The notes under the pieces: generated by a model | Told to the model about the DNA's origin: nothing | The model's input: the letters and a program-made list of their open reading frames with translations, nothing else | Databases searched by the model: none | Made by a program: the position numbers and the translations under genes | Origin: an uncultured Pseudomonadota bacterium | Lineage (GTDB): Bacteria; Oederibacteriota; Muellerivitia; Muellerivitales; Muellerivitaceae | Length of the DNA stretch: 64,000 nt | Assembly (NCBI GenBank): GCA_963770835.1 | Contig: CAVYRH010000004.1 | Location: 715,339 to 779,338 of the forward strand | Reading direction: 5' to 3' | Shown here: positions 1-64,000 of the stretch, one piece after another | Layout of the letters: the number at the start of each line of letters is the position of its first letter | Position numbering within the stretch: the stretch's first letter is position 1

Positions 1-154
1 GGGCCTCCACCAGGGCGGAGGCCAGCGCTTTGGAAGTTTCCGTAGGCTGCTTCAACAGGTGAAACGCCAGGCGCTGGGCCGTGCGGGGCCCGATGCCGGG
101 AAGCTTTTCCAATTCGTGCAGCAGCCTTTCAAGGGAAGGGGGATATTCGGCCAT
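1..154 (-). CDS. recR: Recombination mediator RecR, 5' part (runs off the window start)
   Basis: Hand translation from ATG at 154: MAEYPPSLERLLHELEKLPGIGPRTAQRLAFHLLKQ, the RecR HhH N-terminus; follows ybaB in the canonical dnaX-ybaB-recR order. Confidence 0.93.
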   Translation of the reverse strand, partial: MAEYPPSLERLLHELEKLPGIGPRTAQRLAFHLLKQPTETSKALASALVEA

Positions 155-156
155 TC

Positions 157-453
157 TTAAAACATTCCGGGCAAGCCCAACCCGCCGGTCATTTTCGATA
201 CTTCGGTTTTGAGCTTTTCGTTCACCTGGTGGCCGGCGTCGTTGGTGGCGGCCTGGATGAGATCCTGCAATTTTTCAGTGTCGCCGGCGGCCTTGGGATC
301 GATCACCACCTTTTGAATCTCGTGCTTGCCGTTCATGGTGATCGTGACAGCCCCCTCTCCGGCGGTACCCGTAAAGGACTGGGCCTCCAACTCCTTCTGA
401 AATTGGCCCATTCTTTCCTTCAGCGCGTGGGCTTGGCGGATGATGTCGAACAT
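157..453 (-). CDS. ybaB: YbaB/EbfC nucleoid-associated protein
   Basis: 98 aa, GTAGEGAVTITMNG...LQDLIQAATNDA motif; lies between dnaX and recR. Confidence 0.92.
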   Translation of the reverse strand: MFDIIRQAHALKERMGQFQKELEAQSFTGTAGEGAVTITMNGKHEIQKVVIDPKAAGDTEKLQDLIQAATNDAGHQVNEKLKTEVSKMTGGLGLPGMF

Positions 454-461
454 TTAAACTC

Positions 462-520
462 CAGTCGGCAGCCCGCAGTCCACAGTCGACAGCTATCAAC
501 GGTGAACCGGTAACTGCCAG
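462..520. repeat. Heptamer tandem array (CAGTCNN-like) upstream of ybaB
   Basis: cagtcgg-cagcccg-cagtcca-cagtcga-cagctat; same family at 2249 and 40396. Confidence 0.65.
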
Positions 521-2239
521 CTACTTTTGGGGATTATTTCTTTTCACTTCAACGATCTTCCCACCGAACATTTTGAGCGCGGCAGCCACGATGGGTTCTT
601 CCTTTTCGAGTTTTTCCACGTCCACCTTCGGGGCCGAGAGGGGTTTGGGGGCACGAGGACCGGAGGGTTTCTCGGGAGAGGGGGCGCTGCTTTCGGGAAG
701 GACGGGGACCAATGTGATCTTGCGGCCCAGGACCTCTTCCAGCAGTTTTTCCAGGAACACCTTGTTTTCCGGTTTGGAAAGCTGTTCGTGATGGAAGGGC
801 CCCTTACAGACCAAGGTGAGGGTTCCTTCGTCGATTTTCTTGGGGCGGGTGTCGACCAAGACGCCCTTTAAGCTGGCCTTCTGCGCGCCGACCTTTTCCA
901 AAAACTCCTGCCACTGGGACTTCAATTTGGCCATCTCCGGGTTTTGCTCGGCCTCCACGGGTTCCTCGATCTCGTCCACCGCCAAGACCGGTTCGCCCAT
1001 GGGCGCCAGTGCGGGCTTGGGCGCAAAGGAAGCTGCCCCTTCGCTGACGCTTCGGGGGGCAGGCGGCTTGTCAGTCGAAGCCTTGGCGTAGGCCGGGGAA
1101 GGTGCGCGGCCGCCCTCCACCTGTTTCAACAGGTCGCCCACGGAAATCAAGTTCTTCAAGCGACAAAGCTCGAGAACCAATGTTTCCAAAATGACCTGGG
1201 GGTTGGCCGAGTGCCGCACGGCCCATTCCTGCTCAATGAGCAGCCGCAAGGAAGAAAGGATTTGCGCTTCCTCCATCTGGGAGGAAAGGGCGGTGAGTTT
1301 GGCGACCTCATCGGCGGACAAGGGAATCAGGGAGGCGGCGGAAGCGGGATAGGCCTTGGCCACCGCCAGGTGCCGGAAGGTTTCCAGAAGGCCGGCGTAA
1401 AAATGCTCCAGGTCCTTACCGCCGTCGATGACGCCCTTGACCACGGCCAGGGCGGAGGGGGCGTCCTGGCTCGCAGCGGCCTCGGCCAGCTTGAGAAATA
1501 CCTCTTCATCGATCGCGCCCAGGACCACGCGGATGTCCTCCAGGGTGACTTTCTTGCCGGAGAAGGCCACCAGCTGGTCCAGGTTCCTCTGAGCGTCCCG
1601 CATGGAGCCGCCGCCCGAACGGGCGACCTGGTAGAGGGCCTTGTCGTCGATTTCGATCTTCTCGGCTTCCGAAATGCGCCGCAACTGTTTCTGGAGGGTA
1701 TCCAGGCCCATGGCGCGGAACTCGAAACGCTGGCAGCGGGACTGGACGGTAGCGGGAAAGGAGTGGATTTCGGTGGAGGCCAGGATGAAGACGACGTGGG
1801 CCGGGGGTTCCTCCAGAGTTTTCAGGAAGGCGTCGAAGGCGGCCTTCGAGATGCGGTGGGCTTCGTCGAAGATGTAGACCTTGTACTTGGCTTTGGCCGG
1901 GGCATTGCCCACGCGTTGCTGCAAGTCGCGGATATCATCAATGCCGTTCACGGAAGCGGCGTCGATCTCGATGATGTCCATGGACGTCCCGTTGTTGACA
2001 TCCTCACAAATATCGCAGGTATTGCAGGGTTCGGTGTCCTTGGGGTTGCGGCAGTTGAGCGCCTTGGCGAAGATGCGGGCAGTGGTGGTCTTCCCCACGC
2101 CCCGAGGCCCGGCGAAGATATAGGCATGGGCCACGCGGTCGGCGCGGATGGCGTTTTGGAGGGTTCGGGTGATGTGTTCCTGGCCCACCATATCGGCGAA
2201 GACCTGGGGGCGCCATTTGAGGGCCATAACTTGGGACAT
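521..2239 (-). CDS. dnaX: DNA polymerase III subunit gamma/tau
   Basis: KWRPQ.F, Walker A GPRGVGKTT, Zn cysteines, EIDAAS, DEAH, QSRCQ. Confidence 0.97.
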   Translation of the reverse strand: MSQVMALKWRPQVFADMVGQEHITRTLQNAIRADRVAHAYIFAGPRGVGKTTTARIFAKALNCRNPKDTEPCNTCDICEDVNNGTSMDIIEIDAASVNGIDDIRDLQQRVGNAPAKAKYKVYIFDEAHRISKAAFDAFLKTLEEPPAHVVFILASTEIHSFPATVQSRCQRFEFRAMGLDTLQKQLRRISEAEKIEIDDKALYQVARSGGGSMRDAQRNLDQLVAFSGKKVTLEDIRVVLGAIDEEVFLKLAEAAASQDAPSALAVVKGVIDGGKDLEHFYAGLLETFRHLAVAKAYPASAASLIPLSADEVAKLTALSSQMEEAQILSSLRLLIEQEWAVRHSANPQVILETLVLELCRLKNLISVGDLLKQVEGGRAPSPAYAKASTDKPPAPRSVSEGAASFAPKPALAPMGEPVLAVDEIEEPVEAEQNPEMAKLKSQWQEFLEKVGAQKASLKGVLVDTRPKKIDEGTLTLVCKGPFHHEQLSKPENKVFLEKLLEEVLGRKITLVPVLPESSAPSPEKPSGPRAPKPLSAPKVDVEKLEKEEPIVAAALKMFGGKIVEVKRNNPQK

Positions 2240-2248
2240 CTAAAACTC

Positions 2249-2316
2249 CAGTCTGAAGTTCGCAGTCCGCAGTTCGCAGTGAAAGACCTGAAATTTAGAC
2301 CTGAGAACTTCGAACT
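2249..2316. repeat. Heptamer tandem array with partial inverted half, upstream of dnaX
   Basis: cagtctg-aagttcg-cagtccg-cagttcg-cagt ... ctgagaa-cttcgaa-ct. Confidence 0.6.
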
Positions 2317-2340
2317 CGCCGCCCGTAGGGCGGCGCTCAC

Positions 2341-2458
2341 CCCGCCGTGGGAGCCAGGTTACCTACAACACCCGAACATCGACCTGACCGTTGCTTCCTT
2401 CCGGACCTAGCGGAGTTGGGGCCGCATCGCCGTATAGGACCCGACTCCCACGCCGGGG
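2341..2458 (-). ncRNA. ffs: Small bacterial SRP RNA (4.5S)
   Basis: Minus strand carries the helix-8 motif AGGTCCGGAAGGAAGCAACGG; 5' and 3' ends pair (GTGGGAG/CTCCCAC); classic position upstream of dnaX. Confidence 0.9.
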
Positions 2459-2643
2459 TGACAAAACCATCGTATCGGAAGGTTTCTGTGTTTTCCATCC
2501 GTCAATGGGGAGTGAATTATAGTGTAAAAGAGGTGGAAAACGCGGGTGAAAAGAATCTTAGTAAAATCCTTTATGCTTGCGATAAAAATAAGGTTTTGGG
2601 TAATATACTCGTCCTTTCCTTAGATTTTAGGAAAGAAACTGAC

Positions 2644-2720
2644 GCGCCTGTGGCTCAACTGGATAGAGCAACTGACTACGGATCAGTAGGTTGGGGGTTC
2701 AAATCCCTCCAGGCGCACCA
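2644..2720 (+). tRNA. tRNA-Arg(ACG)
   Basis: Cloverleaf, anticodon loop ct-ACG-ga, GTTCAAATC T-loop, encoded CCA. Confidence 0.96.
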
Positions 2721-2739
2721 TCTTTCTTTATAGATAGTA

Positions 2740-3216
2740 GTGAGGTTTCAGCTGAACCACTCCCCCGAACATTTCATGCGGGAAGCTTTGAAGGAAGCCG
2801 CCAAGGCCGCCCGAAAGGGCGAAGTTCCTGTGGGTGCGGTGGTGGTGAAGGGTGGAAAGATCATTGCCCGGGGGCATAACCTCACCGAGCAAAAACAAAG
2901 TGTCCTGACCCATGCGGAAATGATGGCCTTATCCAAGGCCTCGAAGAAACTGAAAAGCTGGCGTTTGAATGGTTGTGATTTATATGTGACCTTGGAGCCT
3001 TGTGGCATGTGCGCGGGAGCCATTGTGTTATCGAGGATCGAGAACCTTTTTTACGGGGCCGCAGATCCCAAGGCGGGGGTTGTCGAAAGTATCGCAAAGG
3101 CCCTGGAGAACCCGAAATTGAACCACCGGGTCAAAGTTACCGGCGGTATATTAAAGGAAGAATGTTCGAAGGTTTTGAGCGATTTCTTCAAGGAAATTCG
3201 CCGCAAGGCCAAATGA
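2740..3216 (+). CDS. tadA: tRNA adenosine(34) deaminase
   Basis: GEVPVGAV, HAE, TLEPCGMC zinc-deaminase motifs, LNHRV. Confidence 0.93.
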   Translation: MRFQLNHSPEHFMREALKEAAKAARKGEVPVGAVVVKGGKIIARGHNLTEQKQSVLTHAEMMALSKASKKLKSWRLNGCDLYVTLEPCGMCAGAIVLSRIENLFYGAADPKAGVVESIAKALENPKLNHRVKVTGGILKEECSKVLSDFFKEIRRKAK

Positions 3217-3223
3217 CGGTTGT

Positions 3224-3299
3224 GGGGATGTAGCTCAGTTGGGAGAGCGTCTCGTTCGCAACGAGAAGGTCGGCGGTTCGATCCCGCTCATCTCCACCA
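3224..3299 (+). tRNA. tRNA-Ala(CGC)
   Basis: GGGGATGTAGCTCAG start, anticodon loop tt-CGC-aa, GTTCGATCC, CCA end. Confidence 0.95.
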
Positions 3300-3357
3300 A
3301 TTTTTTTGATGTGTCGTTGAGGGGAGTGAGCATTGCCTCGGCCCCTTTTTTGTTTAC

Positions 3358-3448
3358 GGAGAGATGGCCGAGCGGTCGAAGGCGCACGCCTGGAAAGCGT
3401 GTAGGCTCCAAAAGGGTCTCAAGGGTTCGAATCCCTTTCTCTCCGCCA
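3358..3448 (+). tRNA. tRNA-Ser(GGA)
   Basis: Long variable arm, anticodon loop ct-GGA-aa, GTTCGAATCC, CCA end. Confidence 0.95.
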
Positions 3449-3478
3449 TTATTTTCTTTTCCGAAGCTCCCCTAAAGT

Positions 3479-4084
3479 TTACCTATCCCAAAAACCCGAC
3501 AAAAGCAGGATGCCAACGACGCCGAAGGCTAAGGCGGCGATCCGCTGCAATAGGGCGGGCCGGATGAACTTCTTGGAATGGTGCCCGATCAGGACGAACA
3601 TCCCGCTGGCCAGCCAAAGGGCCGAGGTGGAGGCCAGGAAAACCGTCGCCGGGTGCCCGCTGGCGGCCACCCGGGTGGCGGTGGCCAACTGGGTCAAGTC
3701 CCCCCATTCGGCGATAAAAATCACAAGGAAAGCGGACCAAACGGTTTTCCAGAAATGGTCCTTGGCCTTGAGCTTGGCTTTCCCCTCTTTTTCCTCTCCC
3801 CGGAACCACATCCAAACGGCGAAGCCTAAGAAAAGGATTCCCGCGCCCACATGCACCACGCGGTGGGGTAAAAGCGTCAGGAGGCTTCCGGCGAGGATGG
3901 CGATGAGGTTTTGGACCAGGTAGGCCCCGCAGACCCCCAGGTAGACCCCCAGGGGATGGCGCTGGCTGGACATGATCAGGACGGCGAAAGCCGTCTTATC
4001 CGGCAGTTCGGCCAAGAAGATCAGGACGAAAGTGGAAAAAAAGAGTTCCCAATCCATCCCATGTTGGAAAAGGGTAGGCTCCAT
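3479..4084 (-). CDS. TMEM165/GDT1 (UPF0016) Mn2+/Ca2+ transporter
   Basis: Two family motifs ELPDKT and EWGDLTQ; about six TM helices. Confidence 0.88.
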   Translation of the reverse strand: MEPTLFQHGMDWELFFSTFVLIFLAELPDKTAFAVLIMSSQRHPLGVYLGVCGAYLVQNLIAILAGSLLTLLPHRVVHVGAGILFLGFAVWMWFRGEEKEGKAKLKAKDHFWKTVWSAFLVIFIAEWGDLTQLATATRVAASGHPATVFLASTSALWLASGMFVLIGHHSKKFIRPALLQRIAALAFGVVGILLLSGFWDR

Positions 4085-4245
4085 AGGCCGCCCATCATAG
4101 GTTCCCGGCCGCGGGGAATCACGGATTTTTCGCTCCCCCCAAGGCCATTTTGGGGGTTTGGGGTCCTGAAACCTTTTGGAACCGCCTGTCGTCTTATATG
4201 CAGCCGTTTTGGAATAGGGCTAATCCATTGGGGGAGGTGGGGAAG

Positions 4246-4470
4246 ATGAAACGTTCTTTAGCTGTCGCGCTGAGCATGCTGGTCTTGGCCGGTACATCCA
4301 TGGTTTGGGCGGATTCGACTAGCCCGACCAAAACCGTTAAAACCGTGAAACACCACAAGAAGCGTAAGGTGGCTTTGAACCCCCAACCCCTTCCGCCGGC
4401 CAAAGTTCCGGTTGACGGCGCCTCCGCTGGGCCGGGAGGCAGGACGACCGGGCCCAACACCCACCAATAA
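4246..4470 (+). CDS. Small secreted K/H-rich protein with ALNPQPLPP motif
   Basis: RBS GGAGG, signal peptide ending VWA-D, KTVKTVKHHKKRK, followed by a terminator. Confidence 0.7.
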   Translation: MKRSLAVALSMLVLAGTSMVWADSTSPTKTVKTVKHHKKRKVALNPQPLPPAKVPVDGASAGPGGRTTGPNTHQ

Positions 4471-4493
4471 GTTTTCAGCGCATAAAGCAATCC

Positions 4494-4524
4494 AGGGCGT
4501 CCTCCCAAAAGGACGCCCTTTTTT
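4494..4524 (+). terminator. Rho-independent terminator
   Basis: agggcgtcct...aggacgccct hairpin followed by a T run. Confidence 0.75.
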
Positions 4525-4605
4525 GTGCCCTTTGGGCATTCCTTTTTGCACGCCTAATGGTTAATCTAGTGGGAGCCGATGGATACAAAAACGAAGGGAG
4601 GAAAA

Positions 4606-4803
4606 ATGAAAAATTTATTCAGGATTTTGCTGGGCGTTTTGTTTTTAGGCAGCGCGGGTATAGCCATGGCGGACGACCACCCGGGGGATCACCCGGACGA
4701 CCATCATAAAATCGTCCACAAAAAAAGACGCCATCACCCCAAGCCGGTTCATCATGACGACCACCCCGTCGATCATCACGACGACCACCCGGACCAGCAT
4801 TAA
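4606..4803 (+). CDS. Small secreted His/Asp-rich protein
   Basis: RBS GGAGG, signal peptide ending AMA-D, repeated DDHP/DDHH motifs. Confidence 0.72.
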   Translation: MKNLFRILLGVLFLGSAGIAMADDHPGDHPDDHHKIVHKKRRHHPKPVHHDDHPVDHHDDHPDQH

Positions 4804-4825
4804 TCCTTAAGAGAAGCGGATATGG

Positions 4826-4857
4826 GGCGGAAGCCAAAAGGCTTCCGCCTTTTTTTA
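4826..4857 (+). terminator. Rho-independent terminator
   Basis: ggcggaagcc-aaaa-ggcttccgcc followed by TTTTTTT. Confidence 0.75.
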
Positions 4858-5187
4858 TGCCCATTTCTTGAAGACGAAAAAGACGGCCCCCACCATGAAG
4901 GCGAATCCCACTAGATAATTCCATTTAAGGTCTTCCTTCAGGAAAAAAACCGAGAAGAAACAAAAAACGATAAGGGTGATGACTTCCTGGATGGTCTTCA
5001 GCTGGGCGGTGGTGAACTCGTAACTGCCGATTCGGTTGGCGGGCACCTGGAAGCAATATTCGAAGAAGGCGATGCCCCAGCTCACCAGGATGGCGATCCA
5101 GAGGGGGCTGGTCTTGTATTTGAGGTGCCCGTACCAGGCGAAGGTCATGAAGGCATTGGAAATGAACAACAATAGGATGGTGCGCAT
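4855..5187 (-). CDS. DMT-family small membrane protein (DUF486-like)
   Basis: SNAFMTFAWYGHLK ... EYCFQVPANRIG ... QLKTIQEVITL signature. Confidence 0.85.
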   Translation of the reverse strand: MRTILLLFISNAFMTFAWYGHLKYKTSPLWIAILVSWGIAFFEYCFQVPANRIGSYEFTTAQLKTIQEVITLIVFCFFSVFFLKEDLKWNYLVGFAFMVGAVFFVFKKWA

Positions 5188-5347
5188 AGGGCGTACCCCT
5201 TTCTTAGGTATAAGCGGCGACCCAAATTAAACCGAGCCCCCCGCCAAAACAATGGGGTTCCTCTCATGTTCCCCGGGAATAACGCCTTGAAGCCCCTCCC
5301 GAAAGACCCTAAACTGTCGCTCCATTTCGCCAAGAAAGGAAAAACCC

Positions 5348-8300
5348 GTGGCCCGGCCGCTCTTTTTGGACGCCCTCAAGAAAAAAGTCCTCATCTTTGA
5401 TGGGGCCATGGGCACCAATATCCAGGTTTATAACCTCACGAAAGAGGATTTCGGGGGCAAGGAGGGCCTGAACGACTACCTGGTCATCACCAAGCCCCAG
5501 GTCATCCGGGAGATCCACGAGGGGTTCCTCAAAGTGGGGGTCGACTGCCTGGAAACCAATACCTTCGGCTCCAACCGCTTGAAACTGGAAGAGTACGGTA
5601 TCGGCGACCAGATCGTGCAGGTCAACACCGCCGCCGTCAAGCTGGCGCGCGAATTGGCCGATAAGTATTCCACCCCCGACCAACCCCGCTTCGTTGTCGG
5701 CTCCATGGGCCCCACGGGCATGCTTCCCGCCTCGGAAGACCCGGACCTGGGCAAGATCACCGTCGATGAATTGGAAGCCATTTATTATGAGCAGGCCTGC
5801 ATCATGATCGACGCGGGCGTGGACGCGCTCCTGGTGGAAACCAGCCAGGACATCCTGGAAATGCGCGCGGCGGTCTTCGGCTGCCACCGGGCGCGCACCG
5901 AGAAGAAATCACCCGTGGGGATCATGGCCCAGACCACGCTGGACACCACGGGCCGCATGCTGCTGGGCACGGACATCGGTTCGGTGCTTTCCACCTTCTC
6001 GCGCCTTCCCATCGACGTACTCGGCATGAACTGTTCCACCGGCCCCAAGGAAATGAAGGACTCGGTGCGGTACCTGGGCCAATACTCGGGCATCCCCATC
6101 TCCACGATCCCCAACGCGGGCCTTCCCGAAAACCGGGGCGGCCAGGCGGTTTATCCGCTGAAACCGGAGGCCCTGGCGGCGGCGCTGAAGGAATTCGTCG
6201 AGGAGTTCGGCGTCAACGTGGTGGGGGGCTGCTGCGGCACCACCCATGAGCACCTGCGCCAAGTGGTCCAGGCCATCGGCCACCGGGCGCCCAAGAAGCG
6301 GGACGTGACCCACCTTTGCAACGTTTCCTCGATGATCAAGGCCGTGGACATGGACCAGGACCCCAAGCCGCTGATCGTGGGTGAGCGCGTCAATTCCCAA
6401 GGCTCCCGCAAGATCAAGCAGATGCTTTTGGCGGACGACTACGAGGGCATGGTGGCGGTCGGGCGGGGCCAGGCCGAGGGCGGGGCCCATGTGCTGGACG
6501 TCTGCGTTGCCTTGACCGAACGGCCCGACGAGAAGGACCAGATGAAGGCGGTCGTCAAAAAGCTGGCCCTGGGGGTGGATACGCCGGTCATGATCGACAG
6601 CACCGAGGCGGACGTCATTGAGGCGGCCCTGAAAATTTACCCGGGCCGGGCGATGGTGAATTCCATCAACCTGGAAGGGGACGGCTCCCGCGTGAAGCGG
6701 GTCTGCCCTTTGATCAAAAAATACGGCGCCACGGTCGTGGCCATGACCATCGACGACCTCTATTACGACAAGTCCAAACCCGCGGAAAAGGGCATGGCGA
6801 AAACCGCCGCCCGGAAGCTGGAAGTGGCCAAGAAGATCACGGATATCTGCGTGAACGAATACGGCATTCCCGCCGAGGACATCGTCTTCGACGCCCTCAC
6901 CTTTACCCTGGCCACCGGCGAGGCGGAATTCCTGAACTCCGCCGTCGAGACCATGGAAGGCATCAAGGCGATCAAGAAGGAAATCCCGGGCGTGCGCACC
7001 GTGTTGGGCTTGTCCAACGTGTCCTTCGGGCTTTCCAAGCAGGCGCGCGAAGTGCTCAATTCCGTCTTCCTTTACCATTGCGTGCACGCGGGGCTGGATA
7101 TGGCCATCCTGAACCCGGCGGATATCAAGCCCTACGCTTCCATCGCCGGGGACGAGCGCAAGCTGGCCGACGATCTGGTCTTCAACCGCGACCCCCAGGC
7201 CCTGGCCCATTTCATCCAGCATTTCGCGGGCAAGGCCCCCGTGGAGGCCCAAGGCGCCGCCGACCCGACGGAAGGCATGACCTTCGCCCAGAAGGTCCAT
7301 TGGAAGATCGTCAACCGCAAGCCCGACAAGATCGAGGCGGACCTGGCCGAGGTGATGAAGGAAAAAACCGCCGTCGAGACCCTCAATACCGTCCTCCTTC
7401 CCGCCATGAAGGAAGTGGGGGACAAGTTCGGTTCCGGTGAATTGATATTGCCTTTCGTGCTGCAATCCGCCGAGGTCATGAAGCGGGCCGTGGCCTATGT
7501 GGAACAGTTCCTGGACAAGTCCACCGCCACCACCAAGGGCACGGTGGTGCTGGCCACCGTTTACGGCGACGTGCACGACATCGGCAAGAACCTGGTGAGG
7601 ACCATCCTTTCCAACAACGGCTACACGGTTTACGACCTGGGCAAGCAGGTGCCCGTTTCCACCATCATCGCCAAGGCGCAGGAAGTGAAGGCCGACGCCA
7701 TCGGCCTTTCGGCCCTCCTGGTGGTCACCAGCAAGCAGATGCCCATCTGCGTACAGGAACTGGAAAAGATGGGCCTCCAATATCCCGTGGTGGTTGGGGG
7801 CGCCGCCATCAACCGCCGCTATGGCTACCGCATCAGCTTCGTGGATGAGAAGCTTTACGAACCCGGCGTTTATTACGCCAAGGATGCCTTCGAGGGGCTC
7901 GATATCCTGAACGCCCTGTCGGACCTAGCCAGTCGGGAAACCTTCCGGAACAAGGTGAAGGAAGAAGCCCTCAACTCCAAGGCCGTCGGGTTCGCCGACG
8001 CCAAGGTGGAAGAGGGGGAAGCCACGCCGGAAAAATACCCGCCCACGGTCAAACCGGCCCTGACCATCCCGAAGAATCCCTTCGCGGGAACCTCCATTAT
8101 CAACAAGGTGCCTTTAAGGGAAATCTGGCCCTATTTGGACCTGACCCAGCTTTACAAGCTCAATTGGGGGGTCAAGGGCAAGGATTCGGAAGAGTATAAG
8201 CACCTCATCCAGACCCAGTTCGAGCCCATGCGCCTGAAGATGCAGGACGAGATTTTGGCCAAGAACTGGTTCGAGCCCAAGCTGGTTTATGGCTTCTGGT

Positions 8301-8821
8301 TGGCCAACTCGGAAGGCAACGACCTTATTATTTACGACGGCAACAACCCCAAGAAGGAACTGGAACGCTTCAAGTTCCCCCGCCAGCGCGTCGGTCGGCA
8401 TTTGTGCCTGTCCGATTACTTCAAGCCGGTTGCCTCCGGCGAGAAGGACGTCGTGGCTTTCCAAGTCGTTACTATCGGCGATAAGGCCACGGAAATCATC
8501 GAGAAGTTGAACAAAGACGGAAAATACACCGATTCCTATTATTTACACGGTTTGGCCGTGCAGACCGCCGAAGCCATGGCGGAATGGATTCACCGCCGAA
8601 TCCGCAAAGAATGGGACCTGCCCATCGGGCAAGGGAAGCGCTATTCGCCCGGCTATCCCGCCTGCCCCGAGCAATCGGACCAGGAAAAGTATTTCCGGCT
8701 CCTGGACGCCACCAAAGCCATCGGCATCACCCTCACGGAAGCCCACATGATGGTGCCCGAGCAGTCCACCAGCGCCATTGTCATCCACCACCCCGAATGC
8801 GAGTATTTCGCGGTGCGTTGA
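5348..8821 (+). CDS. metH: Cobalamin-dependent methionine synthase
   Basis: DGAMGT, GGCCGT, pterin-binding domain, GDVHDIGKNLV B12 motif, C-terminal RYSPGYPACP activation domain. Confidence 0.97.
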   Translation: MARPLFLDALKKKVLIFDGAMGTNIQVYNLTKEDFGGKEGLNDYLVITKPQVIREIHEGFLKVGVDCLETNTFGSNRLKLEEYGIGDQIVQVNTAAVKLARELADKYSTPDQPRFVVGSMGPTGMLPASEDPDLGKITVDELEAIYYEQACIMIDAGVDALLVETSQDILEMRAAVFGCHRARTEKKSPVGIMAQTTLDTTGRMLLGTDIGSVLSTFSRLPIDVLGMNCSTGPKEMKDSVRYLGQYSGIPISTIPNAGLPENRGGQAVYPLKPEALAAALKEFVEEFGVNVVGGCCGTTHEHLRQVVQAIGHRAPKKRDVTHLCNVSSMIKAVDMDQDPKPLIVGERVNSQGSRKIKQMLLADDYEGMVAVGRGQAEGGAHVLDVCVALTERPDEKDQMKAVVKKLALGVDTPVMIDSTEADVIEAALKIYPGRAMVNSINLEGDGSRVKRVCPLIKKYGATVVAMTIDDLYYDKSKPAEKGMAKTAARKLEVAKKITDICVNEYGIPAEDIVFDALTFTLATGEAEFLNSAVETMEGIKAIKKEIPGVRTVLGLSNVSFGLSKQAREVLNSVFLYHCVHAGLDMAILNPADIKPYASIAGDERKLADDLVFNRDPQALAHFIQHFAGKAPVEAQGAADPTEGMTFAQKVHWKIVNRKPDKIEADLAEVMKEKTAVETLNTVLLPAMKEVGDKFGSGELILPFVLQSAEVMKRAVAYVEQFLDKSTATTKGTVVLATVYGDVHDIGKNLVRTILSNNGYTVYDLGKQVPVSTIIAKAQEVKADAIGLSALLVVTSKQMPICVQELEKMGLQYPVVVGGAAINRRYGYRISFVDEKLYEPGVYYAKDAFEGLDILNALSDLASRETFRNKVKEEALNSKAVGFADAKVEEGEATPEKYPPTVKPALTIPKNPFAGTSIINKVPLREIWPYLDLTQLYKLNWGVKGKDSEEYKHLIQTQFEPMRLKMQDEILAKNWFEPKLVYGFWLANSEGNDLIIYDGNNPKKELERFKFPRQRVGRHLCLSDYFKPVASGEKDVVAFQVVTIGDKATEIIEKLNKDGKYTDSYYLHGLAVQTAEAMAEWIHRRIRKEWDLPIGQGKRYSPGYPACPEQSDQEKYFRLLDATKAIGITLTEAHMMVPEQSTSAIVIHHPECEYFAVR

Positions 8822-8886
8822 AAAGCTCTTGACCGGAATATACCGAAAGGATATCTTTGTGATATCTCTTTTGGGAGGTTTCCGCC

Positions 8887-9105
8887 ATGTCCAGCATGCT
8901 GATCAAAAATATTCCTGAGGAAATCAAGAAAAAGCTCAAGGAACAGGCCGAGCTTAACCACCGGTCCGTGAATAAACAGGTGGTGTCAATCCTGGAACAA
9001 GCGGTCGCTAAACCTGGAATCTCCGCTCTTCCCCCGCCGCTCAAATTGAAATTCCGCCCCACGGACGCATGGCTGAACAAGGCCAAACGCTGGGGTCGTC
9101 TTTGA
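8887..9105 (+). CDS. Arc/FitA-like ribbon-helix-helix antitoxin
   Basis: MLIKNIPEEIKKKLKEQAELNHRSVNKQV; stop overlaps the PIN gene start. Confidence 0.85.
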   Translation: MSSMLIKNIPEEIKKKLKEQAELNHRSVNKQVVSILEQAVAKPGISALPPPLKLKFRPTDAWLNKAKRWGRL

Positions 9106-9503
9106 TTATCGTCGACGCGAATATCCTGGTTTACCGGATTGTGGAAGGCCAAAAGACCCTGATGGCTTTGGCGGTCCAAGAGATGGACCCGGATTGGAAA
9201 GTCTCCCCTCTTTGGAAATATGAATTTGGAAATGCCTTGGCTTTAATGATTCATCAAGGGCATTTGACGGCCAAAGTGGCCGCTCAATTGTTGGAAACCG
9301 GCTTAAAGGCTTTTGAATCCTGTGAAGTACAGGCTGATCCTGATTTGGCGCTTTCCCTGTCGGTCGAAAAGAAAATAAGCTTTTATGACGCGCAATACTT
9401 GGCCCTTGCGAAGTCACTGGGAGTTCCACTGGTGACGGAAGACAAGGGGCTTCGCCGGGTAGGGACGGGAATGGCAGTCAGCATGGAAGAATTCCTGAAT
9501 TAA
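9102..9503 (+). CDS. VapC-type PIN-domain toxin
   Basis: TTG start overlapping the antitoxin stop; IIVDAN, FYDAQYLALA, LVTED acidic PIN residues. Confidence 0.87.
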   Translation: MIIVDANILVYRIVEGQKTLMALAVQEMDPDWKVSPLWKYEFGNALALMIHQGHLTAKVAAQLLETGLKAFESCEVQADPDLALSLSVEKKISFYDAQYLALAKSLGVPLVTEDKGLRRVGTGMAVSMEEFLN

Positions 9504-9529
9504 TGAACCAAGGAACGAAGAATTTATAG

Positions 9530-9652
9530 CTTCTGGACGCCACCAAGGGCATCGGCATCACGCTGACGGAGGCCCACATGATGGTGCCAGAACAATCCAC
9601 CAGCACCATCGTTATCCACCACCCCGAGTGCGAGTATTTTGCGGTAAGATAG
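9530..9652 (+). repeat. metH 3'-end copy 1 (40 codons plus stop)
   Basis: Aligns to 8699-8821; encodes LLDATKGIGITLTEAHMMVPEQSTSTIVIHHPECEYFAVR*, 38/40 aa identical to the MetH C-terminus. Confidence 0.95.
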
Positions 9653-9694
9653 GCCCCTGTAAGCCGGGTTTTTGTATTTTAAGGGGAGGAATTT

Positions 9695-11707
9695 ATGAAA
9701 AGTTCGCTTTGTTTATTGGGAAAAGTTTTTTCAACCTTGTTTTTCTTTCTGGCCGCCGTTCATCCCGGTTTTGCCGACGATTCGGCCAACAGCCTCAATC
9801 CTGAAACCCAATACACTCTTCCCTCGGGCGCGAGCTTCAATGTCCCCAAGGGTTGGGATGTCCAAGCAAAAGGCGGAAGCTTCATTCTCCACGATCCCGA
9901 ACACCTCGTGACACTTGTGCTCACTGAGAACGAGGAGATAAGCCCCCAGGACGCGCTTCAGAAAGCGTGGAAAAGTTATAATCCCGATTTCTCCTATGCT
10001 GTTGCCACGCATGAATTTCCCAAGAGGGATAAGTGGGACCAGGTTTGCCGGCAATGGTATTTCGTGCCGAGCGAGCAAGATCCCTATAAAGCCAATGACA
10101 CCCGGGGGCTTTATGCGTTTGCGGGGAAAAAGGACGACCGTTGGTATGTAGCCTTGATGGATTACGACAAAGTCTCCGCGGACAAACGCCAAGCCCAAGT
10201 TGAAGTCATCATCGGCAGTTTAAAAATTCCCGGCGCAAAACCCACGCCGACGCCCGCCCAAGACGTTCAAATGGACGACAAGTTCTTCAAGACCTTCGAG
10301 GATTTCCTGGAACACGCCCGGAATGACTGTAAAGTGCCCGGGGCGGCGGTGGCCATTGTGAAGGACGGGAAGATCGTTTACGAGAAGGGTTTCGGGGTCT
10401 GTGAGAAGGGCAAAAAGGACCCAGTGACGACGAAAACCTTGTTTTCCATCTCCGGCATCACCGTGCCCCTGACGACACTTTTGATGGCCCGGCTGGTGGA
10501 CGCGGGGAAAATGAGCTGGGACACCCCCGTCACCCAGCTTTTGCCCGGGTTTCAATTGGGCGACCCGAAAACGACGTCGGAACTTACCTTGAAATACACG
10601 GTTTGCGCCTGCGCGGGGCTGGCCCGCCAGGACCCCGTACTGGTTTTCCCCACCGGTTACAGCAGCCCCGAAACGGTCATTGAAAAGATGCTCGCCATTA
10701 TGCCTACCGCCGGATTCGGGGAAATTTTCCAATCGAGCAACATCCTGGTGGCGACCGGCGGTTTCGCCGCGGCCCACGCCCTCCATCCGGACCTGCCGCT
10801 GGGCCAAGCCTACGCCGCCGCCATGAAGGAATATGTTTTCGACCCCCTGGGAATGGCGGACACCACCCTGGATTTCCAATCGGTCGCCGCCAAGGAGCAT
10901 GGGACTCCCCATTGCTACGTCCGGGATTATGATTACGACACCGTACCCTTGGCTTATGACGACTGGACCCTCCCCGTGGCCCCCGCGGTCGGCGCCTGGT
11001 CCAACGTCGAGGATATGTCCAAATACCTCCTGCTGGAACTCAACAAAGGCATAGGGCCGGATGGAACCCGTGTTGTTTCCGAAGCCAACCTCCTAAAGCG
11101 CCGTGAGCCCCACGTGAAAATCAACGAGGATTCCGATTACGGCCTGGGATTGAAAGTTTCGAACGACAAGGGAATCACGGTAGTGGGCCAGGGCGGAATT
11201 TCCACGGGTTACACTTCCGACATGGTTTTCATGCCGGACCGGAATATGGGGATGGTTTTGCTGACGAACGCCGACTACGCGGGATATTTCCGTGGCGCCG
11301 TTTACCAGAAGCTGATGGAGCTTATTTCCGGAAGGGAGGCCCACGCCCAAGAGAATCTTGACTCTGAATTGAGCACCCGGAGGAAGCAAGGACAAATACT
11401 AGCGGATTGGGCGAACAGCCAGATGTCCCAGTCTTGGTTTTATGATTTCGTGGGGACTTACTTTAACGAAGACCTCGGTGCCGTCTCCCTCAAAATGACC
11501 AATGAGGGTGGAATTTTCGACGCAGGCAAATGGAAGACTCACGTGGCGGGTACTGCCGGGCGTAATGGGGAAACCAAGTTCTACCTTACGGATCCCCCCA
11601 TCATCTGGTCGCAGTTTATTTTGAACGATCAGGACGGGCACAAGACCATGACCTACAAGACGTCCCAAAAGGACTATGTCTTCGAATGGGTTTCCAAAAA
11701 CCAGTAA
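9695..11707 (+). CDS. Secreted beta-lactamase/serine-hydrolase-fold protein (catalytic motifs degenerate)
   Basis: Signal peptide, VPGAAVAIVKDG, FDPLGMADT, PAVGAWSNVEDMSKY; the SxxK position reads GITV. Confidence 0.8.
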   Translation: MKSSLCLLGKVFSTLFFFLAAVHPGFADDSANSLNPETQYTLPSGASFNVPKGWDVQAKGGSFILHDPEHLVTLVLTENEEISPQDALQKAWKSYNPDFSYAVATHEFPKRDKWDQVCRQWYFVPSEQDPYKANDTRGLYAFAGKKDDRWYVALMDYDKVSADKRQAQVEVIIGSLKIPGAKPTPTPAQDVQMDDKFFKTFEDFLEHARNDCKVPGAAVAIVKDGKIVYEKGFGVCEKGKKDPVTTKTLFSISGITVPLTTLLMARLVDAGKMSWDTPVTQLLPGFQLGDPKTTSELTLKYTVCACAGLARQDPVLVFPTGYSSPETVIEKMLAIMPTAGFGEIFQSSNILVATGGFAAAHALHPDLPLGQAYAAAMKEYVFDPLGMADTTLDFQSVAAKEHGTPHCYVRDYDYDTVPLAYDDWTLPVAPAVGAWSNVEDMSKYLLLELNKGIGPDGTRVVSEANLLKRREPHVKINEDSDYGLGLKVSNDKGITVVGQGGISTGYTSDMVFMPDRNMGMVLLTNADYAGYFRGAVYQKLMELISGREAHAQENLDSELSTRRKQGQILADWANSQMSQSWFYDFVGTYFNEDLGAVSLKMTNEGGIFDAGKWKTHVAGTAGRNGETKFYLTDPPIIWSQFILNDQDGHKTMTYKTSQKDYVFEWVSKNQ

Positions 11708-11731
11708 TTCGGGTCGAATCGGGTTTGATAA

Positions 11732-11812
11732 GCCTTCATAATATTGCCGGAATAATCCACCAGCGCCATTGTCATCCGCTACCCCGAAAGCGAGTATTTC
11801 GCGGCGAGGTAA
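11732..11812 (+). repeat. metH 3'-end copy 2
   Basis: Reads AFIILPE*STSAIVIRYPESEYFAAR* versus MetH AHMMVPEQSTSAIVIHHPECEYFAVR*. Confidence 0.9.
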
Positions 11813-11836
11813 AAGCTTCAGGAAAAGGAGTTTTGC

Positions 11837-12679
11837 ATGAAGAAGATCGCTTTATCTTTTGCGCTCGTTTTTCTGGGAGTTTCCAGCGGTTATGCCGCCA
11901 CCGATAAGGACACGGTCGATTTTTTAAACAAACTCAATGGCCATTACTATTGTTTGATGCGGGAAGGGCTCCTGGATTTCCAGGCGGGGATCAAGTGCTC
12001 TTTTTTTGATGATTATTTAAAACAATGCTCGGCGAAATACGGTCCCGATGATAAGAGGGTCCAGGAACTCAAAAAGATTAAATTTGTCCTTTCCTGTTCG
12101 GGGAAGAATGAGTTTTCCTTTGAGGCCGCTTACGCTGAACCAAGCGGCGACCCGGCTTTCGACGAAATCGTTCAAAAAATGATTGGGGTCGTGAAGGGGG
12201 CTTTTCAGCAAAACATTTTCCCTTGGCGCTCGAATGTCTTGGAGCCCGTCTTCGGGGCGGACGATTACGCGAAATTCGACCTGCAAGTGGAGAAAAAAGA
12301 CGGCGGATTCGTCATCTATTCCACGGGGGACCAGCCCGTCAGCGAGTACGCCGATAACCAATGGAGAATTTACGAAATTGAGGCGGGCGGCAAGGCGAAC
12401 GTCCAATCCTGCAAGCTCAAATATATGGATACCTCCAAGGGGATGATCTTATCCGAAACCACCTCTGAGCTGCCCCAAGTGTCCACCGAGATAAATGCAA
12501 AGATGGAGTACCGGTCGGTGGATGGGTTCATGATGCCCAAAAGAATGTTGGTGCACATGAAGAAAACCGGGGACTCCGGCACCACTAACCTCGATGTGAT
12601 TTTTGAATTTGTGGATTATCGGATTGATAAAGGCCAGGCGGAAACGAAGCCAACCGATCAAACCGAAACGGGATTTTAG
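11837..12679 (+). CDS. Hypothetical secreted protein
   Basis: RBS AGGAG, signal peptide, 280 aa ORF. Confidence 0.75.
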   Translation: MKKIALSFALVFLGVSSGYAATDKDTVDFLNKLNGHYYCLMREGLLDFQAGIKCSFFDDYLKQCSAKYGPDDKRVQELKKIKFVLSCSGKNEFSFEAAYAEPSGDPAFDEIVQKMIGVVKGAFQQNIFPWRSNVLEPVFGADDYAKFDLQVEKKDGGFVIYSTGDQPVSEYADNQWRIYEIEAGGKANVQSCKLKYMDTSKGMILSETTSELPQVSTEINAKMEYRSVDGFMMPKRMLVHMKKTGDSGTTNLDVIFEFVDYRIDKGQAETKPTDQTETGF

Positions 12680-12699
12680 CGATAGCCTTGAGATTTTAG

Positions 12700-12748
12700 G
12701 CGCCATCGGCATTCACGAACTGAAAGCAAGTATTTTGCAGTGAGATAA
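12700..12748 (+). repeat. metH 3'-end copy 3 (short, degenerate)
   Basis: gcgccatcggcattcacgaactgaaagcaagtattttgcagtgagataa aligns to the last ~17 metH codons with a 1-nt deletion (AIGIH..ESKYFAVR*). Confidence 0.75.
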
Positions 12749-12753
12749 GAAGG

Positions 12754-13785
12754 TTGAAATTGAAAAGATATTTAATACTGGCTCTTATATCCTTGCTTTT
12801 CACTTCCGCAAACGCCCAATCCATCAATCCCGTTCATTTTGGATACATCAAGTGGGATAAGGACAAGCCGATTGTCCGGTTGGAAATGAATCTTGCACCC
12901 TCTATTACGGAAAAAGATCCTGGGGATTTATACGAGCTATTTATAAAAATATTTTTGGAAAAAGATTTATCCAAACCGGTTTCCGGGATTTACAACTGGC
13001 CCAACGAGAAGGATAGGCGTAATCCCCGCACAAAGTTGAAAGAAACACAGCTAACCGAAAGCCAATTTAAAAGTTTGGCGACTGAGAAAATCGGGGATGT
13101 TTATACCCTGGTTAGCCCCGGAGGAATTTGGCAAGCCAAGGTAACGGGTGGAACGATAGCGATCGATGAACAATTTGATGATTTGTTCCGGGTTTATTTG
13201 GATTTGGAAATCGATCATTTTAAGCCCCCCATTGAAACGGCGGGAAAATCGAGGGTTGAAACTGTAGGATTCGTTGGAAGTCATACGGTGAGCAATTTAA
13301 AGAGTTATGAGCAAGTATCCCTTGGACAAGACCAACAAATGGGCATTGAAAAACTTTTACGGGCCAAAATAAAAAAAGGGTTTAATGATTATTATTTTAA
13401 CTATTTTCGAAACGGCCCGGATTTGATGGTTGTGGCCGACAATGTTGCCGTGGATGGATCTGAAAAGAAATATGAAGGAGATTACGAAGAAGTTGCCAAG
13501 TTCCAATCGGCGGTCTATTTACTCAGGGATGGACAGCTTCTGGATATTTTTCCAGCCAAAGTGGCCCGTAATAATGAGGTCGATACGCCTTCTTCTTACA
13601 AAGCTTTGTATCGGTTTGAAGTTGATGGCGAGAAATATGAATGTATCGAGGAAGATGGGCAATCTTGCTGTACCGGGGGACCTTTTTCGCAGTATCACGT
13701 TTTTAAATTTAACCCCAAAACGACTTCTTTTAAAGAGATCGGAGAAAGTCGGGATTATCCACTTTGCATGGAGTTGTTTCTTTAA
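12754..13785 (+). CDS. Hypothetical secreted protein, AT-rich
   Basis: Signal peptide ending ANA, 343 aa ORF, visibly lower GC than metH. Confidence 0.72.
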   Translation: MKLKRYLILALISLLFTSANAQSINPVHFGYIKWDKDKPIVRLEMNLAPSITEKDPGDLYELFIKIFLEKDLSKPVSGIYNWPNEKDRRNPRTKLKETQLTESQFKSLATEKIGDVYTLVSPGGIWQAKVTGGTIAIDEQFDDLFRVYLDLEIDHFKPPIETAGKSRVETVGFVGSHTVSNLKSYEQVSLGQDQQMGIEKLLRAKIKKGFNDYYFNYFRNGPDLMVVADNVAVDGSEKKYEGDYEEVAKFQSAVYLLRDGQLLDIFPAKVARNNEVDTPSSYKALYRFEVDGEKYECIEEDGQSCCTGGPFSQYHVFKFNPKTTSFKEIGESRDYPLCMELFL

Positions 13786-13871
13786 CCAATGCCCACATGA
13801 TGGTGCCCGTACAATCCACCAGCGCCATCGTTATCCATAATCCGGATTGCGAATGCTTCGCGATTAGATAA
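13782..13871 (+). repeat. metH 3'-end copy 4
   Basis: Reads LTNAHMMVPVQSTSAIVIHNPDCECFAIR*; overlaps the stop codon of the upstream gene. Confidence 0.92.
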
Positions 13872-14439
13872 TTTTCTGCCGACCTAAAATTTAGATGGCA
13901 TGTATTTTTTATTAACATTAATTATTTTTTTCAAATTCGATTGAACAATTTTTTAATTCAAACCAAGTTAAGGATGCTTTTTTTATTTCACCGAAAACAG
14001 ACATGATTTCTCCACGTTGGGAAAATTTGAGTTTTGGACATGAACTTATATTCACATCAAAATTTATCATAGGATAATTGAAGGTATTTCCGATTTCAGA
14101 GGCAACAACAGTAACCATTCCTTCTTTGAGAGCGGAGGAAACAGAATGAAGTCGGACCTTCCAAGCAATTTTAAAGTTTTTGTATTCTTCACTCATTTTT
14201 TCTTGTTGATACGGCGGTAATTTATTCAATTGTTTTGAAATTTCCGTTGGGGTTGGATCAGTATGGTATGAATTTTTTTGATCGAGTTTACTTTTTTCAA
14301 TCATGACAACAGGAGATTCGGGATTTGATGTTTTTGGTTTTTGATTAGTGGAAGGCGCAGAATTGTAATTGTTTTGAATTATTACATTCGCATTATTTTG
14401 TTGGTTCGAAGAGCCGGGAGAATTTTCATTATTTAAATT

Positions 14440-15610
14440 GTAACCTCTGAAAAACTCCTTCGTCTAAATGCTGAAATATAATAGCAGCATTCCAGACGGA
14501 GGGATTCCATGCAAATCAGCTTCGGGATGTACGAGGACAAGAACCGGCGACTCAAAAAGACCATGCTAGAGGAAGTGGATAAGGTTCTGGACTTTCCGAA
14601 GATCGAGAAATTGCTGATGGAAATGTACCGGGGCAACACGGGGAGACCTCCCATCCCGCCTTTGATCTTGTTTAAATGCCTTTTGCTGGAATCCTGGTAC
14701 GGCCTGTCGGATGTGGAAGTAGTCCAAGAAATCCACGACCGGCGCAGTTTTGAGCGGTTCGTGGGTGAAGGGGTGCGAGAGTACCACGTCGACGACACCA
14801 CTTTGGTGAAGTTTCGGGAAAGACTCCGGGAAGCCGGTTTGATAGACCGGGTTTGGGGGGCCGTGCAACAGGGTTTAGATCGCAAAGGACTTTTGGTCAA
14901 GAAAGGGGCCATTGTGGACTCCACCCTGGTGGAAGGAGCCTGTAAACCGGAATCCAAGGATCAAGAGGGAAAGCCGGTGGATGAAGATGTTCATTACACC
15001 TCCCGGCAAGGAAAAGCCGTGGATGGGATGAAGGTTCATGTGGGTCAGGACGAGAAAAGCGGCCTGATTCGAAAGATGGATCTAAGTCATATTGAGGAAC
15101 ACGATCACGAACATTTCAAAGACATGGTTCCTCGCGGGGTAGAACAGGCATTTGCTGACAAGGCTTACCGGTCGGCGCAACACGATGAATATTTGGAGGA
15201 ACGAGGGATTCGGAATCGAGTGTTACATCGTGTTTGGCGGGGACAGAAGCTGACCCAGAGGCAATTAAAGCAAAACAAGGTTTGGGGCCGTGTGAGGTGC
15301 GGGATCGAGGCGACAATGAGTACCTTGAAGCGGTGGTGTTCGATGGGACGAATGAGGTACTACGGGATGGCCCGAAACAAGATTTGGGTGTTGATCTGTG
15401 GCATCGCATTTAATGGGAAAAGAGCCGTAAAGTTGGCGGCGGCCTGAGCTAAGGGGAGTTTTTTCAGAGGCAGATGACGCAAGAAGGGTCGAAAAAGGAG
15501 TTCTAGGAGTAAGTGCAACACCTTTGGAGAAACAAAAACATCTCCAAGCGGGGTTGAAAACCCTGGTGAGAAGAGTTTCAAACCAAAACAGGGAGTTTTT
15601 CAGAGGTTAC
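14440..15610 (+). mobile_element. IS5-family insertion sequence, 19-bp perfect TIRs, 5-bp AAATT target duplication
   Basis: GTAACCTCTGAAAAACTCC (14440) and GGAGTTTTTCAGAGGTTAC (ends 15610); AAATT at 14435-14439 and 15611-15615. Confidence 0.92.
14509..15447 (+). CDS. IS5-family DDE transposase
   Basis: GRPP, WYGLSD, DDTTLVKFR, IVDST, ADKAY, R..IE motifs. Confidence 0.92.
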   Translation: MQISFGMYEDKNRRLKKTMLEEVDKVLDFPKIEKLLMEMYRGNTGRPPIPPLILFKCLLLESWYGLSDVEVVQEIHDRRSFERFVGEGVREYHVDDTTLVKFRERLREAGLIDRVWGAVQQGLDRKGLLVKKGAIVDSTLVEGACKPESKDQEGKPVDEDVHYTSRQGKAVDGMKVHVGQDEKSGLIRKMDLSHIEEHDHEHFKDMVPRGVEQAFADKAYRSAQHDEYLEERGIRNRVLHRVWRGQKLTQRQLKQNKVWGRVRCGIEATMSTLKRWCSMGRMRYYGMARNKIWVLICGIAFNGKRAVKLAAA

Positions 15611-15914
15611 AAATTATTATTTTGCTTTTTGGGTTTTCCCTGTAAGAAATAGACGAGAACTGCAACGCCGACTCCAGAGAATATCCAAGGAATGTTATTT
15701 TTTAGAATCTGAATCAAAGAGATTTTATCCATTGATTTGATCGTACAAGTTAGCTCTTTATTAAATCAAGCGAAAAAGCCTGGTGAAAGGTCTGGACATG
15801 AAAAAGAATTTTAGCCAGTTAGCTTTCAACGGGACCTCCAGACTTAAACTATTTTATTCTTCCTCATCCAAAGAATCGCGCCCATGTGATCGCGGCCATA
15901 CCAAGCGTTGGCGT

Positions 15915-16364
15915 CTAGCCTTTAAGGACCTTCTTCAAAAGATCTTTAAAGCCCAAAAACAGTGACGTCTTAGAAGGCTTCCGCCCTGGTTCTGGGATGG
16001 CCGCCATAGGCGGTTGTTGGGAGAGTTCATTTGTTTGGCTGGGGACGGGGGCCTTTGGGGCCAAATCCTCCGGGGTGGCGACGCGGTAGCGGATGCTCCT
16101 TCCGCCCCCCATCCGTATGATCCTTTTTGTCTTTAAGAGCCGCATCAGGGTATAAGTGAGCGTGCTACGGGCCCAGCCAAATTCCTTAGCCATCTCGCTG
16201 GGAACGGCCTCCCCCCGCTGTTTGATGAACTCCACGAGTTTATCCAGTTCCCAGTGACTCCTATATCCACCCCTTTTCTGGGATTGCCGCGTTGGTTTTG
16301 GGGCCGGTTCCTGCCCTCTTGCGGTGGAATTTGCGGCCTGGTCATCCGGAAGAGTGAAAGTCAT
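15915..16364 (-). CDS. Winged-helix DNA-binding protein
   Basis: PSEMAKEFGWARSTLTYTLMRL...GGGRSIRY HTH plus wing. Confidence 0.65.
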   Translation of the reverse strand: MTFTLPDDQAANSTARGQEPAPKPTRQSQKRGGYRSHWELDKLVEFIKQRGEAVPSEMAKEFGWARSTLTYTLMRLLKTKRIIRMGGGRSIRYRVATPEDLAPKAPVPSQTNELSQQPPMAAIPEPGRKPSKTSLFLGFKDLLKKVLKG

Positions 16365-16374
16365 AAGCGCTCCT

Positions 16375-16510
16375 TATTCTGCCAATAATATGCGCAGCGC
16401 ATATTATTGGCAGAATAGGCGGGTTCAAAAACGGGTTGGTGCCCAAGATTTAGAATTAATCTGCCAATAATATCAGCCGCTGATATTATTGGCAGAATAG
16501 CCGGGTTGAA
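16375..16510. repeat. Two tandem long palindromes (21-bp and 18-bp arms)
   Basis: tattctgccaataatatgcgc-a-gcgcatattattggcagaata (16375-16417) and tctgccaataatatcagc-c-gctgatattattggcaga (16460-16496). Confidence 0.85.
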
Positions 16511-16528
16511 ATCAAGAGATTGCCCAAA

Positions 16529-17044
16529 TTAAAGCTTTTTGTTTTCCCTCATCCAAAGAACCTGGCCTGTGTGGTGGAGGCCATGCCAGGCATAGGTGCC
16601 CAAAGCCGTTGAAAGCTTGGTGGCCTGGTTGTTCCGGGGGTTGATATAGGCCCGGGCGAACTCTTCCTCCGTCATGGACCGCATCAACTGCGCCCATTGG
16701 CGATGAAGCCCCTCGAGCAAGCCCAAGGGCCCCTCGACCGGCCCCGTTTTTGATTCCACCAAATCCACCAATTTATTCCTGTCGTAACCCTTCGTCACCG
16801 GCTGTTCCTCGGTCAGCGCCAATTTAAAGTTGACGTAGCCAAACGTATGGCTATCCGCCAAGTGGTGGACGATCTGGCGGATGGTCCAGTTCTTATACTT
16901 CGTGTCCAGTTGGGCGTCCGAGAGGCCCGCCACGGCTTCCCGGAGGGCTTGGGGGGCCTTTTCGATAATGGCGATCAATTCTTTTATGGGCGGGTTTTCT
17001 TCCGTATTTGGGTTGGGTCCGACGGGGTAATCAGGGGCTTCCAT
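16529..17044 (-). CDS. YfiT/BstA-family (DinB superfamily) thiol transferase, copy 1
   Basis: WTIRQIVHHLADSH, YAWHGLHH. Confidence 0.85.
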   Translation of the reverse strand: MEAPDYPVGPNPNTEENPPIKELIAIIEKAPQALREAVAGLSDAQLDTKYKNWTIRQIVHHLADSHTFGYVNFKLALTEEQPVTKGYDRNKLVDLVESKTGPVEGPLGLLEGLHRQWAQLMRSMTEEEFARAYINPRNNQATKLSTALGTYAWHGLHHTGQVLWMRENKKL

Positions 17045-17109
17045 GGTTTTCTCCTCGGTTTTGGGATTGGAAGGCTTATAGTAAGCCAAAATTTAATGGA
17101 GGTTTCAAT

Positions 17110-17679
17110 ATGTTCAGCAAGTATGCCGCCTTCATAACGGTCCTGTTCCTAGCTTATTCCATTTGCGGAGCCCAAACGGTCCAACCTACCACCGCCCCGG
17201 CGCCTGCGGCGGGGAAACGCAAGCCCATCACCATGGAATGGGGGGGCCTGAACGGTATTCATTATTACTATGCGGGGTACAAAGCCGATGGGGTGGAGGG
17301 ATTATCGGGCATCATCACATCCCTGCATGACCCCGAGGCCACCCGGCTGGTCGCCGCCGCCCGGAATGACGAAAATACGGGGGGGCTTTTCACGGTGGGG
17401 GGGCTGGTTTTCCTCGCCGCCGGGGCCATCGTTGTGGGTACGGACCCCAATTCCCAAAAGACCACCCAAGACATCGACGGACGGCAAGCGGCGGGCTTGG
17501 GGATGAGCCTGGCCGGTTTGGTGGGAGGGGTTTTCGGCCTGCTCAACCTGGATGATGCCAAGGCCGACGAGTTCAACGCGGTCCAGCGTTACAACGCCGT
17601 CGTGCGGGGGGAGGACGAAACCTCCTGGAACCTTCCCGATCCCGGGCTGCGGACAAAGCTTCTGACTTTGAAGTTCTAG
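17110..17679 (+). CDS. Hypothetical exported membrane protein, paralog of 19194-19760
   Basis: RBS GGAGG, signal peptide, two TM segments, AVQRYNA...ETSWNLP.PG...LLTLKF. Confidence 0.72.
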   Translation: MFSKYAAFITVLFLAYSICGAQTVQPTTAPAPAAGKRKPITMEWGGLNGIHYYYAGYKADGVEGLSGIITSLHDPEATRLVAAARNDENTGGLFTVGGLVFLAAGAIVVGTDPNSQKTTQDIDGRQAAGLGMSLAGLVGGVFGLLNLDDAKADEFNAVQRYNAVVRGEDETSWNLPDPGLRTKLLTLKF

Positions 17680-17784
17680 CTTTTCCCAGGTTCCCAAAGT
17701 AAGCATTTTTCAAGTTTTCAGATGGGAAGATAATCCTCGAAGCATTCCGCCATTTGTTGAAAACCAACCAGTAGCGGGCAAAAG

Positions 17785-18300
17785 TTAAACTCGCTTGCTT
17801 TCCCGCATCCATAGGATCTGCCCCGTGTGGTGGCGGCCATGCCAGGCATAGGTGCCTACGGCGCTTTTCAGGGTGATCACCCGGTTGCGGTCGGGATGGA
17901 TGAAGGCGCGGTTGAATTGCTCCTCCGTCATGGACCGCAATAACTGCACCCACTGCTTGTGAATCCCCTCTATCATGGCCAGGGGGCCGTCAATAGGCCC
18001 CGTTTTCGATTCCTCCAAGTCCGACCACTTCCCATCGTCATAAGCCTTGATGACCGGCTGGTCCTCGGTGAGCGCCCATTTGAACCGGATGTAGCTGTTG
18101 GCGTGGCTGTCCGCCAAGTGGTGGACGATCTGGCGGATAGTCCAGTTCTTATACTTCGTGTCCAATTGGGCGTCCGACAGACCCCCGACGGCCTCCCGAA
18201 GGGCATGGGGGGCTTCTTCAATAATGGCGATCAATTCTTTCCGGGGCGGATTTTCTTCCTCTTTCAGGTTCGGGCCAACGGGGAATTGGGGCGCTTCCAT
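17785..18300 (-). CDS. YfiT/BstA-family thiol transferase, copy 2
   Basis: WTIRQIVHHLADSH, YAWHGRHH; same 516-nt length as copy 1. Confidence 0.87.
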   Translation of the reverse strand: MEAPQFPVGPNLKEEENPPRKELIAIIEEAPHALREAVGGLSDAQLDTKYKNWTIRQIVHHLADSHANSYIRFKWALTEDQPVIKAYDDGKWSDLEESKTGPIDGPLAMIEGIHKQWVQLLRSMTEEQFNRAFIHPDRNRVITLKSAVGTYAWHGRHHTGQILWMRESKRV

Positions 18301-18379
18301 GATTTTCTCCTGGGTTCTGGTTTATGATGTGGCAACTTTATACGGCTTTTCAGCAAAAATCACCTGTCCGGGGGAAAAA

Positions 18380-19183
18380 GTGGGAGCTCCTTTTTTTCAA
18401 GTCGACGCTTTCGTTACCGATAAGCCTTTCTCGGGAAACCCGGCGGGGGTCTGCGTCCTGCCCGGCCCGGTGGAAGAGGCTTGGATGCAGAGCCTCGCCA
18501 TGGAAATCAACCAGGCCGAAACGGCGTTCCTTCACCCGGAGGGGAACGGCTACCGGCTGCGCTGGTTCACGCCCAGGATGGAAATTTCCCTTTGCGGCCA
18601 CGGAACCTTGGCCAGCGCCCATGTGCTCTGGAGCGAGGGGTTTCTAGGAAAGGGAAGGGAAGCCCTGTTTCACACGAAAAGCGGGTTGTTGAAGGCCGCC
18701 CAAAGGGATGGACGTATCGAAATGGATTTTCCCGCCAGGCCCGTCGAGCCTTGCGTCAAGCCCCCGGGGTTCGAGGAATCACTCGGTGTTCCCGTCCTGG
18801 GTTTAAGCCAAAGTGGAACCGCGTATTTGTCCGAATTGTCCTCCCCCGCCGCTGTCCGCGGGCTGAAGCCGGATTTCAAAAAAATGGAATCTTACCTCGA
18901 CGAACAGCTGCACGGTGTCATCGTCACGGCGGCCTCGGACGACCCGGCCTATGATTTTGTTTCCCGTTTCTTCGCTCCGACGGCGGGAATCCCGGAAGAC
19001 CATGTCACCGGTTCGGCCCACTGCTGCCTGGGGCCCTTTTGGCAAAAGCGGCTTGGAAAAAACAACTTCACGGCTTTTCAAGCCTCGGCCCGGGGCGGTA
19101 TCCTATCGGTTCGCTGTGAAGGGGATCGCGTTTATTTGGGCGGGAAGGCCGTAACGGTCACCCGCGGGGAATTACTTTTATAA
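18380..19183 (+). CDS. PhzF-family isomerase/epimerase
   Basis: QVDAF, GNPAGV, ETAF, LRWFTP, LCGHGTLA, ED.VTGSAH. Confidence 0.9.
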   Translation: MGAPFFQVDAFVTDKPFSGNPAGVCVLPGPVEEAWMQSLAMEINQAETAFLHPEGNGYRLRWFTPRMEISLCGHGTLASAHVLWSEGFLGKGREALFHTKSGLLKAAQRDGRIEMDFPARPVEPCVKPPGFEESLGVPVLGLSQSGTAYLSELSSPAAVRGLKPDFKKMESYLDEQLHGVIVTAASDDPAYDFVSRFFAPTAGIPEDHVTGSAHCCLGPFWQKRLGKNNFTAFQASARGGILSVRCEGDRVYLGGKAVTVTRGELLL

Positions 19184-19193
19184 GGAGATTCTT

Positions 19194-19760
19194 ATGTTCA
19201 GGAGAATGATCGTTTTGATGCCGGTATTATTTGTGGGGTTCCTCTTTCATTCGGTTTGTGGGGCCCAGGCGGCCCAACCTACACCCGCTCCGACAACTGA
19301 AAAACGCAAACCCATCGTTTGTAAATGGACGACGCTGGAAGGAATGCGTTACTACTATTCTGGGGTCAAAATCGCCGACGACAAAAGCTTGGGAAACCTC
19401 ATTTCTCCCCTGAACGACCCCGAAGCCAACCGTCTTATGGACGTCTCCTCCGGTTCCCACACTTCCGGGGTTGTCCTCCTTGTGGGAGGGAGCGTTTGTC
19501 TAGTTGGGGGATTAGTGGTGGCTGGGAGCAATTACGATAACGGTTCCCAAGCCCTCAATTCGACCGGAACATCCGGACTCGTGATCGCATTGGCCGGTTT
19601 GGTGGGGGATTACGTTGGATTATTCAAGATCGAGGAATCACGGACCGCCCAATTCGCCGCCGTTCAGCGTTATAACGCCATCGTTCACGGGGACGATGAA
19701 ACCACCTGGAACCTACCCAAGCCCGGAATGCAAACACAACTTCTAACACTCAAATTTTAA
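19194..19760 (+). CDS. Hypothetical exported membrane protein, paralog of 17110-17679
   Basis: KRKPI, L.DPEA.RL, AVQRYNAIV.GDDETTWNLP..LLTLKF. Confidence 0.72.
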   Translation: MFRRMIVLMPVLFVGFLFHSVCGAQAAQPTPAPTTEKRKPIVCKWTTLEGMRYYYSGVKIADDKSLGNLISPLNDPEANRLMDVSSGSHTSGVVLLVGGSVCLVGGLVVAGSNYDNGSQALNSTGTSGLVIALAGLVGDYVGLFKIEESRTAQFAAVQRYNAIVHGDDETTWNLPKPGMQTQLLTLKF

Positions 19761-19785
19761 TCTTCGTTCATAAACCGGAGGGGCC

Positions 19786-20229
19786 ATGCCGGATTTAAAA
19801 ACTATTGTTGAAGAAAACCAAAACCAGCGGGAACGGCTTGTATCGCTGATGAAGGCCCTGCGGGAGTCGGATTATTCCCGGGTCTTGCCCAACGGCTGGA
19901 CGGTGGGGGTTGCACTGGCCCACCTGGCTTTTTGGGACCTAAGCCAGGTCGCCCGATTGAAGCGCTGGTTGCAAGAAGACCTGAAGCCGTCCTCCCTGGA
20001 TGCGGAAGCCGTCAACGGTCCGCTGGCGGCCCTTTCCGAAGCCCTCCCGCCCAAGGCCGTCGTCAAACTGGCGACTGGCGCGGCGGAAGCCATTGACCGG
20101 CTGGTGGAGCAATTGACTCCCGAACAGGTTGAAACCTTGCTGGGGATGGGGCTGGAGCGCAACCTGCGCCGGTCCATCCACCGGCAGAATCACCTGGACA
20201 AAATCGAAGAAGTATTGGGTAAGGGCTAA
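19786..20229 (+). CDS. DinB-superfamily protein
   Basis: GWTVGVALAHLAFWD and C-terminal H...HL metal ligands. Confidence 0.75.
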   Translation: MPDLKTIVEENQNQRERLVSLMKALRESDYSRVLPNGWTVGVALAHLAFWDLSQVARLKRWLQEDLKPSSLDAEAVNGPLAALSEALPPKAVVKLATGAAEAIDRLVEQLTPEQVETLLGMGLERNLRRSIHRQNHLDKIEEVLGKG

Positions 20230-20356
20230 GAAGAGCTTTTCCCCATTTCGTTCAGTTCTTTGGAACTTTGATTTTTTTGTTGGGAATTTGACCGGTTTTA
20301 GCTTGTCACCTTCCGCTACCCCTGGTTAAGCTTTATGTGTCCGGCCTTTTGAATCT

Positions 20357-21349
20357 ATGCGTCTTGAGGGGGAATTTATGTGCCCATTCTTGAAACCGGC
20401 TTTATTGCTTCTGTTGTTGGGCTTGACCGGACTTTCCGGCAAGGCGGCCGCGGACGAAGGCAAGCGGTACCAGATCGGGGTCATCCCCAAGGGGGTAACG
20501 CATCTTTATTGGAAGACCATCCATGCGGGGGTGGTCAAGGCGGGGAAGGACCTGGGCGTGGACGTCCTCTGGGTCGGGTCGAAAACCGAGAATGACCGCA
20601 AACAGCAGATCGAGACGATGCAGGATTTCATCAGCCGTAAGGTCGACGCCATCGTACTGGCCCCCCTGGACGACAAAGCCCTGGTGGAGCCGGTCGAGGA
20701 GGCTTCCAAGGCCGGAATCCCGGTGGTCATCATCGACTCGGACCTTCAATCCACCGCCCAGATCAGCTTCGTGGCCACGAACAACAAGGAAGGCGGGCGC
20801 AAAGGGGCGGACCAACTGGGCCTGGTGATGGGTGGCAAGGGTAAGGCCCTGATGCTGCGTTACCTTGAGGGCTCGGCCAGCACCGCCGACCGCGAGGAAG
20901 GCTTCCTGGAGGAAATGGCCAAGAAATACCCCGACATCGACATCGTTTCCTCAGGTCAATACGCGGGGGCCACCAAGGAATCGGCCCTGCAGGCCGCCCA
21001 GGACATTCTCAACAAGTACCCCGACGTGGAAGGCATCTTCTGCCCCAATGAAGTGACGGTCTTGGCCATGTTGGGGGCCCTCCAGGCCTCCGGCAAGGCG
21101 GGCATGATCAAGTTCGTGGGGTTCGACACCGGCAAGGTAATGCTGGAAGGGCTCAAGAGCGGCGCCATCAGCGCACTGATTTCGCAAGACCCCTTTAACA
21201 TGGGTTATGAGGGCGTGAAAACCGCCGTGGACTACTTGAAGGGCAAGAAGGTGGAGTCCATCCTCCCCACCCGGCTTTTGATCGTCACCCGGGAAAACAT
21301 GAACGAACCCAAGGTGAAGAAGGTCATCTACCCCGACGTGGACAAGTGA
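20357..21349 (+). CDS. Sugar ABC-transporter periplasmic binding protein (RbsB-like), no permease adjacent
   Basis: VDAIVLAP, GIPVVIIDS, REEGF, VGFD, QDPFNMGY; start may be 20378. Confidence 0.88.
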   Translation: MRLEGEFMCPFLKPALLLLLLGLTGLSGKAAADEGKRYQIGVIPKGVTHLYWKTIHAGVVKAGKDLGVDVLWVGSKTENDRKQQIETMQDFISRKVDAIVLAPLDDKALVEPVEEASKAGIPVVIIDSDLQSTAQISFVATNNKEGGRKGADQLGLVMGGKGKALMLRYLEGSASTADREEGFLEEMAKKYPDIDIVSSGQYAGATKESALQAAQDILNKYPDVEGIFCPNEVTVLAMLGALQASGKAGMIKFVGFDTGKVMLEGLKSGAISALISQDPFNMGYEGVKTAVDYLKGKKVESILPTRLLIVTRENMNEPKVKKVIYPDVDK

Positions 21350-21387
21350 CCGGAATGGGCCGGTGGAAATACCTTCCTTGAAAAACC

Positions 21388-21948
21388 TTAATTGGGGTTG
21401 GATTCGGCCGCCAGGGCTTTATAAATTTCCTGGGCGGGCTGAAAGGTCGATTTCAGGATCTCCAAAATCTTTATGTTGTTCTTCAAAAGGTTGAATTGGG
21501 CCGTTCGGGGGTTCAAGGCCGCAGTGGCGGCCGTGGCCTGGGTGGCCTGGATGAGGCTATTGGCGATCTGCCAACTGGCGTAAACATTAGAGATCTTCTC
21601 GTTGACGGCTTCGTTGTCGTCTTTGCCTAGGCGCTCGAGCTTGAAGAAGGTCGGGTTGGAAAAGTAAACGGAGGTCGACAGGGGAACCTGGAAGGTTTCC
21701 TGGAGTTTGGCGTATTTGTCCGCGTTATCCAGCACGTTTTGGATACGGCCTAAGTTGGTTTGGACCTCGGTTTTCATGGCCAAGATGCGGTAGGAGGCGG
21801 CTTTTTCCTGGGAAGTGAAGATAGCCTGGATGATCTGACGGGTGCTGGAAATCTGGAAGACCGCCACCACTACGCCCACGATGGCGAAAAAATTCGTCAT
21901 GATTTGGATGCTCAAGGCATGCTTGTGGAAAAATTTAAGGAATTTCAT
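21388..21948 (-). CDS. Hypothetical membrane-anchored protein
   Basis: 186 aa ORF with one N-terminal TM helix. Confidence 0.6.
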   Translation of the reverse strand: MKFLKFFHKHALSIQIMTNFFAIVGVVVAVFQISSTRQIIQAIFTSQEKAASYRILAMKTEVQTNLGRIQNVLDNADKYAKLQETFQVPLSTSVYFSNPTFFKLERLGKDDNEAVNEKISNVYASWQIANSLIQATQATAATAALNPRTAQFNLLKNNIKILEILKSTFQPAQEIYKALAAESNPN

Positions 21949-22057
21949 AGTTCCCCTTTCTGAATGGCCCTCATTCTAAGAGGGGGACTGCCCGGAAACA
22001 ACGAAGAACGGGAAAAGCACCCAGGGGTTGGCCGGTAATTTGATTTATAATTAACCC

Positions 22058-22651
22058 ATGCCCGAGCAATCCCCTGATAAAGACGGAAGTGAATTTCCCG
22101 GCGCGGCCAAGGCGACCTCCATCAGCCTGGCCCTGGAGGATTACGAGGACATCTTCTCGGACTTCGACCCCCGGCCCTATTCGGAGCGCAGCCTCTCGGA
22201 GGACTTCCTATACGAACTCCAACGCGCGGCGTTCAACAAGGAGGAAAGCGGCCTGGTGGTGACCCTGCTGCTGCCCAAGGAAGAACGTAACGCGGCCCAG
22301 GAGAAAGTCATCCTGGAGCGCCTCAAGAGCCATTTCCGCCGCCTCCACCGGAGGCTGGAGGACAAACGCAAGGGCGAGGTTAAAACCGGCGCCTGGATGG
22401 TGGCCTTGGGAGTGGCTTTCATGTTCCTGGCCACCTACATCCTTTATGAGATCAAGCAGACGCTTTGGACGGCCTTTATCGTCGTCCTCCTGGAACCGGC
22501 GGGATGGTTCATGTTTTGGGAGGGCTCCAGCCTCATCCTTTTTAAGGCGAAAGAAGTGGCTCCCGAATTGACCTTCTACCGTAAATTATCCGGCGCAAAA
22601 ATTACTTTTGCCGCCATAGCCCCCACTCCGGCACCGGGAGCGGCCAAATGA
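22058..22651 (+). CDS. Hypothetical two-TM membrane protein
   Basis: YEDIFSDFDPRPYSERSLSEDF ... EPAGWFMFWEG. Confidence 0.72.
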   Translation: MPEQSPDKDGSEFPGAAKATSISLALEDYEDIFSDFDPRPYSERSLSEDFLYELQRAAFNKEESGLVVTLLLPKEERNAAQEKVILERLKSHFRRLHRRLEDKRKGEVKTGAWMVALGVAFMFLATYILYEIKQTLWTAFIVVLLEPAGWFMFWEGSSLILFKAKEVAPELTFYRKLSGAKITFAAIAPTPAPGAAK

Positions 22652-24549
22652 ACCATTCCCGAACTTTCCTTCGCGTGGGGCCGGCTTTGGCCTTTCTCTT
22701 GGGACTATCTCTTATGGGATGGGGCCAGCCCGTCTCCACCCCCATCTCCACCCCTTCCATTGCCCCCACGCCCGGCGAAACCGACTATTCCAAGGTTATC
22801 CAAGACCTGGAACAATTCATCCCCGAGGAGATGGGAAATAAACGCGTGAAGGGTCTCAGCATCGCCTTGGTGGATGGGGACAGGGTTGTCTGGGTGAAAG
22901 GCTTCGGCTACGCCAACAGGGAAAAACAAATCAACGCCGACGGCGACACCCTTTACCACCTGGGGGCGGTTTCCAAAATCTTCACCGCGGCGGAGGTTTT
23001 AGGACTCGTCAAAAAGGGAAGGATCGGCCTGGACTTGCCGGTTCAAAAGTACATCCCCGGCTTTTCCATCCAAAGCCGCTTCAAGCAAGCCAAGGCCATC
23101 ACGGTGCGGTCCCTGCTGGCCAACCATTCGGGCCTGCCGGGTTTTTACCTCAAGGGCCTCTGGGTGGACCACCCGGAGAGTCTGGAGGATTTCGTAGGCG
23201 AGCTCAAGAGCGACTACCTGGTGGCCCCGCCTCAAACCCTTTATAAATATTCTTACGTGGATTACGACTTGCTTGGGCGGTTGGTCGAGTTGAAGCGAAA
23301 ACAACCTTTCGCCCAGGCCGTCCAGGAAGACCTTTTCGAACCGCTGGGGATGAATTCCTCCTCCTTCAACAACGCCTCGGATACCGATCCCCATTTGGCC
23401 CAGGGCTACCGCAACGGCGACCCGGTAGCCCTGATGCATATGCGGGATATCCCGGCGGCGGGCATGGTTTCCTCAGCCCGCGACCTGGCCCGGTTCCTCC
23501 AATTCGTCTTGGGCGGGGGCGACCCCGGTGACACCCAGCCCTCGGGACAAAAGACCATGGAATCCATGTTCACGCCCGCTTACCCCAACCTTCCACTGGA
23601 TTTCGGCCATGAAGTGGGGATGGGTTGGCAATTGTCAGGCATCGACCTTCCGGGGGCCCGAGGCGTGGCCTGGCACGATGGCCAATACCCGCCCTACAAC
23701 GCCCAGGTGGCCGCCCTTTACCGGCAGGGCCTGGGACTCGTGCTTCTTTCCAACTGCGCGGAGGGGTACGCCCTTCAGGGCGACGTGACGGATCGGGCCA
23801 TGAAGCTGATGCTTCAGGCCAAATACGGCATCTCCGAGGACCTGAAAAAGAAGAAAATCGAAATGCCGAAGACGGTCGAGGTGCCTCCGGACCAGCTGGA
23901 CCGGGACACGGGCTACTATTCGGCCCTCGGCCAATTGATGAAGATCACCCGCAAGGACGGCCACCTGGGGGCCGAGTGGGACGGCCATGACCTGGACCTG
24001 CTTCCCATCGCCCAGGACACCTTTGTGCCCCACATCACTTTCATCATTTTCCCCATCGACCTGCCCCAGTTCCCCCTCACCTTTTCCCGGGTGGACAACC
24101 AGCCCATGGCGGTGCTAGGCGGGCTAACCTTCCCCATACCCTTGGAATCGATCCAGCCGGTGGAAATCCCCCAGGCCTGGAAAGAGCGGGAGGGGGACTA
24201 CGAGCTGGAAAACCCGGACGGCGTGTTCACCTTCAGCAAGATTTCAATGGGGGAGAAGGAGGGCTTCCTGACAGTGGACATCAAGGTTTCCTTCCCGGCC
24301 TTCGACCTCAAGGATAGGGAATTCAAGGTGGCCCTTTTGCCCCTTTCCGACGACGAAGCCCTGGTGCCGGGGCTTTTTTACGGGGACGGGGGAACGCTGC
24401 ACGTGGAGAATGACGGGGAGGAGGAACGGGTTTTCTATTCGGGATATTGGTACAAGAAAAAGCCGGGCCCGGGGACGCCGGTGGTTCCCACTCCCAAGCC
24501 GGTTCCGGCGGAGCCCACCGCGCAAGGCGAAGGCACCCCGAAGTCCTAG
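22648..24549 (+). CDS. Secreted beta-lactamase/serine-hydrolase-fold protein
   Basis: GLSIALVD, LLANHSGL, FEPLGM, PAAGMVSSARDLARF, WHDG; SxxK position reads AVSK. Confidence 0.82.
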   Translation: MNHSRTFLRVGPALAFLLGLSLMGWGQPVSTPISTPSIAPTPGETDYSKVIQDLEQFIPEEMGNKRVKGLSIALVDGDRVVWVKGFGYANREKQINADGDTLYHLGAVSKIFTAAEVLGLVKKGRIGLDLPVQKYIPGFSIQSRFKQAKAITVRSLLANHSGLPGFYLKGLWVDHPESLEDFVGELKSDYLVAPPQTLYKYSYVDYDLLGRLVELKRKQPFAQAVQEDLFEPLGMNSSSFNNASDTDPHLAQGYRNGDPVALMHMRDIPAAGMVSSARDLARFLQFVLGGGDPGDTQPSGQKTMESMFTPAYPNLPLDFGHEVGMGWQLSGIDLPGARGVAWHDGQYPPYNAQVAALYRQGLGLVLLSNCAEGYALQGDVTDRAMKLMLQAKYGISEDLKKKKIEMPKTVEVPPDQLDRDTGYYSALGQLMKITRKDGHLGAEWDGHDLDLLPIAQDTFVPHITFIIFPIDLPQFPLTFSRVDNQPMAVLGGLTFPIPLESIQPVEIPQAWKEREGDYELENPDGVFTFSKISMGEKEGFLTVDIKVSFPAFDLKDREFKVALLPLSDDEALVPGLFYGDGGTLHVENDGEEERVFYSGYWYKKKPGPGTPVVPTPKPVPAEPTAQGEGTPKS

Positions 24550-24577
24550 CTTTGCCTAATCCGCCTCCAACAACCCA

Positions 24578-25258
24578 TTAAAACCTTCGGGCGGCTTCCT
24601 CGAGAATGGCGACCGTAGCAGTGGCCCCCACGCGGGTAACGCCCAGGTCCAGCACTTCCAAAAGGCGGTCGAGGGTCCGGATTCCCCCGGCGGCCTTGAC
24701 CTGCACCGAAGGGGAAACATTGGCGCGCATCAGTTTTATATCCTCGTTCGTGGCGCCGCCGGGGCCGTAGCCGGTGGAAGTTTTCACGAAGTCCGCCCCG
24801 AGGCTTTCACAGAGCTGGCATAACTTGATCTTGTGCCTGTCCGTCAGGTAGCAGTTCTCGAAAATGACCTTGCAAACGGCCTGGTTGGCCTTGCACACGT
24901 TGATCACGGCCCGGATATCCGATTCCACGTAAAGCCAGTCATCGCTCAAGACCTTTCCGATATTCACCACCATATCCAGCTCGGTGGCCCCATTTTGGAG
25001 GGCTTGGTGCGCTTCCATGATTTTCACAGCGCTCCGATGGCCGCCGTGGGGAAAACCCACGACCGTGCCGACCGCCACGCCGGAAAATTCCAGCAATTCC
25101 ACGGCCTTGGAAACGAAATAGGGTTTGATGCAGACCGAAGCGACCTTGTATTTTTTGGCGGTTTCGATCCCTTCCAACAGGTCCTTGTCCGTCATGACGG
25201 GATTCAAGAGGGAATGATCGATCATCTTAGCCAGGGAAGCGGCCGTGTGGTTTTTCAT
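24578..25258 (-). CDS. deoC: Deoxyribose-phosphate aldolase
   Basis: IDHSLL, VVGFPHG, ELDMV, KVIFE, FVKTSTG, KAAGGIR. Confidence 0.95.
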   Translation of the reverse strand: MKNHTAASLAKMIDHSLLNPVMTDKDLLEGIETAKKYKVASVCIKPYFVSKAVELLEFSGVAVGTVVGFPHGGHRSAVKIMEAHQALQNGATELDMVVNIGKVLSDDWLYVESDIRAVINVCKANQAVCKVIFENCYLTDRHKIKLCQLCESLGADFVKTSTGYGPGGATNEDIKLMRANVSPSVQVKAAGGIRTLDRLLEVLDLGVTRVGATATVAILEEAARRF

Positions 25259-25267
25259 GGGGTTATT

Positions 25268-26374
25268 TTACAACCGGCTGATGGCCAAGTCACCTATGCG
25301 GTTCCGGCCGGCCGATTTGGCCTGGTACAGGCTTTCGTCCGCCAGCTTGATGAGTTCCTTGTAATCGGACATCGAATCGGAAAAACAGCCGATTCCCAAA
25401 CTGGCGCCGATTTTTTGGCCAGGAATTCCCAGGGGTTCCAGGGGAACGGGGTGTTCGGTGATGGACCTGAACAGCCTTTCCGCGACGTTCTTTGCGCCGT
25501 CCGGGCCCACTTCGGGCAGGATGACCGCGAACTCGTCCCCGCCCAACCTCGCTACGATATCCACGTTCCTCAAGCCCTGGACCAGGCGGCCGGCCACATG
25601 CTTTAAAACCAGGTCCCCGGCGGGATGGCCGTGAAGGTCGTTGATACCCTTAAAGTTGTCCAAGTCGATGTAAAGAAGGCTGAGGAACCGCTTGTACCGG
25701 CGGCAGCGAAGGACTTCCCGGGGGAGGTAGTTGTCGAAGTAACGGCGGTTGTAAATGCCGGTCAATCCGTCCTTGATGGTCATGTCCTTGATTTTTTCGT
25801 GGAGATGGAAGGACTCGACAGCTAGGCCGGCCTGGGTAGCGAAACTGACCAGGGAATCCAGGTCGGATTTCTTCAGGCGGCGCCGGGTGAAGAGGTTGTC
25901 CACCGCGAGGACACCGATGATCTGGTTACTTCCCACGGTGATAGGAACCACCGCGTTACAAATAACTCCCGGATCGATGTTTCTTTCCCAGTCTTTTTTC
26001 CGGACCCTTCTGCGAAGATTATTCGTAAAGAAAGGCTTCGTATAACCGTGGACCATGTCCGATAGCCAGTGGGTTCCCTTGACGGCGGAAACAGGAAGAT
26101 CCTCGCAATTTCCCTCGAACTTGCCGTAACGGTCGATGCCGATCATTCTTTGGCCGATACGGCGGTCCCAGTCCACCATGAAAATACCGGCGCGGTCATA
26201 GCCCAAGCCCTTGGTGACGGAGAGGATAAGAAGCTTGAGGATGTCCTCGAAACTGTGCCCCTCACGCATGACTTCCATCAGGCGCTGGTACATGAGGACT
26301 TCTTGGGTGAGAACTTTCTTTTCGAGAAGGGCCTTTTGCAGAAGGCTCTGCTTTTGGGGGGGCCTGTGGGCCAT
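25268..26374 (-). CDS. GAF-GGDEF diguanylate cyclase
   Basis: GAF domain, DGLTGIYNRR, I-site RNVD, intact GGDEF. Confidence 0.92.
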   Translation of the reverse strand: MAHRPPQKQSLLQKALLEKKVLTQEVLMYQRLMEVMREGHSFEDILKLLILSVTKGLGYDRAGIFMVDWDRRIGQRMIGIDRYGKFEGNCEDLPVSAVKGTHWLSDMVHGYTKPFFTNNLRRRVRKKDWERNIDPGVICNAVVPITVGSNQIIGVLAVDNLFTRRRLKKSDLDSLVSFATQAGLAVESFHLHEKIKDMTIKDGLTGIYNRRYFDNYLPREVLRCRRYKRFLSLLYIDLDNFKGINDLHGHPAGDLVLKHVAGRLVQGLRNVDIVARLGGDEFAVILPEVGPDGAKNVAERLFRSITEHPVPLEPLGIPGQKIGASLGIGCFSDSMSDYKELIKLADESLYQAKSAGRNRIGDLAISRL

Positions 26375-26532
26375 ATAACCTCCAGCAGAGGGAAATCCGT
26401 TTAACCTTAATGGTTTAACGTATAAATTATTACTCTTTTTTGTCTTTTTGTCAAATGAAAATATTGCACAAGGTTTTTTTCAAAAAACCCCTAAAAAAAC
26501 AATCTTAGATGAAAGGTGAAGATCGAGCTGGT

Positions 26533-27957
26533 TTAGGGATTTTGACGGTAATCCCAAACAGTGGTGCTTCCCGAGGATTTCGCCAAAGCCCTTTCCAGCT
26601 TGGAGCGGTCAGGCGATAAGCCGCAGGCGGGATCAGTGGTGGCAGGGTTTCCGGTTAAAAGGGCGGCCTGGCAGCGGCAGCCGCCGAAATCCACTTCCTT
26701 CAAGTCGCAGGACGAACAGGGTTCGGGCATCCAGTCCGTTCCCCGGAAGCGGTTGAAGGATTCGCTTTTTTCCCAAATCCAATCCAAGCTTTTCTCCCGC
26801 ACGTTTTCGAGCTTCAGGGAACCGATGGAATAGGCCGTGGGACAAGGCAGCACTTGGCCGGAGGGGTTCACCGTAATGTAGCGCCTTCCCCAGCCGTTCA
26901 TGCAGGGCTTGGGACGGTCATAAAAATAATCGGGGATCACGTAAAGGATCTCCATTTTTCCCTGGAGCCGGGTCCGGGCTTTTCCGGCAACTTCCGCGGA
27001 TGCCATCACCTGCTCCCGGGTAGGCAGGAGGCGGGAGCGGTTGCGGAAGGCCCAACCGTAATATTGGGTGTTGGCCAGTTCCAGCCGGTGGGCGCCCAGG
27101 GATTCGGCCAGGGCGATTAGTTTTTCCAAATGTCCGATATTGTCCCGGTGTAGAACGACATTGACGGTCAGAGGAAGACCCAGGGCCCGAACGGTTTGGG
27201 CCGCCTCCAGTTTGCGGACGTGGGCCTTGGTTCCCGCGATCTCGTCAGCCAGGGATTCCTCCTCGGCCTGAAAACTGAGCTGCACACTGTCCAACCCCGC
27301 TTCTTTCAAGGTCCCGGCCCTTTGGGGGGAAAGCCCCAAGCCGCTGGTGATAAGGTTGGTGTAAAGACCCAATTGGTGCGCGTGGGAAACCAGTTCCTCA
27401 AGGTCGGGGCGTTGGAGCGGCTCTCCCCCGGAAAAAAGCGCGTGCAAGACACCCAGGTCCCGGGCCTGGGCTAGGACCTCCTTCCATTTTTCCATCGGAA
27501 GTTCGGCCCCCCGGGGTTTGGACTTGTCCCAAACCGGATTGGAGCAATAGGGGCAGTGCAGGGGGCAGCGGTAGGTTAGCTCTGCCAGGAGGCCCAGGGG
27601 CCTGTATTCAGCGGCCATTCTTTCATGGGAAGAAGCGGCGCTGGAAAAAACTGAAATAGGCGAGGGGGTGGTTGCCGGCGAAGGTTCGCCCCACTCCACC
27701 AGGCCCTTCGCCTGAAGACCAGCCAGGGTTTTTTCCACATCTCCGGAAAGGAATTCGACGGGGGTTTTGAACTCCTCCGAAAGCTTCTGGAGTATTTCCC
27801 CCAGGAACCTCCGGCCGTCGCAGAGGCGTAGGATAGCCCCCGCGCTTTCGTTGAGTTTCAGCAGGCCCTCCGGGTAAAGCAGCACCCACCGGCCCGTGGC
27901 CGGGTCCTCCTGGAGCCGGGTCCGACCAGCCAGCCTGGGCGTCAAATCTTCCTTCAT
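26533..27957 (-). CDS. pqqE: Fused PqqD-PqqE (RRE chaperone plus radical SAM)
   Basis: True start ATG 27957 overlaps the pqqC stop; N-terminal WVLLYPEGLLKLNESAGAIL..CDG (PqqD), then ELTYRCPLHCPYCSNP, PKPCM.GWG, DFGGCRCQA (PqqE). Confidence 0.92.
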   Translation of the reverse strand: MKEDLTPRLAGRTRLQEDPATGRWVLLYPEGLLKLNESAGAILRLCDGRRFLGEILQKLSEEFKTPVEFLSGDVEKTLAGLQAKGLVEWGEPSPATTPSPISVFSSAASSHERMAAEYRPLGLLAELTYRCPLHCPYCSNPVWDKSKPRGAELPMEKWKEVLAQARDLGVLHALFSGGEPLQRPDLEELVSHAHQLGLYTNLITSGLGLSPQRAGTLKEAGLDSVQLSFQAEEESLADEIAGTKAHVRKLEAAQTVRALGLPLTVNVVLHRDNIGHLEKLIALAESLGAHRLELANTQYYGWAFRNRSRLLPTREQVMASAEVAGKARTRLQGKMEILYVIPDYFYDRPKPCMNGWGRRYITVNPSGQVLPCPTAYSIGSLKLENVREKSLDWIWEKSESFNRFRGTDWMPEPCSSCDLKEVDFGGCRCQAALLTGNPATTDPACGLSPDRSKLERALAKSSGSTTVWDYRQNP

Positions 27958-28685
27958 GGCCGGTCCCCGCCGCCATAAGCCTCGGCCATGGCGTCCAACA
28001 GGTTCCAGAGTAGACCGCATTTGAACTGGAGGGCCTTGACGGCCTCTTCCTGCAGGTCGCGGGTATCGCAATAGGTGAAGGTGAGTTCCAAGCCCTGGTC
28101 CGAATCCACGCGGGCCTGGGTGACGCGGGATCGGAAATATTCCAGGCCCCAGGGTTTCAACCAGGTGTAGTAGTTCTCGAAGGCCGCGATGCGTTCCCGC
28201 ATGAGGTCGGGGGCGAAAAGCTCGGTCAGGGAGGAAGCCACGGCGATGGGCCAGGGCTTGGTGCGGGCAAAGTGCACGTAGGAATCCACCGCGGCCCGGG
28301 CCTTGGGGAGCAGGCCCTTGTCCGAAAGCAGGTCCTCTCGGGTAAGCCCGGCGGCCTCGCCCAGCTTGAGCCAGGCCTCGATGCCGCCCTCGCCCTCCCG
28401 AAGCCCGTCGTGGTCGCTGATGCGGTGGAGCCACACCCGCCGGACCTCCCGGATGGGGCAGTTGGAAATAAGGGCCGCGTCCTTCACCGGGATATTTCGC
28501 TGGTAGTAGAAACGGTTCACGATCCAGCCCCTTACTTGGTCCGGGGCGAGCTTCCCCTGGTTCATGCGCAGGTGGAATGGATGCTTATCGTGGTAACTGG
28601 TCATGCCCACCGAGCGCAGGCGGTCCCGGAAGGCGTCGCGGTCCAGGGTTTGTTCTGCCGAATTTCCAGGAGTTTCAGGGGACAT
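27954..28685 (-). CDS. pqqC: Pyrroloquinoline-quinone synthase
   Basis: YHDKHPFH, NRFYYQ..IPVKDA, RISDHDG, SSLTELFAP. Confidence 0.95.
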   Translation of the reverse strand: MSPETPGNSAEQTLDRDAFRDRLRSVGMTSYHDKHPFHLRMNQGKLAPDQVRGWIVNRFYYQRNIPVKDAALISNCPIREVRRVWLHRISDHDGLREGEGGIEAWLKLGEAAGLTREDLLSDKGLLPKARAAVDSYVHFARTKPWPIAVASSLTELFAPDLMRERIAAFENYYTWLKPWGLEYFRSRVTQARVDSDQGLELTFTYCDTRDLQEEAVKALQFKCGLLWNLLDAMAEAYGGGDRP

Positions 28686-28687
28686 TT

Positions 28688-29602
28688 TTAGAGCTCGAAT
28701 TCCATGCCATCCACGCCCACTTCCACCCCGGCTTCCCTCACTTGATGGTACTGGGGAGTGGAGCGGTCCAGGATGGGGTTGGTGTTGTTGATGTGCAGGT
28801 AGATTTTACGTGGAACCGGAAGCTTACGGAGGATTTCCAGGCTGCCACCCTCCCCTCCGAGGGGCAAATGGGCCATCTGGGAGGCGGTAAGGCTGCCGGT
28901 CCCTGTCCGGGGCATTTCGTCCTCATCCCAGAAGGTTCCGTCCAAGAGCAGGGCACCGCAATCCTTGAGTTTGTCCAAGACGGGCCCTGACAGCCCGGCG
29001 GTATCGGGAAGGAAGGCCAGCTTTCCTCCAGTTTTTTCATCCACCAAACGGTAGCCTACGGCGCTCCCCGGGAGGGCCGTGGAGCCGGCGTAACGGGGAA
29101 GCTTGCCGGGCACCTCAAAGGCCTCATACAAAAGGCCGCTTTCCGACCCGTTGCTTTTCAAGAGGGGTTCCAAGTCGGCGGGAGGCTCGTGCCAGGCGAC
29201 ACCCCCATAAGCTTTCAGGACTTCCGAAATTCTCAGGCCCTCATCCAGGGCCTTGCGCACGGCCGGGGGAGCATGCAGATGGAGCACCCCGCCCTCTCGC
29301 AGGATGAAGATGCCCAGGACATGGTCGAGGTCGGCGTTGGTCAAGAGAGCCCCCTCGATGGAGGTGCCACGGACCTTTTCGGAAGGCGGCAACAAGGGTG
29401 GGAATGCCTCGATCTGGTGCCGGATGTCGGGCGAGATGTTCAGCAAAAACCAAGCCTTGCCGTCGGCACTGACCGTAGCGGACGATTGAGTGCGTGCCGG
29501 GGCTTCCGCCTTTCCCTCCCGGGCTTTTCGGCAGAGGCCGCAGTTACAGTTCCATTGAGGGAACCCGCCGCCCGCGGCGGTTCCCAACAGTCGGACGCGC
29601 AA
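28688..29602 (-). CDS. pqqB: PQQ biosynthesis protein B
   Basis: LGTAAGGGFPQWNCNC, RTQSS, DGTFW..DEM, HINNTNP. Confidence 0.95.
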   Translation of the reverse strand: MRVRLLGTAAGGGFPQWNCNCGLCRKAREGKAEAPARTQSSATVSADGKAWFLLNISPDIRHQIEAFPPLLPPSEKVRGTSIEGALLTNADLDHVLGIFILREGGVLHLHAPPAVRKALDEGLRISEVLKAYGGVAWHEPPADLEPLLKSNGSESGLLYEAFEVPGKLPRYAGSTALPGSAVGYRLVDEKTGGKLAFLPDTAGLSGPVLDKLKDCGALLLDGTFWDEDEMPRTGTGSLTASQMAHLPLGGEGGSLEILRKLPVPRKIYLHINNTNPILDRSTPQYHQVREAGVEVGVDGMEFEL

Positions 29603-29622
29603 AACGACTGGTCGGCCCGGTC

Positions 29623-29715
29623 TTAAATGACGCTGTCGTCAATCCCCGAGTAAGCGGTGCATTCCGAGTTGACGTTCACTTCTTCAACCTCGGGCTTCGT
29701 CCAAAGATTTTCCAT
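29623..29715 (-). CDS. pqqA: PQQ precursor peptide (absent from the ORF track)
   Basis: MENLWTKPEVEEVNVNSECTAYSGIDDSVI*: W-T-K-P leader and E-x3-Y core; RBS AAGGAG; directly upstream of pqqB. Confidence 0.9.
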   Translation of the reverse strand: MENLWTKPEVEEVNVNSECTAYSGIDDSVI

Positions 29716-29771
29716 GATTCTTCTCCTTAAAAATAAAATTATTCCTTTCCCCCCTCGGGAAAGGTCCCGGA

Positions 29772-32700
29772 TCACTCCAGGATCAAAAGTTTCAAGACCG
29801 ACCGCTTGCCATTGACCGTGATCAGGACGTAATAAAGGCCGTTGGCCAGTGGTTTGCCATCCTTATCTTTCAAGAGAATATCCAGTTTGTCGGTTCCGGC
29901 GGGTTCGGGAAGGGTGATGTTCAGAACCTCGCGGAAGGAAAGGGTGAAGATTTGCACGTGGACGCTTCCGGCAGTGGAAAGATTGACCAGGAGGGTCACC
30001 GAACCGCCGGTGACGGGGTTGGGATAGAGCACGGGCGTGGAAGAGGACCCAGGCGTAGCGCTGACCGATGCCAAGGGGGTCGGGGAAGTCTGGGGCGTGG
30101 CCGTTGAGGAAGCCATGGGAGAGGGTGTCCAAGTGGGTGAAGGCGTCAGGGTGCGGGTAAAGGTCAAGGACACCGTCGGGGATGTGGTGAAAGTGGGGCT
30201 GAGGGTGGCGGTGGAAGTCGGGGTCCGGGTAGGTGTGAAAGGAGCCGTCCCGGTGGATGTCGGGGAGGCTGTGGGGGTCGTTGTGAGGGTTGAGGTGGGG
30301 ACCAAGGTTGGCGTCTCAGTCCGCGTTGCAGTTCCCGTGGCGGTTAAGGTGGCCGAATTGGTCGGCGTGGAGGTCGCCGTGAAGCTGTTTACGGGCGTGT
30401 TGGTGGTAGTCGCACTGGCCGTGGAAGTGGGACTGTTGGTTGAAGTGGAGGTCCGGGTCGGCGTGGAGCTGGCCGTTGAGGTAGAAGTAACCGTAGAAGT
30501 GAAGGTAAAACTGGGTGTGGAGGTATTAGTGGAAGTGGCCGTCAAGGTCGCCGTGCGGGTCATCGTACCAGTCGCCGAATTAGTAGGAGTGGAGGTTGCC
30601 GTAAAGCTGTTCACCGGCGTGTCCGTAGCGGTTCCCGAGGCGGTGGAAGTGGCGGTCCGAGTCGGAGTGGACGATGGTGTGGAAGTCGAGGTGGGTGTAG
30701 AAGTCGTTGTCGGGCTGGCCGTTTTAGTGGGTGTGGAAGAAGCTGTGGAGGTCGGAGTGCCGGTTGGCGTAAACGAGAAGGTGGGGGTCCCAGTGGTGGT
30801 GGCCGAGGCCGTTGCTGAGGAAGTACTGGTGGACATGGGTGTGAAAGTCGCCGTCAGCGTGGGCGTGGAGGTGGCGGGCAGGGAGGCTGTGGCCGTAGGG
30901 GTGCGGCTGGCCGTAGCAGTGGGAGAAGTGGTGGAAGTTGAACTGGGGGTTCCGGTGGGTGAGGCCGTTGCTGAGGAAGTGCTGGTGGACGTGGGTGTCA
31001 AAGTCGCCGTCCGCGTAGGTGTCGAGGTGGCCGTAGGAGAGGCCGTGGTTGTTGGGGTGGAGGTGGGGGTGCGGCTTGCCGTGGAAGTGGGTGTGGCCGT
31101 CACGGCCGGGGTTCCGGTGGGCGTGGAAGTGGAGGAAGTGGTTAAGAGGCCGTAAACCACCAGGCTGCTGGAAGTGGGCACGTAAACCTTGCCGTTCACC
31201 ACGCTGGGTAGTTCAAACTTGACATAGGCGGCCGTAGCCGTGTCGCGGGCGGAATTCTGGCCACTGTTATAGAGCATCGTGGCCAGGTTGGTGGCGTCAT
31301 AGGCAAAGAGGGTGACCGGGGTTCCAGGATACAGGGCCCACACGATACCGTTAGTGTTTCCGTTGGAGGAAACGCTTGGGACACAACCGGTGGAAAACGA
31401 CCCGGCCGCGCCGTAGATGGCCGCCGTCGCAGAGGAAGGAGTCGTCACATATTGGCCATTGGCGAAGGTGAAGGCTTTCAGGGCCTCGCCCGACATACCC
31501 CAATAGACCCAGTTCGTTGTGCCATTACTATAAATGGCTGGCGAGGTATAGCCCTTTCCCCCAATGGAATAGACAGTTTGGATGATATTGTTGGCGGTGG
31601 AACTGAACTCGCCCATCTTGCCCGTGTCCGCGTCCACCACGTATAGGTCGCTCGGCTTGTCCGCGCCGATGATGATGTTGGGATGGGCGGTGGTGCCCCA
31701 GGAGGCGGGCAGGAGGCACTGACCCGCCGAACCGACATCCTGGTCCCCGGAACTCATGGAAGCTTGGCTCATGGGAGCGAAGTAATCCAACGCCGTTACC
31801 GCATTTCCGACGGTGTTCAGTTTCAGGAAGCACTGCCCGTAATCGGAAACCGGCGCGGTTGTGTCGAAAGTGCCATTGGCGGAGAGATAATAGAGGTTTC
31901 CCGCCGAATCGACCGAAGGCCCATCACCCGATTCCCAGAAGGAGGATTCACTGCCGTTGGGGGCGGAACAATAGACGCTTAACTGTTGGGTGATGTTGGA
32001 GGCGCTGTAGCCGATGACCCAGCCGTAATAATTTCCCGCGATGCCGTCGTTATCGCAGTGGCCGGTCCAACTGGTATAAACCACCCCATTGACCAGCGCC
32101 AGGGCACACCTTTCCTTATAGGCCCTGGGCCGGAAGGTGACCGTGGTGCCCCCATCGCCCTTGCCGGGCGCGGTGGCCCCAATGGTCTGGGGGCCGTTGG
32201 CGGTCTCGGCACCGGTCGTGATATTAAGGGCGTGCAAGGTCTGGGTGTAGGTGGTGACCCCGCCGGAGACCGTCTTGGTCATGGCCACAAAGTACATAAT
32301 GCCGGAGGTAGGGTCGATGACCGGGGTATCCGTGATTCCGATCTCGGGGGAGATCTGGGTACAGTTCCCGACGTCAGCCAGGGATACGGGCATGGCGCCA
32401 CCGGTGAGGAAACTGGTATGCCAGTAGGTAACCCCCGCAGAGTCGGCGTCAAAGGCATAGGCGCTGTCGTTTTCGGTAACTACGTAAGCCACATTGTGGG
32501 TGCCCCCGCCGATGCTGATGTTGGGCATGTAAAGGGGCTGGGCGTATACTTGGCCGTCCACCGTGTCCGAGAAAAGTTTTCCGAAATTGGTACTGTTGAC
32601 GTTGGCGGTGGTGAGGATGGTTTCATTTTGGTTCCAACCATCGCGGGCTTGGTCGTTATGGTAAGTGGTCAGGGAGGTTTGGGCGAAAGCCTGCGAGGCC

Positions 32701-32786
32701 CCAAGGAAGGCCCATGGGAAAAGGAGGGCCGCCCAAAAGCTTGGACCTGGGGAAAAATTGGTATAAGTAAAAGGAAACTTCTTCAA
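29772..32786 (-). CDS. Secreted PQQ-type beta-propeller protein with ~370-aa Thr/Pro/Ser linker and T9SS-like C-terminal domain
   Basis: TYHND.ARDGWN..ET.LT, VDGQVYAQPLY, TPVID, NGKVYV; TPTAT repeats; C-terminal LYPNPV...LANGLYYV..K.LIL. Confidence 0.78.
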   Translation of the reverse strand: MKKFPFTYTNFSPGPSFWAALLFPWAFLGASQAFAQTSLTTYHNDQARDGWNQNETILTTANVNSTNFGKLFSDTVDGQVYAQPLYMPNISIGGGTHNVAYVVTENDSAYAFDADSAGVTYWHTSFLTGGAMPVSLADVGNCTQISPEIGITDTPVIDPTSGIMYFVAMTKTVSGGVTTYTQTLHALNITTGAETANGPQTIGATAPGKGDGGTTVTFRPRAYKERCALALVNGVVYTSWTGHCDNDGIAGNYYGWVIGYSASNITQQLSVYCSAPNGSESSFWESGDGPSVDSAGNLYYLSANGTFDTTAPVSDYGQCFLKLNTVGNAVTALDYFAPMSQASMSSGDQDVGSAGQCLLPASWGTTAHPNIIIGADKPSDLYVVDADTGKMGEFSSTANNIIQTVYSIGGKGYTSPAIYSNGTTNWVYWGMSGEALKAFTFANGQYVTTPSSATAAIYGAAGSFSTGCVPSVSSNGNTNGIVWALYPGTPVTLFAYDATNLATMLYNSGQNSARDTATAAYVKFELPSVVNGKVYVPTSSSLVVYGLLTTSSTSTPTGTPAVTATPTSTASRTPTSTPTTTASPTATSTPTRTATLTPTSTSTSSATASPTGTPSSTSTTSPTATASRTPTATASLPATSTPTLTATFTPMSTSTSSATASATTTGTPTFSFTPTGTPTSTASSTPTKTASPTTTSTPTSTSTPSSTPTRTATSTASGTATDTPVNSFTATSTPTNSATGTMTRTATLTATSTNTSTPSFTFTSTVTSTSTASSTPTRTSTSTNSPTSTASATTTNTPVNSFTATSTPTNSATLTATGTATRTETPTLVPTSTLTTTPTASPTSTGTAPFTPTRTPTSTATLSPTFTTSPTVSLTFTRTLTPSPTWTPSPMASSTATPQTSPTPLASVSATPGSSSTPVLYPNPVTGGSVTLLVNLSTAGSVHVQIFTLSFREVLNITLPEPAGTDKLDILLKDKDGKPLANGLYYVLITVNGKRSVLKLLILE

Positions 32787-33132
32787 AAGTCCCTCGTGTT
32801 CGAGCTCAAGAATCTGCCGTTTTAACGCCTAGTTAGGAAAGATGGATAACTAAAAATACCATTTTTCGAAAATTTTTGCCCCGATTCGGCCCTTTCTTTT
32901 TGGAAACCGACTACATCAGAAGCTTTAACGTTTCTAAGATCGGTTCAAACTGTTCGTGGGTCGAGTTTTCGGGGAACATCCCAGGCTCTTACCAAGAGAT
33001 GAAAGGGGAACAGGCGGGCGCTTTATTTATTGGCCGTCGATTCGAAGCGGGAAGAAAAAAACGATTTTCAAAGAAAGGCCGCCTAAAATGACCGCCTTGC
33101 CAAAAAAACGGGCGCTGAAGGAAATTTAATTC

Positions 33133-35100
33133 TTGAGAACGGTAAGATTCATTTTTCCGCTTTCTTCCTTTTTGTTTCTTTTCACTGGGATGGCATGGAG
33201 CCAGGAATCCCCCGTGGCTAATGGCGCCACAAATCCACTCATTACGCCAGCCCCCTCCTTTTCTCCAACTCCCACGGCCGGTCCTGTTATTTATGAAATG
33301 AAGGAGGTCGTCGTCCACGCCGAAAAGGAGAAGGGCGACATCTGGGAAGGCCCGGCTTTGGAAAAGGTCCGGGATGATGGAAACCTTTCCTCCTTCCTGG
33401 GACAGGCGGGAGGAGTTGAGACCCAGGGGTTGGGAGGCGCCAAGACTTACAGCAACGCGTCGATCCGGGGGGCATCCCCCGAGCAAACGCTGATCCTCCT
33501 CAACGGCCAAAGGACGAATCCGGGTTTCGACCTTGGGCTCATTCCCACGGGAGACATCGAGCGCATCGAGATCCTGAAAGGCCCGGACGCGCTGGCCTAT
33601 GGGTCGGAGGCCATGGGCGGGGTCATCAACATCATTACCCGGCCCAAGGAGGGGGGCGCCAGCCTGGGACTTTCGGGAGGGGACTTCAACACCTGGCAGG
33701 TCCAGGGCGACACGGGTCGTTGGAAAGCCGGTTCCTGGGAAGGTTCCTTGAACGGAAGCTGGTACCAGACCGGGGGCTACACCATTAATACCGATGAAGT
33801 TTCGGGGGAATGCAACCAGGAATCGGACTGGACCCTGGGGGAGGACCACCTTTCCCTCAAAGCCGGGTATGTTTACAAGAACGGCGGGTCGCCGAATGGG
33901 GACAGCCTGTCGGCCCAGGACACGGGCCAGTTCGACACGGACGACCGGGAAAAAAAGAACGCAGTGGAAGCTTCCCTTCAAGGCGAACATCCAGAGGGGG
34001 GGTGGACGTTCCGCCCCTCCCTTTCCTACAGCTTTGCGGATATTGATCGCCTGAATCCACTGGGGCCGGACGCGGCGGCTGGGGTGCCGATCGCGGACGA
34101 AAACATCTACAACACTTTCAGCGCCCGGGCCGATGGTTCGGCCCAGTGGGACGGATTGCTAAGATCCTTCGATGGGTACCTCGAATTCCAATCCCAAAAT
34201 GTGCAAGGAACCGAGGGTTTGGGCGGGGGGTTGAGATGGGATAACGAAAGCTCCTTATCCGCCCGGGGGTCCCTGGCCCCCGCCCCTGACTTACAGTTGG
34301 ACCTGTCCGCCCGGCTGGATTGGTACCACACCTATGGCCTGGTGGTCTTTAACCCCGAGGGTACCCTCCGATACAACTTTGCCCCGGACCGGGATGTTTA
34401 TTTGGAAGCGGGGACGGGCTTTCGTTACCCGGACTTCGACGAACTCTTCCACCCCTTGATTACCTACATCGTAGGTCCGAGTACCCCGGTCGAATTCGGC
34501 CAGGGTGAAACCGGCAATCCGGACCTGAAACCCGAAAGCTCGGTCAACCTGGAAACGGGCACGGACTGCCTTTGGGGAAGCCTGCTTTTGAGGGCTGACG
34601 GGTTCCTGAATTTCTTCTCCAACATGATCGTCCCTGCCGAAAACAACTCGGACTATTGGACCTTCCTCAATTGGGCCCATGTCCTCCAGGCGGGAGCTGA
34701 AATCGGCGTTCGATGGGGAGTGGGAAGGGACTTGACCCTGCGGGGTGACTATACCTACGTGGATTCGAGGGATTCGGATACGGGCCAGTTGGTGCCCGCC
34801 CGGTTGCGCCAGAAGTTTTCCGTGGGATTGGATTGGGCGCCGGCACCCGACGCCCGCCTCAACCTTGATGAGAGCTACGCGGACCACAACCCCGCCGTTT
34901 ACAACGGCCCCCAGGACAGCCCGCCGATCGTCCTGGCTTCCAGTTATTGGGTTTTAAACACCGGCTTCCAATGGGACGCTGCCAAGGACACTTCCTTTTT
35001 CCTGACCCTGGACAACCTCTTCAACCAAACCTACGCCACTTTCCAGGGCCTTCCCATGCCGGGAAGAGACCTGGAAATCGGGACCAAGATCGGCCTTTAA
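33133..35100 (+). CDS. TonB-dependent outer-membrane receptor (BtuB-like)
   Basis: EVVVHA TonB box, SIRG, IERIEILKGP..LAYGSEAMGGVINII, GNPDLKPE, LDNLFN..Y, MPGR. Confidence 0.88.
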   Translation: MRTVRFIFPLSSFLFLFTGMAWSQESPVANGATNPLITPAPSFSPTPTAGPVIYEMKEVVVHAEKEKGDIWEGPALEKVRDDGNLSSFLGQAGGVETQGLGGAKTYSNASIRGASPEQTLILLNGQRTNPGFDLGLIPTGDIERIEILKGPDALAYGSEAMGGVINIITRPKEGGASLGLSGGDFNTWQVQGDTGRWKAGSWEGSLNGSWYQTGGYTINTDEVSGECNQESDWTLGEDHLSLKAGYVYKNGGSPNGDSLSAQDTGQFDTDDREKKNAVEASLQGEHPEGGWTFRPSLSYSFADIDRLNPLGPDAAAGVPIADENIYNTFSARADGSAQWDGLLRSFDGYLEFQSQNVQGTEGLGGGLRWDNESSLSARGSLAPAPDLQLDLSARLDWYHTYGLVVFNPEGTLRYNFAPDRDVYLEAGTGFRYPDFDELFHPLITYIVGPSTPVEFGQGETGNPDLKPESSVNLETGTDCLWGSLLLRADGFLNFFSNMIVPAENNSDYWTFLNWAHVLQAGAEIGVRWGVGRDLTLRGDYTYVDSRDSDTGQLVPARLRQKFSVGLDWAPAPDARLNLDESYADHNPAVYNGPQDSPPIVLASSYWVLNTGFQWDAAKDTSFFLTLDNLFNQTYATFQGLPMPGRDLEIGTKIGL

Positions 35101-35128
35101 CCTTTAAGGCCTTGGGACGCCCGGTGGT

Positions 35129-35761
35129 TTAATCCGGGTATTTCACACCGCATCCATAAGGCGGGGTGGAAGGGATCGAAATCTTCTTTCCATCAACTAC
35201 GGATTCGGTCAAGGCCCGGTCCACATAGTTCACGAAAGCTTCGCCATTCTCGTTTTTTGCCACGTCCCCATCCTCCCGGGGCGCGTTGTCGATGGCGCCG
35301 TCGTAGACCAGGATTCCTTTGGGGTCGATGACGAACATGTGGGGCGTGGTTTTGGCGCCGTAAGCGTGGCCCAAGGTGCCCTTGGGGTCCAAAAAGACGG
35401 CGGTGACATGGGCCTTTTTGTCCTGCACGTCCTTATTAGCCGCCGTGGCCTCTACATAACCTTCCATGCCGGGGGCCGAGGAAATCACCGTGAACCACAT
35501 CACGCCTTTCTTGGTCCATTTATCCTGCAGCTTTTGCATCTTGCCTTTGTATTGGCTTTTCACGAAAGGGCAGTTTTGGTTATGCCATTCCAGGACCACG
35601 TATTTGCCCTTCAAGTCCGCCAGCTTGTGCATTTTCCCGTAACTATCGGTGGCCGTGAAATCCGGTGCGGGGTCGCCCACCGTGGCCGCCAGGACGGTGG
35701 TGGCCAGCCCCGTTAAAACCAGCGCGAAAGCCCAAAACAATCCCTTTTTAAGCAAGCTCAT
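35129..35761 (-). CDS. Exported redoxin/thioredoxin-family protein
   Basis: APDFTATD, VVLEWHNQNCPFV, YGAKTTPHMFVID, YGC.VKY. Confidence 0.85.
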   Translation of the reverse strand: MSLLKKGLFWAFALVLTGLATTVLAATVGDPAPDFTATDSYGKMHKLADLKGKYVVLEWHNQNCPFVKSQYKGKMQKLQDKWTKKGVMWFTVISSAPGMEGYVEATAANKDVQDKKAHVTAVFLDPKGTLGHAYGAKTTPHMFVIDPKGILVYDGAIDNAPREDGDVAKNENGEAFVNYVDRALTESVVDGKKISIPSTPPYGCGVKYPD

Positions 35762-35791
35762 AAATCCTCCTTTTGATCTTTTTATAATTTA

Positions 35792-36616
35792 CTATTCCGA
35801 AAGAGGAATAGTTACGTTGTATCCCTTTGTCGATTTTTTTTCCTTCACGACCAGCACTCCATCCAGGGTTTTGACGTCCTCCGCCAGCTGGTCGGACCTC
35901 TTGAGGGTCAATTGGAAGGAAGCGCCGGAAGCGTGGAAGACCTGGACGGCGGCGTTCTCGATCTGGTTTTGATGCAGGGGGATGAAAAGCGCGGTGGTGG
36001 TTTTGGTCACCGGCGTGTCGGTGGCGACCCTTATATGGAAGTCCTTCTTGCCGATGGAACCATCGATCTTCCAATCCTCCGGCAGGTCCTGGGGCTGGTT
36101 GCGCCGGGCGGTCTGGAAAAGGTACTCGTTGCGGGACTTGGAGGACGATTTGTGCTTGTGGACCAGGAACCGCAGGTTGAGGGAAGTATCGCCGGGAATG
36201 CAGATCTCATTGCAGACCAGCCAGCGCAGGTGAGCGGAAAGGCGCACGTAATGCCCGGGCTTCAAATTGGCCGGGGCCTGGATGGGCATCATGAGGAGCA
36301 CTTCGTTGGTATAGCCATAGTCGGCCAGGGAATTGAGGGGAATCAGCTGAGGGACCGGCCAAAGAATCTCGCCCGCCGTGAAGCCATCGGGAAGGGTCCA
36401 GGCAATGGAAGGGGCCTGGCCCGCGTCGCCGGGGTTTTGCCAATAAATATGCCAGCCCCTCTGCATCCGGAAATGGAAGCCCACAGTGACGCTGGCGCCG
36501 GGCGTGATGGCGTTTTGTTCCGGAAGAAGTTCAACTTTAACATGGGAATAATCCTGTTGTGAGAAAGCGGGACCAAGGGTAAAGAAGAAAACCACGGCCA
36601 GGAAGAATTGGCGCAA
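35792..36616 (-). CDS. DsbD N-terminal-domain protein
   Basis: GWHIYWQNPGDAG, WPVP, WLVCNEICIPG. Confidence 0.85.
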   Translation of the reverse strand: MRQFFLAVVFFFTLGPAFSQQDYSHVKVELLPEQNAITPGASVTVGFHFRMQRGWHIYWQNPGDAGQAPSIAWTLPDGFTAGEILWPVPQLIPLNSLADYGYTNEVLLMMPIQAPANLKPGHYVRLSAHLRWLVCNEICIPGDTSLNLRFLVHKHKSSSKSRNEYLFQTARRNQPQDLPEDWKIDGSIGKKDFHIRVATDTPVTKTTTALFIPLHQNQIENAAVQVFHASGASFQLTLKRSDQLAEDVKTLDGVLVVKEKKSTKGYNVTIPLSE

Positions 36617-36715
36617 GACGCATCCTTAATTATTAATGAATGAAATTGGAATTTAGACGCCGGATTTGCCGGTCTTGGGCCGCGAACGCCGTCCCGACCC
36701 TGGATGGTTCCTGTT

Positions 36716-37411
<696 letters not shown>

Positions 37412-37428
37412 ATCAAATCCTTTATTGC

Positions 37429-37686
37429 TGTCATTGCGAGGAGTGCCGACCGTATAGGTCGGCGGTTACGACGAAGCAACCCCAGTTTACACTCATTTAC
37501 TCTTGTAATATCGGCATAGCCCGATGAAGGAAATGAGCGTGACACAGTTTTCAATTTCGGGACCGAAGGCCCCACTGCCTTGAAGAAACTTTGTAAATAA
37601 CTTCCACATGGTGAAAAGGCATATTTCGAACTGAGGTTGCTTTGTCATGATCGCCCGCCATTCGGCGGGCATTCCTCGCAATGACA
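37429..37686. repeat. Intergenic element bounded by GTCATTGCGAG-type palindromic repeats
   Basis: tgtcattgcgagga...gacgaagcaacc at the left; tcctcgcaatgaca at the right (14-bp inverted ends). Confidence 0.7.
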
Positions 37687-37695
37687 TCTATCATT

Positions 37696-40383
37696 TTAAT
37701 CCGACTTCGCCGGATTATTTTCTAGAGGAATCGTAAACCGGAAAATTGCCCCGCCGCCCGGCCGGTTTTGGGCCTCAATCGTCCCCCCGTGGATCTGCAC
37801 GAAACCCTTACAAATGGAAAGCCCCAGGCCCGCGCCGCTGGTCCGCCCCTGCTGGGGGCCCCGGTAAAACTTGTCGAAAAGATGGGGAAGGTCCTCCGGG
37901 GGCAGGCCCGGCCCCTTATCCGCCACTTCGACCACCAACCGGTCGTTTTCGCTTTTGGCCGAAATCTCAATGGGGGCGTCCTTGGGGGTGTATTTGAGGG
38001 CATTGTCCAGCAGGTTGACCACCACCTGTTCAATCAACAGGCTGTCCATCGGCACGAGGGGAAGGTCCGAAGGGATTTTAGTGACGACATTCCTCGCCGC
38101 CAGTTTCTTTTCCATCCGGGCGATGGCTGATCCGATGACCTCTCCCGGGTAGTTGAGTTCCTTGTTGGGCCGGATGGCCCCGGATTCCAGTTTGGTCATC
38201 TCCAAAAGGTTGTTCACCAGCCGCTCCAGCCGCTCGGCCTCGTCGTGGATGTTCTCCAAAAGATCCTTCCGGGTGGGAGGGGGGAGGGATTCGCCGTTCT
38301 GGAGCAGGCTGCTGCTGGAACCGGTGATGGCGGCCAGGGGCGTGCGCAGGTCGTGGGACACGGAGCTTAAAAGGGAACTCCTTAATTTTTCCGTTTCCAC
38401 CTGCATCTGGGTTTGTTGCTGTTTTTGCAAAAGCTTGTCGGCCGCCACCGCCAGCGCGGTTTGGTGCGCGAAGGCCTCCAGCAAGTGCAACTGCTCGGGG
38501 ATCAGGAGTTTTTCCGGCTGGGCGGGTTTTACTCCCAGGGCCCCCACCGGTTCGCCGGAGGCTAATAGCGGCAGGTAAAGCGCCTCGGTGCCGGGCAAGG
38601 TGTCGGTGCCCCGGCCCGCCATCTGTCCCAGGTCGTAGGCCCAGTGGGCCACGCCCATTTCCTTGGCGGTCAGGTTGAAATCCTGCACCGCCCCGGTTTG
38701 CACCTGCAGGCGGCCGTTCTCGTCCGGCAAGAAGGCGATGACGGAACTCTCGAAGACCTCGGAAATGTGCTTGACGGCGATCTCCAAAAGCTGGGCCGTG
38801 CCCCAGGTGGAAGCCAGCTCCTTGGAGAGGGAGTAAAGGGCGTTGGTGCGGCGCTCCCGCAAACGGGAAAACCGCTCTTGGTTGCGGATCCGAACCGTCA
38901 GGTTGCTGATGGAAAGGCCCACCAGCAGCATCACGATGAACATGAAGATGTACTGGGTGTCGGAGACCGCGAAGGAGAACCGGGGAGGCACGAAGAAAAA
39001 ATCAAAAGCGATGACGCTTAAAAAGGAAGCCAGGGTGGAGGGCCCCAGGTTTTGGCGGTAGGAAACGGCCAGGATGCCCAAAAGATAGACCATGATGAGG
39101 TTGGCCAGGTCCACGCTGGGGAAGAGGGCCCAGGCCACGGCTGTGCTGACGGCCACCGTCACAAGGGCCCAGCCGTAGCCCGGCCAGTCGAATTTCCGGA
39201 TGGTGGCACCCGATTGGATTCTCCGCTTTTCCCGGGGGTCGGCGGTTTCCCCCTGGGTGGCATAAACGTCAATCTCCCCGCTCGCGCGCAGGAGCTCGTC
39301 CACGGGGGACGGCCTCAAAAGGCTCCGCCAGGAATGGCGGGGGGGCTTGCCGATGAAGATCTTGTTGACGTTGCGTTCCCGGGCGTAATCCATGACTTCC
39401 TCGGCGAAGTTTTGGCCGCTCAAAGTGGCGGTTTCCGCCCCCAACTGCTCGGCCAGGCGCAGGTGCTGGATGGCATGGGCCCGGACTTGCTCCGGGAGGC
39501 GGGATTGGGCGGGCGTTTCCACGTAGAGGGCGATCCAGCTGGCGCGAAGCGACTTGGCCATGCGGTGGGCCGCCCGCACCAGGTTGGCGGAGGCTGGGTT
39601 GGAGGACACGCAAACCAAAATCCGGTCGGTGGTGGCCCAGGTCTGGGTGATGGCCTTGTCGCGGCGGTAGTCCTGCACCTGGTCGCCCACCCGGTCGGCG
39701 GTGGTGCGAAGGGCCATTTCCCGCAGGGCGATCAGGTTGCCCTTGCGGAAGAAGTTATGAATGGCCCGTTGGGCCGCCTCAGGCACGTAAACCTTGCCTT
39801 CCTGGAGGCGCTTCAGGAGGTCGTCGGGCGGAAGGTCGATCAGTTCCACCTCATCCGCCATCCTCAGCACCTTGTCGGGCAGGGTTTCCCGCACGACCAC
39901 GCCGGTCACCTGGGCCACGATGTCGTTGATGCTTTCCAGGTGCTGGACGTTCAGGGTGCTGTAGACGTTCGTGCCCAGGTCCAAAAGCTCCTGCACGTCC
40001 TGCCAGCGCTTCAAGTGGCGGGACCCCTCGGCATTGGTGTGGGCCAGTTCGTCCACCAAAAGGATTCCCGGTTTTCGCTTCAAGGCGCCGTCAATGTCGA
40101 ATTCCTTGAGCTTAGTCCCGCGGTATTCCAGTTCCTGGGGCGGCAGGATCTCCAAGCCTTCCAAGAGGGCGGCGGTTTCCTTGCGGCCGTGGGTTTCCAA
40201 AAGACCCACTGCAACGTCGATTCCCTCGGCCTTCTTGGCTCGGGCAGCTTCCAACATGGCGTAGGTTTTGCCCACGCCCGGGCAGGCGCCGAAGAAGATC
40301 TTCAGCTTGCCGCGTTTGGCGGCTTTTTCCTCGGCCTGGACCTGGGTTAAAAGCAGGTCCGGATTGGGTCGTTTGTCGTTCAT
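37696..40383 (-). CDS. kdpD: KdpD sensor histidine kinase
   Basis: GKLKIFFGACPGVGKTYAML, VDELAHTN, USP, 4 TM, GAF, SHDLRTPL, HATPase. Confidence 0.96.
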   Translation of the reverse strand: MNDKRPNPDLLLTQVQAEEKAAKRGKLKIFFGACPGVGKTYAMLEAARAKKAEGIDVAVGLLETHGRKETAALLEGLEILPPQELEYRGTKLKEFDIDGALKRKPGILLVDELAHTNAEGSRHLKRWQDVQELLDLGTNVYSTLNVQHLESINDIVAQVTGVVVRETLPDKVLRMADEVELIDLPPDDLLKRLQEGKVYVPEAAQRAIHNFFRKGNLIALREMALRTTADRVGDQVQDYRRDKAITQTWATTDRILVCVSSNPASANLVRAAHRMAKSLRASWIALYVETPAQSRLPEQVRAHAIQHLRLAEQLGAETATLSGQNFAEEVMDYARERNVNKIFIGKPPRHSWRSLLRPSPVDELLRASGEIDVYATQGETADPREKRRIQSGATIRKFDWPGYGWALVTVAVSTAVAWALFPSVDLANLIMVYLLGILAVSYRQNLGPSTLASFLSVIAFDFFFVPPRFSFAVSDTQYIFMFIVMLLVGLSISNLTVRIRNQERFSRLRERRTNALYSLSKELASTWGTAQLLEIAVKHISEVFESSVIAFLPDENGRLQVQTGAVQDFNLTAKEMGVAHWAYDLGQMAGRGTDTLPGTEALYLPLLASGEPVGALGVKPAQPEKLLIPEQLHLLEAFAHQTALAVAADKLLQKQQQTQMQVETEKLRSSLLSSVSHDLRTPLAAITGSSSSLLQNGESLPPPTRKDLLENIHDEAERLERLVNNLLEMTKLESGAIRPNKELNYPGEVIGSAIARMEKKLAARNVVTKIPSDLPLVPMDSLLIEQVVVNLLDNALKYTPKDAPIEISAKSENDRLVVEVADKGPGLPPEDLPHLFDKFYRGPQQGRTSGAGLGLSICKGFVQIHGGTIEAQNRPGGGAIFRFTIPLENNPAKSD

Positions 40384-40395
40384 TGGAACCCCTAA

Positions 40396-40492
40396 AAGTC
40401 GACAGTCAACAGCCCGCAGTCGGCAACAAGGCTGGTGTTGGTTGTGATTTAGCCTTTGCTGTGGACTGTCGACTGTTAACTGTGAGCTGCGG
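40396..40492. repeat. Inverted heptamer arrays forming a long hairpin upstream of kdpD
   Basis: aagtcga-cagtcaa-cagcccg-cagtcgg ... ctgtgga-ctgtcga-ctgttaa-ctgtgag. Confidence 0.7.
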
Positions 40493-40701
40493 TTTGATTT
40501 TACGCTTCAGCTAAGAGGGCGTCCACGAAATGAAGGCCCCAAATCGCTTCATTTTAATTTTTTCCATATACCTTCCGGCGGTTCTTTTTCTTTGAAACTT
40601 TTATCGAAGTTCGTTCGTCAAACTTTTTGATTAGGAGGGTTGATTTGAAAGTCGAAAATAAGTATTTTTTAAATGTCTTCAAAATGAGTTGAGGCTGGGT
40701 C

Positions 40702-41067
40702 ATGGGAAATAAGCTAAAAAAATTCAGCCGGGTTGCGCTTCTTGTTCTTGCGGTGGCGGTCGCTTTAAGGCCGGTCATCGTTGAGGCGAGCCCAAACTTT
40801 AACCCCTTTCAGGCCGCCCCTCAGCTAAATTCATCTTTTTCCCACTCCGGGCAATCAAAATCATCTTTCTCCAACTCCCGAATAAAAAAACAATCAACCC
40901 ATCAACTCTCAAAACTGAAACTTCTTCCCAAAAATACCGTTGGTTTTTATAGTTTGATTCCCCAGTACGAAAGGATGAACCTTTCGCTGGAATTAAGCCG
41001 TTCGTTTTTTGGCGGTTCTTCCCTTTGCAGTCATTCTCCCCAGAAGTTCCTTATCCTAAGAATCTGA
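40702..41067 (+). CDS. Hypothetical signal-peptide protein, possible leader ORF
   Basis: N-terminal hydrophobic segment, S/K-rich body, ends FLILRI*. Confidence 0.5.
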   Translation: MGNKLKKFSRVALLVLAVAVALRPVIVEASPNFNPFQAAPQLNSSFSHSGQSKSSFSNSRIKKQSTHQLSKLKLLPKNTVGFYSLIPQYERMNLSLELSRSFFGGSSLCSHSPQKFLILRI

Positions 41068-41168
41068 AAATTCCTTTCGTGTAGTTTCCAACCGGGTCCT
41101 TTTTCAGCCCGGGTTGGATTTCGCGCGTTCATTTAACGCACGAAAATTCCCTACGAAAGGAGTTCCCC

Positions 41169-41603
41169 GTGAAATTCGAAGATTTTTTACTAGGCGCGGG
41201 CGTTTACGCCCTCATCATTGCCGCCGGTTATTCGGGGCCGGTCCTGAAAAAACTTGAAAAAATTCCCTGGAATAAGCCGGCCAACGCTTTGGCTTGGAGC
41301 CATTTCCAACTATTCGCTCCAATTTTAAACCCAGGGGCTGATAAAACTTTGTCGGCTTCAGGAAGCCGTCAAATTTCCACCCTTGTCCGTCCCGTTTCAA
41401 TGCCGGTCCTTACGCAAAATTACATCCGCCAAAACAATGGGAAACCCCGGGAAGGGATTTCTTCTCGACCCCCTGTTTTGGGTGGAGGCGCAAAACTTTC
41501 CCAAGCTTCCCCGCCTCTTCAGGGGATAAAAACGGGCTCTAAAGTGAACCCCGACTTGCCGAGAAAAAAGAGTTCCGATTTAGAAGAACCGGCGAAGAGT
41601 TGA
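41169..41603 (+). CDS. Hypothetical protein
   Basis: RBS AAGGAG, GTG start, N-terminal TM. Confidence 0.5.
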   Translation: MKFEDFLLGAGVYALIIAAGYSGPVLKKLEKIPWNKPANALAWSHFQLFAPILNPGADKTLSASGSRQISTLVRPVSMPVLTQNYIRQNNGKPREGISSRPPVLGGGAKLSQASPPLQGIKTGSKVNPDLPRKKSSDLEEPAKS

Positions 41604-41626
41604 TTTTTAACTCAGGGGGAATGTTT

Positions 41627-41962
41627 ATGCAAATTGCTTTAAATAAGGAATTGGAAGTCAAAGTACATTGCGACAATTTGATTTCCCTCTTAATGAAAGA
41701 ATTTTTACGGAGGGAAGGGTTGGCTTCCGACAGCCGGTTGAAATGCTGGCTTAACGCGGTTGAAAAAGTCCATGTCGAGGATTGGGGAACTTGGTCCGAT
41801 TTGACAGCGCAGGTTATTTTGAACGTCGCCACGAAGGATTTTTGCACCACCTTGAAAAGAGGTTTAACCGGATCTGAACGGCGTTTTCTCGCGGTGCACG
41901 TAAGGGAGTTTGTCGAAGTTTTCGGCAAAAGCCGGTTAAAAGTTTTGGAGTTTAAAGATTAA
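41627..41962 (+). CDS. Hypothetical protein
   Basis: ORF in operon orientation with GGGGG RBS; start uncertain. Confidence 0.5.
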   Translation: MQIALNKELEVKVHCDNLISLLMKEFLRREGLASDSRLKCWLNAVEKVHVEDWGTWSDLTAQVILNVATKDFCTTLKRGLTGSERRFLAVHVREFVEVFGKSRLKVLEFKD

Positions 41963-41983
41963 AAAAAGGAAAGGAGAAAAGTC

Positions 41984-42412
41984 ATGATTAACAAAAATGA
42001 AAAAGTCCTGTCGGTTTTCGGTTTGGCGGCCCTTCTCTTGGTTTGCGGTTGCGGGGAAAAACGGATTGCATCCACCGAGGTGCCGAAACAACCCGGAGCC
42101 AATGAAAACGCAGGGGCGGTAAAGGCGTCTTTGGCCCCCTCGGGCCACTACTTCGTGGAGAAACATGATTGCCTTTGGACTATCGCCGGTCAACCCAGGA
42201 TATACGGCGATTCGTTCCTGTGGCCGGAACTGTTTAAGGCAAACCGGGACCAGATTACGGACCCTGATTTGATTTACCCAAGGCAGGATTTAAGGGTGCA
42301 AAAAGGATTTTCTGCCGAGGAAACGAATCGAACCCGGCAAATGGCCCTGGCCACGCCGAAGTATGTTCCCCATTCCAAGCCGAGGGAAACCCTCCCCTTG
42401 GATTATTTCTGA
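41984..42412 (+). CDS. LysM-domain lipoprotein
   Basis: Lipobox LVCGC; YFVEKHDCLWTIA..IYGD..LWP.LF.ANRDQI.DPDLIYP.Q.L. Confidence 0.85.
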   Translation: MINKNEKVLSVFGLAALLLVCGCGEKRIASTEVPKQPGANENAGAVKASLAPSGHYFVEKHDCLWTIAGQPRIYGDSFLWPELFKANRDQITDPDLIYPRQDLRVQKGFSAEETNRTRQMALATPKYVPHSKPRETLPLDYF

Positions 42413-42765
42413 TTTCCTCTCCTCCTTAATCCGGCCCGGGCGCAACCCCCGGGCCAAGCCCGGCTTCCCAAGGGCCGGGCAATTGTTCCGTCCCCTCTTT
42501 GTAAATCTAGGGGATCGGTAAAGCTGGCCGGAACAGGGATTCGGCCCGCCTTCCCAGGCGGGCCCCTATTCCGTTTCTTAAAATTGAAGGGAGAAATTCA
42601 TGAAAAGGGTGATGGGTTCACTTTTGGCGACCAAATAAGGGACGAATGATCCAACCCCGCCCAAAGCGGGGAAAGGGAAACGGCAGTCATAAAAGGGGAT
42701 GGGATCGCTCCTCAAAAGAACGGTCTTCACTGCCGTAAAATTTTAAAGTTATTAAGGAGTAAGCC

Positions 42766-42945
42766 ATGAAAAAGTTGATGGCCGTAATGATGACGGTTTT
42801 GTTCGTGGGGGCGCTTTCCGGGCCTGTTTGGGCCGATACGATGCCGGCCAAGACCCCGGTCGCGAAAACCATGAAACATAAGAAAAAGAGCTCGAAGAAA
42901 GGTAAGAAGGCCATGAAGCCCAGTGCAACTCCCATGGCCAAATAA
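42766..42945 (+). CDS. Small secreted Lys-rich protein (absent from the ORF track)
   Basis: RBS AAGGAG; MKKLMAVMMTVLFVGALSGPVWADTMPAKTPVAKTMKHKKKSSKKGKKAMKPSATPMAK*. Confidence 0.72.
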   Translation: MKKLMAVMMTVLFVGALSGPVWADTMPAKTPVAKTMKHKKKSSKKGKKAMKPSATPMAK

Positions 42946-43111
42946 AAAAGTCGTCCGGGTCCCCGGGATTCCCGGGGAACCCGCCTGTGAATGGGTTCAC
43001 ATCCATTTTCAGACGGGTTCGGAATATTTTTCCAAAACCAGCCCGGAAAAAACCAGCCGGATTATTTCCGGTGTTTGAATTTGCAGGGAATAAAATTCAG
43101 GAGGTTTTTAA

Positions 43112-43621
43112 ATGAAAAGGTACTTTCTGATGTTGTTCATGGGATTGGCGGTTGTCCTGAACGGGTGTGCTAGCACAGGCAAACTGGCAAAGTCCCAAAG
43201 TGAAACACAAACAACCTTAGGCCCTCAAATCCAGGATTTTGAGGCGTTTGGGGAAGTGATCCAAACGGATAAAGGGATCAAGCTTACCTTGGTTAGCGAC
43301 CTTCTATTCAAGGTTGCCCATTCCCATTTAAGCAAAGAGGGAATCCAGACGATCGATGCCGTCGCGGCTGTTTTATTGAAACACCCCAACTTTCAAACGA
43401 ATATTTCGGTTTACACCGATAACAGCGGGTCCGAAAAGGGAAACCTCCGAATCTCCAAACGACGGGCCAAGGCCGTCTTGGATGAGTTGGTCAAGCAGGG
43501 TATTCTCGTGGCCAACCTAACTGCTTCCGGAATGGGTTCAGCCGATCCGGTCGCCGCGAATGACACCCCGGACAACCAGGCGAAGAACCGCCGGGTCGAA
43601 ATGGAAATCTTCTTGCCGTAA
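43112..43621 (+). CDS. OmpA-family lipoprotein
   Basis: Lipobox LNGC, DLLF, YTDNSGS..NL.IS..RA, KNRRVE. Confidence 0.88.
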   Translation: MKRYFLMLFMGLAVVLNGCASTGKLAKSQSETQTTLGPQIQDFEAFGEVIQTDKGIKLTLVSDLLFKVAHSHLSKEGIQTIDAVAAVLLKHPNFQTNISVYTDNSGSEKGNLRISKRRAKAVLDELVKQGILVANLTASGMGSADPVAANDTPDNQAKNRRVEMEIFLP

Positions 43622-43743
43622 GGAAAGACTCGACAGCCAGTGGCGTTGGAAGCTTGAAATCCAACCGAAAGTATTGCGGACCCTCGGTACGTCAATCAAC
43701 TGGCAGTGAAATTGAGTTTTAACCCATCTTGCGGAGCAACTTT

Positions 43744-44274
43744 ATGCGATTCCTGATCTTTGTTTTTTGCCTTCTTGCCTTTTCGACCGGGAATGCGAAT
43801 GATTTAAAGGTTGCCACCGTCGATATGCAGACTCTTTTTAAAGAATATCCCGGTACAGCCCAAGCCCAAAAAAAGTACGACGACTTTGCCCAGGAAAAAA
43901 AACAGGATTTGGCCGATTCGGAGGAGGCCTTGAACTACCTTCAAAAAGAACTGAGTGAGCCCAAAAGCCCATTGTCCAGAAAAGAACGAGGACGGAAGGT
44001 GGAGGAACTCAATAACGAAACCCGGGATTATCAAGACGAGAAAAATCACGTTGAAAGCGAATTGGAGGAACGAAACCGTGAAATGACGAAGCTGTTGATG
44101 GGCCGAATCAAGGATGTGGTTGCCGGGGTCGCAAAAAAAGAAGGCGTTGATCTCGTTTTAGATTCGAATGACACGGTATTTACCAAAAACGGAAGGGACC
44201 TAACGGATGAGATTTTAAGGGCCTTCGCCGAATTGAAACCGGATCAAACAGAATTGGATATGGATGATCCTTAG
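43744..44274 (+). CDS. OmpH/Skp periplasmic chaperone
   Basis: KVATVDMQ.LF, coiled coil, AKKEGVDLVLD, DLTDEIL. Confidence 0.85.
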   Translation: MRFLIFVFCLLAFSTGNANDLKVATVDMQTLFKEYPGTAQAQKKYDDFAQEKKQDLADSEEALNYLQKELSEPKSPLSRKERGRKVEELNNETRDYQDEKNHVESELEERNREMTKLLMGRIKDVVAGVAKKEGVDLVLDSNDTVFTKNGRDLTDEILRAFAELKPDQTELDMDDP

Positions 44275-44347
44275 GCGGGCGCTGGGACGTAAGGTCCTAA
44301 CTTCTTAACCTGATATTTCACCAAAGATAACTCAGGAAGGAGTTGAA

Positions 44348-44818
44348 ATGATAAATCCTCCTAAGCCTATGGGAACCCGGTTTTTTATCCGGGCCCTGTT
44401 GTTTTTCTTAACATGCCTTTTATTGAGGGACTTATTGGTTATGCCAACACCAAAAGGGACCCAAGATTTTATTCATTATTCAAATAAAGGGGCCGTTTTG
44501 AACCGATTGAAATTAACCGGTACGCAACGAAATCAAATCCAAATGTGCAGGGCCGCCTATCGCAAGCGGATGGCTGAAATAGATGCACAACTCTTATTGG
44601 GACAAGTTAAAATCCAAAATGAACTGGAAAATGAGAACCCTAATGTGGACAGATTGGAAATGTTGTGCAACAGGATTGGCTATTTGCAAGGGGAAAGGTT
44701 GAGGATGAAAATCGCGACGGATTTGACCTTGGAAAGGAAAATACTTACCCCGCAACAGTTGGAAAAATTTAGGGTTATTCAAGCGAAAGAAGAGTTAGAA
44801 TTTTCAAACCTCATATAA
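44348..44818 (+). CDS. Spy/CpxP-like periplasmic protein
   Basis: LKLTGTQ and ILTPQQLEKF (LTxxQ) motifs. Confidence 0.7.
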   Translation: MINPPKPMGTRFFIRALLFFLTCLLLRDLLVMPTPKGTQDFIHYSNKGAVLNRLKLTGTQRNQIQMCRAAYRKRMAEIDAQLLLGQVKIQNELENENPNVDRLEMLCNRIGYLQGERLRMKIATDLTLERKILTPQQLEKFRVIQAKEELEFSNLI

Positions 44819-44819
44819 A

Positions 44820-46169
44820 ATGAAAAAACATAAAAATGGAAAAATCGCGGATACAATCGCCTTCGAACAAGCGAAAGAGTTGGTGGCGCAAGCTGTTCTT
44901 AATTGGAATCCTTTTCACAACCGGACCTATATCCAGGCGGCCCAGTTGGTGGCCGCCGTCGTGGTGGGTATTGCCGCCTATCTTTTCTCACTGGTCATCT
45001 CCCGCGCCCATCAGGTTTTCATCAGCCATTTCACGGAACACCCGATCCTGGTTTTCGCAGTGACCCCCCCGTTGTTTTTTGCCGCGACCTGGCTGGTGGT
45101 GCGGTTCGCCCCCGAGGCGAAGGGGAGCGGCATCCCTCAAGTATTGGAAGCGATCGAGACGGCCTCGCCCCAAAAACCCGAGTCCCTTTTAAGCCCCTTG
45201 GTTTCCCTAAAGACGGCTTTTTTCAAGATTCTTTCCACGACGGTGGGAATCCTGGGAGGAGCTTCCGTAGGCCGCGAAGGCCCGACCGTCCAGATCGCTT
45301 CCTCGGTGTTCAATTGGGTCGCGGGAAAATCCAACAAATATTTCGGCGCAACGGATTTTAAATCCTTCCTGGTGGCGGGAGGCGCGGCCGGTATCGCCGC
45401 GGCCTTTAACACCCCGCTCGCGGGTATTACCTTCGCGCTGGAAGAGATCGCCGAATCCACCTTTTCCCAATTCAAGCGGGTGGTCATGTTCAGCGTGATC
45501 GTGGGCGGTATCACCGCCCAGGCCTTGGGGGGGAATTACCATTATTTTGGCCATCCCTATATCCCCAACCCTTCCATCATCCTCATTCCTTTTTCGATCC
45601 TGATCGGCTTATCGGGGGGGTTATTGGGGGGGCTTTTTTCCCGTGTCCTTACCAGCCCCCTCACGAACATCCTCCCCAAACGATGGGTTTACCGCGCCCT
45701 GTTTTGCGGCGTCCTATGCGCCTTGTTTTCCTTTTTTTCCAATGGCGACACGGCGGGTTCGGGTTATGAGGTCACGAGAAGGTACATGGATAACCCGGGC
45801 GGCAGCCTCCCCCAGCTGTTTTTTGGAGAGAAATTCCTGACCACGGTTTTTTCCTACCTTTCTGGTATGGCGGGGGGGATTTTCTCGCCCAGTCTTTCCA
45901 TTGGGGCCGGGATGGGGTTTACACTCGGGAAACTTTTCCACCTCCTGAATTTGCGGGCTTGCGCCATGATCGGTATGGTGGCTTTTTTCTCAGGGGTGGT
46001 CCAAGCGCCCTTGACGGCGGTCATCATCATCATGGAAATGACCGATCAAAGCCTGCTGATCGTCCCCTTCATGATCGCGGCATTTGTGGCCCATGGCATA
46101 GGCAAGATCATCATGCCCATACCGCTTTACCGGCACCTTGCCTTGATCGAAAAAAAGAACCACAAATGA
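44820..46169 (+). CDS. ClC-family chloride channel/antiporter
   Basis: GSGIP, GREGP, AAFNTPLAG, GGIFSP. Confidence 0.92.
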   Translation: MKKHKNGKIADTIAFEQAKELVAQAVLNWNPFHNRTYIQAAQLVAAVVVGIAAYLFSLVISRAHQVFISHFTEHPILVFAVTPPLFFAATWLVVRFAPEAKGSGIPQVLEAIETASPQKPESLLSPLVSLKTAFFKILSTTVGILGGASVGREGPTVQIASSVFNWVAGKSNKYFGATDFKSFLVAGGAAGIAAAFNTPLAGITFALEEIAESTFSQFKRVVMFSVIVGGITAQALGGNYHYFGHPYIPNPSIILIPFSILIGLSGGLLGGLFSRVLTSPLTNILPKRWVYRALFCGVLCALFSFFSNGDTAGSGYEVTRRYMDNPGGSLPQLFFGEKFLTTVFSYLSGMAGGIFSPSLSIGAGMGFTLGKLFHLLNLRACAMIGMVAFFSGVVQAPLTAVIIIMEMTDQSLLIVPFMIAAFVAHGIGKIIMPIPLYRHLALIEKKNHK

Positions 46170-46405
46170 AACCAAACAAAAAAAAGTCAACCTGGTTCTT
46201 GAGGACGACCATCGAAATGGGTTTCATCATCTTCCTGTTTTATTCCAACCTTTTGATGGGGGAATTTACGCGTTCAAACAGTTCGCAAGGAAAGAGTTTG
46301 GTTTTCGCAATTCAAGATGTATTCACGGCAACTAATTTCTCGATCGCTATCATTTCGGCGTTTATCGGACAGGTGATTTTTGAACATTTTAGGAAAAAAC
46401 TCTGA
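46166..46405 (+). CDS. Small two-TM hypothetical protein
   Basis: ATG overlaps the ClC stop; IEMGFIIFLFYSNLLMGEF. Confidence 0.65.
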   Translation: MKPNKKKSTWFLRTTIEMGFIIFLFYSNLLMGEFTRSNSSQGKSLVFAIQDVFTATNFSIAIISAFIGQVIFEHFRKKL

Positions 46406-46522
46406 TTTTATTTTTTTGAACCTAGGAATTTTTCAATTTTGTGGGTTGGAAAAGAATAAACCAATAAGGAAAGATTACTTTGATGTTTATCACCTTTTCG
46501 CCGTTTCTTCGGGAGGTTTCCG

Positions 46523-47776
46523 ATGGAATCACCTAAAAAAATACTGGTGTTCGCCCCCTGCGCCTACAACTTGGCCGAAACCACCCGTATGCTTGAAATC
46601 GCCAAAGGCATCCGTAACCACGAATCGGCCAACAAGGTTTTTGGTATCCAGTTCATCTCCGACGGTGGAACCCTTGAATATTTAATCGAGGAAGAGGGGT
46701 TTCCGCTTAAAAGGATGGAACCCCGGTTAACGGTGGAAAAAATTCAACTGATTGCGGCGGTAGACCGGGGCGAGAAATTCACCCCCGCCTTTTCCCTCAA
46801 GGAGTTAACCGCAAGGATCGTGAACGAGGTGAACTATTTAAAAGAATTAAAACCCGCCGCCGTTATCACCGGCTCTTACCTGACGATACCCGTTACCTGC
46901 CGTATTTTAGGTATCCCTTTGGTGTGGGTCATCCAATCCACTTGGCTTGAGGACTTTTTCGCCCATGGAGCCGGTATGACCGACAATCTCAAGTTTAAAC
47001 CACTGAAAATCATTGCCGATTGGATCATCCTGGGGTTCATCAATTTTTGGGTTCGAATTGGATTCTTGAATCCCCTTAATCAAGCGGCAAAACGATTTGG
47101 TGTCCAGGGCTATTCCTCCATATTTGAATTTTGGAAAGGGGATATCAGTTTGGTGGCCGAACCGGCTGAGTTCTCCGGCGCGAAACTCCCGCCGGATCAT
47201 TATTTCACCGGCCCGCTTATTGCCCGGCAGAATTTCCATGTTCCTGAAGAAGTGAAATCAATCCCAAGGGATAAACCACTGATCTATTTCGCCATGGGAA
47301 GCTCGGGAACACCCCGGATCGTCGCAAATATCTTGGAGGGCTTTGACGGGAAACCCTATCGGGTTATCGCTCCCATCAAACTCCTTTTGGACATGGCACC
47401 CGAAGTAAAAATTCCTTCCAACGTAATGGTCACCGGGTGGCTCCCGGCCCTTGAGGTCAACCGGATGGCGGACCTCACGGTCATTCATGGCGGCATCGGA
47501 ACAGTAATGACGGCCATCTACGCGGGCAAACCGGTCGTCGGGGTCGGGATGCAAATGGAACAGGTTGCGAATCTCGCCTGTTTGGTTCGGCAGGGGTTCG
47601 CCATCAGGGTTCCGAAGTCCAATAAACCATCCAAAGGCGTTCAAAAGGCCATCGCGAAGCTTTTGAATGACTCGGAGGCTAAACTAAAGGCCGCCGCCTT
47701 TTCCAAAATCATGGATAAATGGGATGGTCCCCGGATGGCGGCGGAAAAAATTTATGAAAAATATGGTGGAGTGTAA
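46523..47776 (+). CDS. GT-B family-1 glycosyltransferase
   Basis: YFAMGSSG, GWLP, IHGGIGT...GKPVVG...EQ..N. Confidence 0.85.
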   Translation: MESPKKILVFAPCAYNLAETTRMLEIAKGIRNHESANKVFGIQFISDGGTLEYLIEEEGFPLKRMEPRLTVEKIQLIAAVDRGEKFTPAFSLKELTARIVNEVNYLKELKPAAVITGSYLTIPVTCRILGIPLVWVIQSTWLEDFFAHGAGMTDNLKFKPLKIIADWIILGFINFWVRIGFLNPLNQAAKRFGVQGYSSIFEFWKGDISLVAEPAEFSGAKLPPDHYFTGPLIARQNFHVPEEVKSIPRDKPLIYFAMGSSGTPRIVANILEGFDGKPYRVIAPIKLLLDMAPEVKIPSNVMVTGWLPALEVNRMADLTVIHGGIGTVMTAIYAGKPVVGVGMQMEQVANLACLVRQGFAIRVPKSNKPSKGVQKAIAKLLNDSEAKLKAAAFSKIMDKWDGPRMAAEKIYEKYGGV

Positions 47777-47793
47777 ACGCCGAATTGGGGTGA

Positions 47794-48507
47794 GTGAGCA
47801 ATATGCCGGAACTTCAGGAATTCGCTAAAAACTTGTGGATCGTCGACGGCCCGGATGTCCGTGATATGGGGATCTTGTTTACGACCCGAATGACCATCGT
47901 AAAACTCTCAAGTGGTTCCATATGGGTGGATTCCCCTGTATCCGTGCCTGTCGATACGCTTAAACACATCACTGGATTGGGACCCATTCAATACCTTGTC
48001 GCGGACACTCCACGGCACGTTTGGCGGCTGGAAGGGTGGCACAAGTTATTTCCCGACGCCCAACTGTGGGCGCCAAAACCTAGCCCATTCACGTTGAAAA
48101 AGGGAAACCTGCCATTCACGGGCATTCTTGGAGACGTGCCGCCCCAAGGCTGGGCGGATGACTTCGACCAACTTGCCTTCAAAGGCAACCCCCTCATCGA
48201 GGAAGTCTTTTTCTTTCACAAGGCGTCCCGGACGGTCATCCTGGATGATTTAATCCAAATTCATCCGATTGTGAATGGGAAGCCCCTCCACAATCTCCTT
48301 TTTAAACTTGTTGGGGCCGCCGCTCCCTATGGCGGCGTTGGGCTCGACCTAAGGCTCTCATTCATCAACCGAAAGCTCGCGCGGCAATCGCTTGAAAAAA
48401 TGCTTTCGTGGGACTTTGACAAGCTGGTCATCGCCCATGGGAATTGCGTTGAGAAAGACGCGAAGCTGTTTGTGGAAAGGGCTTTCCGGTGGCTTGGTCA
48501 GCGATAA
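47794..48507 (+). CDS. DUF4336-like protein
   Basis: TRMTIVKL, SPV, EEVFFFHKASRTVIL.DL, WDFDKLVIAHG. Confidence 0.75.
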   Translation: MSNMPELQEFAKNLWIVDGPDVRDMGILFTTRMTIVKLSSGSIWVDSPVSVPVDTLKHITGLGPIQYLVADTPRHVWRLEGWHKLFPDAQLWAPKPSPFTLKKGNLPFTGILGDVPPQGWADDFDQLAFKGNPLIEEVFFFHKASRTVILDDLIQIHPIVNGKPLHNLLFKLVGAAAPYGGVGLDLRLSFINRKLARQSLEKMLSWDFDKLVIAHGNCVEKDAKLFVERAFRWLGQR

Positions 48508-48594
48508 ATTGTCCACATTCGAAATAATTTAAAGAGATTGTGGGATAAAACGGATCAACCAATCGAAATGATGTTGTCGATTCACCACAAACTT

Positions 48595-49398
48595 TTATTT
48601 TCCGGTAACCGGGTAAATCCAACGAACACCCAGGATTTTTTGCGTGGTCTGATCCTGCGCGAAAACCGCGACGCCCAGGTGATCCTTTATCCAGAAAGAT
48701 TCCAGGTGTATCACGGCCCGGCCGGGATAAGAACCCGCTTTTTCAGGCGCTTCTATTTCGCTCAAATCCCTGACCACAAAATTTTCCGTCAAGTTCCTAC
48801 CCTTGTTTTCCCCGCTGAGGACATTGGTGGACAAACCGTTTTCAAAAACCACCGCGTAAAGTTTCGGGGAAGGGCCGGGGCCGGCGGCCTTGGAAAAAGA
48901 AGCGGTGGTTTTCACGGCCAAGCCATCCGGGGTGAGACGGCAGCCAAGGCTGAGGCGCGCCGATGGGCCGGTGGAAACGGCCATTTCCTTTTGGGCCCGG
49001 GAAAGGTCCGAACCCACGAACCCCACCCGTCCACCCACCACCATCTCCGGGGTATAGAGGGAGGAATCACCCAAGGCGCTGGCGTAATCGCGCTGGCGGG
49101 CAGTAAAAAGGGGGGAGGAGAAAGGGTCTTTCCATCCGATGTTGTCCCAATAGTCCACGTGAAAGGCCAGGGGCAGGGCCTTGCCCGCCTTGAAAAGATC
49201 CATGCCCCAAGTGTTCAACACCTCTTCGGCCGGGGGGCAGCTGGAACATCCCTGGGAGGTGAAAAGCTCAATCAGCGAGGGACCATCCTGGGCCGGGGCC
49301 TGGGACCAAGCGGGCTTCACCCCGGTTCCGGCAAAGGCCAGGAGCATTGTGACGGCCCAATTCACCCGTGTTGGAAAGGGGTTTAATTTCCTATTCAT
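48595..49398 (-). CDS. DUF1223-like exported thioredoxin-fold protein
   Basis: ELFTSQGCSSCPPA, FHVDYWD.IGWKDPF, YTPEMVV. Confidence 0.85.
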   Translation of the reverse strand: MNRKLNPFPTRVNWAVTMLLAFAGTGVKPAWSQAPAQDGPSLIELFTSQGCSSCPPAEEVLNTWGMDLFKAGKALPLAFHVDYWDNIGWKDPFSSPLFTARQRDYASALGDSSLYTPEMVVGGRVGFVGSDLSRAQKEMAVSTGPSARLSLGCRLTPDGLAVKTTASFSKAAGPGPSPKLYAVVFENGLSTNVLSGENKGRNLTENFVVRDLSEIEAPEKAGSYPGRAVIHLESFWIKDHLGVAVFAQDQTTQKILGVRWIYPVTGK

Positions 49399-49464
49399 CG
49401 GCCATTCCTCGTTTTAAGGCGGGTTCATTGATCCCCGAACAGAGTGAACCGAATAAGGCGCGGG

Positions 49465-50175
49465 TCAAAAGGTTCCTCCCTCTAAATTGGTGCCAATCCA
49501 GAAGTCCATGTGGGCGACCCCGGCGTCTTTCGCCGCCTTAGATGCCATGAATTCCCGCGCCTGGTTCATGTCCGGTAACTCATAAGCTGCGATCACCACC
49601 CCAGGGCTGCCGCCACGGTATAGGCCGTAAGGGGCGTTTTTTGCCCGGCTTCCTGGAAGGCCCCGGTTCCCGGCTTGTCCGGCCTCCCAAGACTTTTTCC
49701 ATAAACCGTAATTTTTTACTTCATAGCGGGCTACCACCAGGCCGCCCGGCTTTTGGGCGAAGTTTTGGCCGGAATGTCCATCTTCCTCCGTGCCGGCCCA
49801 CATTAGCGGCAAGTCCTTGCCCGCGCCCACGCAGGCCGTGATGAAGTTGGAGGTTTGGATGAATTCCGCCGCCTTCCTCAGGTCGGCGCACCTAAAGGTG
49901 AGGATGTAAGTTCCCGGGTCCCGCCAGTCGCGGTGGAAACTATAGGCCAGGAATCCCCGGCCCTTGAGGCCGTTTTCCGGGCGGAAGAAGCCTTTCTTAA
50001 AGTCGCCCAGGTCGCAGATTTGCTGGCGGATGAATAGGACGCCCGGGGCGTCCGGGTAGGGGTTTTGAAAACGGCAGGCCGGGGCGGCCAGGGCCAGGCA
50101 AAGGAGCCAGGGCCAAAAGCAAAATTTTTCCAGGGCCCCCCAAGCGCCCTTCCTAAACTTTTTTCGTGTTTCCAT
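49465..50175 (-). CDS. Hypothetical protein (possible lipoprotein)
   Basis: 236 aa ORF with hydrophobic N-terminal segment ending APAC. Confidence 0.55.
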   Translation of the reverse strand: METRKKFRKGAWGALEKFCFWPWLLCLALAAPACRFQNPYPDAPGVLFIRQQICDLGDFKKGFFRPENGLKGRGFLAYSFHRDWRDPGTYILTFRCADLRKAAEFIQTSNFITACVGAGKDLPLMWAGTEEDGHSGQNFAQKPGGLVVARYEVKNYGLWKKSWEAGQAGNRGLPGSRAKNAPYGLYRGGSPGVVIAAYELPDMNQAREFMASKAAKDAGVAHMDFWIGTNLEGGTF

Positions 50176-50509
50176 AATCCGTCAAGGACCAGACGATGAA
50201 GATGACGGCACCGTTCACGACGTAAAAATATTGGGCCGCCGGTTCGGAGCCGAACCCCAGGATAAAGGGCAGGGCCACCAAGACGGGCCCCACAACCAGC
50301 TCGATGATCCCGTGCCATTTCAAGGGAACTATTTTCAGGACGCCCAGGGGAAAATCGGTCAAGAGGGTGAGGAGAAGGTGAATCCCCGCCAGGGAATAGG
50401 AAATGACGGCGGGCAGCATTGACAGGTGTAGGAGGGCGGGAGCGGCCAGGAAAACCAAAACCACCACGTAGTCCAAATATCCGTGAACCTTTGGGCTGAT
50501 CAATTTCAT
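50153..50509 (-). CDS. Small four-TM membrane protein (SPW-repeat-like)
   Basis: HGYLDY, LLTDFPLG, H..IEL, LTDY. Confidence 0.7.
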   Translation of the reverse strand: MKLISPKVHGYLDYVVVLVFLAAPALLHLSMLPAVISYSLAGIHLLLTLLTDFPLGVLKIVPLKWHGIIELVVGPVLVALPFILGFGSEPAAQYFYVVNGAVIFIVWSLTDYGNTKKV

Positions 50510-51153
50510 TTCAAGGCCTCCTTTGCCGCCTTCATTAATTCGTCCGGGTTGACCCTGACCTTGATGTCGGGGTTGTAATAAACGAAATGGATAAGGCCCC
50601 TGGTATCCACCACGAAGGCCGCGGGGACCGGCAATTCGTGGAGGGAATTCCCGGTGGACTTCTCAAGGTCGACGCCGAAGCCCTTCATTTTTTCCAAGGT
50701 CCCGGGGTCCAAGCGGTAGGCCAAGCCGAATTGGCGGGTCAAGCCCATGGTGCGGTCGGAAAGCAGGGTGTAGTTGATCCCGTGTTTGTCCAAACTTTCG
50801 CGCAGGCTTTCGGGCTTGTCCGGCGTAATGGCCAATAATTGGTAACCCATCTTCATTAAATCCGGCTCGATCCTCACCAGTTGGCCCATTTGCAGGTTGC
50901 AGTAGGGGCACCATCCCCCACGGTAAAAAATAAGGATGGAGGGTTTTTGGGAAACAAGGGCCCTCAGTTCCACCTTTTTCCCCTCAAGGGTCGTCAGTTC
51001 GCCGTTGGGGATGATTTGTCCTATCACCAGGGGCTGAACGTCTTTTGGACTGTCGTAAACCGGCTTGCCCATCGAATCAGCTACCGTTGTTTCAACCATG
51101 CCAAGACCTCCTAGGAAAAGTACTGTCAAAAAAAACGTCCTATAGCTCAACAC
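50506..51153 (-). CDS. Peroxiredoxin-like AhpC/TSA-family protein
   Basis: FYRGGWCPYCN, LLSD, LPVPAAFVVD. Confidence 0.87.
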   Translation of the reverse strand: MLSYRTFFLTVLFLGGLGMVETTVADSMGKPVYDSPKDVQPLVIGQIIPNGELTTLEGKKVELRALVSQKPSILIFYRGGWCPYCNLQMGQLVRIEPDLMKMGYQLLAITPDKPESLRESLDKHGINYTLLSDRTMGLTRQFGLAYRLDPGTLEKMKGFGVDLEKSTGNSLHELPVPAAFVVDTRGLIHFVYYNPDIKVRVNPDELMKAAKEALK

Positions 51154-51284
51154 TTGCCACCTCCGTGATTTGGCTTTTTAAGCCCCCGTAGTTGAATATA
51201 GATTCCAGCAGGGTTAAATACGATTTACGATTTTAAAGAGTTACTTCGATGTTATTTTCCCGGATATTTTAAGGTTTTTCTAGA

Positions 51285-51377
51285 TGTCCACGACGGGCCC
51301 CTGAACCGAGGCAACAAGCCGAGGTTCGAGCTTTGGGTGTGCCGGTTCAAAACAGGAATTGGCCCCCGTCGTGGATA
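51285..51377. repeat. Inverted doublet of the TCCACGACGGG repeat
   Basis: tgtccacgacgggcccc (51285) and gcccccgtcgtggata (51362-51377) in opposite orientation. Confidence 0.7.
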
Positions 51378-51420
51378 AGGCAACTGCGCGGCATCTTTGG
51401 GCTTGAAATGAAACCATTAA

Positions 51421-51560
51421 CAGGGTGCTGAAAAGTGTTTTTTTCACCCTGTCAACAGCCACGGGTTTGGAGCGAATCGCATTTAACCCCTTATTTTTTA
51501 AGGGGTGATTCGCGACACAAATAGGAAAAAGGTTGTTCCCTGGACTTTTTCAACATCCTG
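51421..51560. mobile_element. 140-bp MITE with TTAA target duplication
   Basis: TTAA|CAGGGTGCTGAAAAGT ... ACTTTTTCAACATCCTG|TTAA; internal hairpin; no ORF. Confidence 0.75.
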
Positions 51561-51624
51561 TTAAAGCTTCTTTTCGACCCTACTCCTTGCCTAACCAGCC
51601 AAACCAAAAGATTTAAAAAAGGTC

Positions 51625-51670
51625 TTGACTATCTACCTTGAGGTAGGTATTATCTACCCGTAGATAGATA
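51625..51670 (+). promoter_or_regulatory. Sigma70 promoter overlapped by two TetR-type operators
   Basis: TTGACT-17 nt-TATTAT; operators TATCTACC-ttga-GGTAGGTA (51630-51649) and TATCTACC-cgta-GATAGATA (51651-51670). Confidence 0.75.
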
Positions 51671-51687
51671 AACGAACGAGGTTCCCT

Positions 51688-52278
51688 ATGGGCCGCCCAA
51701 CATTAGCCAACCGAAAAGACACCCCCGCTGAACTGAAAAAAGTGGCCCTGGAATTGATCCAGACCAGGGGTTACAACGCCTTCAGTTACCAGGACCTGGC
51801 GGAGAGGCTGAAGATCCGCAAGGCCAGCATCCACTACCACTTTCCCGCCAAGGAAGACCTGGGGGTGGGCCTGCTCACGGACAGTTTGAAGCGCGTCAGC
51901 GGCTGGCAGGATTCCATCAATGAAAGGGGCTTGACCCCCTTGGAGCGGATACAGGCTTATTTCGATTACTTCAAAAGCATCTCGGAGAACTGCACGCGCA
52001 TCTGTCCCATTGGGGCTTTGATTTCCGAATGGTCCACTTTGCCGAAAAAGGTCCGGGCCACGGCCGGCGCCGTCATCAAGCGCCACCAGGATTGGCTGAG
52101 GGGGGTCCTGGAACAAGGCCGTAAGGAAGGCGTCTTCGCCGCCCGGGGGCCCGTGGGGGAACAGGCCCAGTTTATTTACGCCTCCATCCAGGGGGCCTTG
52201 CAGACCAGCCGGGCCCAGAACAACCCGGACTATTACCCCCAGGTCACCCGGCAGATATTGGAAGCTTTAAAGAAGTAA
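51688..52278 (+). CDS. TetR-family regulator (NemR-like)
   Basis: GYNAFSYQDLA..L.IRKASIHYHFPAKEDL, C-terminal ICPIG. Confidence 0.9.
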   Translation: MGRPTLANRKDTPAELKKVALELIQTRGYNAFSYQDLAERLKIRKASIHYHFPAKEDLGVGLLTDSLKRVSGWQDSINERGLTPLERIQAYFDYFKSISENCTRICPIGALISEWSTLPKKVRATAGAVIKRHQDWLRGVLEQGRKEGVFAARGPVGEQAQFIYASIQGALQTSRAQNNPDYYPQVTRQILEALKK

Positions 52279-52314
52279 GTTGGGTTTTTGAGTATCTGAT
52301 TTGATTTTCTTAAA

Positions 52315-52403
52315 CCCTCGCCCCTTGGGGGAGAGGGTAGGGTGAGGGGTGTTGTAGCCGTCAAAACCACCCTCATCCCGGCCTCTCCCCTCAAGGGAGA
52401 AGG
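52315..52403. repeat. REP-like inverted pair of the CCCTCTCCC/GGGAGAGGG family
   Basis: ccctcgccccttgggggagagggtagggtgagggg ... ccctcatcccggcctctcccctcaagggagaagg. Confidence 0.7.
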
Positions 52404-52471
52404 TGGAAACAGAAGGTTGGTTTTCGGGAAGCGGAAGCCAAGTGCTCCGTTCCCAATTTTTTTACCCTCAA

Positions 52472-52491
52472 TACCTACCTATAGATAGGTA
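52472..52491. promoter_or_regulatory. Third TetR-type operator, upstream of the efflux operon
   Basis: TACCTACC-tata-GATAGGTA, same consensus as 51630 and 51651. Confidence 0.72.
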
Positions 52492-52561
52492 TTGAGGGAC
52501 GGGGCCCGGCGCACAGGGAAGAACAAAAACTTAATTTTTAGCGGATTACCAGGAGGAAGCC

Positions 52562-52726
52562 ATGAACAGCGAGTACCGCATCCAATCCCTCATCGAACTG
52601 GAAAGGCCGGCCGGCCACCCGGTTCCGGAGGAGATCAAAAGGCTGGCCCATCTCAACGACAACATGGTCCGGCGGGTGGCCTTGGCCCGGGAGCGGACCG
52701 AACGGCAATCGCAGCGCAAAGCTTGA
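52562..52726 (+). CDS. Small hypothetical protein heading the efflux operon (absent from the ORF track)
   Basis: RBS AGGAGG; MNSEYRIQSLIELERPAGHPVPEEIKRLAHLNDNMVRRVALARERTERQSQRKA*. Confidence 0.55.
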   Translation: MNSEYRIQSLIELERPAGHPVPEEIKRLAHLNDNMVRRVALARERTERQSQRKA

Positions 52727-52778
52727 GGCAGGAAAAAAACCAACCCCGGCGGAAGGCCGGGAAAAAAAGGAGAGCGTC

Positions 52779-53636
52779 ATGACGACAAAAACGAAAAAAC
52801 AGGCGGGATTTGGAATAGGGGCGGCGGCGGTGGCCCTCGTGGCGGCCTGGCTGGCCTTCGGGGGGCGTTCCGAATCCACCGATAACGCCTATGTGGAGGC
52901 CAATGTGGCCACGCTTTCCACCAAGGTCCCGGGTTTGGTTTCCCAGGTGCTGGTGGAGGAGAACCAAAAGGTCAAGAAGGGCCAGATCCTGGTGGTCATT
53001 GATCCCCGGGACTACCAGAACGCCCTGGACGAGCAGGAAGCCCAGCTTCGCTCCATCGAGGCCAGCCTGAAGCTGGCCAAAAAGGACGAAATAAGGGCGG
53101 TGGACCTTTTCGCCGAACAGGCCGTCAGCGCCCAGTACCGGGACGCGGCCCTGGCCAAGGCGCAGGAACTGGAGAACCAATGGAGCTCGCTGCGGGCCCA
53201 GATCCAGCAAAGCGAGCTGAACCTGCAGTTCACCATGCTGCGCGCGCCGGAGGACGGCACCATCGGCAAGAAGTCGGTGGAAGCGGGCATGGTGGTGGCC
53301 CCGGGCGAGCCCCTGCTCTCTTTCGTGGACGCGGCCACGCCCTGGGTGGACGCCAATTTCAAGGAAACCCAATTGCGCAAGATCAGGCCCGGCCAAAGGG
53401 CCAGGGTGGAGATCGACTCCATCGGGGGCAGGCAATTCGAGGCCGTCGTGGACAGCATCGCCCCCGGCACGGGCTCCACCTTCGCGCTCATCCCGCCGGA
53501 GAACGCCACGGGCAACTTCACCAAGATCGTCCAGCGGGTGCCGGTGCGGCTGCGCTTTTTGGTGGATTCCATCAAGGGCTACGAGGACCGCATCGTGCCG
53601 GGCCTGTCGGCCGAAGCCAAGATCATCGTGGACTGA
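52779..53636 (+). CDS. EmrA/HlyD-family membrane fusion protein
   Basis: STDNAYV, WVDANFKETQL, FALIPPENATGNFTKIVQRVPVR. Confidence 0.92.
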   Translation: MTTKTKKQAGFGIGAAAVALVAAWLAFGGRSESTDNAYVEANVATLSTKVPGLVSQVLVEENQKVKKGQILVVIDPRDYQNALDEQEAQLRSIEASLKLAKKDEIRAVDLFAEQAVSAQYRDAALAKAQELENQWSSLRAQIQQSELNLQFTMLRAPEDGTIGKKSVEAGMVVAPGEPLLSFVDAATPWVDANFKETQLRKIRPGQRARVEIDSIGGRQFEAVVDSIAPGTGSTFALIPPENATGNFTKIVQRVPVRLRFLVDSIKGYEDRIVPGLSAEAKIIVD

Positions 53637-53646
53637 GGAGGCCCCC

Positions 53647-55203
53647 ATGACACCCCCCACCCCCGAAAAGGCGACAACCAAACAATGGATCGCGGTGATC
53701 GGCTCCCTCCTGGGGGCTTTCATGGCCATCCTGGACATCTCCATCACCAACTCTTCCTTGCGTGATATCCAGGGCGGCCTGGATGCCACCCTGGACGAAG
53801 GGGCTTGGATCTCCACCGCTTACCTGGTGGCCGAGATCATCGTCATCCCCCTCACCGGCTGGCTGGCCCAGGTCTTCGGCTTGCGCCGCTACCTGCTTTG
53901 GAGCGCGGGGGCCTTCATCGCGGCCTCCATGCTGTGCGGTACGGCCCAAAGCCTGCCCGCCATGATCTTTTTCCGTATCCTCCAGGGTTTCTCGGGGGGC
54001 GTGCTCATCCCCTTGAGCGCCACCATCATCCTCACCAACCTGCCCACTGCCCAAAGGGCCTTGGGGCTGTCGCTCTTCAGCCTGTCGGCCACCTTCGCCC
54101 CCTGCATCGGGCCCACCATCGGCGGCTGGCTGACGGTCAACTATTCCTGGCCCTTCATTTTCTACATCAACCTGGTGCCGGGCATCCTCTTGCTGCTTTT
54201 GGCGGGTTACGGGCTTGAGAAGGCCCCCACCCAATTGGGCTTGCTGAGGCAAGGGGACTGGTGGGGCATCCTTACCATGGGGACGGCCCTGGGGTCCCTG
54301 ACGGTGGTGCTGGAGGAAGGCGTCCGCGAGGATTGGTTCGGGTCGGACCTCATCCTTTACCTGACTATCCTGATGGTCGCCTCCGCCATCCTATTCCTTA
54401 TCGTGGAGGCCCATAACCCGAAGCCCTTCATCAATATCCGGCTTCTCTTGCGGCGCAACTTCCTGATGGCCAACCTGGCGGCCCTGGCCTTCGGGTTCGG
54501 CATCTACGGCTCCATCTTCATCCTGCCCCTGTTCCTGGCGCAGATCCGGCAGTTCGACGCCACGCAGATCGGGCAGGTCATCATGTGGTCGGGCTTTCCC
54601 CAACTTCTCATCATCCCCATCCTCCCGGCGATGGTGAAAAGGTTCGACAACCGGGTCCTGGCGGCCGTCGGGTTCCTGCTCTTCGGGACCAGCGCCTTGA
54701 TGAACGCCGGATTGACCAACGATTGGGGCTATGACCAGTTCCTCTGGTCGCAGGTGGTTCGGGCCCTGGGCCAGCCCTTCATCATCACCTGCATGTCGAA
54801 CCTGGCCTACCGGGGGCTGGAACCCTCGGAAGTGGGTTCCGCCTCGGGGCTTTTCAACATGATGCGCAACCTGGGCGGCTCCATCGGCATCGGGGCGCTG
54901 GGGGCCCTCCTGGACAACCGCTACCACCTGCATTTCACCCGTATCGCCGAGGCCACCAGCCGATTCTCGCCGGCGGCCCAGGTGGAGTTGGCCCACCGGG
55001 CCGGTTACCTGGCCTTGCATTCGGGCGGGGAGGGCCTGCGCCAGGCCCTGGCCACGGTCTTCGGTACCCTGAACCGGGAAGCCTTCGTGATGGCCTACAG
55101 CGATTGCTTTTTGGCCATCGGCCTGATGTTCTATGCCAGCGCGGTGCTGATGGGGTTCATCCGAAAGGCGGCGGCGCCCCCGGGCGCGGTGGCGGGGCAC
55201 TGA
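53647..55203 (+). CDS. EmrB/QacA DHA2 MFS efflux permease
   Basis: GAFMAILDISI, WISTAYLVAE, RILQG, GPTIGG, RNLGGSIG. Confidence 0.92.
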   Translation: MTPPTPEKATTKQWIAVIGSLLGAFMAILDISITNSSLRDIQGGLDATLDEGAWISTAYLVAEIIVIPLTGWLAQVFGLRRYLLWSAGAFIAASMLCGTAQSLPAMIFFRILQGFSGGVLIPLSATIILTNLPTAQRALGLSLFSLSATFAPCIGPTIGGWLTVNYSWPFIFYINLVPGILLLLLAGYGLEKAPTQLGLLRQGDWWGILTMGTALGSLTVVLEEGVREDWFGSDLILYLTILMVASAILFLIVEAHNPKPFINIRLLLRRNFLMANLAALAFGFGIYGSIFILPLFLAQIRQFDATQIGQVIMWSGFPQLLIIPILPAMVKRFDNRVLAAVGFLLFGTSALMNAGLTNDWGYDQFLWSQVVRALGQPFIITCMSNLAYRGLEPSEVGSASGLFNMMRNLGGSIGIGALGALLDNRYHLHFTRIAEATSRFSPAAQVELAHRAGYLALHSGGEGLRQALATVFGTLNREAFVMAYSDCFLAIGLMFYASAVLMGFIRKAAAPPGAVAGH

Positions 55204-55261
55204 CCCAATTCTTAATTTTGAATTCTTAGTTATGAATTAAAGTAAAAAAAGGAGGCAGGTC

Positions 55262-55999
55262 ATGGAAAAGGATCGATTCGCGGGGAAGGTTATTTTAGTC
55301 ACGGGAGGGAACAGCGGCATCGGGCTGGCGACGGCGCAAAGGCTGGCCGAGGAAGGGGCCCAGGTCATCATCACGGGCCGGGATAAGGAAAAATTGGAAA
55401 AGGCGGTTCGGGAGCTGGGATCCCAGGCCCAGGGCATCGTGGCCGATGTGGCCAGGGTTTCGGACCTCGATTCCCTTTACGCCCAGGTCAAGGCCAAGTA
55501 CGGGCGGCTGGATGGACTCTTCGCCAACGCGGGGGTGGCCATCATGGAACCCCTGGAACAGGTCACCGAAGAGCATATCAACACCATGATGGACACCAAC
55601 TTTAGGGGCACCTTCTTTACGGTTCAAAAAGCCATCCCCCTCTTTTCCAAGGGGGCCGCGGTGGTGTTGAACGCCTCCGTCGCGGATACGAAGGGCACGG
55701 CCGCCATGGCGGGTTATGCCGCCACCAAGGCGGCGGTCCGCTCGATGGCCCGTACCTTTTCGAGCCATTTACTGTCCCAGCAAGTCAGGGTGAACGTGGT
55801 CAGCCCAGGCCCCATTGAAACCCCCATTTGGGCCGGGGTGCCCGCCGCCGGTTTGGAAGCCCGGGCCGCGCTGGTGCCCGCCAAGCGTTTCGGCACCGCC
55901 GAGGAAGTGGCGGGGGCCGTGGCTTACCTCCTTTCCGACGAGTCGGCTTATACCGTCGGCGCGGAGCTTTTCGTGGACGGGGGCGTTGGCCAGCTCTGA
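55262..55999 (+). CDS. Short-chain dehydrogenase/reductase
   Basis: TGGNSGIG, ANAG, YAATK, NVVSPGPIET. Confidence 0.92.
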   Translation: MEKDRFAGKVILVTGGNSGIGLATAQRLAEEGAQVIITGRDKEKLEKAVRELGSQAQGIVADVARVSDLDSLYAQVKAKYGRLDGLFANAGVAIMEPLEQVTEEHINTMMDTNFRGTFFTVQKAIPLFSKGAAVVLNASVADTKGTAAMAGYAATKAAVRSMARTFSSHLLSQQVRVNVVSPGPIETPIWAGVPAAGLEARAALVPAKRFGTAEEVAGAVAYLLSDESAYTVGAELFVDGGVGQL

Positions 56000-56126
56000 A
56001 GTTACCATTGGAAATATCTAGCGGGCTTGAAATGGGAAATCCGGACAACCTAAGCGGCTTGGAGTTGAAGAAAACTGGGGTTTTGTGTTACCCTTATGAC
56101 ATATACGTATTACTTTTGGAGGACCC

Positions 56127-56354
56127 GTGAGGACGATTACAGTCAAAATACCGGAATCTTTAGAACGAGAATTGGAAAACTTGGCCCGTAAACGCCATGT
56201 CAGCCGTTCGGCCGTTTTAAGGGAAGCGCTGAACGGTCTTGCTGGGCAGCGTAAACGCTCCGCCGCGGATTTGGCCGGAGAATTAGTAGGAAAGCTGCGA
56301 GGCGCTTCCGGTTTATCCACCGCATCCAAACACATGCGGGGATACGGTGAATGA
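56127..56354 (+). CDS. CopG/RHH antitoxin
   Basis: TITVKIP...SRSAVLREAL...LST...HM.GYG; overlaps the PIN gene. Confidence 0.82.
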   Translation: MRTITVKIPESLERELENLARKRHVSRSAVLREALNGLAGQRKRSAADLAGELVGKLRGASGLSTASKHMRGYGE

Positions 56355-56767
56355 AGCAGAATTACATCGCTGATACCGGCCCTATCGTTGCGCTTCTCAA
56401 CAGCCGCGACCAATACCACCTTTGGGCCCGCGATCTTTTTGAATCGATCGAACCGCCCCTTGCTACCTGCGAGGCTGTCATTTCGGAAGCCTGCTTTTTG
56501 GTGCGCGGCCTCAAAGGAGGGGCCCGTGCAGTATTTGGACTCCTTGATCGCGGTGTGCTTGACCTATCCTTTCGGTTGGGACCCCACTTAACCGCTGTCG
56601 ATGCCTTGATGTCCCGGTATTCCAGTGTTCCCATGTCGCTGGCAGACGCATGCCTAGTGAAAATGTCTGAACTAGATCCCAAAGCAATCGTTTTGACCCT
56701 CGATAGTGATTTTAAAATTTATCGGCGGAATGGCCGACAAGTCCTGCCGGTCGCCATGCCTGATTGA
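56351..56767 (+). CDS. VapC-type PIN toxin
   Basis: ADTGPIVA, EAVISEA, MSLADACLV, TLDSDF.IYR. Confidence 0.87.
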   Translation: MKQNYIADTGPIVALLNSRDQYHLWARDLFESIEPPLATCEAVISEACFLVRGLKGGARAVFGLLDRGVLDLSFRLGPHLTAVDALMSRYSSVPMSLADACLVKMSELDPKAIVLTLDSDFKIYRRNGRQVLPVAMPD

Positions 56768-56786
56768 TGTGGTTGCACTTTCATGT

Positions 56787-56814
56787 TGTCCACGAAGGGG
56801 ACCCTTCGTGGACA
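56787..56814. repeat. 28-bp hairpin repeat R1
   Basis: TGTCCACGAAGGG-GA-CCCTTCGTGGACA, perfect 13-bp arms. Confidence 0.92.
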
Positions 56815-56942
56815 GGCAAAAAGACTTAAAGACCTCTTTTGGGCGGGAAGGTTGAAGAGGTTTTTGACCCCTTGCGGGAATTGCACAATGGTGATATCAT
56901 GATATCGTAATTACGCTTAAGCCTACATTGTGGAGGTAACCT

Positions 56943-57194
56943 ATGGCCCAATTAATCGTTCGGAATTTAGATGACAGCGTGAAGTTGAAACTGAGCCAAA
57001 GGGCTCGGAAGAATGGGCACAGCACGGAAGAAGAGGTGCGAGACATCTTGAGAAATGTGGTAGGGAAGGATGGGGGCCGCGCTCCCATACCATTGGGCGC
57101 CAGGTTTAAGGCGCGGTTTAGGAAGATAGGGTTGACCAGAGAAATCCCCGAATTGCGTGGCCAGCAAGCCCAGCCTGTCTCCCTTGTCCCATGA
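56943..57194 (+). CDS. FitA-like RHH antitoxin
   Basis: MAQLIVRNLDD..K.KL..RA..NG.S.EEEVRDIL. Confidence 0.87.
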   Translation: MAQLIVRNLDDSVKLKLSQRARKNGHSTEEEVRDILRNVVGKDGGRAPIPLGARFKARFRKIGLTREIPELRGQQAQPVSLVP

Positions 57195-57610
57195 TCCTGC
57201 TCGATACAAATATTCTTTCCGCATTGATGCTTCGGGAACCGGATACTGCTGTCGTTTCATGGTTGGATCGCCAGTCCGTTGAATCGGTTTGGACCACGAC
57301 GATCACCGTATTTGAGATTCGGTTTGGCCTCGAGAACCTGGCGGGTGGGAAAAGACGGCATCAACTGGAAGACATTTTTAACCAAGCCTTGGAAATTGAT
57401 TTGGAAGGCCGGGTCCTACCATTTGACCTGGCTGCGGCCCGGGCGTCTGCCTCGATCGCGGCCCAACAAAGAAAAATAGGGCGTCCGGTTGAGATTCGAG
57501 ATGTCCAGATTGCCGGGATCGCTTTGGCCAACAAGGCAACCTTGGCCACCCGCAATATTCGGCATTTTCAAGGGCTTGGAATCCATCTGATTGATCCATG
57601 GAAAACCTAA
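57191..57610 (+). CDS. FitB/VapC PIN toxin
   Basis: MILLDTNILS, EIRFG, DVQIAGIA, LATRN.RHF, IDPW. Confidence 0.9.
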   Translation: MILLDTNILSALMLREPDTAVVSWLDRQSVESVWTTTITVFEIRFGLENLAGGKRRHQLEDIFNQALEIDLEGRVLPFDLAAARASASIAAQQRKIGRPVEIRDVQIAGIALANKATLATRNIRHFQGLGIHLIDPWKT

Positions 57611-57612
57611 CC

Positions 57613-57640
57613 TGTCCACGACGGGGACCCGGAATGGACA
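57613..57640. repeat. 28-bp hairpin repeat R2
   Basis: TGTCCACGACGGGGACCCGGAATGGACA, 2 nt after the toxin stop. Confidence 0.92.
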
Positions 57641-57682
57641 AGAAGAAAAGTATTTAAAGACCGTTTATTATCGGGAGGCGGG

Positions 57683-58777
57683 ATGAATCGAAATAATTCT
57701 AAAAGCCGGGGTTATGATTTGTTCATCGTTAGTCTCTTCTTCTTCTGTTTCGTATCCTTTTTGTCCCATTTTTTCCTTTTGGGTTTTCTCTTAATAGCAA
57801 TTGGTTTGTTTTTTATTTGGTCGCAAGAAAGGGGGTTCCGAGGGAAAGGGGCTGCCAGGAATGTCCAATATGCAGGCTTTTGGAGGCGATTAGGTAGTTT
57901 GACTGTGGATGGTGGGGTCTTTAGCTCCTTCTTCCTATTTTTATTGTTACTCCTGAGAAAAAATATTTATGACTATTGGATCAATGCTTTTTATTGCCTC
58001 ATTTGCTTGGGGGTTACCCTCTACACTCTCAAGCGATGGAGTCAAACGCCGGGTAAAATGGTGATGGGTATTCATGTCCTTAAAAACGATTTTTCCTCGA
58101 TCACTTTGAAACAAATTTTATTTAGACAAAGTCTGGATGTTTTTTTTAACTTCTGGTGTTTAGTAAAGGCCCTTTTGATCACGGGCGGTATAACAACGGC
58201 AGGTATGTTACTCGTTGGTTCTCAAGATCCATTCAGTTTTCCTTCCAATATTTTAAAAATCATCGAAGACAAATTACCTTATTTTTTTATTATTTGGTAT
58301 TTCAGCGAAATGGTCATACTTTTGATTAACCATAAAAAAAGAGCCCTCCATGATTATTTAGCCGACACGATAGTAGTTGTTAAAAAGAAAAGCGTTCCCC
58401 GGTGGACCTGGTGGGTTGTAGCGGCTTCCATCCTCATCATTTTCAGTGATTTTTATATAAGTTGGATCCACGGCGATTTAGCGGCGGAAACTTTGGCAGC
58501 CAAGGGAGACCCAACTTATGAAGAGATTCTTGGGAATGATTATTTTAGAGGTCGGCGGGGATTTCATAAAGACTACACACTGGCTTTTCAATGGTTCGAG
58601 AAAGCTGCGGTTCAGCAAAATGCAATTGCTCAATATTACTTGGGAGAAATGTACGAAAAAGGTTTGGGAGTGCATCCTGATAAAAATCAAGCCCTTCAAT
58701 GGTATTCCCGCGCTGCGATAAACGGTGATTTGGCGGCCCCGTTAGCCGTGAAAAGGTTGGGGAGGGAAAACAAATAA
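57683..58777 (+). CDS. RDD-domain membrane protein with C-terminal Sel1-like repeats, AT-rich
   Basis: YAGFWRRL, QTPGKMVMGI, KRALHDYLADT; A..WFEKAA.Q....AQYYLGEMY..G.GV. Confidence 0.85.
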   Translation: MNRNNSKSRGYDLFIVSLFFFCFVSFLSHFFLLGFLLIAIGLFFIWSQERGFRGKGAARNVQYAGFWRRLGSLTVDGGVFSSFFLFLLLLLRKNIYDYWINAFYCLICLGVTLYTLKRWSQTPGKMVMGIHVLKNDFSSITLKQILFRQSLDVFFNFWCLVKALLITGGITTAGMLLVGSQDPFSFPSNILKIIEDKLPYFFIIWYFSEMVILLINHKKRALHDYLADTIVVVKKKSVPRWTWWVVAASILIIFSDFYISWIHGDLAAETLAAKGDPTYEEILGNDYFRGRRGFHKDYTLAFQWFEKAAVQQNAIAQYYLGEMYEKGLGVHPDKNQALQWYSRAAINGDLAAPLAVKRLGRENK

Positions 58778-58791
58778 AGTCCAAGTCTACT

Positions 58792-58819
58792 TGTCCACGA
58801 CGGGGACCCTTCGTGGACA
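58792..58819. repeat. 28-bp hairpin repeat R3
   Basis: TGTCCACGACGGGGACCCTTCGTGGACA. Confidence 0.92.
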
Positions 58820-58887
58820 AGGGTGATTGGGCACGTTGACTAGAATGAAAGGGGTGAAAATTGCATGAAATATTTTAGAGGTGAAGC

Positions 58888-59070
58888 GTGAATCTTTTCC
58901 AAAGTCAATGTTCAAAATGTGGGGCTCAGTATTACTTAAACGCTTCCATTTGCCCGAACTGTGGAGACAGGAAGTTTAGCCTATTGACTAATGAGATTTA
59001 TGCGGTTGTATGGTTTGTTGTGGGTGGCATCTGTTGTTTGATTGTGTTGATAAAGCATTTTTTTAAATGA
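58888..59070 (+). CDS. Small zinc-ribbon membrane protein
   Basis: RBS GAGGTG; CSKCG...CPNCG plus C-terminal TM helix. Confidence 0.65.
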   Translation: MNLFQSQCSKCGAQYYLNASICPNCGDRKFSLLTNEIYAVVWFVVGGICCLIVLIKHFFK

Positions 59071-59112
59071 GTCAATCGAAGAAGATCGTTCGGTTAAATG
59101 CGGTTTTCCCAT

Positions 59113-59140
59113 TGTCCACGACGGGGACCCGGATTGGACG
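59113..59140. repeat. 28-bp hairpin repeat R4
   Basis: TGTCCACGACGGGGACCCGGATTGGACG. Confidence 0.9.
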
Positions 59141-59167
59141 ATCTTTTTCGGCAGTTTTGAATGAACC

Positions 59168-59201
59168 TTGACTATCTCCCCAAAAGTCCTACAATGTAGG
59201 A
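59168..59201 (+). promoter_or_regulatory. Promoter and palindromic operator of the HigBA-type module
   Basis: TTGACT-16 nt-TACAAT overlapped by TCCTACA-A-TGTAGGA. Confidence 0.65.
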
Positions 59202-59202
59202 T

Positions 59203-59568
59203 ATGTCAAAAGGATGGGTGATGGAACGACACCATTTTATTCAGTCGCCTATCTATTCGAGACTGATCGACGCAATTCGCGAGGAGGGTTTGCAAGTCGC
59301 GATTGAAGAAGCCATCAATAACAACCCCGTTGGCGGGAAACTTTTAGGGGGCGGCATTCATAAGTTACGAATCGCCTCAACCAAGAGGCCCGAAGGGAAA
59401 AGCGGTGGTTACCGGGTTTGGTACTTTTTCGATGAGCCCGATGACATTTACCTTTTTTTCATCATTGATAAGCGAAAGGCTCCGGATTTAACGGTTGAGC
59501 AGGAAAAGATCCTAGTCCAGGACTTGCGGCAGGCTTTAAGCAAAGGGAAAACAGGAGGGAAGAAATGA
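59203..59568 (+). CDS. RelE/HigB-family toxin
   Basis: GGIHKLRIA...GKSGGYRVWYF; start may be 59221. Confidence 0.85.
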   Translation: MSKGWVMERHHFIQSPIYSRLIDAIREEGLQVAIEEAINNNPVGGKLLGGGIHKLRIASTKRPEGKSGGYRVWYFFDEPDDIYLFFIIDKRKAPDLTVEQEKILVQDLRQALSKGKTGGKK

Positions 59569-59864
59569 ACGATAAAGATTTCAAACTGATGCGGGAGAGT
59601 CTCAAGCAATCGATCGAGATCAAAAAAGGCAAGAAACTCCACGGCATGCGGGAAAGCTACCGGCCAAAACCAGCGACCGCTGATGAAGTAAAAGGTGTTC
59701 GTAAAGCTTTGCATTTAACCCAGGCAGGGTTTGCGGGGGTTGTGGGTGCAAGCCCTAATGCCATTGAACACTGGGAACAGGGCATTCGACGACCGAGTGG
59801 TTCCGCGTCAAAGCTGATCCGCATTCTTAAGTCCCATCCAGAACTGATCTCGGAAATACGCTAA
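59565..59864 (+). CDS. HigA-type XRE antitoxin
   Basis: LTQAGFA...IEHWEQG.RRPSGSA.KL. Confidence 0.87.
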   Translation: MNDKDFKLMRESLKQSIEIKKGKKLHGMRESYRPKPATADEVKGVRKALHLTQAGFAGVVGASPNAIEHWEQGIRRPSGSASKLIRILKSHPELISEIR

Positions 59865-59868
59865 GACC

Positions 59869-59896
59869 TGTCCACGACGGGGACCCGTAGTAGACA
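59869..59896. repeat. 28-bp hairpin repeat R5, abutting the 5' end of intron 1
   Basis: TGTCCACGACGGGGACCCGTAGTAGACA. Confidence 0.9.
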
Positions 59897-59897
59897 T

Positions 59898-60696
59898 CGT
59901 GCCAGAGGAGGGTTTGCAGAGCCAGCAGGTGAGGGAGTAGGCCGATGAGGGTCAACCCAAGTCCTGACCAGGTAATCACCAGAGAGCCTGGAAGTCAGCC
60001 CCCGGCGTAGGATCGAGAGGTCCTGCCCGAAACGGGGTCATAAACCTCATTTAGTGAGGGAACAATCCAGCAGTCCGCAACATCAAGTGAATCCTGCCGC
60101 TTCGTGAATGGGACACCGAAAGGTGCAAGGGGATGCCGAGCCGCGTGTCTACTGGCGAAGGCCACGATCCCGCTGAAGAATCTGGTAGCAAGCGGGGCAA
60201 GTCCTCCGGAGTATGGGGAACGGAATGTTGGAAAGGCTATGCAAGCAAGCTGGGAGATCCTACCCGCCAAAAGACTTGCCGCTATAAGGCTAAAACCGAA
60301 AAGAGGCAAGGGTGGGAGGAAGTCGGAGGGGGTCACAGTACCGATGAAGGGGTGGACAACAAAACCACCCTGAGGGAAGGACCCCTGCTTCAACCATGTG
60401 TCTCAAAGAAGGTAGGCGCTGGAGCATGCCCCAAAAGGGCCAACAACTCTGTAGTACCAAAGCGCGAGGCCTTTGACAACAGGCACTATGCCGAGCGGCC
60501 AAGGGGGAAGTCGAACCTGTAAAGCCGCCGGAGGAGAGGTTGTCGGAAAGCCGTATGATCGAAAAGGTCACGTACGGTTTGACGAGGGGGCGCTGGAAAC
60601 GAAGTGATGAGGGAACCTCGTTGGGGCACGGAACCGGAAACGGGGAAACAGATCAAGGAACCCTCTGCACACCATCGCGCCAGTGCTCTACTCTGC
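59898..60696 (+). ncRNA. ORF-less group II intron (intron 1); 5' boundary uncertain by 1-2 nt
   Basis: (C)GTGCC start; EBS1 hairpin GCC-GCGTGTCTACT-GGC; domain V AAAGCCGTATGATCGAAAAGGTCACGTACGGTTT (~60547-60580); domain VI GGCGCTGGAAACG...CGCGCCAGTGCTCT-A-CTCTGC; no RT ORF. Confidence 0.85.
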
Positions 60697-60756
60697 AGAC
60701 GAAAGGGTCAGGGTGGTCTGGCATCTTTTTTCATGGCGGAACGAGGGGGTGTTTTG

Positions 60757-62034
60757 ATGACTTTTCATTTGAGATCGCTATTTCTTTATTTTGGTTGGAC
60801 CTACTTATTAACGACGTTAAGTTTTGCCCAGGCCCTTGATCCTACCTTGGATAAACTTGGTTTCCATTACATTCCGGCTCTGAAAGTGACCGAAGTGTTG
60901 CCGAATGCCAAGGAGGTGACGGTGCGAGTGGGGAAGGAAAGTTACATTATTCGACAGTCGAAACCGTTCTTTCTTGAGGATGACTGTCTGGTCAAGAACT
61001 TGGAAAACCCGAAACCGGAGGGGGACAACGATTGGTGCTACCAGTCGGCCTATGTCCATTTCTCAAGGCCCAGACGTTACGCCTTTTGGATGGAGTCCAC
61101 GACCAATTGCCGGCTCACATCGGGGAGTTCGTCGGCGTCCTTTTTTGACGGTGACAAGGAGGTTTGGAACGAATCAGGCGGGCCGGACCCGATCATTTTT
61201 TTGAAAATGATCGAACCTTCGGGCACCGTAGCCTATTGCATCGGTCGCAACGGGACCCTTCAAAGCCTCGTCCTTCGCGATGCCACGGGAAAGACCTATT
61301 TTGAGGCGGACGGCGTTATGAACAAAATGCTTTCCGAGAATGGGAAATACCTGGCTTATATGACCGAGAGGCGCGGCCCCGTGACCATCCATCTGGTTTC
61401 CACCGATGATCCGAAGGACCATAAGACTTTCCCGGCCCCCGCGGAATTCGATTGGATCAGCGGGGATGGGAGGCGCCTTTTGACAGGCTCCAGTAATTAC
61501 AAGCTTAAAAATGACCAATGGTGGGGTATCAGCAATGAAGGCAAGATCCTGTTCACCTATGAAGCCGCCAATGTGCCGGACCAAGGCTGGTTGAGTATCG
61601 AAGGGTCTCCTGGCCAAACCGGGGTTGGGACTAAGCCCTTCTTTATAGGTGCCGTGAAGAATGATTCCATCCTCCTTTTTTACGACAAGGCTCGGGGGAA
61701 GGTGGTTTATTTAGGCGCGGAGGATGGAAAGACGATCTTGGAGGTCCCTATTCCAAAAGATATGGACCCCCTTTGGGTCGTTGAGGGGCGGGCTTATGAG
61801 GATGGCGACATGATCGCTTTGGGCAGCTTCCTGAAATCGCCGAACAAGGAAAAAACGATCGCGGGAAGATCGGCTGTCCTATTGAACTTAAAAAGCGAGA
61901 AACTTTGGGAACTTCAGGAGACGGTCGAGAAACCGGTGACCGGCCAGGAGTCCGATCGGCTTTTGGATGAATTCGATGGAAAGGTCGTGTTCCATTTCCA
62001 TACGGAACGCCGTTTTTCTTATGTTGTTAAGTGA
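60757..62034 (+). CDS. Hypothetical secreted protein (beta-propeller-like)
   Basis: RBS GAGGGGG at 60743, signal peptide ending SFA-Q; SENGKYLAY and SGDGRRLL repeats; the ORF-track start at 60604 lies inside intron 1. Confidence 0.7.
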   Translation: MTFHLRSLFLYFGWTYLLTTLSFAQALDPTLDKLGFHYIPALKVTEVLPNAKEVTVRVGKESYIIRQSKPFFLEDDCLVKNLENPKPEGDNDWCYQSAYVHFSRPRRYAFWMESTTNCRLTSGSSSASFFDGDKEVWNESGGPDPIIFLKMIEPSGTVAYCIGRNGTLQSLVLRDATGKTYFEADGVMNKMLSENGKYLAYMTERRGPVTIHLVSTDDPKDHKTFPAPAEFDWISGDGRRLLTGSSNYKLKNDQWWGISNEGKILFTYEAANVPDQGWLSIEGSPGQTGVGTKPFFIGAVKNDSILLFYDKARGKVVYLGAEDGKTILEVPIPKDMDPLWVVEGRAYEDGDMIALGSFLKSPNKEKTIAGRSAVLLNLKSEKLWELQETVEKPVTGQESDRLLDEFDGKVVFHFHTERRFSYVVK

Positions 62035-62044
62035 TGTTTGAAGT

Positions 62045-62055
62045 TGTCCACGACG
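62045..62055. repeat. Left part of hairpin repeat R6, split by intron 2
   Basis: TGTCCACGACG | intron | GGGA (63997-64000) rejoins to the consensus TGTCCACGACGGGGA. Confidence 0.9.
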
Positions 62056-63996
62056 GTGCGTCCAGAAAAGGCAGGTGTGTTCAGCAAGAGATAGTCTTGC
62101 ATGGGTAATAGCCAAAGCCCATTAGCTAGGATGGCAGGCAAGCGGGAAACCAAATGCCTGAAGCCCATCAACAAAGCCATCGAAAGGATGGTGAGCGAGT
62201 CGTCGGGCCGTAACGAAAGTAAATGCACAGGTGGCCCCGAAAACACTTGCCTCGGAGGCTGAGTCCGCCGTCGTGGGACGAAAGCATCATGGGACAGCGC
62301 GGAGAAATGGCTGAAGCGCTGGAACACTCCGACGGGGTGATAGCAACGGCACGAAGACAAGGACACGCCAAGCAACTGGAGAAACCCTCCTTGCCCCAGG
62401 CAGAAATGCTTGGAGAAAGGTAGGCCGTATAACCGTGACGCGGGAAAACGGTCGAAGGTGAGAGGGTTTAGGATGGGTTCATGGTAGCGATGAAGCGGGG
62501 TAATGCCCGTGGAGCGAAGGAACCCTGCTGTTGTTAAGTCCCTCGACAAAACGGAAGGCAGTGACGGTATGAAAAAGACGTCAATTAACCTGCAAGACCT
62601 GAGACGAGAGATATACGTCAAAGCGAAGGCTGAAAAGAACTGGAGTTTCTGGGGACTGTACACCCATGTTTGCAAGATGGAAACGCTTCAACAGGCTTAC
62701 CGAATGGCTAAGGTAAATAACGGAGCCCCTGGAATAGATGGGGTGACGTTTGATGCCATTGAGGAGGCCGGAGTGGAGTCGTTTCTGGAAAGCATCCGGG
62801 GTGAATTAGTTCAAGGCACGTATAAGCCCGTTCGAAACCGGAAGAAGGAAATACCCAAGGGAAATGGGAAGGTAAGAGTCCTTGGGATACCCAACATTCG
62901 GGATAGAGTAGTCCAGGGAGCACTGAAGTTTATTCTGGAACCGATTTTTGAGGCCGATTTTCAAGAAGGGTCCTATGGGTATCGACCCAAGCGGACCGCT
63001 CATGCGGCTGTGAACAGGGTAGCATCGGCAATCGTCTGTAGAAAAACCCGAGTCATTGATGTAGACCTCAAGGCATATTTCGACACGGTAAGGCACGACC
63101 TTCTGATGAAGAAAGTTGCCCGAAGGGTTGAGGATGAAACGGTGTTGAGATTGTTGAGGATGATCCTGAAGGCCAGCGGCAAAAGAGGAGTCCCGCAGGG
63201 AGGGGTTATTTCCCCTCTTCTGGCTAATCTCTACCTCAACGAGGTGGATAAGATGCTGGAAAAGGCAAAAGAAGTGACTCGGCAAGGGAAGAACAACTAT
63301 ATCGAATATGCGAGGTTCGCTGACGATATGGTGATCCTTGTTAATGGATATCCGCAATGGGAATGGTTGGCAAAGGCTGCCTACCGAAGGTTACTTGAAG
63401 AATTGACCAAGCTCGACTTGCAAATCAACACGGACAAGACGCGGATAGCAGACTTAACGAAAGGTGAAAGTTTCGGGTTTCTGGGGTTTGACTTTCGACA
63501 GGTGAAAACCCGTCGAGGGAAATGGGGGGTGAAGTTCACGCCGAAAATGAAGGCGCGAGCAACACTTCTGGGTAAGCTCAAGGAAACATTTGGAAGCTTC
63601 CAATCTCAGCCGGTGCAGAGGGTGATTGAGATTATCAATCCCAAACTGCGTGGGTGGGTGAATTACTTTCGGATAGGGAATTCTAGGCGCTGTTTTAACT
63701 ACGTGGAAAGATGGGTCGAGAATAAAATCAGACGGCATATGATGCGTGCGAAGAAGCTCGACGGTTTTGGGCGGGATAGGTGGAGTAGGGAGTGGATATA
63801 TAAGTATCTGGGGTTGTACAGAAGCTACCAAATACGATATTACCAAGAACCGAAAGCGCTACCCGTCTGATAGGTCACATAAACTTTGACAGGAAAGCAA
63901 CAGGTGAGCGTAGTGCGGGAAATCCGCACGCTACGTTCGAGGAGGCGGGGACTGGAAACGGAGCCAGAAGGCCACCGCACCAGTCCTCGACCCTAC
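62056..63996 (+). mobile_element. Complete RT-encoding group II intron (intron 2)
   Basis: 5' GTGCG; EBS1 hairpin GTCC-GCCGTCGTG-GGAC; domain V TGAGCGTAGTGCGGGAAATCCGCACGCTACGTTCG (~63905-63939); domain VI with bulged A, ends CCCTAC. Confidence 0.95.
62569..63870 (+). CDS. ltrA: Group II intron reverse transcriptase/maturase, no endonuclease domain
   Basis: GAPGIDG, LGIP..RDRVVQ, SYGYRP, GVPQGGVISPLLANLYL, RFADD, FLGF, X domain LRGWVNYF; ends without HNH. Confidence 0.95.
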   Translation: MKKTSINLQDLRREIYVKAKAEKNWSFWGLYTHVCKMETLQQAYRMAKVNNGAPGIDGVTFDAIEEAGVESFLESIRGELVQGTYKPVRNRKKEIPKGNGKVRVLGIPNIRDRVVQGALKFILEPIFEADFQEGSYGYRPKRTAHAAVNRVASAIVCRKTRVIDVDLKAYFDTVRHDLLMKKVARRVEDETVLRLLRMILKASGKRGVPQGGVISPLLANLYLNEVDKMLEKAKEVTRQGKNNYIEYARFADDMVILVNGYPQWEWLAKAAYRRLLEELTKLDLQINTDKTRIADLTKGESFGFLGFDFRQVKTRRGKWGVKFTPKMKARATLLGKLKETFGSFQSQPVQRVIEIINPKLRGWVNYFRIGNSRRCFNYVERWVENKIRRHMMRAKKLDGFGRDRWSREWIYKYLGLYRSYQIRYYQEPKALPV

Positions 63997-64000
63997 GGGA

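Follow-up and report, generated by a model that had tools for sequence, protein, structure and literature searches.

Behind the methionine synthase gene metH of an uncultured soil bacterium, small blocks of genes have likely been added serially, one at a time, at the gene's 3' end. The mechanism we favor, with a probability of roughly 0.45, is integrase-free insertion by homologous recombination, in which a copy of the metH end serves as a portable homology arm. The window, the whole stretch of DNA analyzed, comprises 64,000 nt of contig CAVYRH010000004.1 (GCA_963770835.1) from a genome of 4.58 Mb, and all coordinates below are window positions.

Downstream of metH (5348-8821) lie four same-strand copies of its 3' end, hereafter tails, at 9530-9652, 11730-11812, 12700-12748 and 13776-13871, and in all four the stop codon forms the right edge. 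The order is metH, an RHH+PIN toxin-antitoxin pair, tail 1, a beta-lactamase-fold gene, tail 2, a gene for a 280-aa protein, tail 3, a gene for a 343-aa protein and tail 4. The individual features are as follows.

5348-8821, + strand: metH, cobalamin-dependent methionine synthase, 1157 aa, intact; Pfam S-methyl_trans, Pterin_bind, B12-binding_2, B12-binding and Met_synt_B12, all above cut-off
8699-8821, + strand: working metH 3' end, of which the tails are copies (repeat search, translation, nhmmer)
8822-8886, + strand: leader of the toxin-antitoxin cassette, with a promoter-like site at 8829-8857 and a GATATC...GATATC palindrome
8887-9105, + strand: RHH antitoxin, FitA/Arc-like, 72 aa (Pfam PF22513, E 2.5e-11)
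9069-9503, + strand: PIN-domain toxin, VapC-like, 144 aa, overlapping the antitoxin gene (Pfam PF01850, E 1.9e-10)
9530-9652, + strand: tail 1, last 40 metH codons and stop, similarity from near 9518 (nhmmer E 2e-36, 9530-9651)
9695-11707, + strand: beta-lactamase-fold protein, 670 aa, signal-like N-terminus (Pfam PF00144, E 3.5e-43)
11730-11812, + strand: tail 2, last 27 codons, degenerate, apparently mosaic (nhmmer E 2e-18, 11730-11811)
11837-12679, + strand: hypothetical protein, 280 aa, signal-like N-terminus, no Pfam family
12700-12748, + strand: tail 3, last 16 codons, heavily decayed (nhmmer E 5.5e-4, 12700-12747; 22-nt core in repeat family D6)
12754-13785, + strand: AT-rich hypothetical protein, 343 aa, TTG start, signal-like N-terminus, no Pfam family, GC 41-46%
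13776-13871, + strand: tail 4, last ~29 codons, overlapping the stop of the preceding gene (nhmmer E 4.5e-21, 13776-13870)

This order, with tails as metH 3' ends, was claimed in a preliminary description of the locus and is confirmed both by a repeat search and by an nhmmer profile built from 27 metH ends of the family. The repeat search recovers 85-nt copies at 8739-8823, 9570-9654, 11730-11814 and 13789-13873, the later three matching the first at 75-81% identity, together with a short fifth one at 12726-12747. In the profile alignments all four right edges fall at position 122, within the stop codon, and the left edges are ragged, at positions 1, 41, 74 and 28 for tails 1-4. Tail 1 is near-intact in translation, with 2 residue changes across the 40 codons following an in-frame TAG; tail 4 translates without a stop, and tails 2 and 3 are degenerate. 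The distance from cargo stop to tail start is 15-27, 23, 21 and -9 nt for tails 1-4, and the next start codon follows the metH or tail stop by 65, 42, 24 and 5 nt, values that agree with the spacings first reported (a tail within ~26 nt of the cargo stop, the next gene 5-65 nt on). Cargo expression by metH read-through, as proposed earlier, would be no more than a possibility: the toxin-antitoxin pair has a promoter-like site of its own, and a terminator-like hairpin at 13845-13865 in tail 4 is the sole + strand one among tails and junctions. Elsewhere in the 4.58-Mb genome no copy of the metH tail was found, all matches outside the metH locus having E > 0.5. As a check against an assembly chimera, contigs from metagenome runs X1 and X3, one of which may be the source sample of the window assembly, bridge the junctions: they span 8569-11610, 11277-11950, 12105-12926 and 13332-14311 with 0-1 differences. 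Run X7 yields a single joint, supported by 26 letters and thus too short to be usable, and no excised circle or shorter metH array is seen in the contigs of the metagenome runs.

By Pfam, none of the six cargo ORFs of the metH array carries a recombinase, transposase or endonuclease domain, and the same holds for all 15 cargo and neighboring ORFs in relatives, RHH+PIN homologues left out. The signal-peptide-like N-termini were judged by eye. Eight family genomes contain homologues of the PIN toxin with 54-65% amino acid identity, in five cases at a locus away from metH. The beta-lactamase-fold gene has its sole close orthologue among 31 family genomes in G021 (63% at the amino acid level), 14.5 kb downstream of the G021 metH, and the 280-aa gene shows 80.6% DNA identity to a gene of the same-genus genome G002, with similarity stopping at the G002 stop codon.

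Relatives, here the family genomes filed as candidate division FCPU426, carry arrays of the same kind. Of the 26 other family genomes having a metH end, 6 show one tail or two behind it, with cargo different from that in the window. This turnover of cargo among relatives is in keeping with the serial insertion at metH proposed earlier. At all 11 metH junctions the tail starts -9 to +36 nt from the cargo end, and the RHH+PIN cassette recurs with an identical PIN-stop/tail junction in G000, G002 and G010, which represent two genera.

Nor is metH special: a search for other genes with copies of their own 3' ends turned up 13 further genes with the same scar. The genome was compared with itself by BLAST for fragments that copy part of a long ORF and have a repeat edge between -300 and +100 nt of the ORF stop; 34 such pairs were found, and in 16 of them, representing 14 host genes, the edge is at most 10 nt from the stop. 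Nine of the 13 loci were annotated, six of them with toxin-antitoxin cargo. No common motif is visible by eye at the host gene ends, which argues against one site-specific enzyme. Turnover is seen at leuA, which is followed by a pair of tails both here and in G002, the cargo differing between the two genomes. Homologues of the MNT-HepT cassette occur elsewhere with neither tails nor palindromes, and cassettes therefore also move by other routes.

The differences between tails and working ends bear on where the tails came from. Tail 1 differs from the working metH end at 19 of 123 bases (3, 2 and 14 at codon positions 1, 2 and 3) and tail 4 at 22 of 87 (5/2/15). Against an expected third-position share of 47%, a rough estimate for a duplicate that arises in place and decays afterwards, the excess has P 0.017 for tail 1 and P 0.037 for tail 4. 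The corresponding counts are 5/4/25 for asnB, 3/0/8 for the MarR-like gene, 1/1/6 for leuA tail B, 0/1/3 for rhomboid and 3/1/6 for RNR; metH tail 2 (7/3/6), metH tail 3 (9/6/9), the ATPase (6/2/2) and leuA tail A (1/3/4) lack such an excess, fit decay and lend no support to a foreign origin. Pooled over all 11 pairs, 98 of 166 differences (59%) are at third positions. Since the differences in the best-kept tails are mostly at third positions, these tails were formerly working gene ends of another lineage, and the codon pattern thus indicates a foreign origin for several tails.

Some tails, moreover, look composite. In tail 2 the left part carries a Phe-type codon along with three or four more states seen in other genera, and the right part carries an ATT state common to same-genus genomes. 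The right halves of the G002 and G010 tails best match their own metH ends (48/52 and 44/51, versus 38-44 for other genomes); the left halves of the three RHH+PIN tails are non-discriminating (33-37 of 42). Three tails thus look mosaic, foreign on the left and native on the right, a call that rests on few sites (for tail 2, about five left markers and one right marker). Two synonymous states of the working metH end itself recur in both same-genus genomes: a G in alignment column 76, which one further genus also has, and a T in column 91, which is present in four other genomes as well. In G002 the right-side markers are common to working end and tail, which fits a single crossover only if the donor was near-identical there, or later gene conversion. 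A cargo and the tail behind it seem to travel together, judging from the recurrent PIN-stop/tail junction and from the beta-lactamase-fold gene, whose orthologue sits in a genus with Phe-type metH and which is followed in the window by a Phe-type tail. The third-position excess and the mosaic-looking tails both favor the earlier proposal of capture driven by homology rather than by a fixed att site.

The same patterns weigh on the idea of a true long target duplication made in place, for example by filling in staggered breaks, as proposed for restriction-modification genes. Insertion with long target duplication was reportedly described by Nobusato and colleagues in 2000. In the available part of a later study of restriction-modification genes (Furuta et al. 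2010, PMC2853133), it is the closest described single-event pattern: small selfish units free of mobility genes are bracketed by direct repeats exceeding 30 bp, which in some cases overlap a gene 3' end, mostly in naturally competent species. The repeats given there are near-identical, for example 44/46 or 417/423, and that part of the paper describes no stacks of four, whereas the repeats here are 75-96% identical, stacks reach four, the cargo is toxin-antitoxin rather than restriction-modification, and several copies have diverged while working in different lineages. The leuA locus speaks for such an origin: tail B and the working leuA end share two amino acid states unique to this genome, so this pair may have arisen within the lineage. 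Yet the third-position excess in tail 1, tail 4, asnB and the MarR-like gene shows that they diverged under selection in separate lineages, tail 2 has its foreign Phe-type codon, and both asnB copies, working end and tail, carry states segregating among same-genus genomes. We regard in-place duplication as the least probable of the explanations considered.

Somewhat more credible, if still unlikely, is the process put forward for Rhs and T6SS arrays, in which homology-facilitated illegitimate recombination leads to sequential displacement. Here metH homology would anchor incoming DNA bringing a new gene end and downstream cargo, the far end would join illegitimately in the resident metH 3' region, and the tail would be the truncated native end, belonging with the cargo that follows it. 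Displacement of Rhs C-termini was reportedly described by Jackson and colleagues in 2009. The Vibrio cholerae T6SS effector-immunity arrays, presented as sequential displacement in the available part of Kirchberger et al. (2017, PMC5361080), share the geometry seen here: a conserved upstream anchor, new modules added beside it and older ones pushed downstream, partial copies of the conserved part between modules, ragged left edges, short tails near the anchor, no integrase, and recombination with relatives' DNA as the proposed process. There, however, what is displaced consists of variable toxin tips together with their immunity genes, and the gene itself acquires a different end; here the hosts are housekeeping genes with unchanged ends, the cargo is unrelated (toxin-antitoxin pairs, secreted proteins) and the tail seems to travel behind its cargo. 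Displacement is favored by G020, where metH with a directly adjoining homologue of the 280-aa gene mirrors tail 2 plus the 280-aa gene in the window, and by the G002 and G010 tails, which resemble their own lineage's metH. It sits poorly with tail 2, whose left part is foreign and yet is followed by a gene most like that of a same-genus genome, and with the PIN-stop/tail junction recurring in two genera, which better fits a unit of cargo plus tail; it also predicts no mosaic tails. Given the match to Rhs/T6SS displacement arrays and the resemblance to insertion with long target duplication, the statement that no system of this form had been described was too strong.

The integrase said at the outset to be missing from the array is indeed absent: domain searches find neither an integrase nor an integron integrase in or near the metH arrays of this genome and its relatives. 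Each of the 12 PF00589 matches in this genome either sits on a different contig or is separated by 65 kb or more from every one of the 10 annotated tail loci, and its single resolvase is on another contig. Across the 31 family genomes, none of the 150 PF00589 matches listed, of 225, lies downstream of metH, and no integron integrase IntI was found. Tails could also be attR scars of integrase-bearing islands, or of integrase-less elements that these mobilize (CIME-type accretion), which would have targeted the metH 3' end with a replacement end and since lost their integrases. Elements of this type are well known (e14 in icd, tRNA islands, the ICESt elements); with e14 in icd and ICESt1/3 in fda the second copy of the end keeps the gene intact, and displaced ends pile up in tandem as CIMEs. 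Their integration requires a site-specific integrase together with a short core of identical sequence, neither of which turned up here. No integrase lies in or near metH in 7 tail-bearing and 20 tail-free family genomes (DNA fetched or matches listed), inserts are as small as 0.3-0.7 kb, scars at 14 different genes would require many site specificities, and the tails share no perfect-identity block, which together make this origin quite improbable. The term integron-like holds as an analogy only. Integrons and CALINs, cassette clusters that lack an integrase, consist of compact, co-oriented cassettes, each with a repeat behind it and often encoding toxin-antitoxin or secreted proteins, and growth here likewise appears to occur beside the anchor. 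In contrast to integrons, no IntI was found among the 31 genomes, there is no attI, and the repeats are coding-sequence copies with no hairpin potential, as the tails fold no better than shuffled sequence.

A dedicated, unrecognized recombination system acting in trans might instead capture cassettes at gene ends, candidates being a nuclease or a tyrosine recombinase that uses as its sites the 11-8-11 palindromes found at the borders of these cassette families elsewhere. At most of 12 RHH+PIN loci, from nine relatives and this genome, the palindrome TTGTCCACGACGGGGACCCGTCGTGGACAA flanks the cassette on at least one side. The left border of the cassette is identical in palindrome and metH-tail settings, and the leader at 8822-8886 is homologous to leaders of RHH+PIN cassettes located after the palindromic repeat in relatives. 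The very tight junctions, and palindromes 10-26 nt behind two other tails, point the same way. Against this, no TTGTCCACGACGGGGACCCGTCGTGGACAA-type palindrome occurs in or beside the metH array of this genome when as many as 4 mismatches are allowed, no motif obviously common to the 14 host gene ends is visible by eye, and site-specific exchange leaves the 50-240 nt duplications and the third-position pattern unexplained. Such a system seems improbable.

RNA- or RT-mediated capture, also suggested in the preliminary description, finds no direct support, although group II intron reverse transcriptases do occur in the window. In this scheme a read-through transcript of the metH 3' part and cargo would be copied by such an enzyme into cDNA, ragged at its 5' end and bounded at its 3' end by the end of the transcript, and this cDNA would then integrate by homology. 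It would account for the ragged left edges and for cargo ends close behind stop codons, and behind a cassette array the window contains group II introns and an RT/maturase ORF. Cargo runs in the direction of the host gene in all 7 metH-family arrays and at 6 of the 9 other annotated loci, but adjacent bacterial genes are mostly co-oriented anyway, the cargo at the other three (POP, asnB and the DEAD helicase) is on the opposite strand, and the metH array holds no intron remnant. We consider this route very improbable.

The favored model, integrase-free homologous recombination, has a partial counterpart in the minimal mobile elements of Neisseria, alternative cassettes exchanged at one site between two conserved flanking genes by transformation and homologous recombination. 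Alternative cassettes at one site are shared with them; the duplicated gene end seen here has no equivalent there. The model faces difficulties of its own: recombination is inefficient across 50-240 nt at 75-96% identity, and neither the founder cargo-plus-tail units at each gene, nor the tight cargo/tail junctions, nor repeats ending at the stop codon are accounted for. Donor DNA would come from a related bacterium and comprise a metH end, cargo and tail, or alternatively would be a circle of cargo and tail looped out between two direct repeats. Its entry could be by natural transformation; ComEC and DprA are present in the genome, which is weak evidence as both also match in 10 of 14 control genomes. 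The donor would pair with the resident metH end, and a crossover within the tail would place new cargo behind an intact metH and shift older cassettes downstream. With the crossover there, the tail would act as a portable homology arm, through which a cassette could insert after that conserved gene in any relative, regardless of the sequence downstream.

The complete cobalamin-dependent methionine synthase gene metH, encoding all five expected Pfam domains, is followed by four same-strand copies of its own 3' end, referred to here as tails. They were found by a repeat search, which returned four 85-nt copies plus a fifth short one at metH, and by a profile search built on the metH ends of 27 family genomes. 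All four tails share their right edge, profile position 122 inside the stop codon, while their left edges are ragged, and the remainder of the 4.58-Mb genome (G000) holds no further copy. The features of the array are as follows.

5348-8821, + strand: metH
8887-9105, + strand: RHH antitoxin (PF22513)
9069-9503, + strand: PIN toxin (PF01850)
9530-9651, + strand: tail1 (profile E 2e-36; left edge at profile position 1)
9695-11707, + strand: beta-lactamase-fold protein, 670 aa, signal-peptide-like N-terminus by eye
11730-11811, + strand: tail2 (E 2e-18; left edge 41)
11837-12679, + strand: protein without Pfam family, 280 aa, signal-peptide-like N-terminus by eye
12700-12747, + strand: tail3 (E 5.5e-4; left edge 74)
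12754-13785, + strand: protein without Pfam family, signal-peptide-like N-terminus by eye
13776-13870, + strand: tail4 (E 4.5e-21; left edge 28)
14434-15616: IS with DDE_Tnp_1/DUF772 transposase ORF (14509-15447) and 25-nt inverted repeats (14434-14458, 15592-15616)

Four compact cassettes, all on the + strand and each with the repeat at its end, thus stand behind metH, with inserts of 0.7-2.1 kb and repeats of 48-123 nt. Cargo stops are separated from the tails by -9 to +27 nt and tail stops from the next start by 5-65 nt, in agreement with the spacings of the preliminary description. The first cassette encodes a putative VapBC-type type II toxin-antitoxin pair, its RHH ORF overlapping the PIN ORF by 37 nt. 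Tail1 is separated from the PIN stop by 26 bases (9504-9529) containing GAAGAATTTATAG, which is similar to the last codons of the PIN gene and to the PIN end/tail junction of two relatives, G002 and G010; possibly, this segment is the displaced end of the PIN gene itself. No Rfam family was matched within the array, the matches in the window (tRNAs, SRP RNA and group II introns) lying elsewhere. Downstream of tail4, an AT-rich stretch leads to the IS, whose depth in metagenome contigs is about 43 versus about 6 for the array, so that it must be multi-copy or common to other organisms.

An assembly chimera, named in the preliminary description as a refuting outcome, was ruled out, as every junction is bridged with 0-1 differences by independent contigs from public soil metagenome runs, among which the source sample may be included. 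A search of such contigs for shortened arrays or excised forms returned a single joint, 8667 to 13806 in run X7; it spans only 26 letters, is loose at both ends and was taken as the metH of a relative. The X7 contigs cover 11717-13725 and not 8700-11500, which carries no weight as proof. The metagenome of run X1 also contains another allele of metH, with 9 differences over about 100 nt (window 8696-8815) and unrelated sequence from 8815 on, just ahead of the stop codon, indicating that a co-occurring relative has other DNA behind metH.

The arrangement recurs in the family, which comprises 31 genomes in GTDB; those of the relatives are of soil and peat origin and are recorded under candidate division FCPU426. 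From 27 genomes besides G000, 0.5-20 kb downstream of metH were taken. Tails ending at the stop codon occur in 6 of the 26 relatives with a working metH end on the contig, one each in G001, G002, G004, G010 and G045 and two in G041; a further genome, G007, has a tail-like copy at a contig end, with a stop codon before the copy. The cargo in these relatives is as follows.

G001: WG-repeat protein
G002 and G010: the same RHH+PIN pair as in G000
G004: 212-aa lipoprotein-like ORF
G041 and G045: small toxin-antitoxin-like pairs (DUF4258 + MqsA-like zinc ribbon; RHH + HTH protein)

Cargo at metH therefore turns over and the tails persist, the outcome that the preliminary description had named as speaking for its reading. 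In all 11 metH junctions, the cargo ORF ends at -9 to +36 nt from the tail start. The RHH+PIN junction is the same in G000, G002 and G010, the PIN stop abutting the same metH position apart from the 26 extra bases of G000, which fits a cargo-plus-tail unit handed on as a block. The beta-lactamase-fold gene appeared to be common downstream of metH in protein clustering at E 1e-8; the matches proved to be distant paralogues, and the sole family orthologue of the gene preceding tail2 is found in G021, a genome of genus g3 (63% aa identity). For the 280-aa gene after tail2, the nearest homologue is in the same-genus genome G002 (80.6% DNA identity). At locus L059 of G045, a 270-nt spacer between the metH tail and RHH+PIN contains an inverted repeat of 11 nt, GTCATCGCGAG and CTCGCAATGAC, whose arms are about 150 nt apart, and is possibly a small non-autonomous element.

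The scar is not confined to metH. A genome self-comparison, followed by a more sensitive local one, was used to collect short direct repeats with one copy in a long ORF and the other a fragment. In 34 pairs, the edge of the repeat falls at -300 to +100 nt from the host ORF stop, and in 16 of these, corresponding to 14 host genes, metH included, it is within 10 nt of that stop; other genes followed by copies of their own 3' ends, which the preliminary description had proposed to look for, do exist. Nine host genes besides metH were annotated.

Prolyl oligopeptidase (POP): cargo 317-aa ORF without Pfam family, opposite strand
leuA, two tails: MNT + HepT
asnB: Kelch protein, opposite strand
DUF1501 gene: PIN
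P-type ATPase: Phd/YefM
DEAD-box helicase: DUF3795, opposite strand
Rhomboid: ParE
MarR-like gene: DUF433 + DUF5615/PIN-like
Class II ribonucleotide reductase (RNR): DUF4258, DUF2283, HepT, DUF2442

Toxin-antitoxin domains are present in the cargo at six of these nine loci. leuA is a second hotspot like metH: its tails in G000 (G000:C11:90942-92148) delimit one 124-nt unit without an ORF and one with MNT+HepT, and leuA of the same-genus G002 (C43, L093) has two tails with different cargo. By eye, no common motif was found among the host gene ends. The near-stop pairs are mostly on the + strand of their contigs (14/16, or 12/14 host genes), which allows no conclusion since the contigs are strongly gene-strand biased. 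The window itself holds a second displaced-tail unit (15844-16596, - strand), in which a 68-nt copy of the 3' end of a DinB gene (15844-15911, from the stop codon) lies downstream of a 149-aa ORF (15915-16364), which in turn follows that DinB gene (16529-17089); a DinB paralogue is at 17785-18300. Between the DinB gene and the 149-aa ORF are two perfect or near-perfect 43-nt palindromes, 82 nt apart (16375-16499; TATTCTGCCAATAATATGCGC and its complement), which are possibly operators.

Where did the tails come from? Had they arisen by in-place duplication, most differences from the working gene end would have accumulated in the tail, free of selection and without preference for any codon position, and a rough model expects no more than about 47% at third positions. 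The counts for 11 pairs are given below.

Differences at codon positions 1/2/3
metH tail1: 3/2/14
metH tail4: 5/2/15
asnB: 5/4/25
MarR-like: 3/0/8
leuA tail B: 1/1/6
Rhomboid: 0/1/3
RNR: 3/1/6
metH tail2: 7/3/6
metH tail3: 9/6/9
P-type ATPase: 6/2/2
leuA tail A: 1/3/4

Pooled, 98 of 166 differences (59%) are at third positions, while the decayed tails (metH tail2 and tail3, P-type ATPase and leuA tail A) have no such excess. To judge from this pattern, the better-preserved tails diverged mostly as parts of working genes in another lineage. As the sequences are too short for a nearest neighbour by percent identity, and their alignment took in some non-homologous leading columns, tail origin was judged from individual marker sites, which point the same way. 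The working metH end has two synonymous states common to both same-genus genomes, G at column 76 and T at column 91 of the metH-end alignment; the former recurs in only one other genus and the latter in four other genomes, and tail1 and tail4 have the family-majority states at both. Tail2 begins with a Phe-type codon, a mark of four other genera, and not with the His-type of its own genus; it has three or four further states in common with genus g3, but on the right it carries the ATT state found in the same-genus genomes. The third-position excess and the foreign markers in tail1, tail2 and tail4 together reject the metH tails as duplications of the recipient's own target. In G002 and G010, the right halves of the tails match the genome's own metH end best (48/52 and 44/51) and the left halves do not discriminate. 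At asnB, both copies have states that segregate among same-genus genomes.

Enzymes that could move such cassettes were also sought. The cargo ORFs of the metH array contain no recombinase, transposase or endonuclease domains. Of the 12 matches to PF00589 in G000, the window's contig carries none, and 65 kb separates the nearest from any of the 10 annotated tail-bearing loci; the single resolvase is on another contig. Family-wide, PF00589 has 225 matches, and none of the 150 listed is downstream of metH, the closest among them being about 19 kb upstream, in G002. Among the matches listed, no tyrosine or serine recombinase was found in the array or in any intact element that occupies this site in a relative, and the earlier statement that the array lacks an integrase holds as far as searched. 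Homing-endonuclease-type Pfam domains are absent from the 6 cargo ORFs here, from 15 cargo or neighbouring ORFs in relatives and from 21 ORFs at the nine other loci. Ku was looked for in vain; ComEC and DprA are present in G000, but both are nearly universal.

With integrons and CALINs, the metH array shares a logic and not the parts. Its cassettes are compact, co-oriented and repeat-ended, and to that extent "integron-like", the term of the preliminary description, is apt; it does not extend to the machinery, as G000 has no IntI match above the cut-off (TIGR02249, best match 44.6 bits versus 265) and the tails have no attC-like hairpins. All four tails and the working end were folded on the + strand, and two of these on the - strand, with DNA-fold z-scores of -1.7 to +0.95 versus shuffles. 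At E 1e-30, the integron integrase was matched in 0 of the 31 family genomes, a search in which control genomes gave no match either and which thus had no positive control. Regarding the short identical core that the att copies of an integrase-borne island or CIME would share, the best-conserved stretch of the tails, GCGAGTATTT(C/T)GC, is the conserved coding end as well, and varies in tail3 and tail4.

Another class of cassettes is found in the same genomes. RHH+PIN homologues (RHH 70-83% and PIN 42-65% aa identity in the loci of seven relatives) occur at other loci of relatives, where they belong to arrays with a palindrome of roughly 30 nt, TTGTCCACGACGGGGACCCGTCGTGGACAA, between the units; it consists of 11-nt arms and an 8-nt centre. 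The left half of the palindrome is matched 161 times in G000 (both strands, up to 3 mismatches), many of the matches being clustered at a spacing of about 0.3-4 kb. One such array is located in the window, directly followed by group II introns.

56127-59886: palindrome cassette array, with palindromes at 56787, 57613, 58792, 59113 and 59869
59953-63870: two group II introns (Rfam D1-D4 and domain V matches), with an RT plus maturase ORF at 62503-63870

The array comprises three toxin-antitoxin pairs and two other small genes (RHH+PIN, FitA-RHH+PIN, an RDD/Sel1 protein, a zinc-ribbon ORF, and RelE with an MqsA-like protein). Elsewhere in G000, many palindromes have the same ATCGTGCCAGAGG behind them, which makes the palindrome look like a target of the group II intron. 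These arrays have the look of a cassette system of their own, with a site resembling lox/dif; a literature search, which was not exhaustive, gave no record of the palindrome sequence. The left border of the RHH+PIN cassette is identical behind the palindrome and behind the metH stop codon; no palindrome was found in or flanking the metH array of G000 at up to 4 mismatches.

Several described arrangements resemble the metH array in part. In PMC2853133, restriction-modification genes are inserted with long target duplication and resemble the single events here; the metH array likewise combines inserts below 20 kb with repeats above 30 bp and no mobility genes, but the repeats there are near-identical target copies, whereas the metH tails are not the recipient's own target. 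A literature search for toxin-antitoxin pairs between duplicated gene ends gave one case, in Microcystis, whose repeats are intergenic (PMC7935541), so that its structure differs from gene-end tails. Closest in geometry are the T6SS/Rhs sequential displacement arrays, for which homology-facilitated illegitimate recombination has been proposed (PMC5361080, for T6SS effector-immunity loci and Rhs genes): a conserved anchor is followed by units that each open with a partial copy of the anchor end, with differing left edges. The units displaced there are alternative 3' domains with cognate immunity genes, whereas here the metH end is family-conserved and the cargo unrelated to metH. The view that no system of this form had been described therefore stands for stacks of unrelated cassettes behind housekeeping genes, on which a non-exhaustive search found no paper, and gives way as regards the geometry, which is that of the T6SS/Rhs arrays.

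The metH finding is real, recurrent and, as far as searched, integrase-free, and its mechanism is partly worked out. The codon positions and marker sites fit homologous recombination at the tail, and we put at roughly 45% the probability that integration proceeds in this way, an incoming tail recombining with the end of the resident gene. A donor fragment of gene, cargo and tail could enter by a double crossover with the tail as the right arm; alternatively, a cargo-plus-tail circle looped out between direct repeats could enter by a single crossover. The product would have an intact gene, the new cargo in the proximal slot, a mosaic tail (donor left, recipient right) and the older units displaced downstream. 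The main weak point is that founder events are not accounted for. Low identity and short arms also limit this reading; it relies on few marker sites, and the right-side markers common to the tail and working end of G002 count against it.

Strikingly, the breakpoints coincide very precisely with ORF borders. The repeats stop 0-8 nt past the host stop codon, and cargo begins right there. For the 280-aa gene, similarity to the G002 homologue opens at the ribosome-binding site and breaks off exactly at the stop codon used in G002; for the MNT-HepT cassette, similarity to its homologues at other places opens at the start codon and ceases about 10 nt ahead of the stop. A transcript-linked mechanism or a dedicated enzyme may account for this precision. 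Stop codons, however, are visible to selection alone, and on the simplest reading intact genes were filtered for, spacers are very short and non-coding DNA decays quickly. Returning to homologous recombination at the tail, a broader version of it appears rather doubtful to us: the tails would be the recombination sites of an integrase-free cassette system, in which any conserved gene becomes dockable once a cassette holds its last 50-240 bases and RecA alone then moves, stacks and swaps cassettes among related genomes, with a pool common with the palindrome-bounded arrays and an extent reaching many uncultured bacterial and archaeal lineages.

The pattern to search for is simple, a copy of a gene-end fragment that ends at the stop codon a short way downstream, and it marks 14 genes in G000. 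If a carried-along gene end suffices for homologous recombination, small accessory genes could spread between fairly distant relatives without mobile-element machinery. Toxin-antitoxin pairs are the clearest case, and this would, if true, help to explain their high mobility without a visible vehicle. Displaced tails are moreover a dated record of past donors: the synonymous-site signature of the donor survives in them, and they could thus serve to trace gene flow in uncultured lineages.

Follow-up and report, generated by a model that had tools for sequence, protein, structure and literature searches.

The 28-bp repeat that punctuates this stretch of DNA is probably the joint of a lineage-wide cassette system exchanged near the centre of the repeat, the likely enzyme being a short serine recombinase that acts in trans and is predicted to cut at a central GA. 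The repeat system was found in 31 of 32 genomes of the FCPU426 order. The source genome, that of an uncultured soil bacterium, harbours 96 sites in 30 loci, each locus with one orientation; further repeats beyond the window (the whole stretch analyzed, 64,000 nt), for which an earlier note on this DNA had proposed to look, are present.

Five intact copies start at positions 56787, 57613, 58792, 59113 and 59869, with 0–1 mismatch to the pattern of the earlier note, for which 0 matches are expected by chance (100 shuffles). A sixth copy is interrupted after 11 nt (62045–62055) by a group II intron (62056–63996) encoding a reverse transcriptase (RT; ORF 62503–63870, TIGR04416 above cut-off; intron also matched in Rfam) and resumes as GGGA at 63997–64000, where the contig ends. 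All copies lie on the plus strand, 19, 2, 14, 42, 4 and 10 nt behind a stop codon, in agreement with the six equally oriented repeats 2–42 nt past a stop, the last split by an intron, that had been described before. The cassettes, likewise on the plus strand, carry (i) an RHH antitoxin (56127–56354) and a PIN toxin (56351–56767; Pfam RHH_1, PIN) ahead of site 1 (56787–56814, a 13-2-13 dyad with central GA), (ii) a FitA-like RHH protein plus PIN (56943–57610) ahead of site 2 (57613–57640), (iii) an RDD plus Sel1 membrane protein with a GC content of 0.40 (57683–58777) ahead of site 3 (58792–58819), (iv) a 60-aa zinc-ribbon membrane protein (58888–59070) ahead of site 4 (59113–59140), (v) a RelE-type toxin with an MqsA/HigA-type antitoxin (59203–59864) ahead of site 5 (59869–59896), and (vi) a 425-aa, secreted-looking protein with a signal-peptide-like start (60757–62034) ahead of site 6. 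Pfam agrees with the cargo previously read from the first five cassettes (RHH+PIN, FitAB-like, RDD-Sel1, zinc-ribbon and HigBA-like) and yielded no family for the sixth protein, whose propeller nature, named in the earlier note, is therefore only putative. The uneven base composition also holds, cassette GC being 0.39–0.52 compared to 0.59 upstream. A profile scan upstream of cassette 1 found no recognisable site. Since the site at 57613 is spanned by contigs of three public runs with 0 differences, this junction is not an assembly artefact.

Three window cassettes are also found in other genera, where their neighbours differ: homologues of cassette 1 (78–80 %) are present in four other genomes, those of cassette 2 (83–90 %) have other neighbours in G043, G044, G024 and G014, and those of cassette 5 (81–91 %) occur in six other genomes, with a second copy on contig C26. 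Cargo order, the comparison of which had been proposed in the earlier note, is not fixed but differs between genomes, and homology between genomes stops at the site. The central GA is present in 301 of 306 site contexts. Pairs of sites sharing the upstream flank (n = 27) show 10 differences in the left arm and 69 in the right, those sharing the downstream flank (n = 29) 27 and 15, such pairs not being mutually independent; random pairs have on average 1.0 left-arm and 3.6 right-arm differences. Several flank-sharing pairs break this rule (e.g., C17:5060/L401, L294/L141 and L413/L414). Position 11 moves together with the cassette upstream, whereas position 16, variable in 57 of 439 contexts, follows the one downstream. 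On a contig of run X7, a 221-nt match to window cassette 2 ends after the central GA and is followed by a cassette start known after a site of genome G004. The arms of a site thus travel with their own cassettes, exchange takes place between positions 12 and 15, and each cassette begins with the right arm of the site before it and ends with the left arm of the site behind it. Conservation is higher in the left arm than in the right, in part because the searches were anchored on it. Contigs of eight runs, data that cannot show absence, contained neither circular cassettes nor cassette-skipping joints. Two matches on viral contigs comprised only the left part of the repeat without a matching right arm and were treated as chance.

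The site has perfect 13-bp arms flanking the GA and is more aptly described as a double-stranded 13-2-13 dyad than as a hairpin. Judged from the sequence, exchange around the central GA is the geometry of a serine recombinase, and the exchange interval (positions 12–15) together with GA conservation suggests a double-strand cut with a 2-nt stagger at the central dinucleotide. The earlier proposal of a gene-cassette platform with its enzyme in trans is supported. The only Resolvase-domain match of the genome is a 275-aa protein encoded on another contig at G000 C17:12078–12905. This candidate comprises a Resolvase and a Recombinase domain only (Pfam PF00239, PF07508; YxRVSS invariant), and the top Foldseek matches of its predicted model (pLDDT 65) are serine integrases. 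Its nearest relatives are integrases of 467–530 aa (45–59 % identity); it ends before the zinc ribbon, which begins near residue 290 in the relatives of 467–476 aa, and has neither zinc-ribbon nor coiled-coil domain. The short proteins (19 members, 275–283 aa) form a single clade (100/99) that is conserved and, as indicated by dN/dS ratios of 0.02–0.08 for the catalytic and 0.09–0.29 for the DNA-binding part where estimable, under purifying selection. A convergent site is located 8–36 nt past the 3′ end of the recombinase gene at all 11 clade loci retaining that end (one of them, intron-split, identified by eye), compared to none of six full-length relatives in the order and one weak match among 68 long metagenomic relatives. 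A metagenomic clade member has a variant 13-GA-13 site 9 nt past its stop codon.

A recombinase dimer would bind both 13-bp arms via its recombinase domains, cut both strands around the GA and swap the halves by subunit rotation. Because GA is asymmetric, orientation would remain fixed, so that direct repeats would excise circles able to re-enter any other site. In an integrase of solved structure, the recombinase domain spans 13 bp, and positions 16–24 belong to the zinc domain (PMC3783163). Lacking zinc ribbon and coiled coil, the enzyme would draw no attP/attB distinction, so that one site type would serve for both directions. Deletion of the coiled coil is described in PMC5499577 to abolish integrase directionality. 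Against the model, coiled-coil-less integrase performs intermolecular integration poorly (PMC5499577), some 100 equivalent sites would be expected to carry a risk of large deletions, no mechanism of control having been found, and a homodimer does not explain the difference in conservation between left and right arm.

Alternatively, a mobile element may have adopted the site, with the short recombinase as nothing but its integrase and the cassettes being moved by a different, unrecognised enzyme. This appears unlikely. It would fit the patchy range of the gene: just 5 of 32 genomes have an intact copy and two more have fragments, and searches with this query did not find it in seven genomes with 23–47 sites. 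It would also fit the divergent site arm beside the gene and the attraction of the site for other parasites. The gene is often located at the edge of a site-bordered mobile element (ArdC, RadC and, in one case, a VirB4-like ATPase), with ArdC, RadC and conjugation-like genes adjoining it in G000, G043 and G020, and its adjacency to a site would equally fit a mere parasite of the site, of which two introns and an IS110 are examples. However, exchange of ordinary cassettes takes place at this central position too, an enzyme recombining the site of its own element should act on identical cassette sites, and no other shared recombinase was found. Moreover, arrays devoid of an integrase are common in integrons too, according to the part of PMC4889954 bearing on them. 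If the short recombinase is the cassette enzyme, the mobile element may serve as its vehicle between cells, spreading the enzyme and possibly cassettes and leaving enzyme-less arrays elsewhere.

It is quite improbable that a tyrosine recombinase, e.g., the single Xer of the lineage, treats the site as a dif-like 11-6-11 and moves dif-module-like cassettes. The site can be drawn in this way, and with an orthologue in 24 of the 25 genomes of the order that were searched, Xer matches the range of the repeat better than the serine enzyme does. Yet Xer has a dif-like site for itself, an AT-rich palindrome unlike the repeat that is found at the terminus, directly upstream of xer in all 22 aligned loci; the repeat was rejected as its dif for this reason. 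In addition, positions 16–17 inside the would-be 6-bp overlap vary and move with the downstream cassette. Other tyrosine integrases are found at tRNA genes, as are those of about 365 aa, which were rejected on this basis, or in an RIT trio; a custom HMM for a hidden divergent tyrosine recombinase found none beyond 12 known. A motif search for oriC in G004 found nothing.

The single-strand hairpin that the earlier note had proposed as recombination site for an HUH/Y1 or tyrosine recombinase, here taken as folded and cut by HUH/Y1 or by an integrase like IntI, is very doubtful. Folding is strong in perfect copies (z −3.5 to −7), and 25 of 26 loci have their sites oriented like the majority of their genes, a possible product of single-strand mechanisms. 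But three of the five intact window copies fold no better than shuffles, compensatory changes (36 observed, 31.9 expected) were reached in 222 of 1000 shuffles, G-T pairs (175 versus 195) lack a strand bias, at least three arm positions are unpaired in 161 of 438 contexts, and the arms derive from different cassettes. Y1 was not found in six of 24 family relatives, site-rich G021 and G020 among them; the genomes in which it was not found also include G001, G006 and G025 and have up to 108 sites. The two RAYT-like genes have no sites, and Y1/RAYT was rejected. Only one tyrosine recombinase is shared, and it has its own, different site; IntI (TIGR02249) gave 12 weak matches, the best scoring 44.6 bits against a cut-off of 265.

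Equally remote is a REP-like element or terminator shuffled by homologous recombination or IS activity: despite a palindrome past stop codons at 30 dispersed loci, 82 of 96 sites have another within 5 kb, orientation is mixed at no locus, a T-run follows in only 24 of 437 contexts (a rho-independent terminator was rejected for its lack), and homology between genomes ends at the site. Nor does the repeat follow ordinary core genes genome-wide, the case the earlier note had held against itself: sites come mostly after accessory genes, 45 of 71 preceding ORFs being without Pfam match and none a ribosomal or replication gene. A few degenerate copies come after housekeeping-type genes (e.g., NAD kinase). 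Cas1 exceeded the cut-off in 9 of 31 genomes, though not in G021 or G020, and represents cargo with its own 37-bp repeat where present; Cas1-Cas2 was rejected as cassette integrase due to this distribution and repeat.

Known cases of bacterial cassette capture rely mostly on tyrosine recombinases (integrons, dif modules). The short serine recombinase and its sites probably constitute a second, independently evolved integron-type capture system, in which a minimal, non-directional enzyme derived from tRNA-targeting large serine integrases would move double-stranded cassettes between about 100 chromosomal 28-bp sites order-wide; the enzyme would travel on a conjugative element, itself a cassette, and the system would have its own site-specific introns and IS110. 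Like the present candidate, the Mpi of Bacteroides fragilis is reportedly a single serine recombinase that works in trans on numerous dispersed sites, but it inverts promoters between inverted repeats, in contrast to the gene cassettes bounded by direct repeats. As in integrons and CALINs, cassettes of one gene or a toxin-antitoxin pair are mobile and share one orientation, sites are built from parts of neighbouring cassettes, and clusters without integrase occur (PMC4889954, in the part bearing on these features). Differing from integrons, the sites are sequence-conserved 28-bp dyads with central exchange and, arguing against recognition of a folded strand, neither covariation nor strand bias, dispersed over about 30 arrays; IntI is missing, the candidate gene converges on an array end, and many cassettes have their own upstream space. 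The repeat is neither attC nor CRISPR, as had been stated: no RYYYAAC...GTTRRRY box pair 30–130 nt apart occurs on either strand of 56000–64000, the segments between sites are too long (median 975 nt), and the genome contains no CRISPR-like array with short spacers (25–60 nt), the expected outcome of that check.

Catalytic and recombinase domains and a central dinucleotide are shared with large serine integrases (LI/A118, Bxb1, phiC31), as far as described in the accessible text of PMC3783163 and PMC5499577, whereas the natural end before zinc ribbon and coiled coil and the many copies of one 28-bp site type, in place of an attP/attB pair, are different. In Acinetobacter dif modules (pdif, XerC/D), an enzyme in trans likewise shuffles accessory and toxin-antitoxin modules from one short repeated site to another (PMC13141974); here, however, the site is unlike the host's own dif, the overlap is not an invariant 6 bp, the arrays are chromosomal and all in direct orientation, and the enzyme class is probably different. 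The high-quality set of a large LSR survey is given as 400–650-aa proteins only (PMC10083194, in the part describing it); a serine-based system would escape such length-filtered surveys as well as attC-based searches. This cassette system was not found described in the literature covered, to which subscription papers mostly do not belong. If true, it would represent an integron look-alike from unrelated parts, i.e., a convergent strategy with different chemistry, the convergence extending to cargo of toxin-antitoxin type and to parasites specific for the site. With its 275 aa and a single 28-bp site, the recombinase lends itself to easy testing and could provide a compact, Cre-like serine tool for engineering, and comparison of cassette ends across the order may reveal how new cassettes arise.

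The RT-encoding intron is inserted in the repeat at the same position in 10 of its 12 genomic copies and has an EBS1-like match near 62269. A second, ORF-less group II intron on the plus strand (about 59896–60696, boundary inferred; Rfam RF02003, RF00029), overlooked in the earlier note, adjoins the last base of site 5, and 17 of 17 5′ ends of its family in the genome come after the GACA end of a site. Group II introns targeting the site are also a feature of integrons, where IIC-attC introns reportedly target attC, and pdif sites of Acinetobacter are said to be targeted by IS elements, a feature common to both systems. In run X5, a related group II intron has its 3′ end ahead of the cassette that follows site 3.

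The window array carries five intact copies of a 28-bp repeat (56787, 57613, 58792, 59113 and 59869) where chance predicts none, and a sixth (62045) interrupted after 11 nt by a group II intron encoding a reverse transcriptase (RT); the earlier note, made from sequence alone, had described these six copies, the last as split by an intron. That note had missed an ORF-less group II intron at about 59896–60696. Its cargo assignments are backed by Pfam for every protein but the last, which matched no Pfam family. The 57613 site is spanned without differences by contigs from three public sequencing runs. The array is preceded at 51688–55999 by ordinary TetR, HlyD, MFS (EmrB-like) and SDR genes (names by inspection), and the search for sites gave none ahead of cassette 1.

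Contig C4 of the 4.58-Mb genome G000 ends with the window. In this genome a mismatch scan retrieved 86 sites and a profile scan 96 sites with intact left arm and central GA, distributed over 30 loci; 82 of the 96 have another site within 5 kb. The median inter-site segment measures 975 nt (median GC 0.475 vs 0.545 genome-wide), and a short-spacer CRISPR array is absent from the G000 genome, in agreement with the earlier view that the array is no CRISPR. Immediately upstream, 72 sites have the end of a gene on their own strand and 5 have a gene on the opposite strand. Within every locus the sites point the same way, and in 25 of 26 testable loci this direction matches the strand of most genes, a leading-strand bias. 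Among 71 ORFs preceding sites, taken from 20 fetched regions representing part of all sites, 45 had no Pfam match at 1e-6; the remainder include GNATs, PIN toxins, one antitoxin, Sel1/TPR proteins, hydrolases and a few housekeeping-like products (NAD kinase, response regulator, weak MTHFR), with none ribosomal or replicative. Scattering after ordinary core genes, which by the earlier note would speak against a cassette array, is not the pattern observed; most sites come after accessory genes. Several arrays start with a site of good left arm and degenerate right arm (G000:C16:20088, C11:103318, C5:305929), two of them after housekeeping-type genes; such sites are possibly landing sites.

The repeat pattern is present in 31 of 32 genomes within the order FCPU426 and in none of 15 further phylum genomes searched outside it. 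A scan across all species genomes yielded at least 147 loci, and the 80 matches listed belong to candidate division FCPU426, unnamed MAGs and one genome labelled Firestonebacteria.

Homologues were found for cassette 1 (78–80 % identity, four genomes), cassette 2 (83–90 %, four genomes) and cassette 5 (81–91 %, six genomes, plus a second copy within G000); cassettes 3 and 4 had no match elsewhere in this search. In the inspected homologues similarity stops at the site or right next to it, and other neighbours adjoin the cassette; in three of them other sequence has displaced the downstream site. Cargo order, which the earlier note had suggested comparing, differs between genomes. G000 itself harbours identical cassettes next to different neighbours. 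The cassettes are modular and fixed in orientation, and a real mobile cassette system is almost certainly at hand. No description of it was found in the literature searched.

The site consensus, TGTCCACGACGGG GA CCCGTCGTGGACA, consists of 13-bp inverted arms flanking GA, which is present in 301 of 306 contexts gathered with no condition on these two bases. Exchange was analyzed in 439 site contexts. Pairs sharing the upstream flank (27) differ at 10 left-arm vs 69 right-arm positions, and pairs sharing the downstream flank (29; intron and IS110 flanks left out) at 27 vs 15, these pairs being mutually non-independent and several violating the arm rule; random pairs differ on average at 1.0 left-arm and 3.6 right-arm positions. 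Since position 11 goes with the upstream and position 16 with the downstream cassette, exchange falls within positions 12–15, i.e., centrally in the site. In one low-depth contig of public run X7, 221 nt match cassette 2 exactly; the match stops after GA, and next comes a cassette start that in G004 was found after a site.

The earlier note took the repeat for a single-strand hairpin acting as recombination site. Compensatory changes (36) hardly exceed those with shuffled arms (31.9; reached in 222 of 1000 shuffles), G-T pairs of the site favour neither strand, and three of the five window copies fold inside the shuffle range. Of 438 contexts, 67 are perfect palindromes and 161 have at least three unpaired positions. 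The hairpin reading is not supported. Conservation is stronger in the left arm, peaks 1–3 and 8–13 bp from the centre and is lowest at 4–7 on the right arm. The profile agrees with protein contacts on duplex DNA: the LI integrase structure (PMC3783163) has a recombinase domain spanning 13 bp, with major-groove contacts at 9–11, and a zinc domain binding 16–24.

The earlier note proposed an HUH/Y1 or tyrosine recombinase as enzyme. The former is disfavoured by site-rich genomes (e.g., G021, G020), in which neither Y1 nor Cas1 genes were found. The 12 tyrosine recombinases of G000 comprise tRNA-linked island integrases, a RIT trio and one Xer-like gene located where the strand bias switches, with no IntI above cut-off. 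The repeat is most likely not the dif of this single Xer, as a different AT-rich dif-like palindrome lies just upstream in all 22 orthologue loci. This single-Xer system (G000:C11:156000–157117; L001, L149–L171) is located at the replication terminus, palindrome directly upstream, and its arrangement is conserved across the order; no XerC/XerD pair was found.

The sole Resolvase-domain gene of G000 (contig C17, 14 nt from a site) encodes a 275-aa serine recombinase with catalytic and recombinase domains only. Its 19 closest proteins (275–283 aa) share 68–100 % identity, separated by a gap from long integrases (≤59 %). The short recombinases form one clade (100/99; tree vs 20 chosen relatives) under purifying selection (pairs with estimable dS). 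A convergent site follows the 3' end by 8–36 nt in 11 of 11 clade loci in the order keeping that end (three loci lacking it left out) and in none of six full-length relatives. Among 80 metagenomic loci, the two that belong to the clade have a variant arm after the gene, in one case as a complete 13-GA-13 variant; of the 68 long relatives, one gave a weak site match. Outside the order, 67 genomes of the phylum yielded no member of the clade. The short clade is tied to the site and is probably the enzyme of the system, the G000 protein being the candidate. Enzyme and site possibly co-vary: the G004 recombinase is closest in its DNA-binding domain to that of metagenomic locus L300, and the same arm type adjoins its gene. 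The variant site (L300:1205–1245) differs in the arm cores and shares ends and central GA.

Of 32 genomes, 5 have an intact recombinase gene (median 64 sites) and 2 have fragments; the search gave no copy in the other 25 (median 7 sites, seven with 23–47), counts that include non-independent kin and incomplete assemblies. Many 5'-truncated copies retain the 3' end and adjoining site (G043 C6, C8, C28; G021 C2; G004 C1, L218; G020 C9, L289). ArdC adjoins the gene in G000, G043 and G020, and G000 and G020 have RadC as well. In G043 the gene edges about 37 kb with a VirB4/TraG-type ATPase, up to the next site; core genes adjoin it in G004.

Mechanistically, the recombinase would cleave duplex DNA at GA and exchange halves via subunit rotation. 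Excision and integration may be reversible, since the enzyme lacks the coiled coil, which gives integrase its directionality (PMC5499577). The system may have spread on a mobile element. It behaves like an integron in its way of working, yet the membership tests run for integron, CRISPR, dif module and REP assigned it to none of these.

Group II introns targeting attC have reportedly been observed in integrons, paralleled here by introns and IS110 targeting the site. The RT intron lies inside a site in 10 of 12 copies, and a site end precedes all 17 5' ends of the ORF-less family (59896–60696 in the window and 16 more in G000). The latter intron has about three extra bases ahead of its GUGCC start, often has another element inserted at a particular internal position, and is polymorphic at site 3 in public run X5. 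IS110-type elements (G000:C3:45328, 81921, 103117; C8:165072; C26:219211; DEDD motif seen, family by inspection) occupy the site edge in both orientations (4 of 5 copies).

A cas1 and divergent cas2 module followed by a 37-bp repeat is carried as a cassette (G000:C3:47167–102030, C15:11460–17231, C16:21529–37480, L184–L187; also G004 C1, L190, and G014 C5, L202). The 27 copies of this repeat in G000 are spaced by 0.2–12-kb segments which cut through genes, including a piece of cas1.

What the first reader, a model, noticed from the sequence alone, without database searches (positions are those of the whole stretch)
59869..64000. Two different group II introns both home to the cassette repeat through matching EBS1 loops
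Seen: intron 2 is inserted exactly inside R6 (TGTCCACGACG | GTGCG...CCCTAC | GGGA), and its EBS1 loop CGTCGTG is the perfect complement of the exon end CACGACG in the invariant left arm. Intron 1 abuts the right end of R5, and its loop GTGTCTACT is complementary to AGTAGACAT (one G-U pair), the variant right arm unique to R5. Established: EBS1-IBS1 pairing sets group II target choice, and IIC-attC introns target integron attC sites. Inference: independent intron lineages have specialised on this repeat as a multi-copy safe harbour, parallel to attC-targeting introns. R2-R5 carry the same IBS1 and are empty targets for intron 2. The RT could conceivably take part in making cassettes.
Basis: partly seen in the sequence, partly recalled or inferred. 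Interest (0 to 1): 0.78.

Follow-up and report, generated by a model that had tools for sequence, protein, structure and literature searches.

The report
Introns converge on gene-cassette palindrome
Two unrelated mobile introns sit again and again at two fixed bases of a 28-base repeat that separates gene cassettes in an uncultured soil bacterium, and their guide loops match those bases and change in step with them in relatives, so they likely home there, as known introns do at integron sites.

Summary
Confirmed and extended. The genome holds about 95 copies of the 28-bp cassette repeat. Intron 2 (class F/g2) has 12 near-identical copies, 10 at repeat base 11|12. ORF-less intron 1 has 14 copies, 12 at base 28|29. 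Four sites carry both. EBS1, EBS2 and EBS3 of both introns covary with their targets across homologs. A third, unrelated lineage in a relative uses base 19|20.

Corrections: intron 1 starts at 59897 (UCGUG), so the 'T' of the claimed G-U pair is intron base 1. It targets the ordinary right arm (11 of 12 sites), not an R5 variant. Neither intron is a IIC-attC intron, and the repeat is not an attC: no integron integrase in 31 family genomes. It fits a 13-GA-13 serine-recombinase site, with a shortened recombinase as unproven candidate. 'Safe harbour' fits intron 1 only; intron 2 splits the site. Cassette-making by the RT is unsupported.

The scan reported the cassette system, and one ORF-less intron at it, before on other genomes. 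Nothing was tested at the bench, and no spliced RNA was seen.

The parts
56787..56814 (+). R1, 28-bp cassette site; one mismatch to intron 2 EBS1, +1 base G
57613..57640 (+). R2, empty site carrying IBS1 and IBS2 for intron 2
58792..58819 (+). R3, empty site that fits both introns (CCC, GTGGACA and +1 A for intron 1)
59113..59140 (+). R4, empty site carrying IBS1 and IBS2 for intron 2
59203..59864 (+). RelE-like plus HTH antitoxin cassette between R4 and R5; promoter-like site at 59168-59195
59869..59896 (+). R5, intact site; 5' exon of intron 1 (IBS1 = bases 22-28, IBS2 = bases 16-18)
59897..60696 (+). Intron 1: 800-nt ORF-less group II intron, ends UCGUG...GC; 14 copies in the genome
60110..60112 (+). 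Intron 1 EBS2 (GGG), pairs with exon -11 to -13
60146..60152 (+). Intron 1 EBS1 (UGUCUAC), pairs with exon -1 to -7
60214..60214 (+). Intron 1 EBS3 (U), pairs with +1 A
60754..62034 (+). Cassette ORF between the two introns, 426 aa, no Pfam family
62045..62055 (+). R6 bases 1-11; 5' exon of intron 2 (IBS2 = bases 1-3, IBS1 = bases 5-11)
62056..63996 (+). Intron 2: 1941-nt class F/g2 group II intron; 12 copies in the genome
62243..62245 (+). Intron 2 EBS2 (ACA); covariation shown for 62244 and 62245
62269..62275 (+). Intron 2 EBS1 (CGUCGUG)
62340..62340 (+). Intron 2 EBS3 (A); mismatches the +1 G of the repeat, but is C in 5 of 7 family relatives with this EBS1
62569..63870 (+). Intron-encoded RT/maturase, 433 aa, FADD motif, no endonuclease domain
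63997..64000 (+). R6 bases 12-15 (GGGA), cut by the contig end

Best explanation
Two unrelated group II introns lie at fixed bases of the 28-bp cassette repeat, and their three exon-binding elements match the repeat, so they likely retrohome into it by RNA-DNA pairing after being retargeted from other targets. Shown: positions, copy numbers, EBS1/EBS2/EBS3 covariation, separate ancestry, and other targets in sister introns. Intron 2's relatives mostly hit domain V of other introns; a sister of intron 1 hits a 16-bp motif found at integrase gene ends. Inferred: endonuclease-free reverse splicing at the replication fork; mobilisation of ORF-less intron 1 in trans by a related protein; and that the repeat is a 13-GA-13 crossover site, probably for a shortened serine recombinase. 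If so, intron 1 leaves the site usable and would ride at the head of the downstream cassette, while intron 2 splits the site and would lock two cassettes together.
For: Intron 2: 10 of 12 copies at base 11|12 (9 of 10 distinct flanks), while only 62 of 605 genomic CACGACG lie in a top-strand site; binomial p about 1e-8. Intron 1: 12 of 14 copies at base 28|29 against 36 of 391, p 3e-11; 4 of 4 copies of three related introns too. Across 45 distinct homolog-flank sets, the best covarying column for each exon position -1 to -7 is intron 214-220, and for -10, -11 and +1 it is 189, 190 and 285. Intron 1 family: EBS2 GGG/CCC, ACC/GGT, GUGUC/GACAC; EBS3 U/A, C/G, G/C; EBS1 UGUCCAA at a TTGGACA arm. 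Outside this genome 6 of 7 family loci with the CGUCGUG loop are at the repeat. Intron 1 family copies sit at the site in 6 other family genomes (G048, G050, G055, G064, G070, one more G048 copy: 5 genomes) and in metagenome contigs. A third lineage sits at base 19|20 in 2 of 2 copies. The lineages are not one clade.
Against: Intron 2's EBS3 mismatches the repeat in all 10 site-borne copies. The common EBS1 of intron 1 has a U-G wobble on the ordinary arm. 2 of 12 and 2 of 14 copies are off target. Homologs are related, so covariation counts overstate independence. The binomial tests ignore purifying selection against insertions in genes. The recombinase is unproven and was found in only 7 of 31 family genomes. 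One duplicated-flank pair differs left of the proposed crossover.
Confidence: 0.85

Rival explanations
1. The introns insert at any matching 7-mer and pile up in the repeat only because insertions elsewhere are purged; there is no specialisation.
For: Off-target copies exist: a GH43 gene, a transposase gene, a degenerate site. Most of the genome is coding.
Against: EBS1 plus EBS2 alone narrow intron 2 to 102 genomic matches, and 72 of 85 full matches for intron 1 lie in repeats. The same loop is kept at 83-97% intron identity across 5 genera, with EBS3 = C matching the repeat in 5 of 7.
Confidence: 0.08
2. The introns recognise the repeat as a single-stranded hairpin, as IIC-attC introns recognise attC.
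For: The repeat is a near-perfect palindrome. Endonuclease-free introns use fork DNA (PMC4424553, passages). In this genome 16 of 16 intron-1-family insertions in sites use the top strand although bottom-strand matches are more common, which sequence pairing alone does not explain.
Against: Both introns have EBS2 and a 7-bp EBS1, unlike IIC. Off-target sites lack the palindrome but keep the IBS elements. G048 has at least 4 bottom-strand insertions.
Confidence: 0.04
3. The intron RT makes the cassettes by copying mRNA into units bounded by the repeat.
For: Introns sit at cassette borders; a role in cassette formation was proposed for IIC-attC introns (title seen in the reference list of PMC4424553; paper not read).
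Against: G044, G047, G053 and G073 hold 38, 34, 17 and 10 sites and show no intron in three searches, though assemblies can drop repeats. A cassette carries a promoter-like site, and others hold several genes or antisense genes. The introns' relatives use unrelated targets, so they look like late arrivals.
Confidence: 0.02
4. The junctions are assembly artefacts made by collapsing repeats.
For: Several copies lie at contig ends, and two share flanks (C3:1721 and C24:22296).
Against: Most copies have unique flanks on both sides. The same junctions recur in independent genomes, and an empty allele of one filled site exists.
Confidence: 0.01

Closest known systems
Group IIC-attC introns (S.ma.I2 and relatives; PMC7923331 and PMC4424553, passages)
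   Same: Endonuclease-free introns that colonise the repeated recombination sites of gene-cassette arrays.
   Different: IIC-attC introns use a 3-4 bp IBS1, no IBS2 and a stem-loop, and insert antisense on the bottom strand of attC. These introns use 7-bp EBS1 + EBS2 + EBS3, lie mostly sense, have an AGC triad, fall in other clades, and hit a non-attC 28-mer at three different bases.
Class F / g2 introns (B.th.I3, Mx.xa.I1, W.e.I5; PMC3552965)
   Same: Intron 2: RT-X protein of similar size with FADD, 49% identical to B.th.I3 and grouped with it at 100 SH-aLRT.
   Different: Listed g2 members sit in transposases, a hypothetical gene or non-coding DNA (Table S2). Close homologs here mostly hit domain V of other introns; the FCPU426 clade hits the cassette site.
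IIB introns in integron arrays and CALINs (UHB.I2, H.ha.F1/F2; PMC7923331, passages)
   Same: IIB-type introns sense to the cassettes, next to the site; UHB.I2 also has U-first, G-penultimate ends (UUGCG..GU).
   Different: Those are isolated cases at true attC sites with no conserved flanks reported; here the target base is fixed, multi-copy and explained by EBS pairing.
Bacterial ORF-less group II introns helped in trans (PMC4424553, passages)
   Same: Intron 1 lacks an ORF and shares its genome with relatives that encode intact proteins.
   Different: 14 near-identical copies imply active spread; other ORF-less forms of 782-828 nt sit at the same repeat in G048, G049, G055 and G064.
Integrons/CALINs and serine integrases (for the target)
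   Same: Co-oriented, mostly single-gene cassettes with many toxin-antitoxin pairs; identical cassettes with different neighbours.
   Different: No IntI in 31 genomes. The site is 28 bp with an invariant central GA. The candidate enzyme lacks the zinc-ribbon domain that carries the directionality coiled coil in serine integrases (PMC5499577, passages).

Membership tests
Group II intron | Ribozyme domains I-VI with DV triad and bulged A | tested here: met
   Rfam RF02003 for both introns, RF00029 for intron 1; DV and DVI of intron 2 read by eye, no Rfam hit at the gathering score
Group II intron | RT + maturase protein in DIV | tested here: met
   Intron 2: RVT_1 + GIIM, TIGR04416 above cut-off. 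Intron 1 has none; its relative I1c passes
Group II intron | Splices and retrohomes | not testable with these tools
   No usable RNA reads; mobility inferred from identical copies
Class F / g2 (intron 2) | FADD in RT5, no endonuclease domain | tested here: met
   criterion from PMC3552965
Class F / g2 (intron 2) | Clade with g2 references | tested here: met
   100 SH-aLRT with B.th.I3, the only g2 reference obtained; quick trees
Named ORF class (intron 1 family) | Clade with a named class | tested here: inconclusive
   Own clade; not with g1, g2, g3, D or C references; near unclassified Rh.sp.I1 but unresolved; no class E, g4 or basal F reference was available
IIB-type target recognition | EBS1-IBS1, EBS2-IBS2 and EBS3-IBS3 pairing | tested here: met
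   Covariation; intron 2's own EBS3 mismatches the repeat
Group IIC-attC introns | Class C protein clade and CGC triad | tested here: not met
   Two integron-linked plasmid introns with CGC form a separate clade; window introns have AGC
Group IIC-attC introns | Short IBS1 (TTGT/T), no IBS2, antisense insertion | tested here: not met
   7-bp IBS1, IBS2 present, all site-borne copies in this genome sense
Integron attC | R''/R' boxes ending in GTTRRRY | tested here: not met
   Position counts over 92 sites show a 28-bp TGTCC...GGACA palindrome with variable flanks
Integron attC | Integron integrase IntI | tested here: not met
   TIGR02249: 0 of 31 family genomes; positive control 508 bits; genomes are 63-99% complete
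dif / Xer site | Is the site of the host Xer recombinase | tested here: not met
   No repeat match better than 10 mismatches in 30 xer loci; a different AT-rich palindrome lies upstream of most xer genes, seen by eye. Binding not tested
Serine-recombinase crossover site | Arms around a conserved asymmetric central dinucleotide; exchange inside the site | tested here: inconclusive
   Central G 92 of 92, A 90 of 92; right arms travel with the downstream cassette; crossover bounded only to about bases 7-18; one discordant pair
Serine-recombinase crossover site | A cognate recombinase acts on it | not testable with these tools
   Short recombinase ends near a site in 8 of 8 loci examined, 0 of 18 full-length relatives; found in 7 of 31 genomes

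The most novel reading that the evidence does not exclude
An integron-like gene-cassette system run by a shortened serine recombinase has its own retroelement ecology. At least three unrelated group II intron lineages rewrote their guides to hit three different bases of the 28-bp crossover site. One rides cassettes without harming the site, two destroy the site and freeze the array, and an IS110 in turn targets the riding intron.
Probability: 0.5. Interest if true: 0.8.

Novelty: new variant of a known kind. Interest (0 to 1): 0.62.

Why it matters
A review lists three target specificities for bacterial group II introns: ordinary homing sites, terminators and attC (PMC4424553, passages). This is ordinary homing turned on a cassette recombination site, reached at least three times by non-IIC lineages, with the former targets still visible in sister introns. 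It gives natural before-and-after pairs for all three EBS elements and a natural U1/G(n-1) versus G1/A(n-1) swap. It also marks the 28-mer as a long-lived, abundant site in a candidate new gene-capture system. It makes a sharp test: intron 1 should leave recombination intact and intron 2 should block it.

Tried and rejected
1) A 2-nt 5' extension on intron 1 was my first reading. Rejected: UCGUG/GCGUG is itself the GUGYG-type start, and base 1 covaries with the penultimate base. 2) The repeat as dif: the single Xer-like gene tracks the same clade (29 of 30 family genomes) but has its own palindrome. 3) The multi-copy tyrosine integrase family as cassette enzyme: no consistent link to arrays; its gene ends carry a different 16-bp motif. 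4) RAYT/REP: 11 Y1_Tnp matches look like IS200-type copies or lie far from arrays, judged by eye. 5) The first frame test was uninformative and was redone. 6) Whole-domain MFE folds are stable (z about -3.2) but misfold intron 1's EBS1 loop, also the local fold, so the EBS calls rest on covariation. 7) GC skew gave no usable terminus, so replication bias was not tested. 8) Reads: only contigs; a 59139-62040 joint with 24 letters on one side joins two repeats and is no evidence. 9) Viral contigs: 0 matches to the repeat. 10) The careful tree did not finish; row L084 was a mis-picked ORF and was dropped, with 16 other rows, for the 27-row tree. 11) One search used a wrong EBS2 register for one sub-clade, fixed, where L172 still parses wrongly. 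12) The automatic occupancy count (7 and 13) misses sites cut by contig ends and 27-bp variants; the counts reported are from its printed junction list. 13) PMC2525955 and PMC2714756 are not held, and the class boundary figure of PMC4028801 (old .doc) could not be read; either may describe UCGUG/GCGUG starts or name intron 1's class.
Full report
THE OBSERVATION. The window is the end of contig C4 of G000. Record titles of close relatives name candidate division FCPU426. Five whole copies of a 28-bp palindrome (R1-R5) and a split sixth separate co-oriented cassettes, among them three toxin-antitoxin pairs. Both introns are real by Rfam and Pfam. Intron 2 spans 62056-63996 and lies between bases 11 and 12 of R6. 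Intron 1 has no ORF and follows base 28 of R5.

COPIES IN THE GENOME. After removing intron copies in silico the genome has 95 sites (94). Intron 2 has 12 copies, 11 at 100% and one at 99.95%. Ten sit at base 11|12; two of these share flanks, so 9 are distinct. The other two lie antisense in one duplicated DDE-type transposase gene, named by eye. Intron 1 has 14 copies: 12 at base 28|29, one in a GH43 gene, one at a degenerate site. Three relatives with ORFs (4 copies) are also at 28|29, and four sites hold both introns. Only 62 of 605 genomic CACGACG and 36 of 391 GTRGACA|A lie in top-strand sites, so the enrichment is strong (p about 1e-8 and 3e-11; selection is ignored in these tests).

BOUNDARY CORRECTION. 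Intron 1 starts at 59897 with UCGUG, two bases before the GTGCC that looks like a start. None of 62 empty sites ending in GACA is followed by T. A cassette filled in G070 has an empty allele in G048 that lacks the two bases. Removing them restores the GH43 frame (0 stops, against 5-9 if kept). Base 1 covaries with the penultimate base: U/G in 20 copies, G/A in 4 (redundant copies), and G/A in two lineages of this genome. Such a first-penultimate contact is known (PMC4238363, passages), and UUGCG..GU ends were reported before (PMC7923331, passages). So EBS1 is UGUCUAC, flush with the splice site. It pairs with the ordinary GTGGACA arm through one U-G wobble at 11 of 12 sites; R5 simply fits better.

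THE LOOPS ARE EBS ELEMENTS. Of 78 homolog loci of intron 2, 62 could be parsed and 48 have at least 5 Watson-Crick pairs in the same register; several misses are mis-called 5' ends. In 45 distinct sets with both ends (35 distinct intron 5' sequences), the best column for each of exon positions -1 to -7 is intron 214-220 (64-96% paired). Positions -10 and -11 go with 189-190 (84%) and +1 with 285 (71%). For the intron 1 family, EBS2 changes with its target (GGG/CCC, ACC/GGT, GUGUC/GACAC) and so does EBS3 (U/A, C/G, G/C). Against a perfect fit: intron 2's EBS3 is A opposite a +1 G at all 10 site-borne copies, although it is C in 5 of 7 family relatives with this EBS1.

WHERE THEY CAME FROM. Intron 2 groups with the g2 reference B.th.I3 at 100 SH-aLRT and has the FADD motif that PMC3552965 gives for g2. 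Outside FCPU426, roughly 35-40 of the 62 parsed homologs sit at the 3' end of domain V of other group II introns, judged by eye, with AACCGU-type loops. Inside the family, 6 of 7 loci with the CGUCGUG loop are at the repeat (5 exactly, one shifted by 3 bases); two relatives with other loops sit elsewhere. The intron 1 family is a separate, unclassified clade. Its sisters (I1e and 4 metagenome loci) target a 16-bp motif that occurs 12 times in G000, 3 of them within the last codons of tyrosine integrase genes. A third lineage in G054, 39% identical to intron 2's protein, sits at base 19|20 in 2 of 2 copies, with a matching loop read by eye. A single clade of the three is rejected (AU p 1e-33). 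Two integron-linked class C references fall elsewhere.

THE TARGET. The repeat occurs in 26 of 30 other family genomes, 1 of 1 of the same order and 0 of 67 others. Identical cassettes have different neighbours, and the right arm travels with the downstream cassette; one pair is discordant. It is not attC, and no IntI was found in 31 genomes. It is not dif, since the single Xer gene has its own palindrome. The central GA is almost invariant (92 and 90 of 92), giving 13-GA-13; that this resembles serine-recombinase sites is recalled knowledge. A 275-aa Resolvase + Recombinase protein without the zinc ribbon heads a group of 19 proteins of 275-283 aa (query included). Its gene ends close to a site in 8 of 8 loci examined: 9-35 nt in six, about 60 nt from the intron end in G055 where intron 2 interrupts that site, and one frameshifted copy. 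None of 18 full-length relatives has a site in the 45-831 nt visible downstream. Four further partial matches were not examined or are cut by contig ends. It was found in only 7 of 31 genomes, and site-rich G044, G047 and G067 lack it, so it stays a candidate.

MECHANISM. Shown: fixed positions, three covarying pairings, separate origins. Inferred: endonuclease-free reverse splicing at forks (PMC4424553 and PMC8919778, passages). Also inferred: intron 1 borrows a protein. It is 92% identical over 550 nt to relatives whose ORF start is interrupted by IS110, and 79% to an intact one. Intron 1 leaves the site whole and would travel with the next cassette, but no moved intron-plus-cassette unit was found among 16 flanks checked. 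Intron 2 cuts two bases from the GA and would disable the site. The top-strand bias in G000 (16 of 16) is unexplained; G048 has bottom-strand copies.

WHAT IS KNOWN. IIC-attC introns are the functional analogue; membership fails on clade, triad, IBS layout and orientation. Nine literature searches (listings and abstract starts only, open-access library) showed no paper on introns homing to a serine-recombinase cassette site. Papers seen: PMC3552965 (parts 1-3 of 4, Table S2 whole, Table S1 searched); passages of PMC7923331, PMC4028801, PMC4424553, PMC4238363, PMC5499577, PMC12584367 and PMC8919778. The scan's own notes, looked up after I had found the recombinase, report the same cassette system in other genomes and one ORF-less intron at it; these are unchecked and not independent support.

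VERDICT. A real, well-supported new variant of site-specialised group II introns. Interest 0.62.

Noticed in passing
G000:C11:156053-157117 (L182, L210-L239): Family f1 and the one other genome of the order have a single Xer-like recombinase clade (54-79% identity; other families show only 26-34% matches, often two). An AT-rich palindrome just upstream looks like its dif site.
   Followed up: partly
G000:C17:12078-12902 (L279): Shortened serine recombinase ending next to a repeat, antisense to the cassettes, inside a 7-kb unit with ArdC, RadC and a toxin-antitoxin pair; may be a mobile element that supplies the enzyme.
   Followed up: partly
window 60447|60448 equivalent; G000 C2, C3, C11, C20, C26: All 6 copies of a 1522-bp IS110 in the genome sit at one position inside intron-1-family introns: a third layer of targeting.
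   Followed up: partly
L015-L083: Many g2-type homologs of intron 2 insert at the 3' end of domain V of other group II introns, across several phyla; one Rhodothermales chromosome gave 15 or more loci.
   Followed up: partly
G000 C1:8362, C5:233338, C5:241431, C2:234160, C19:427478 and 7 more: A 16-bp motif, at the 3' end of a multi-copy tyrosine integrase family and elsewhere, is the target of sister intron I1e; probably an attachment core.
   Followed up: partly
L125, L126 (G054:C1:223031, C2:1476544): Third, unclassified intron lineage inserted at base 19|20 of the repeat.
   Followed up: partly
L348/L352 (G051:C7:117291-118492): Two ORF-less relatives of intron 2 in tandem at one site, both starting GCGCG.
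   Followed up: no
G000:C4:389639-390439 (L312): Off-target copy of intron 1 interrupts a GH43 gene in sense; splicing would restore the frame.
   Followed up: yes
window 51285-51377: Two half-matches to the repeat's left part in inverted orientation, about 90 bp apart, outside the array.
   Followed up: no
window 62490-62520: Contigs in four runs share this stretch of intron 2 and continue with other sequence on both sides, probably another intron family with the same motif.
   Followed up: no
G000:C26:881500-882250: A/T-rich stretch with many GGTAG-type short repeats between a site and an integrase gene.
   Followed up: no
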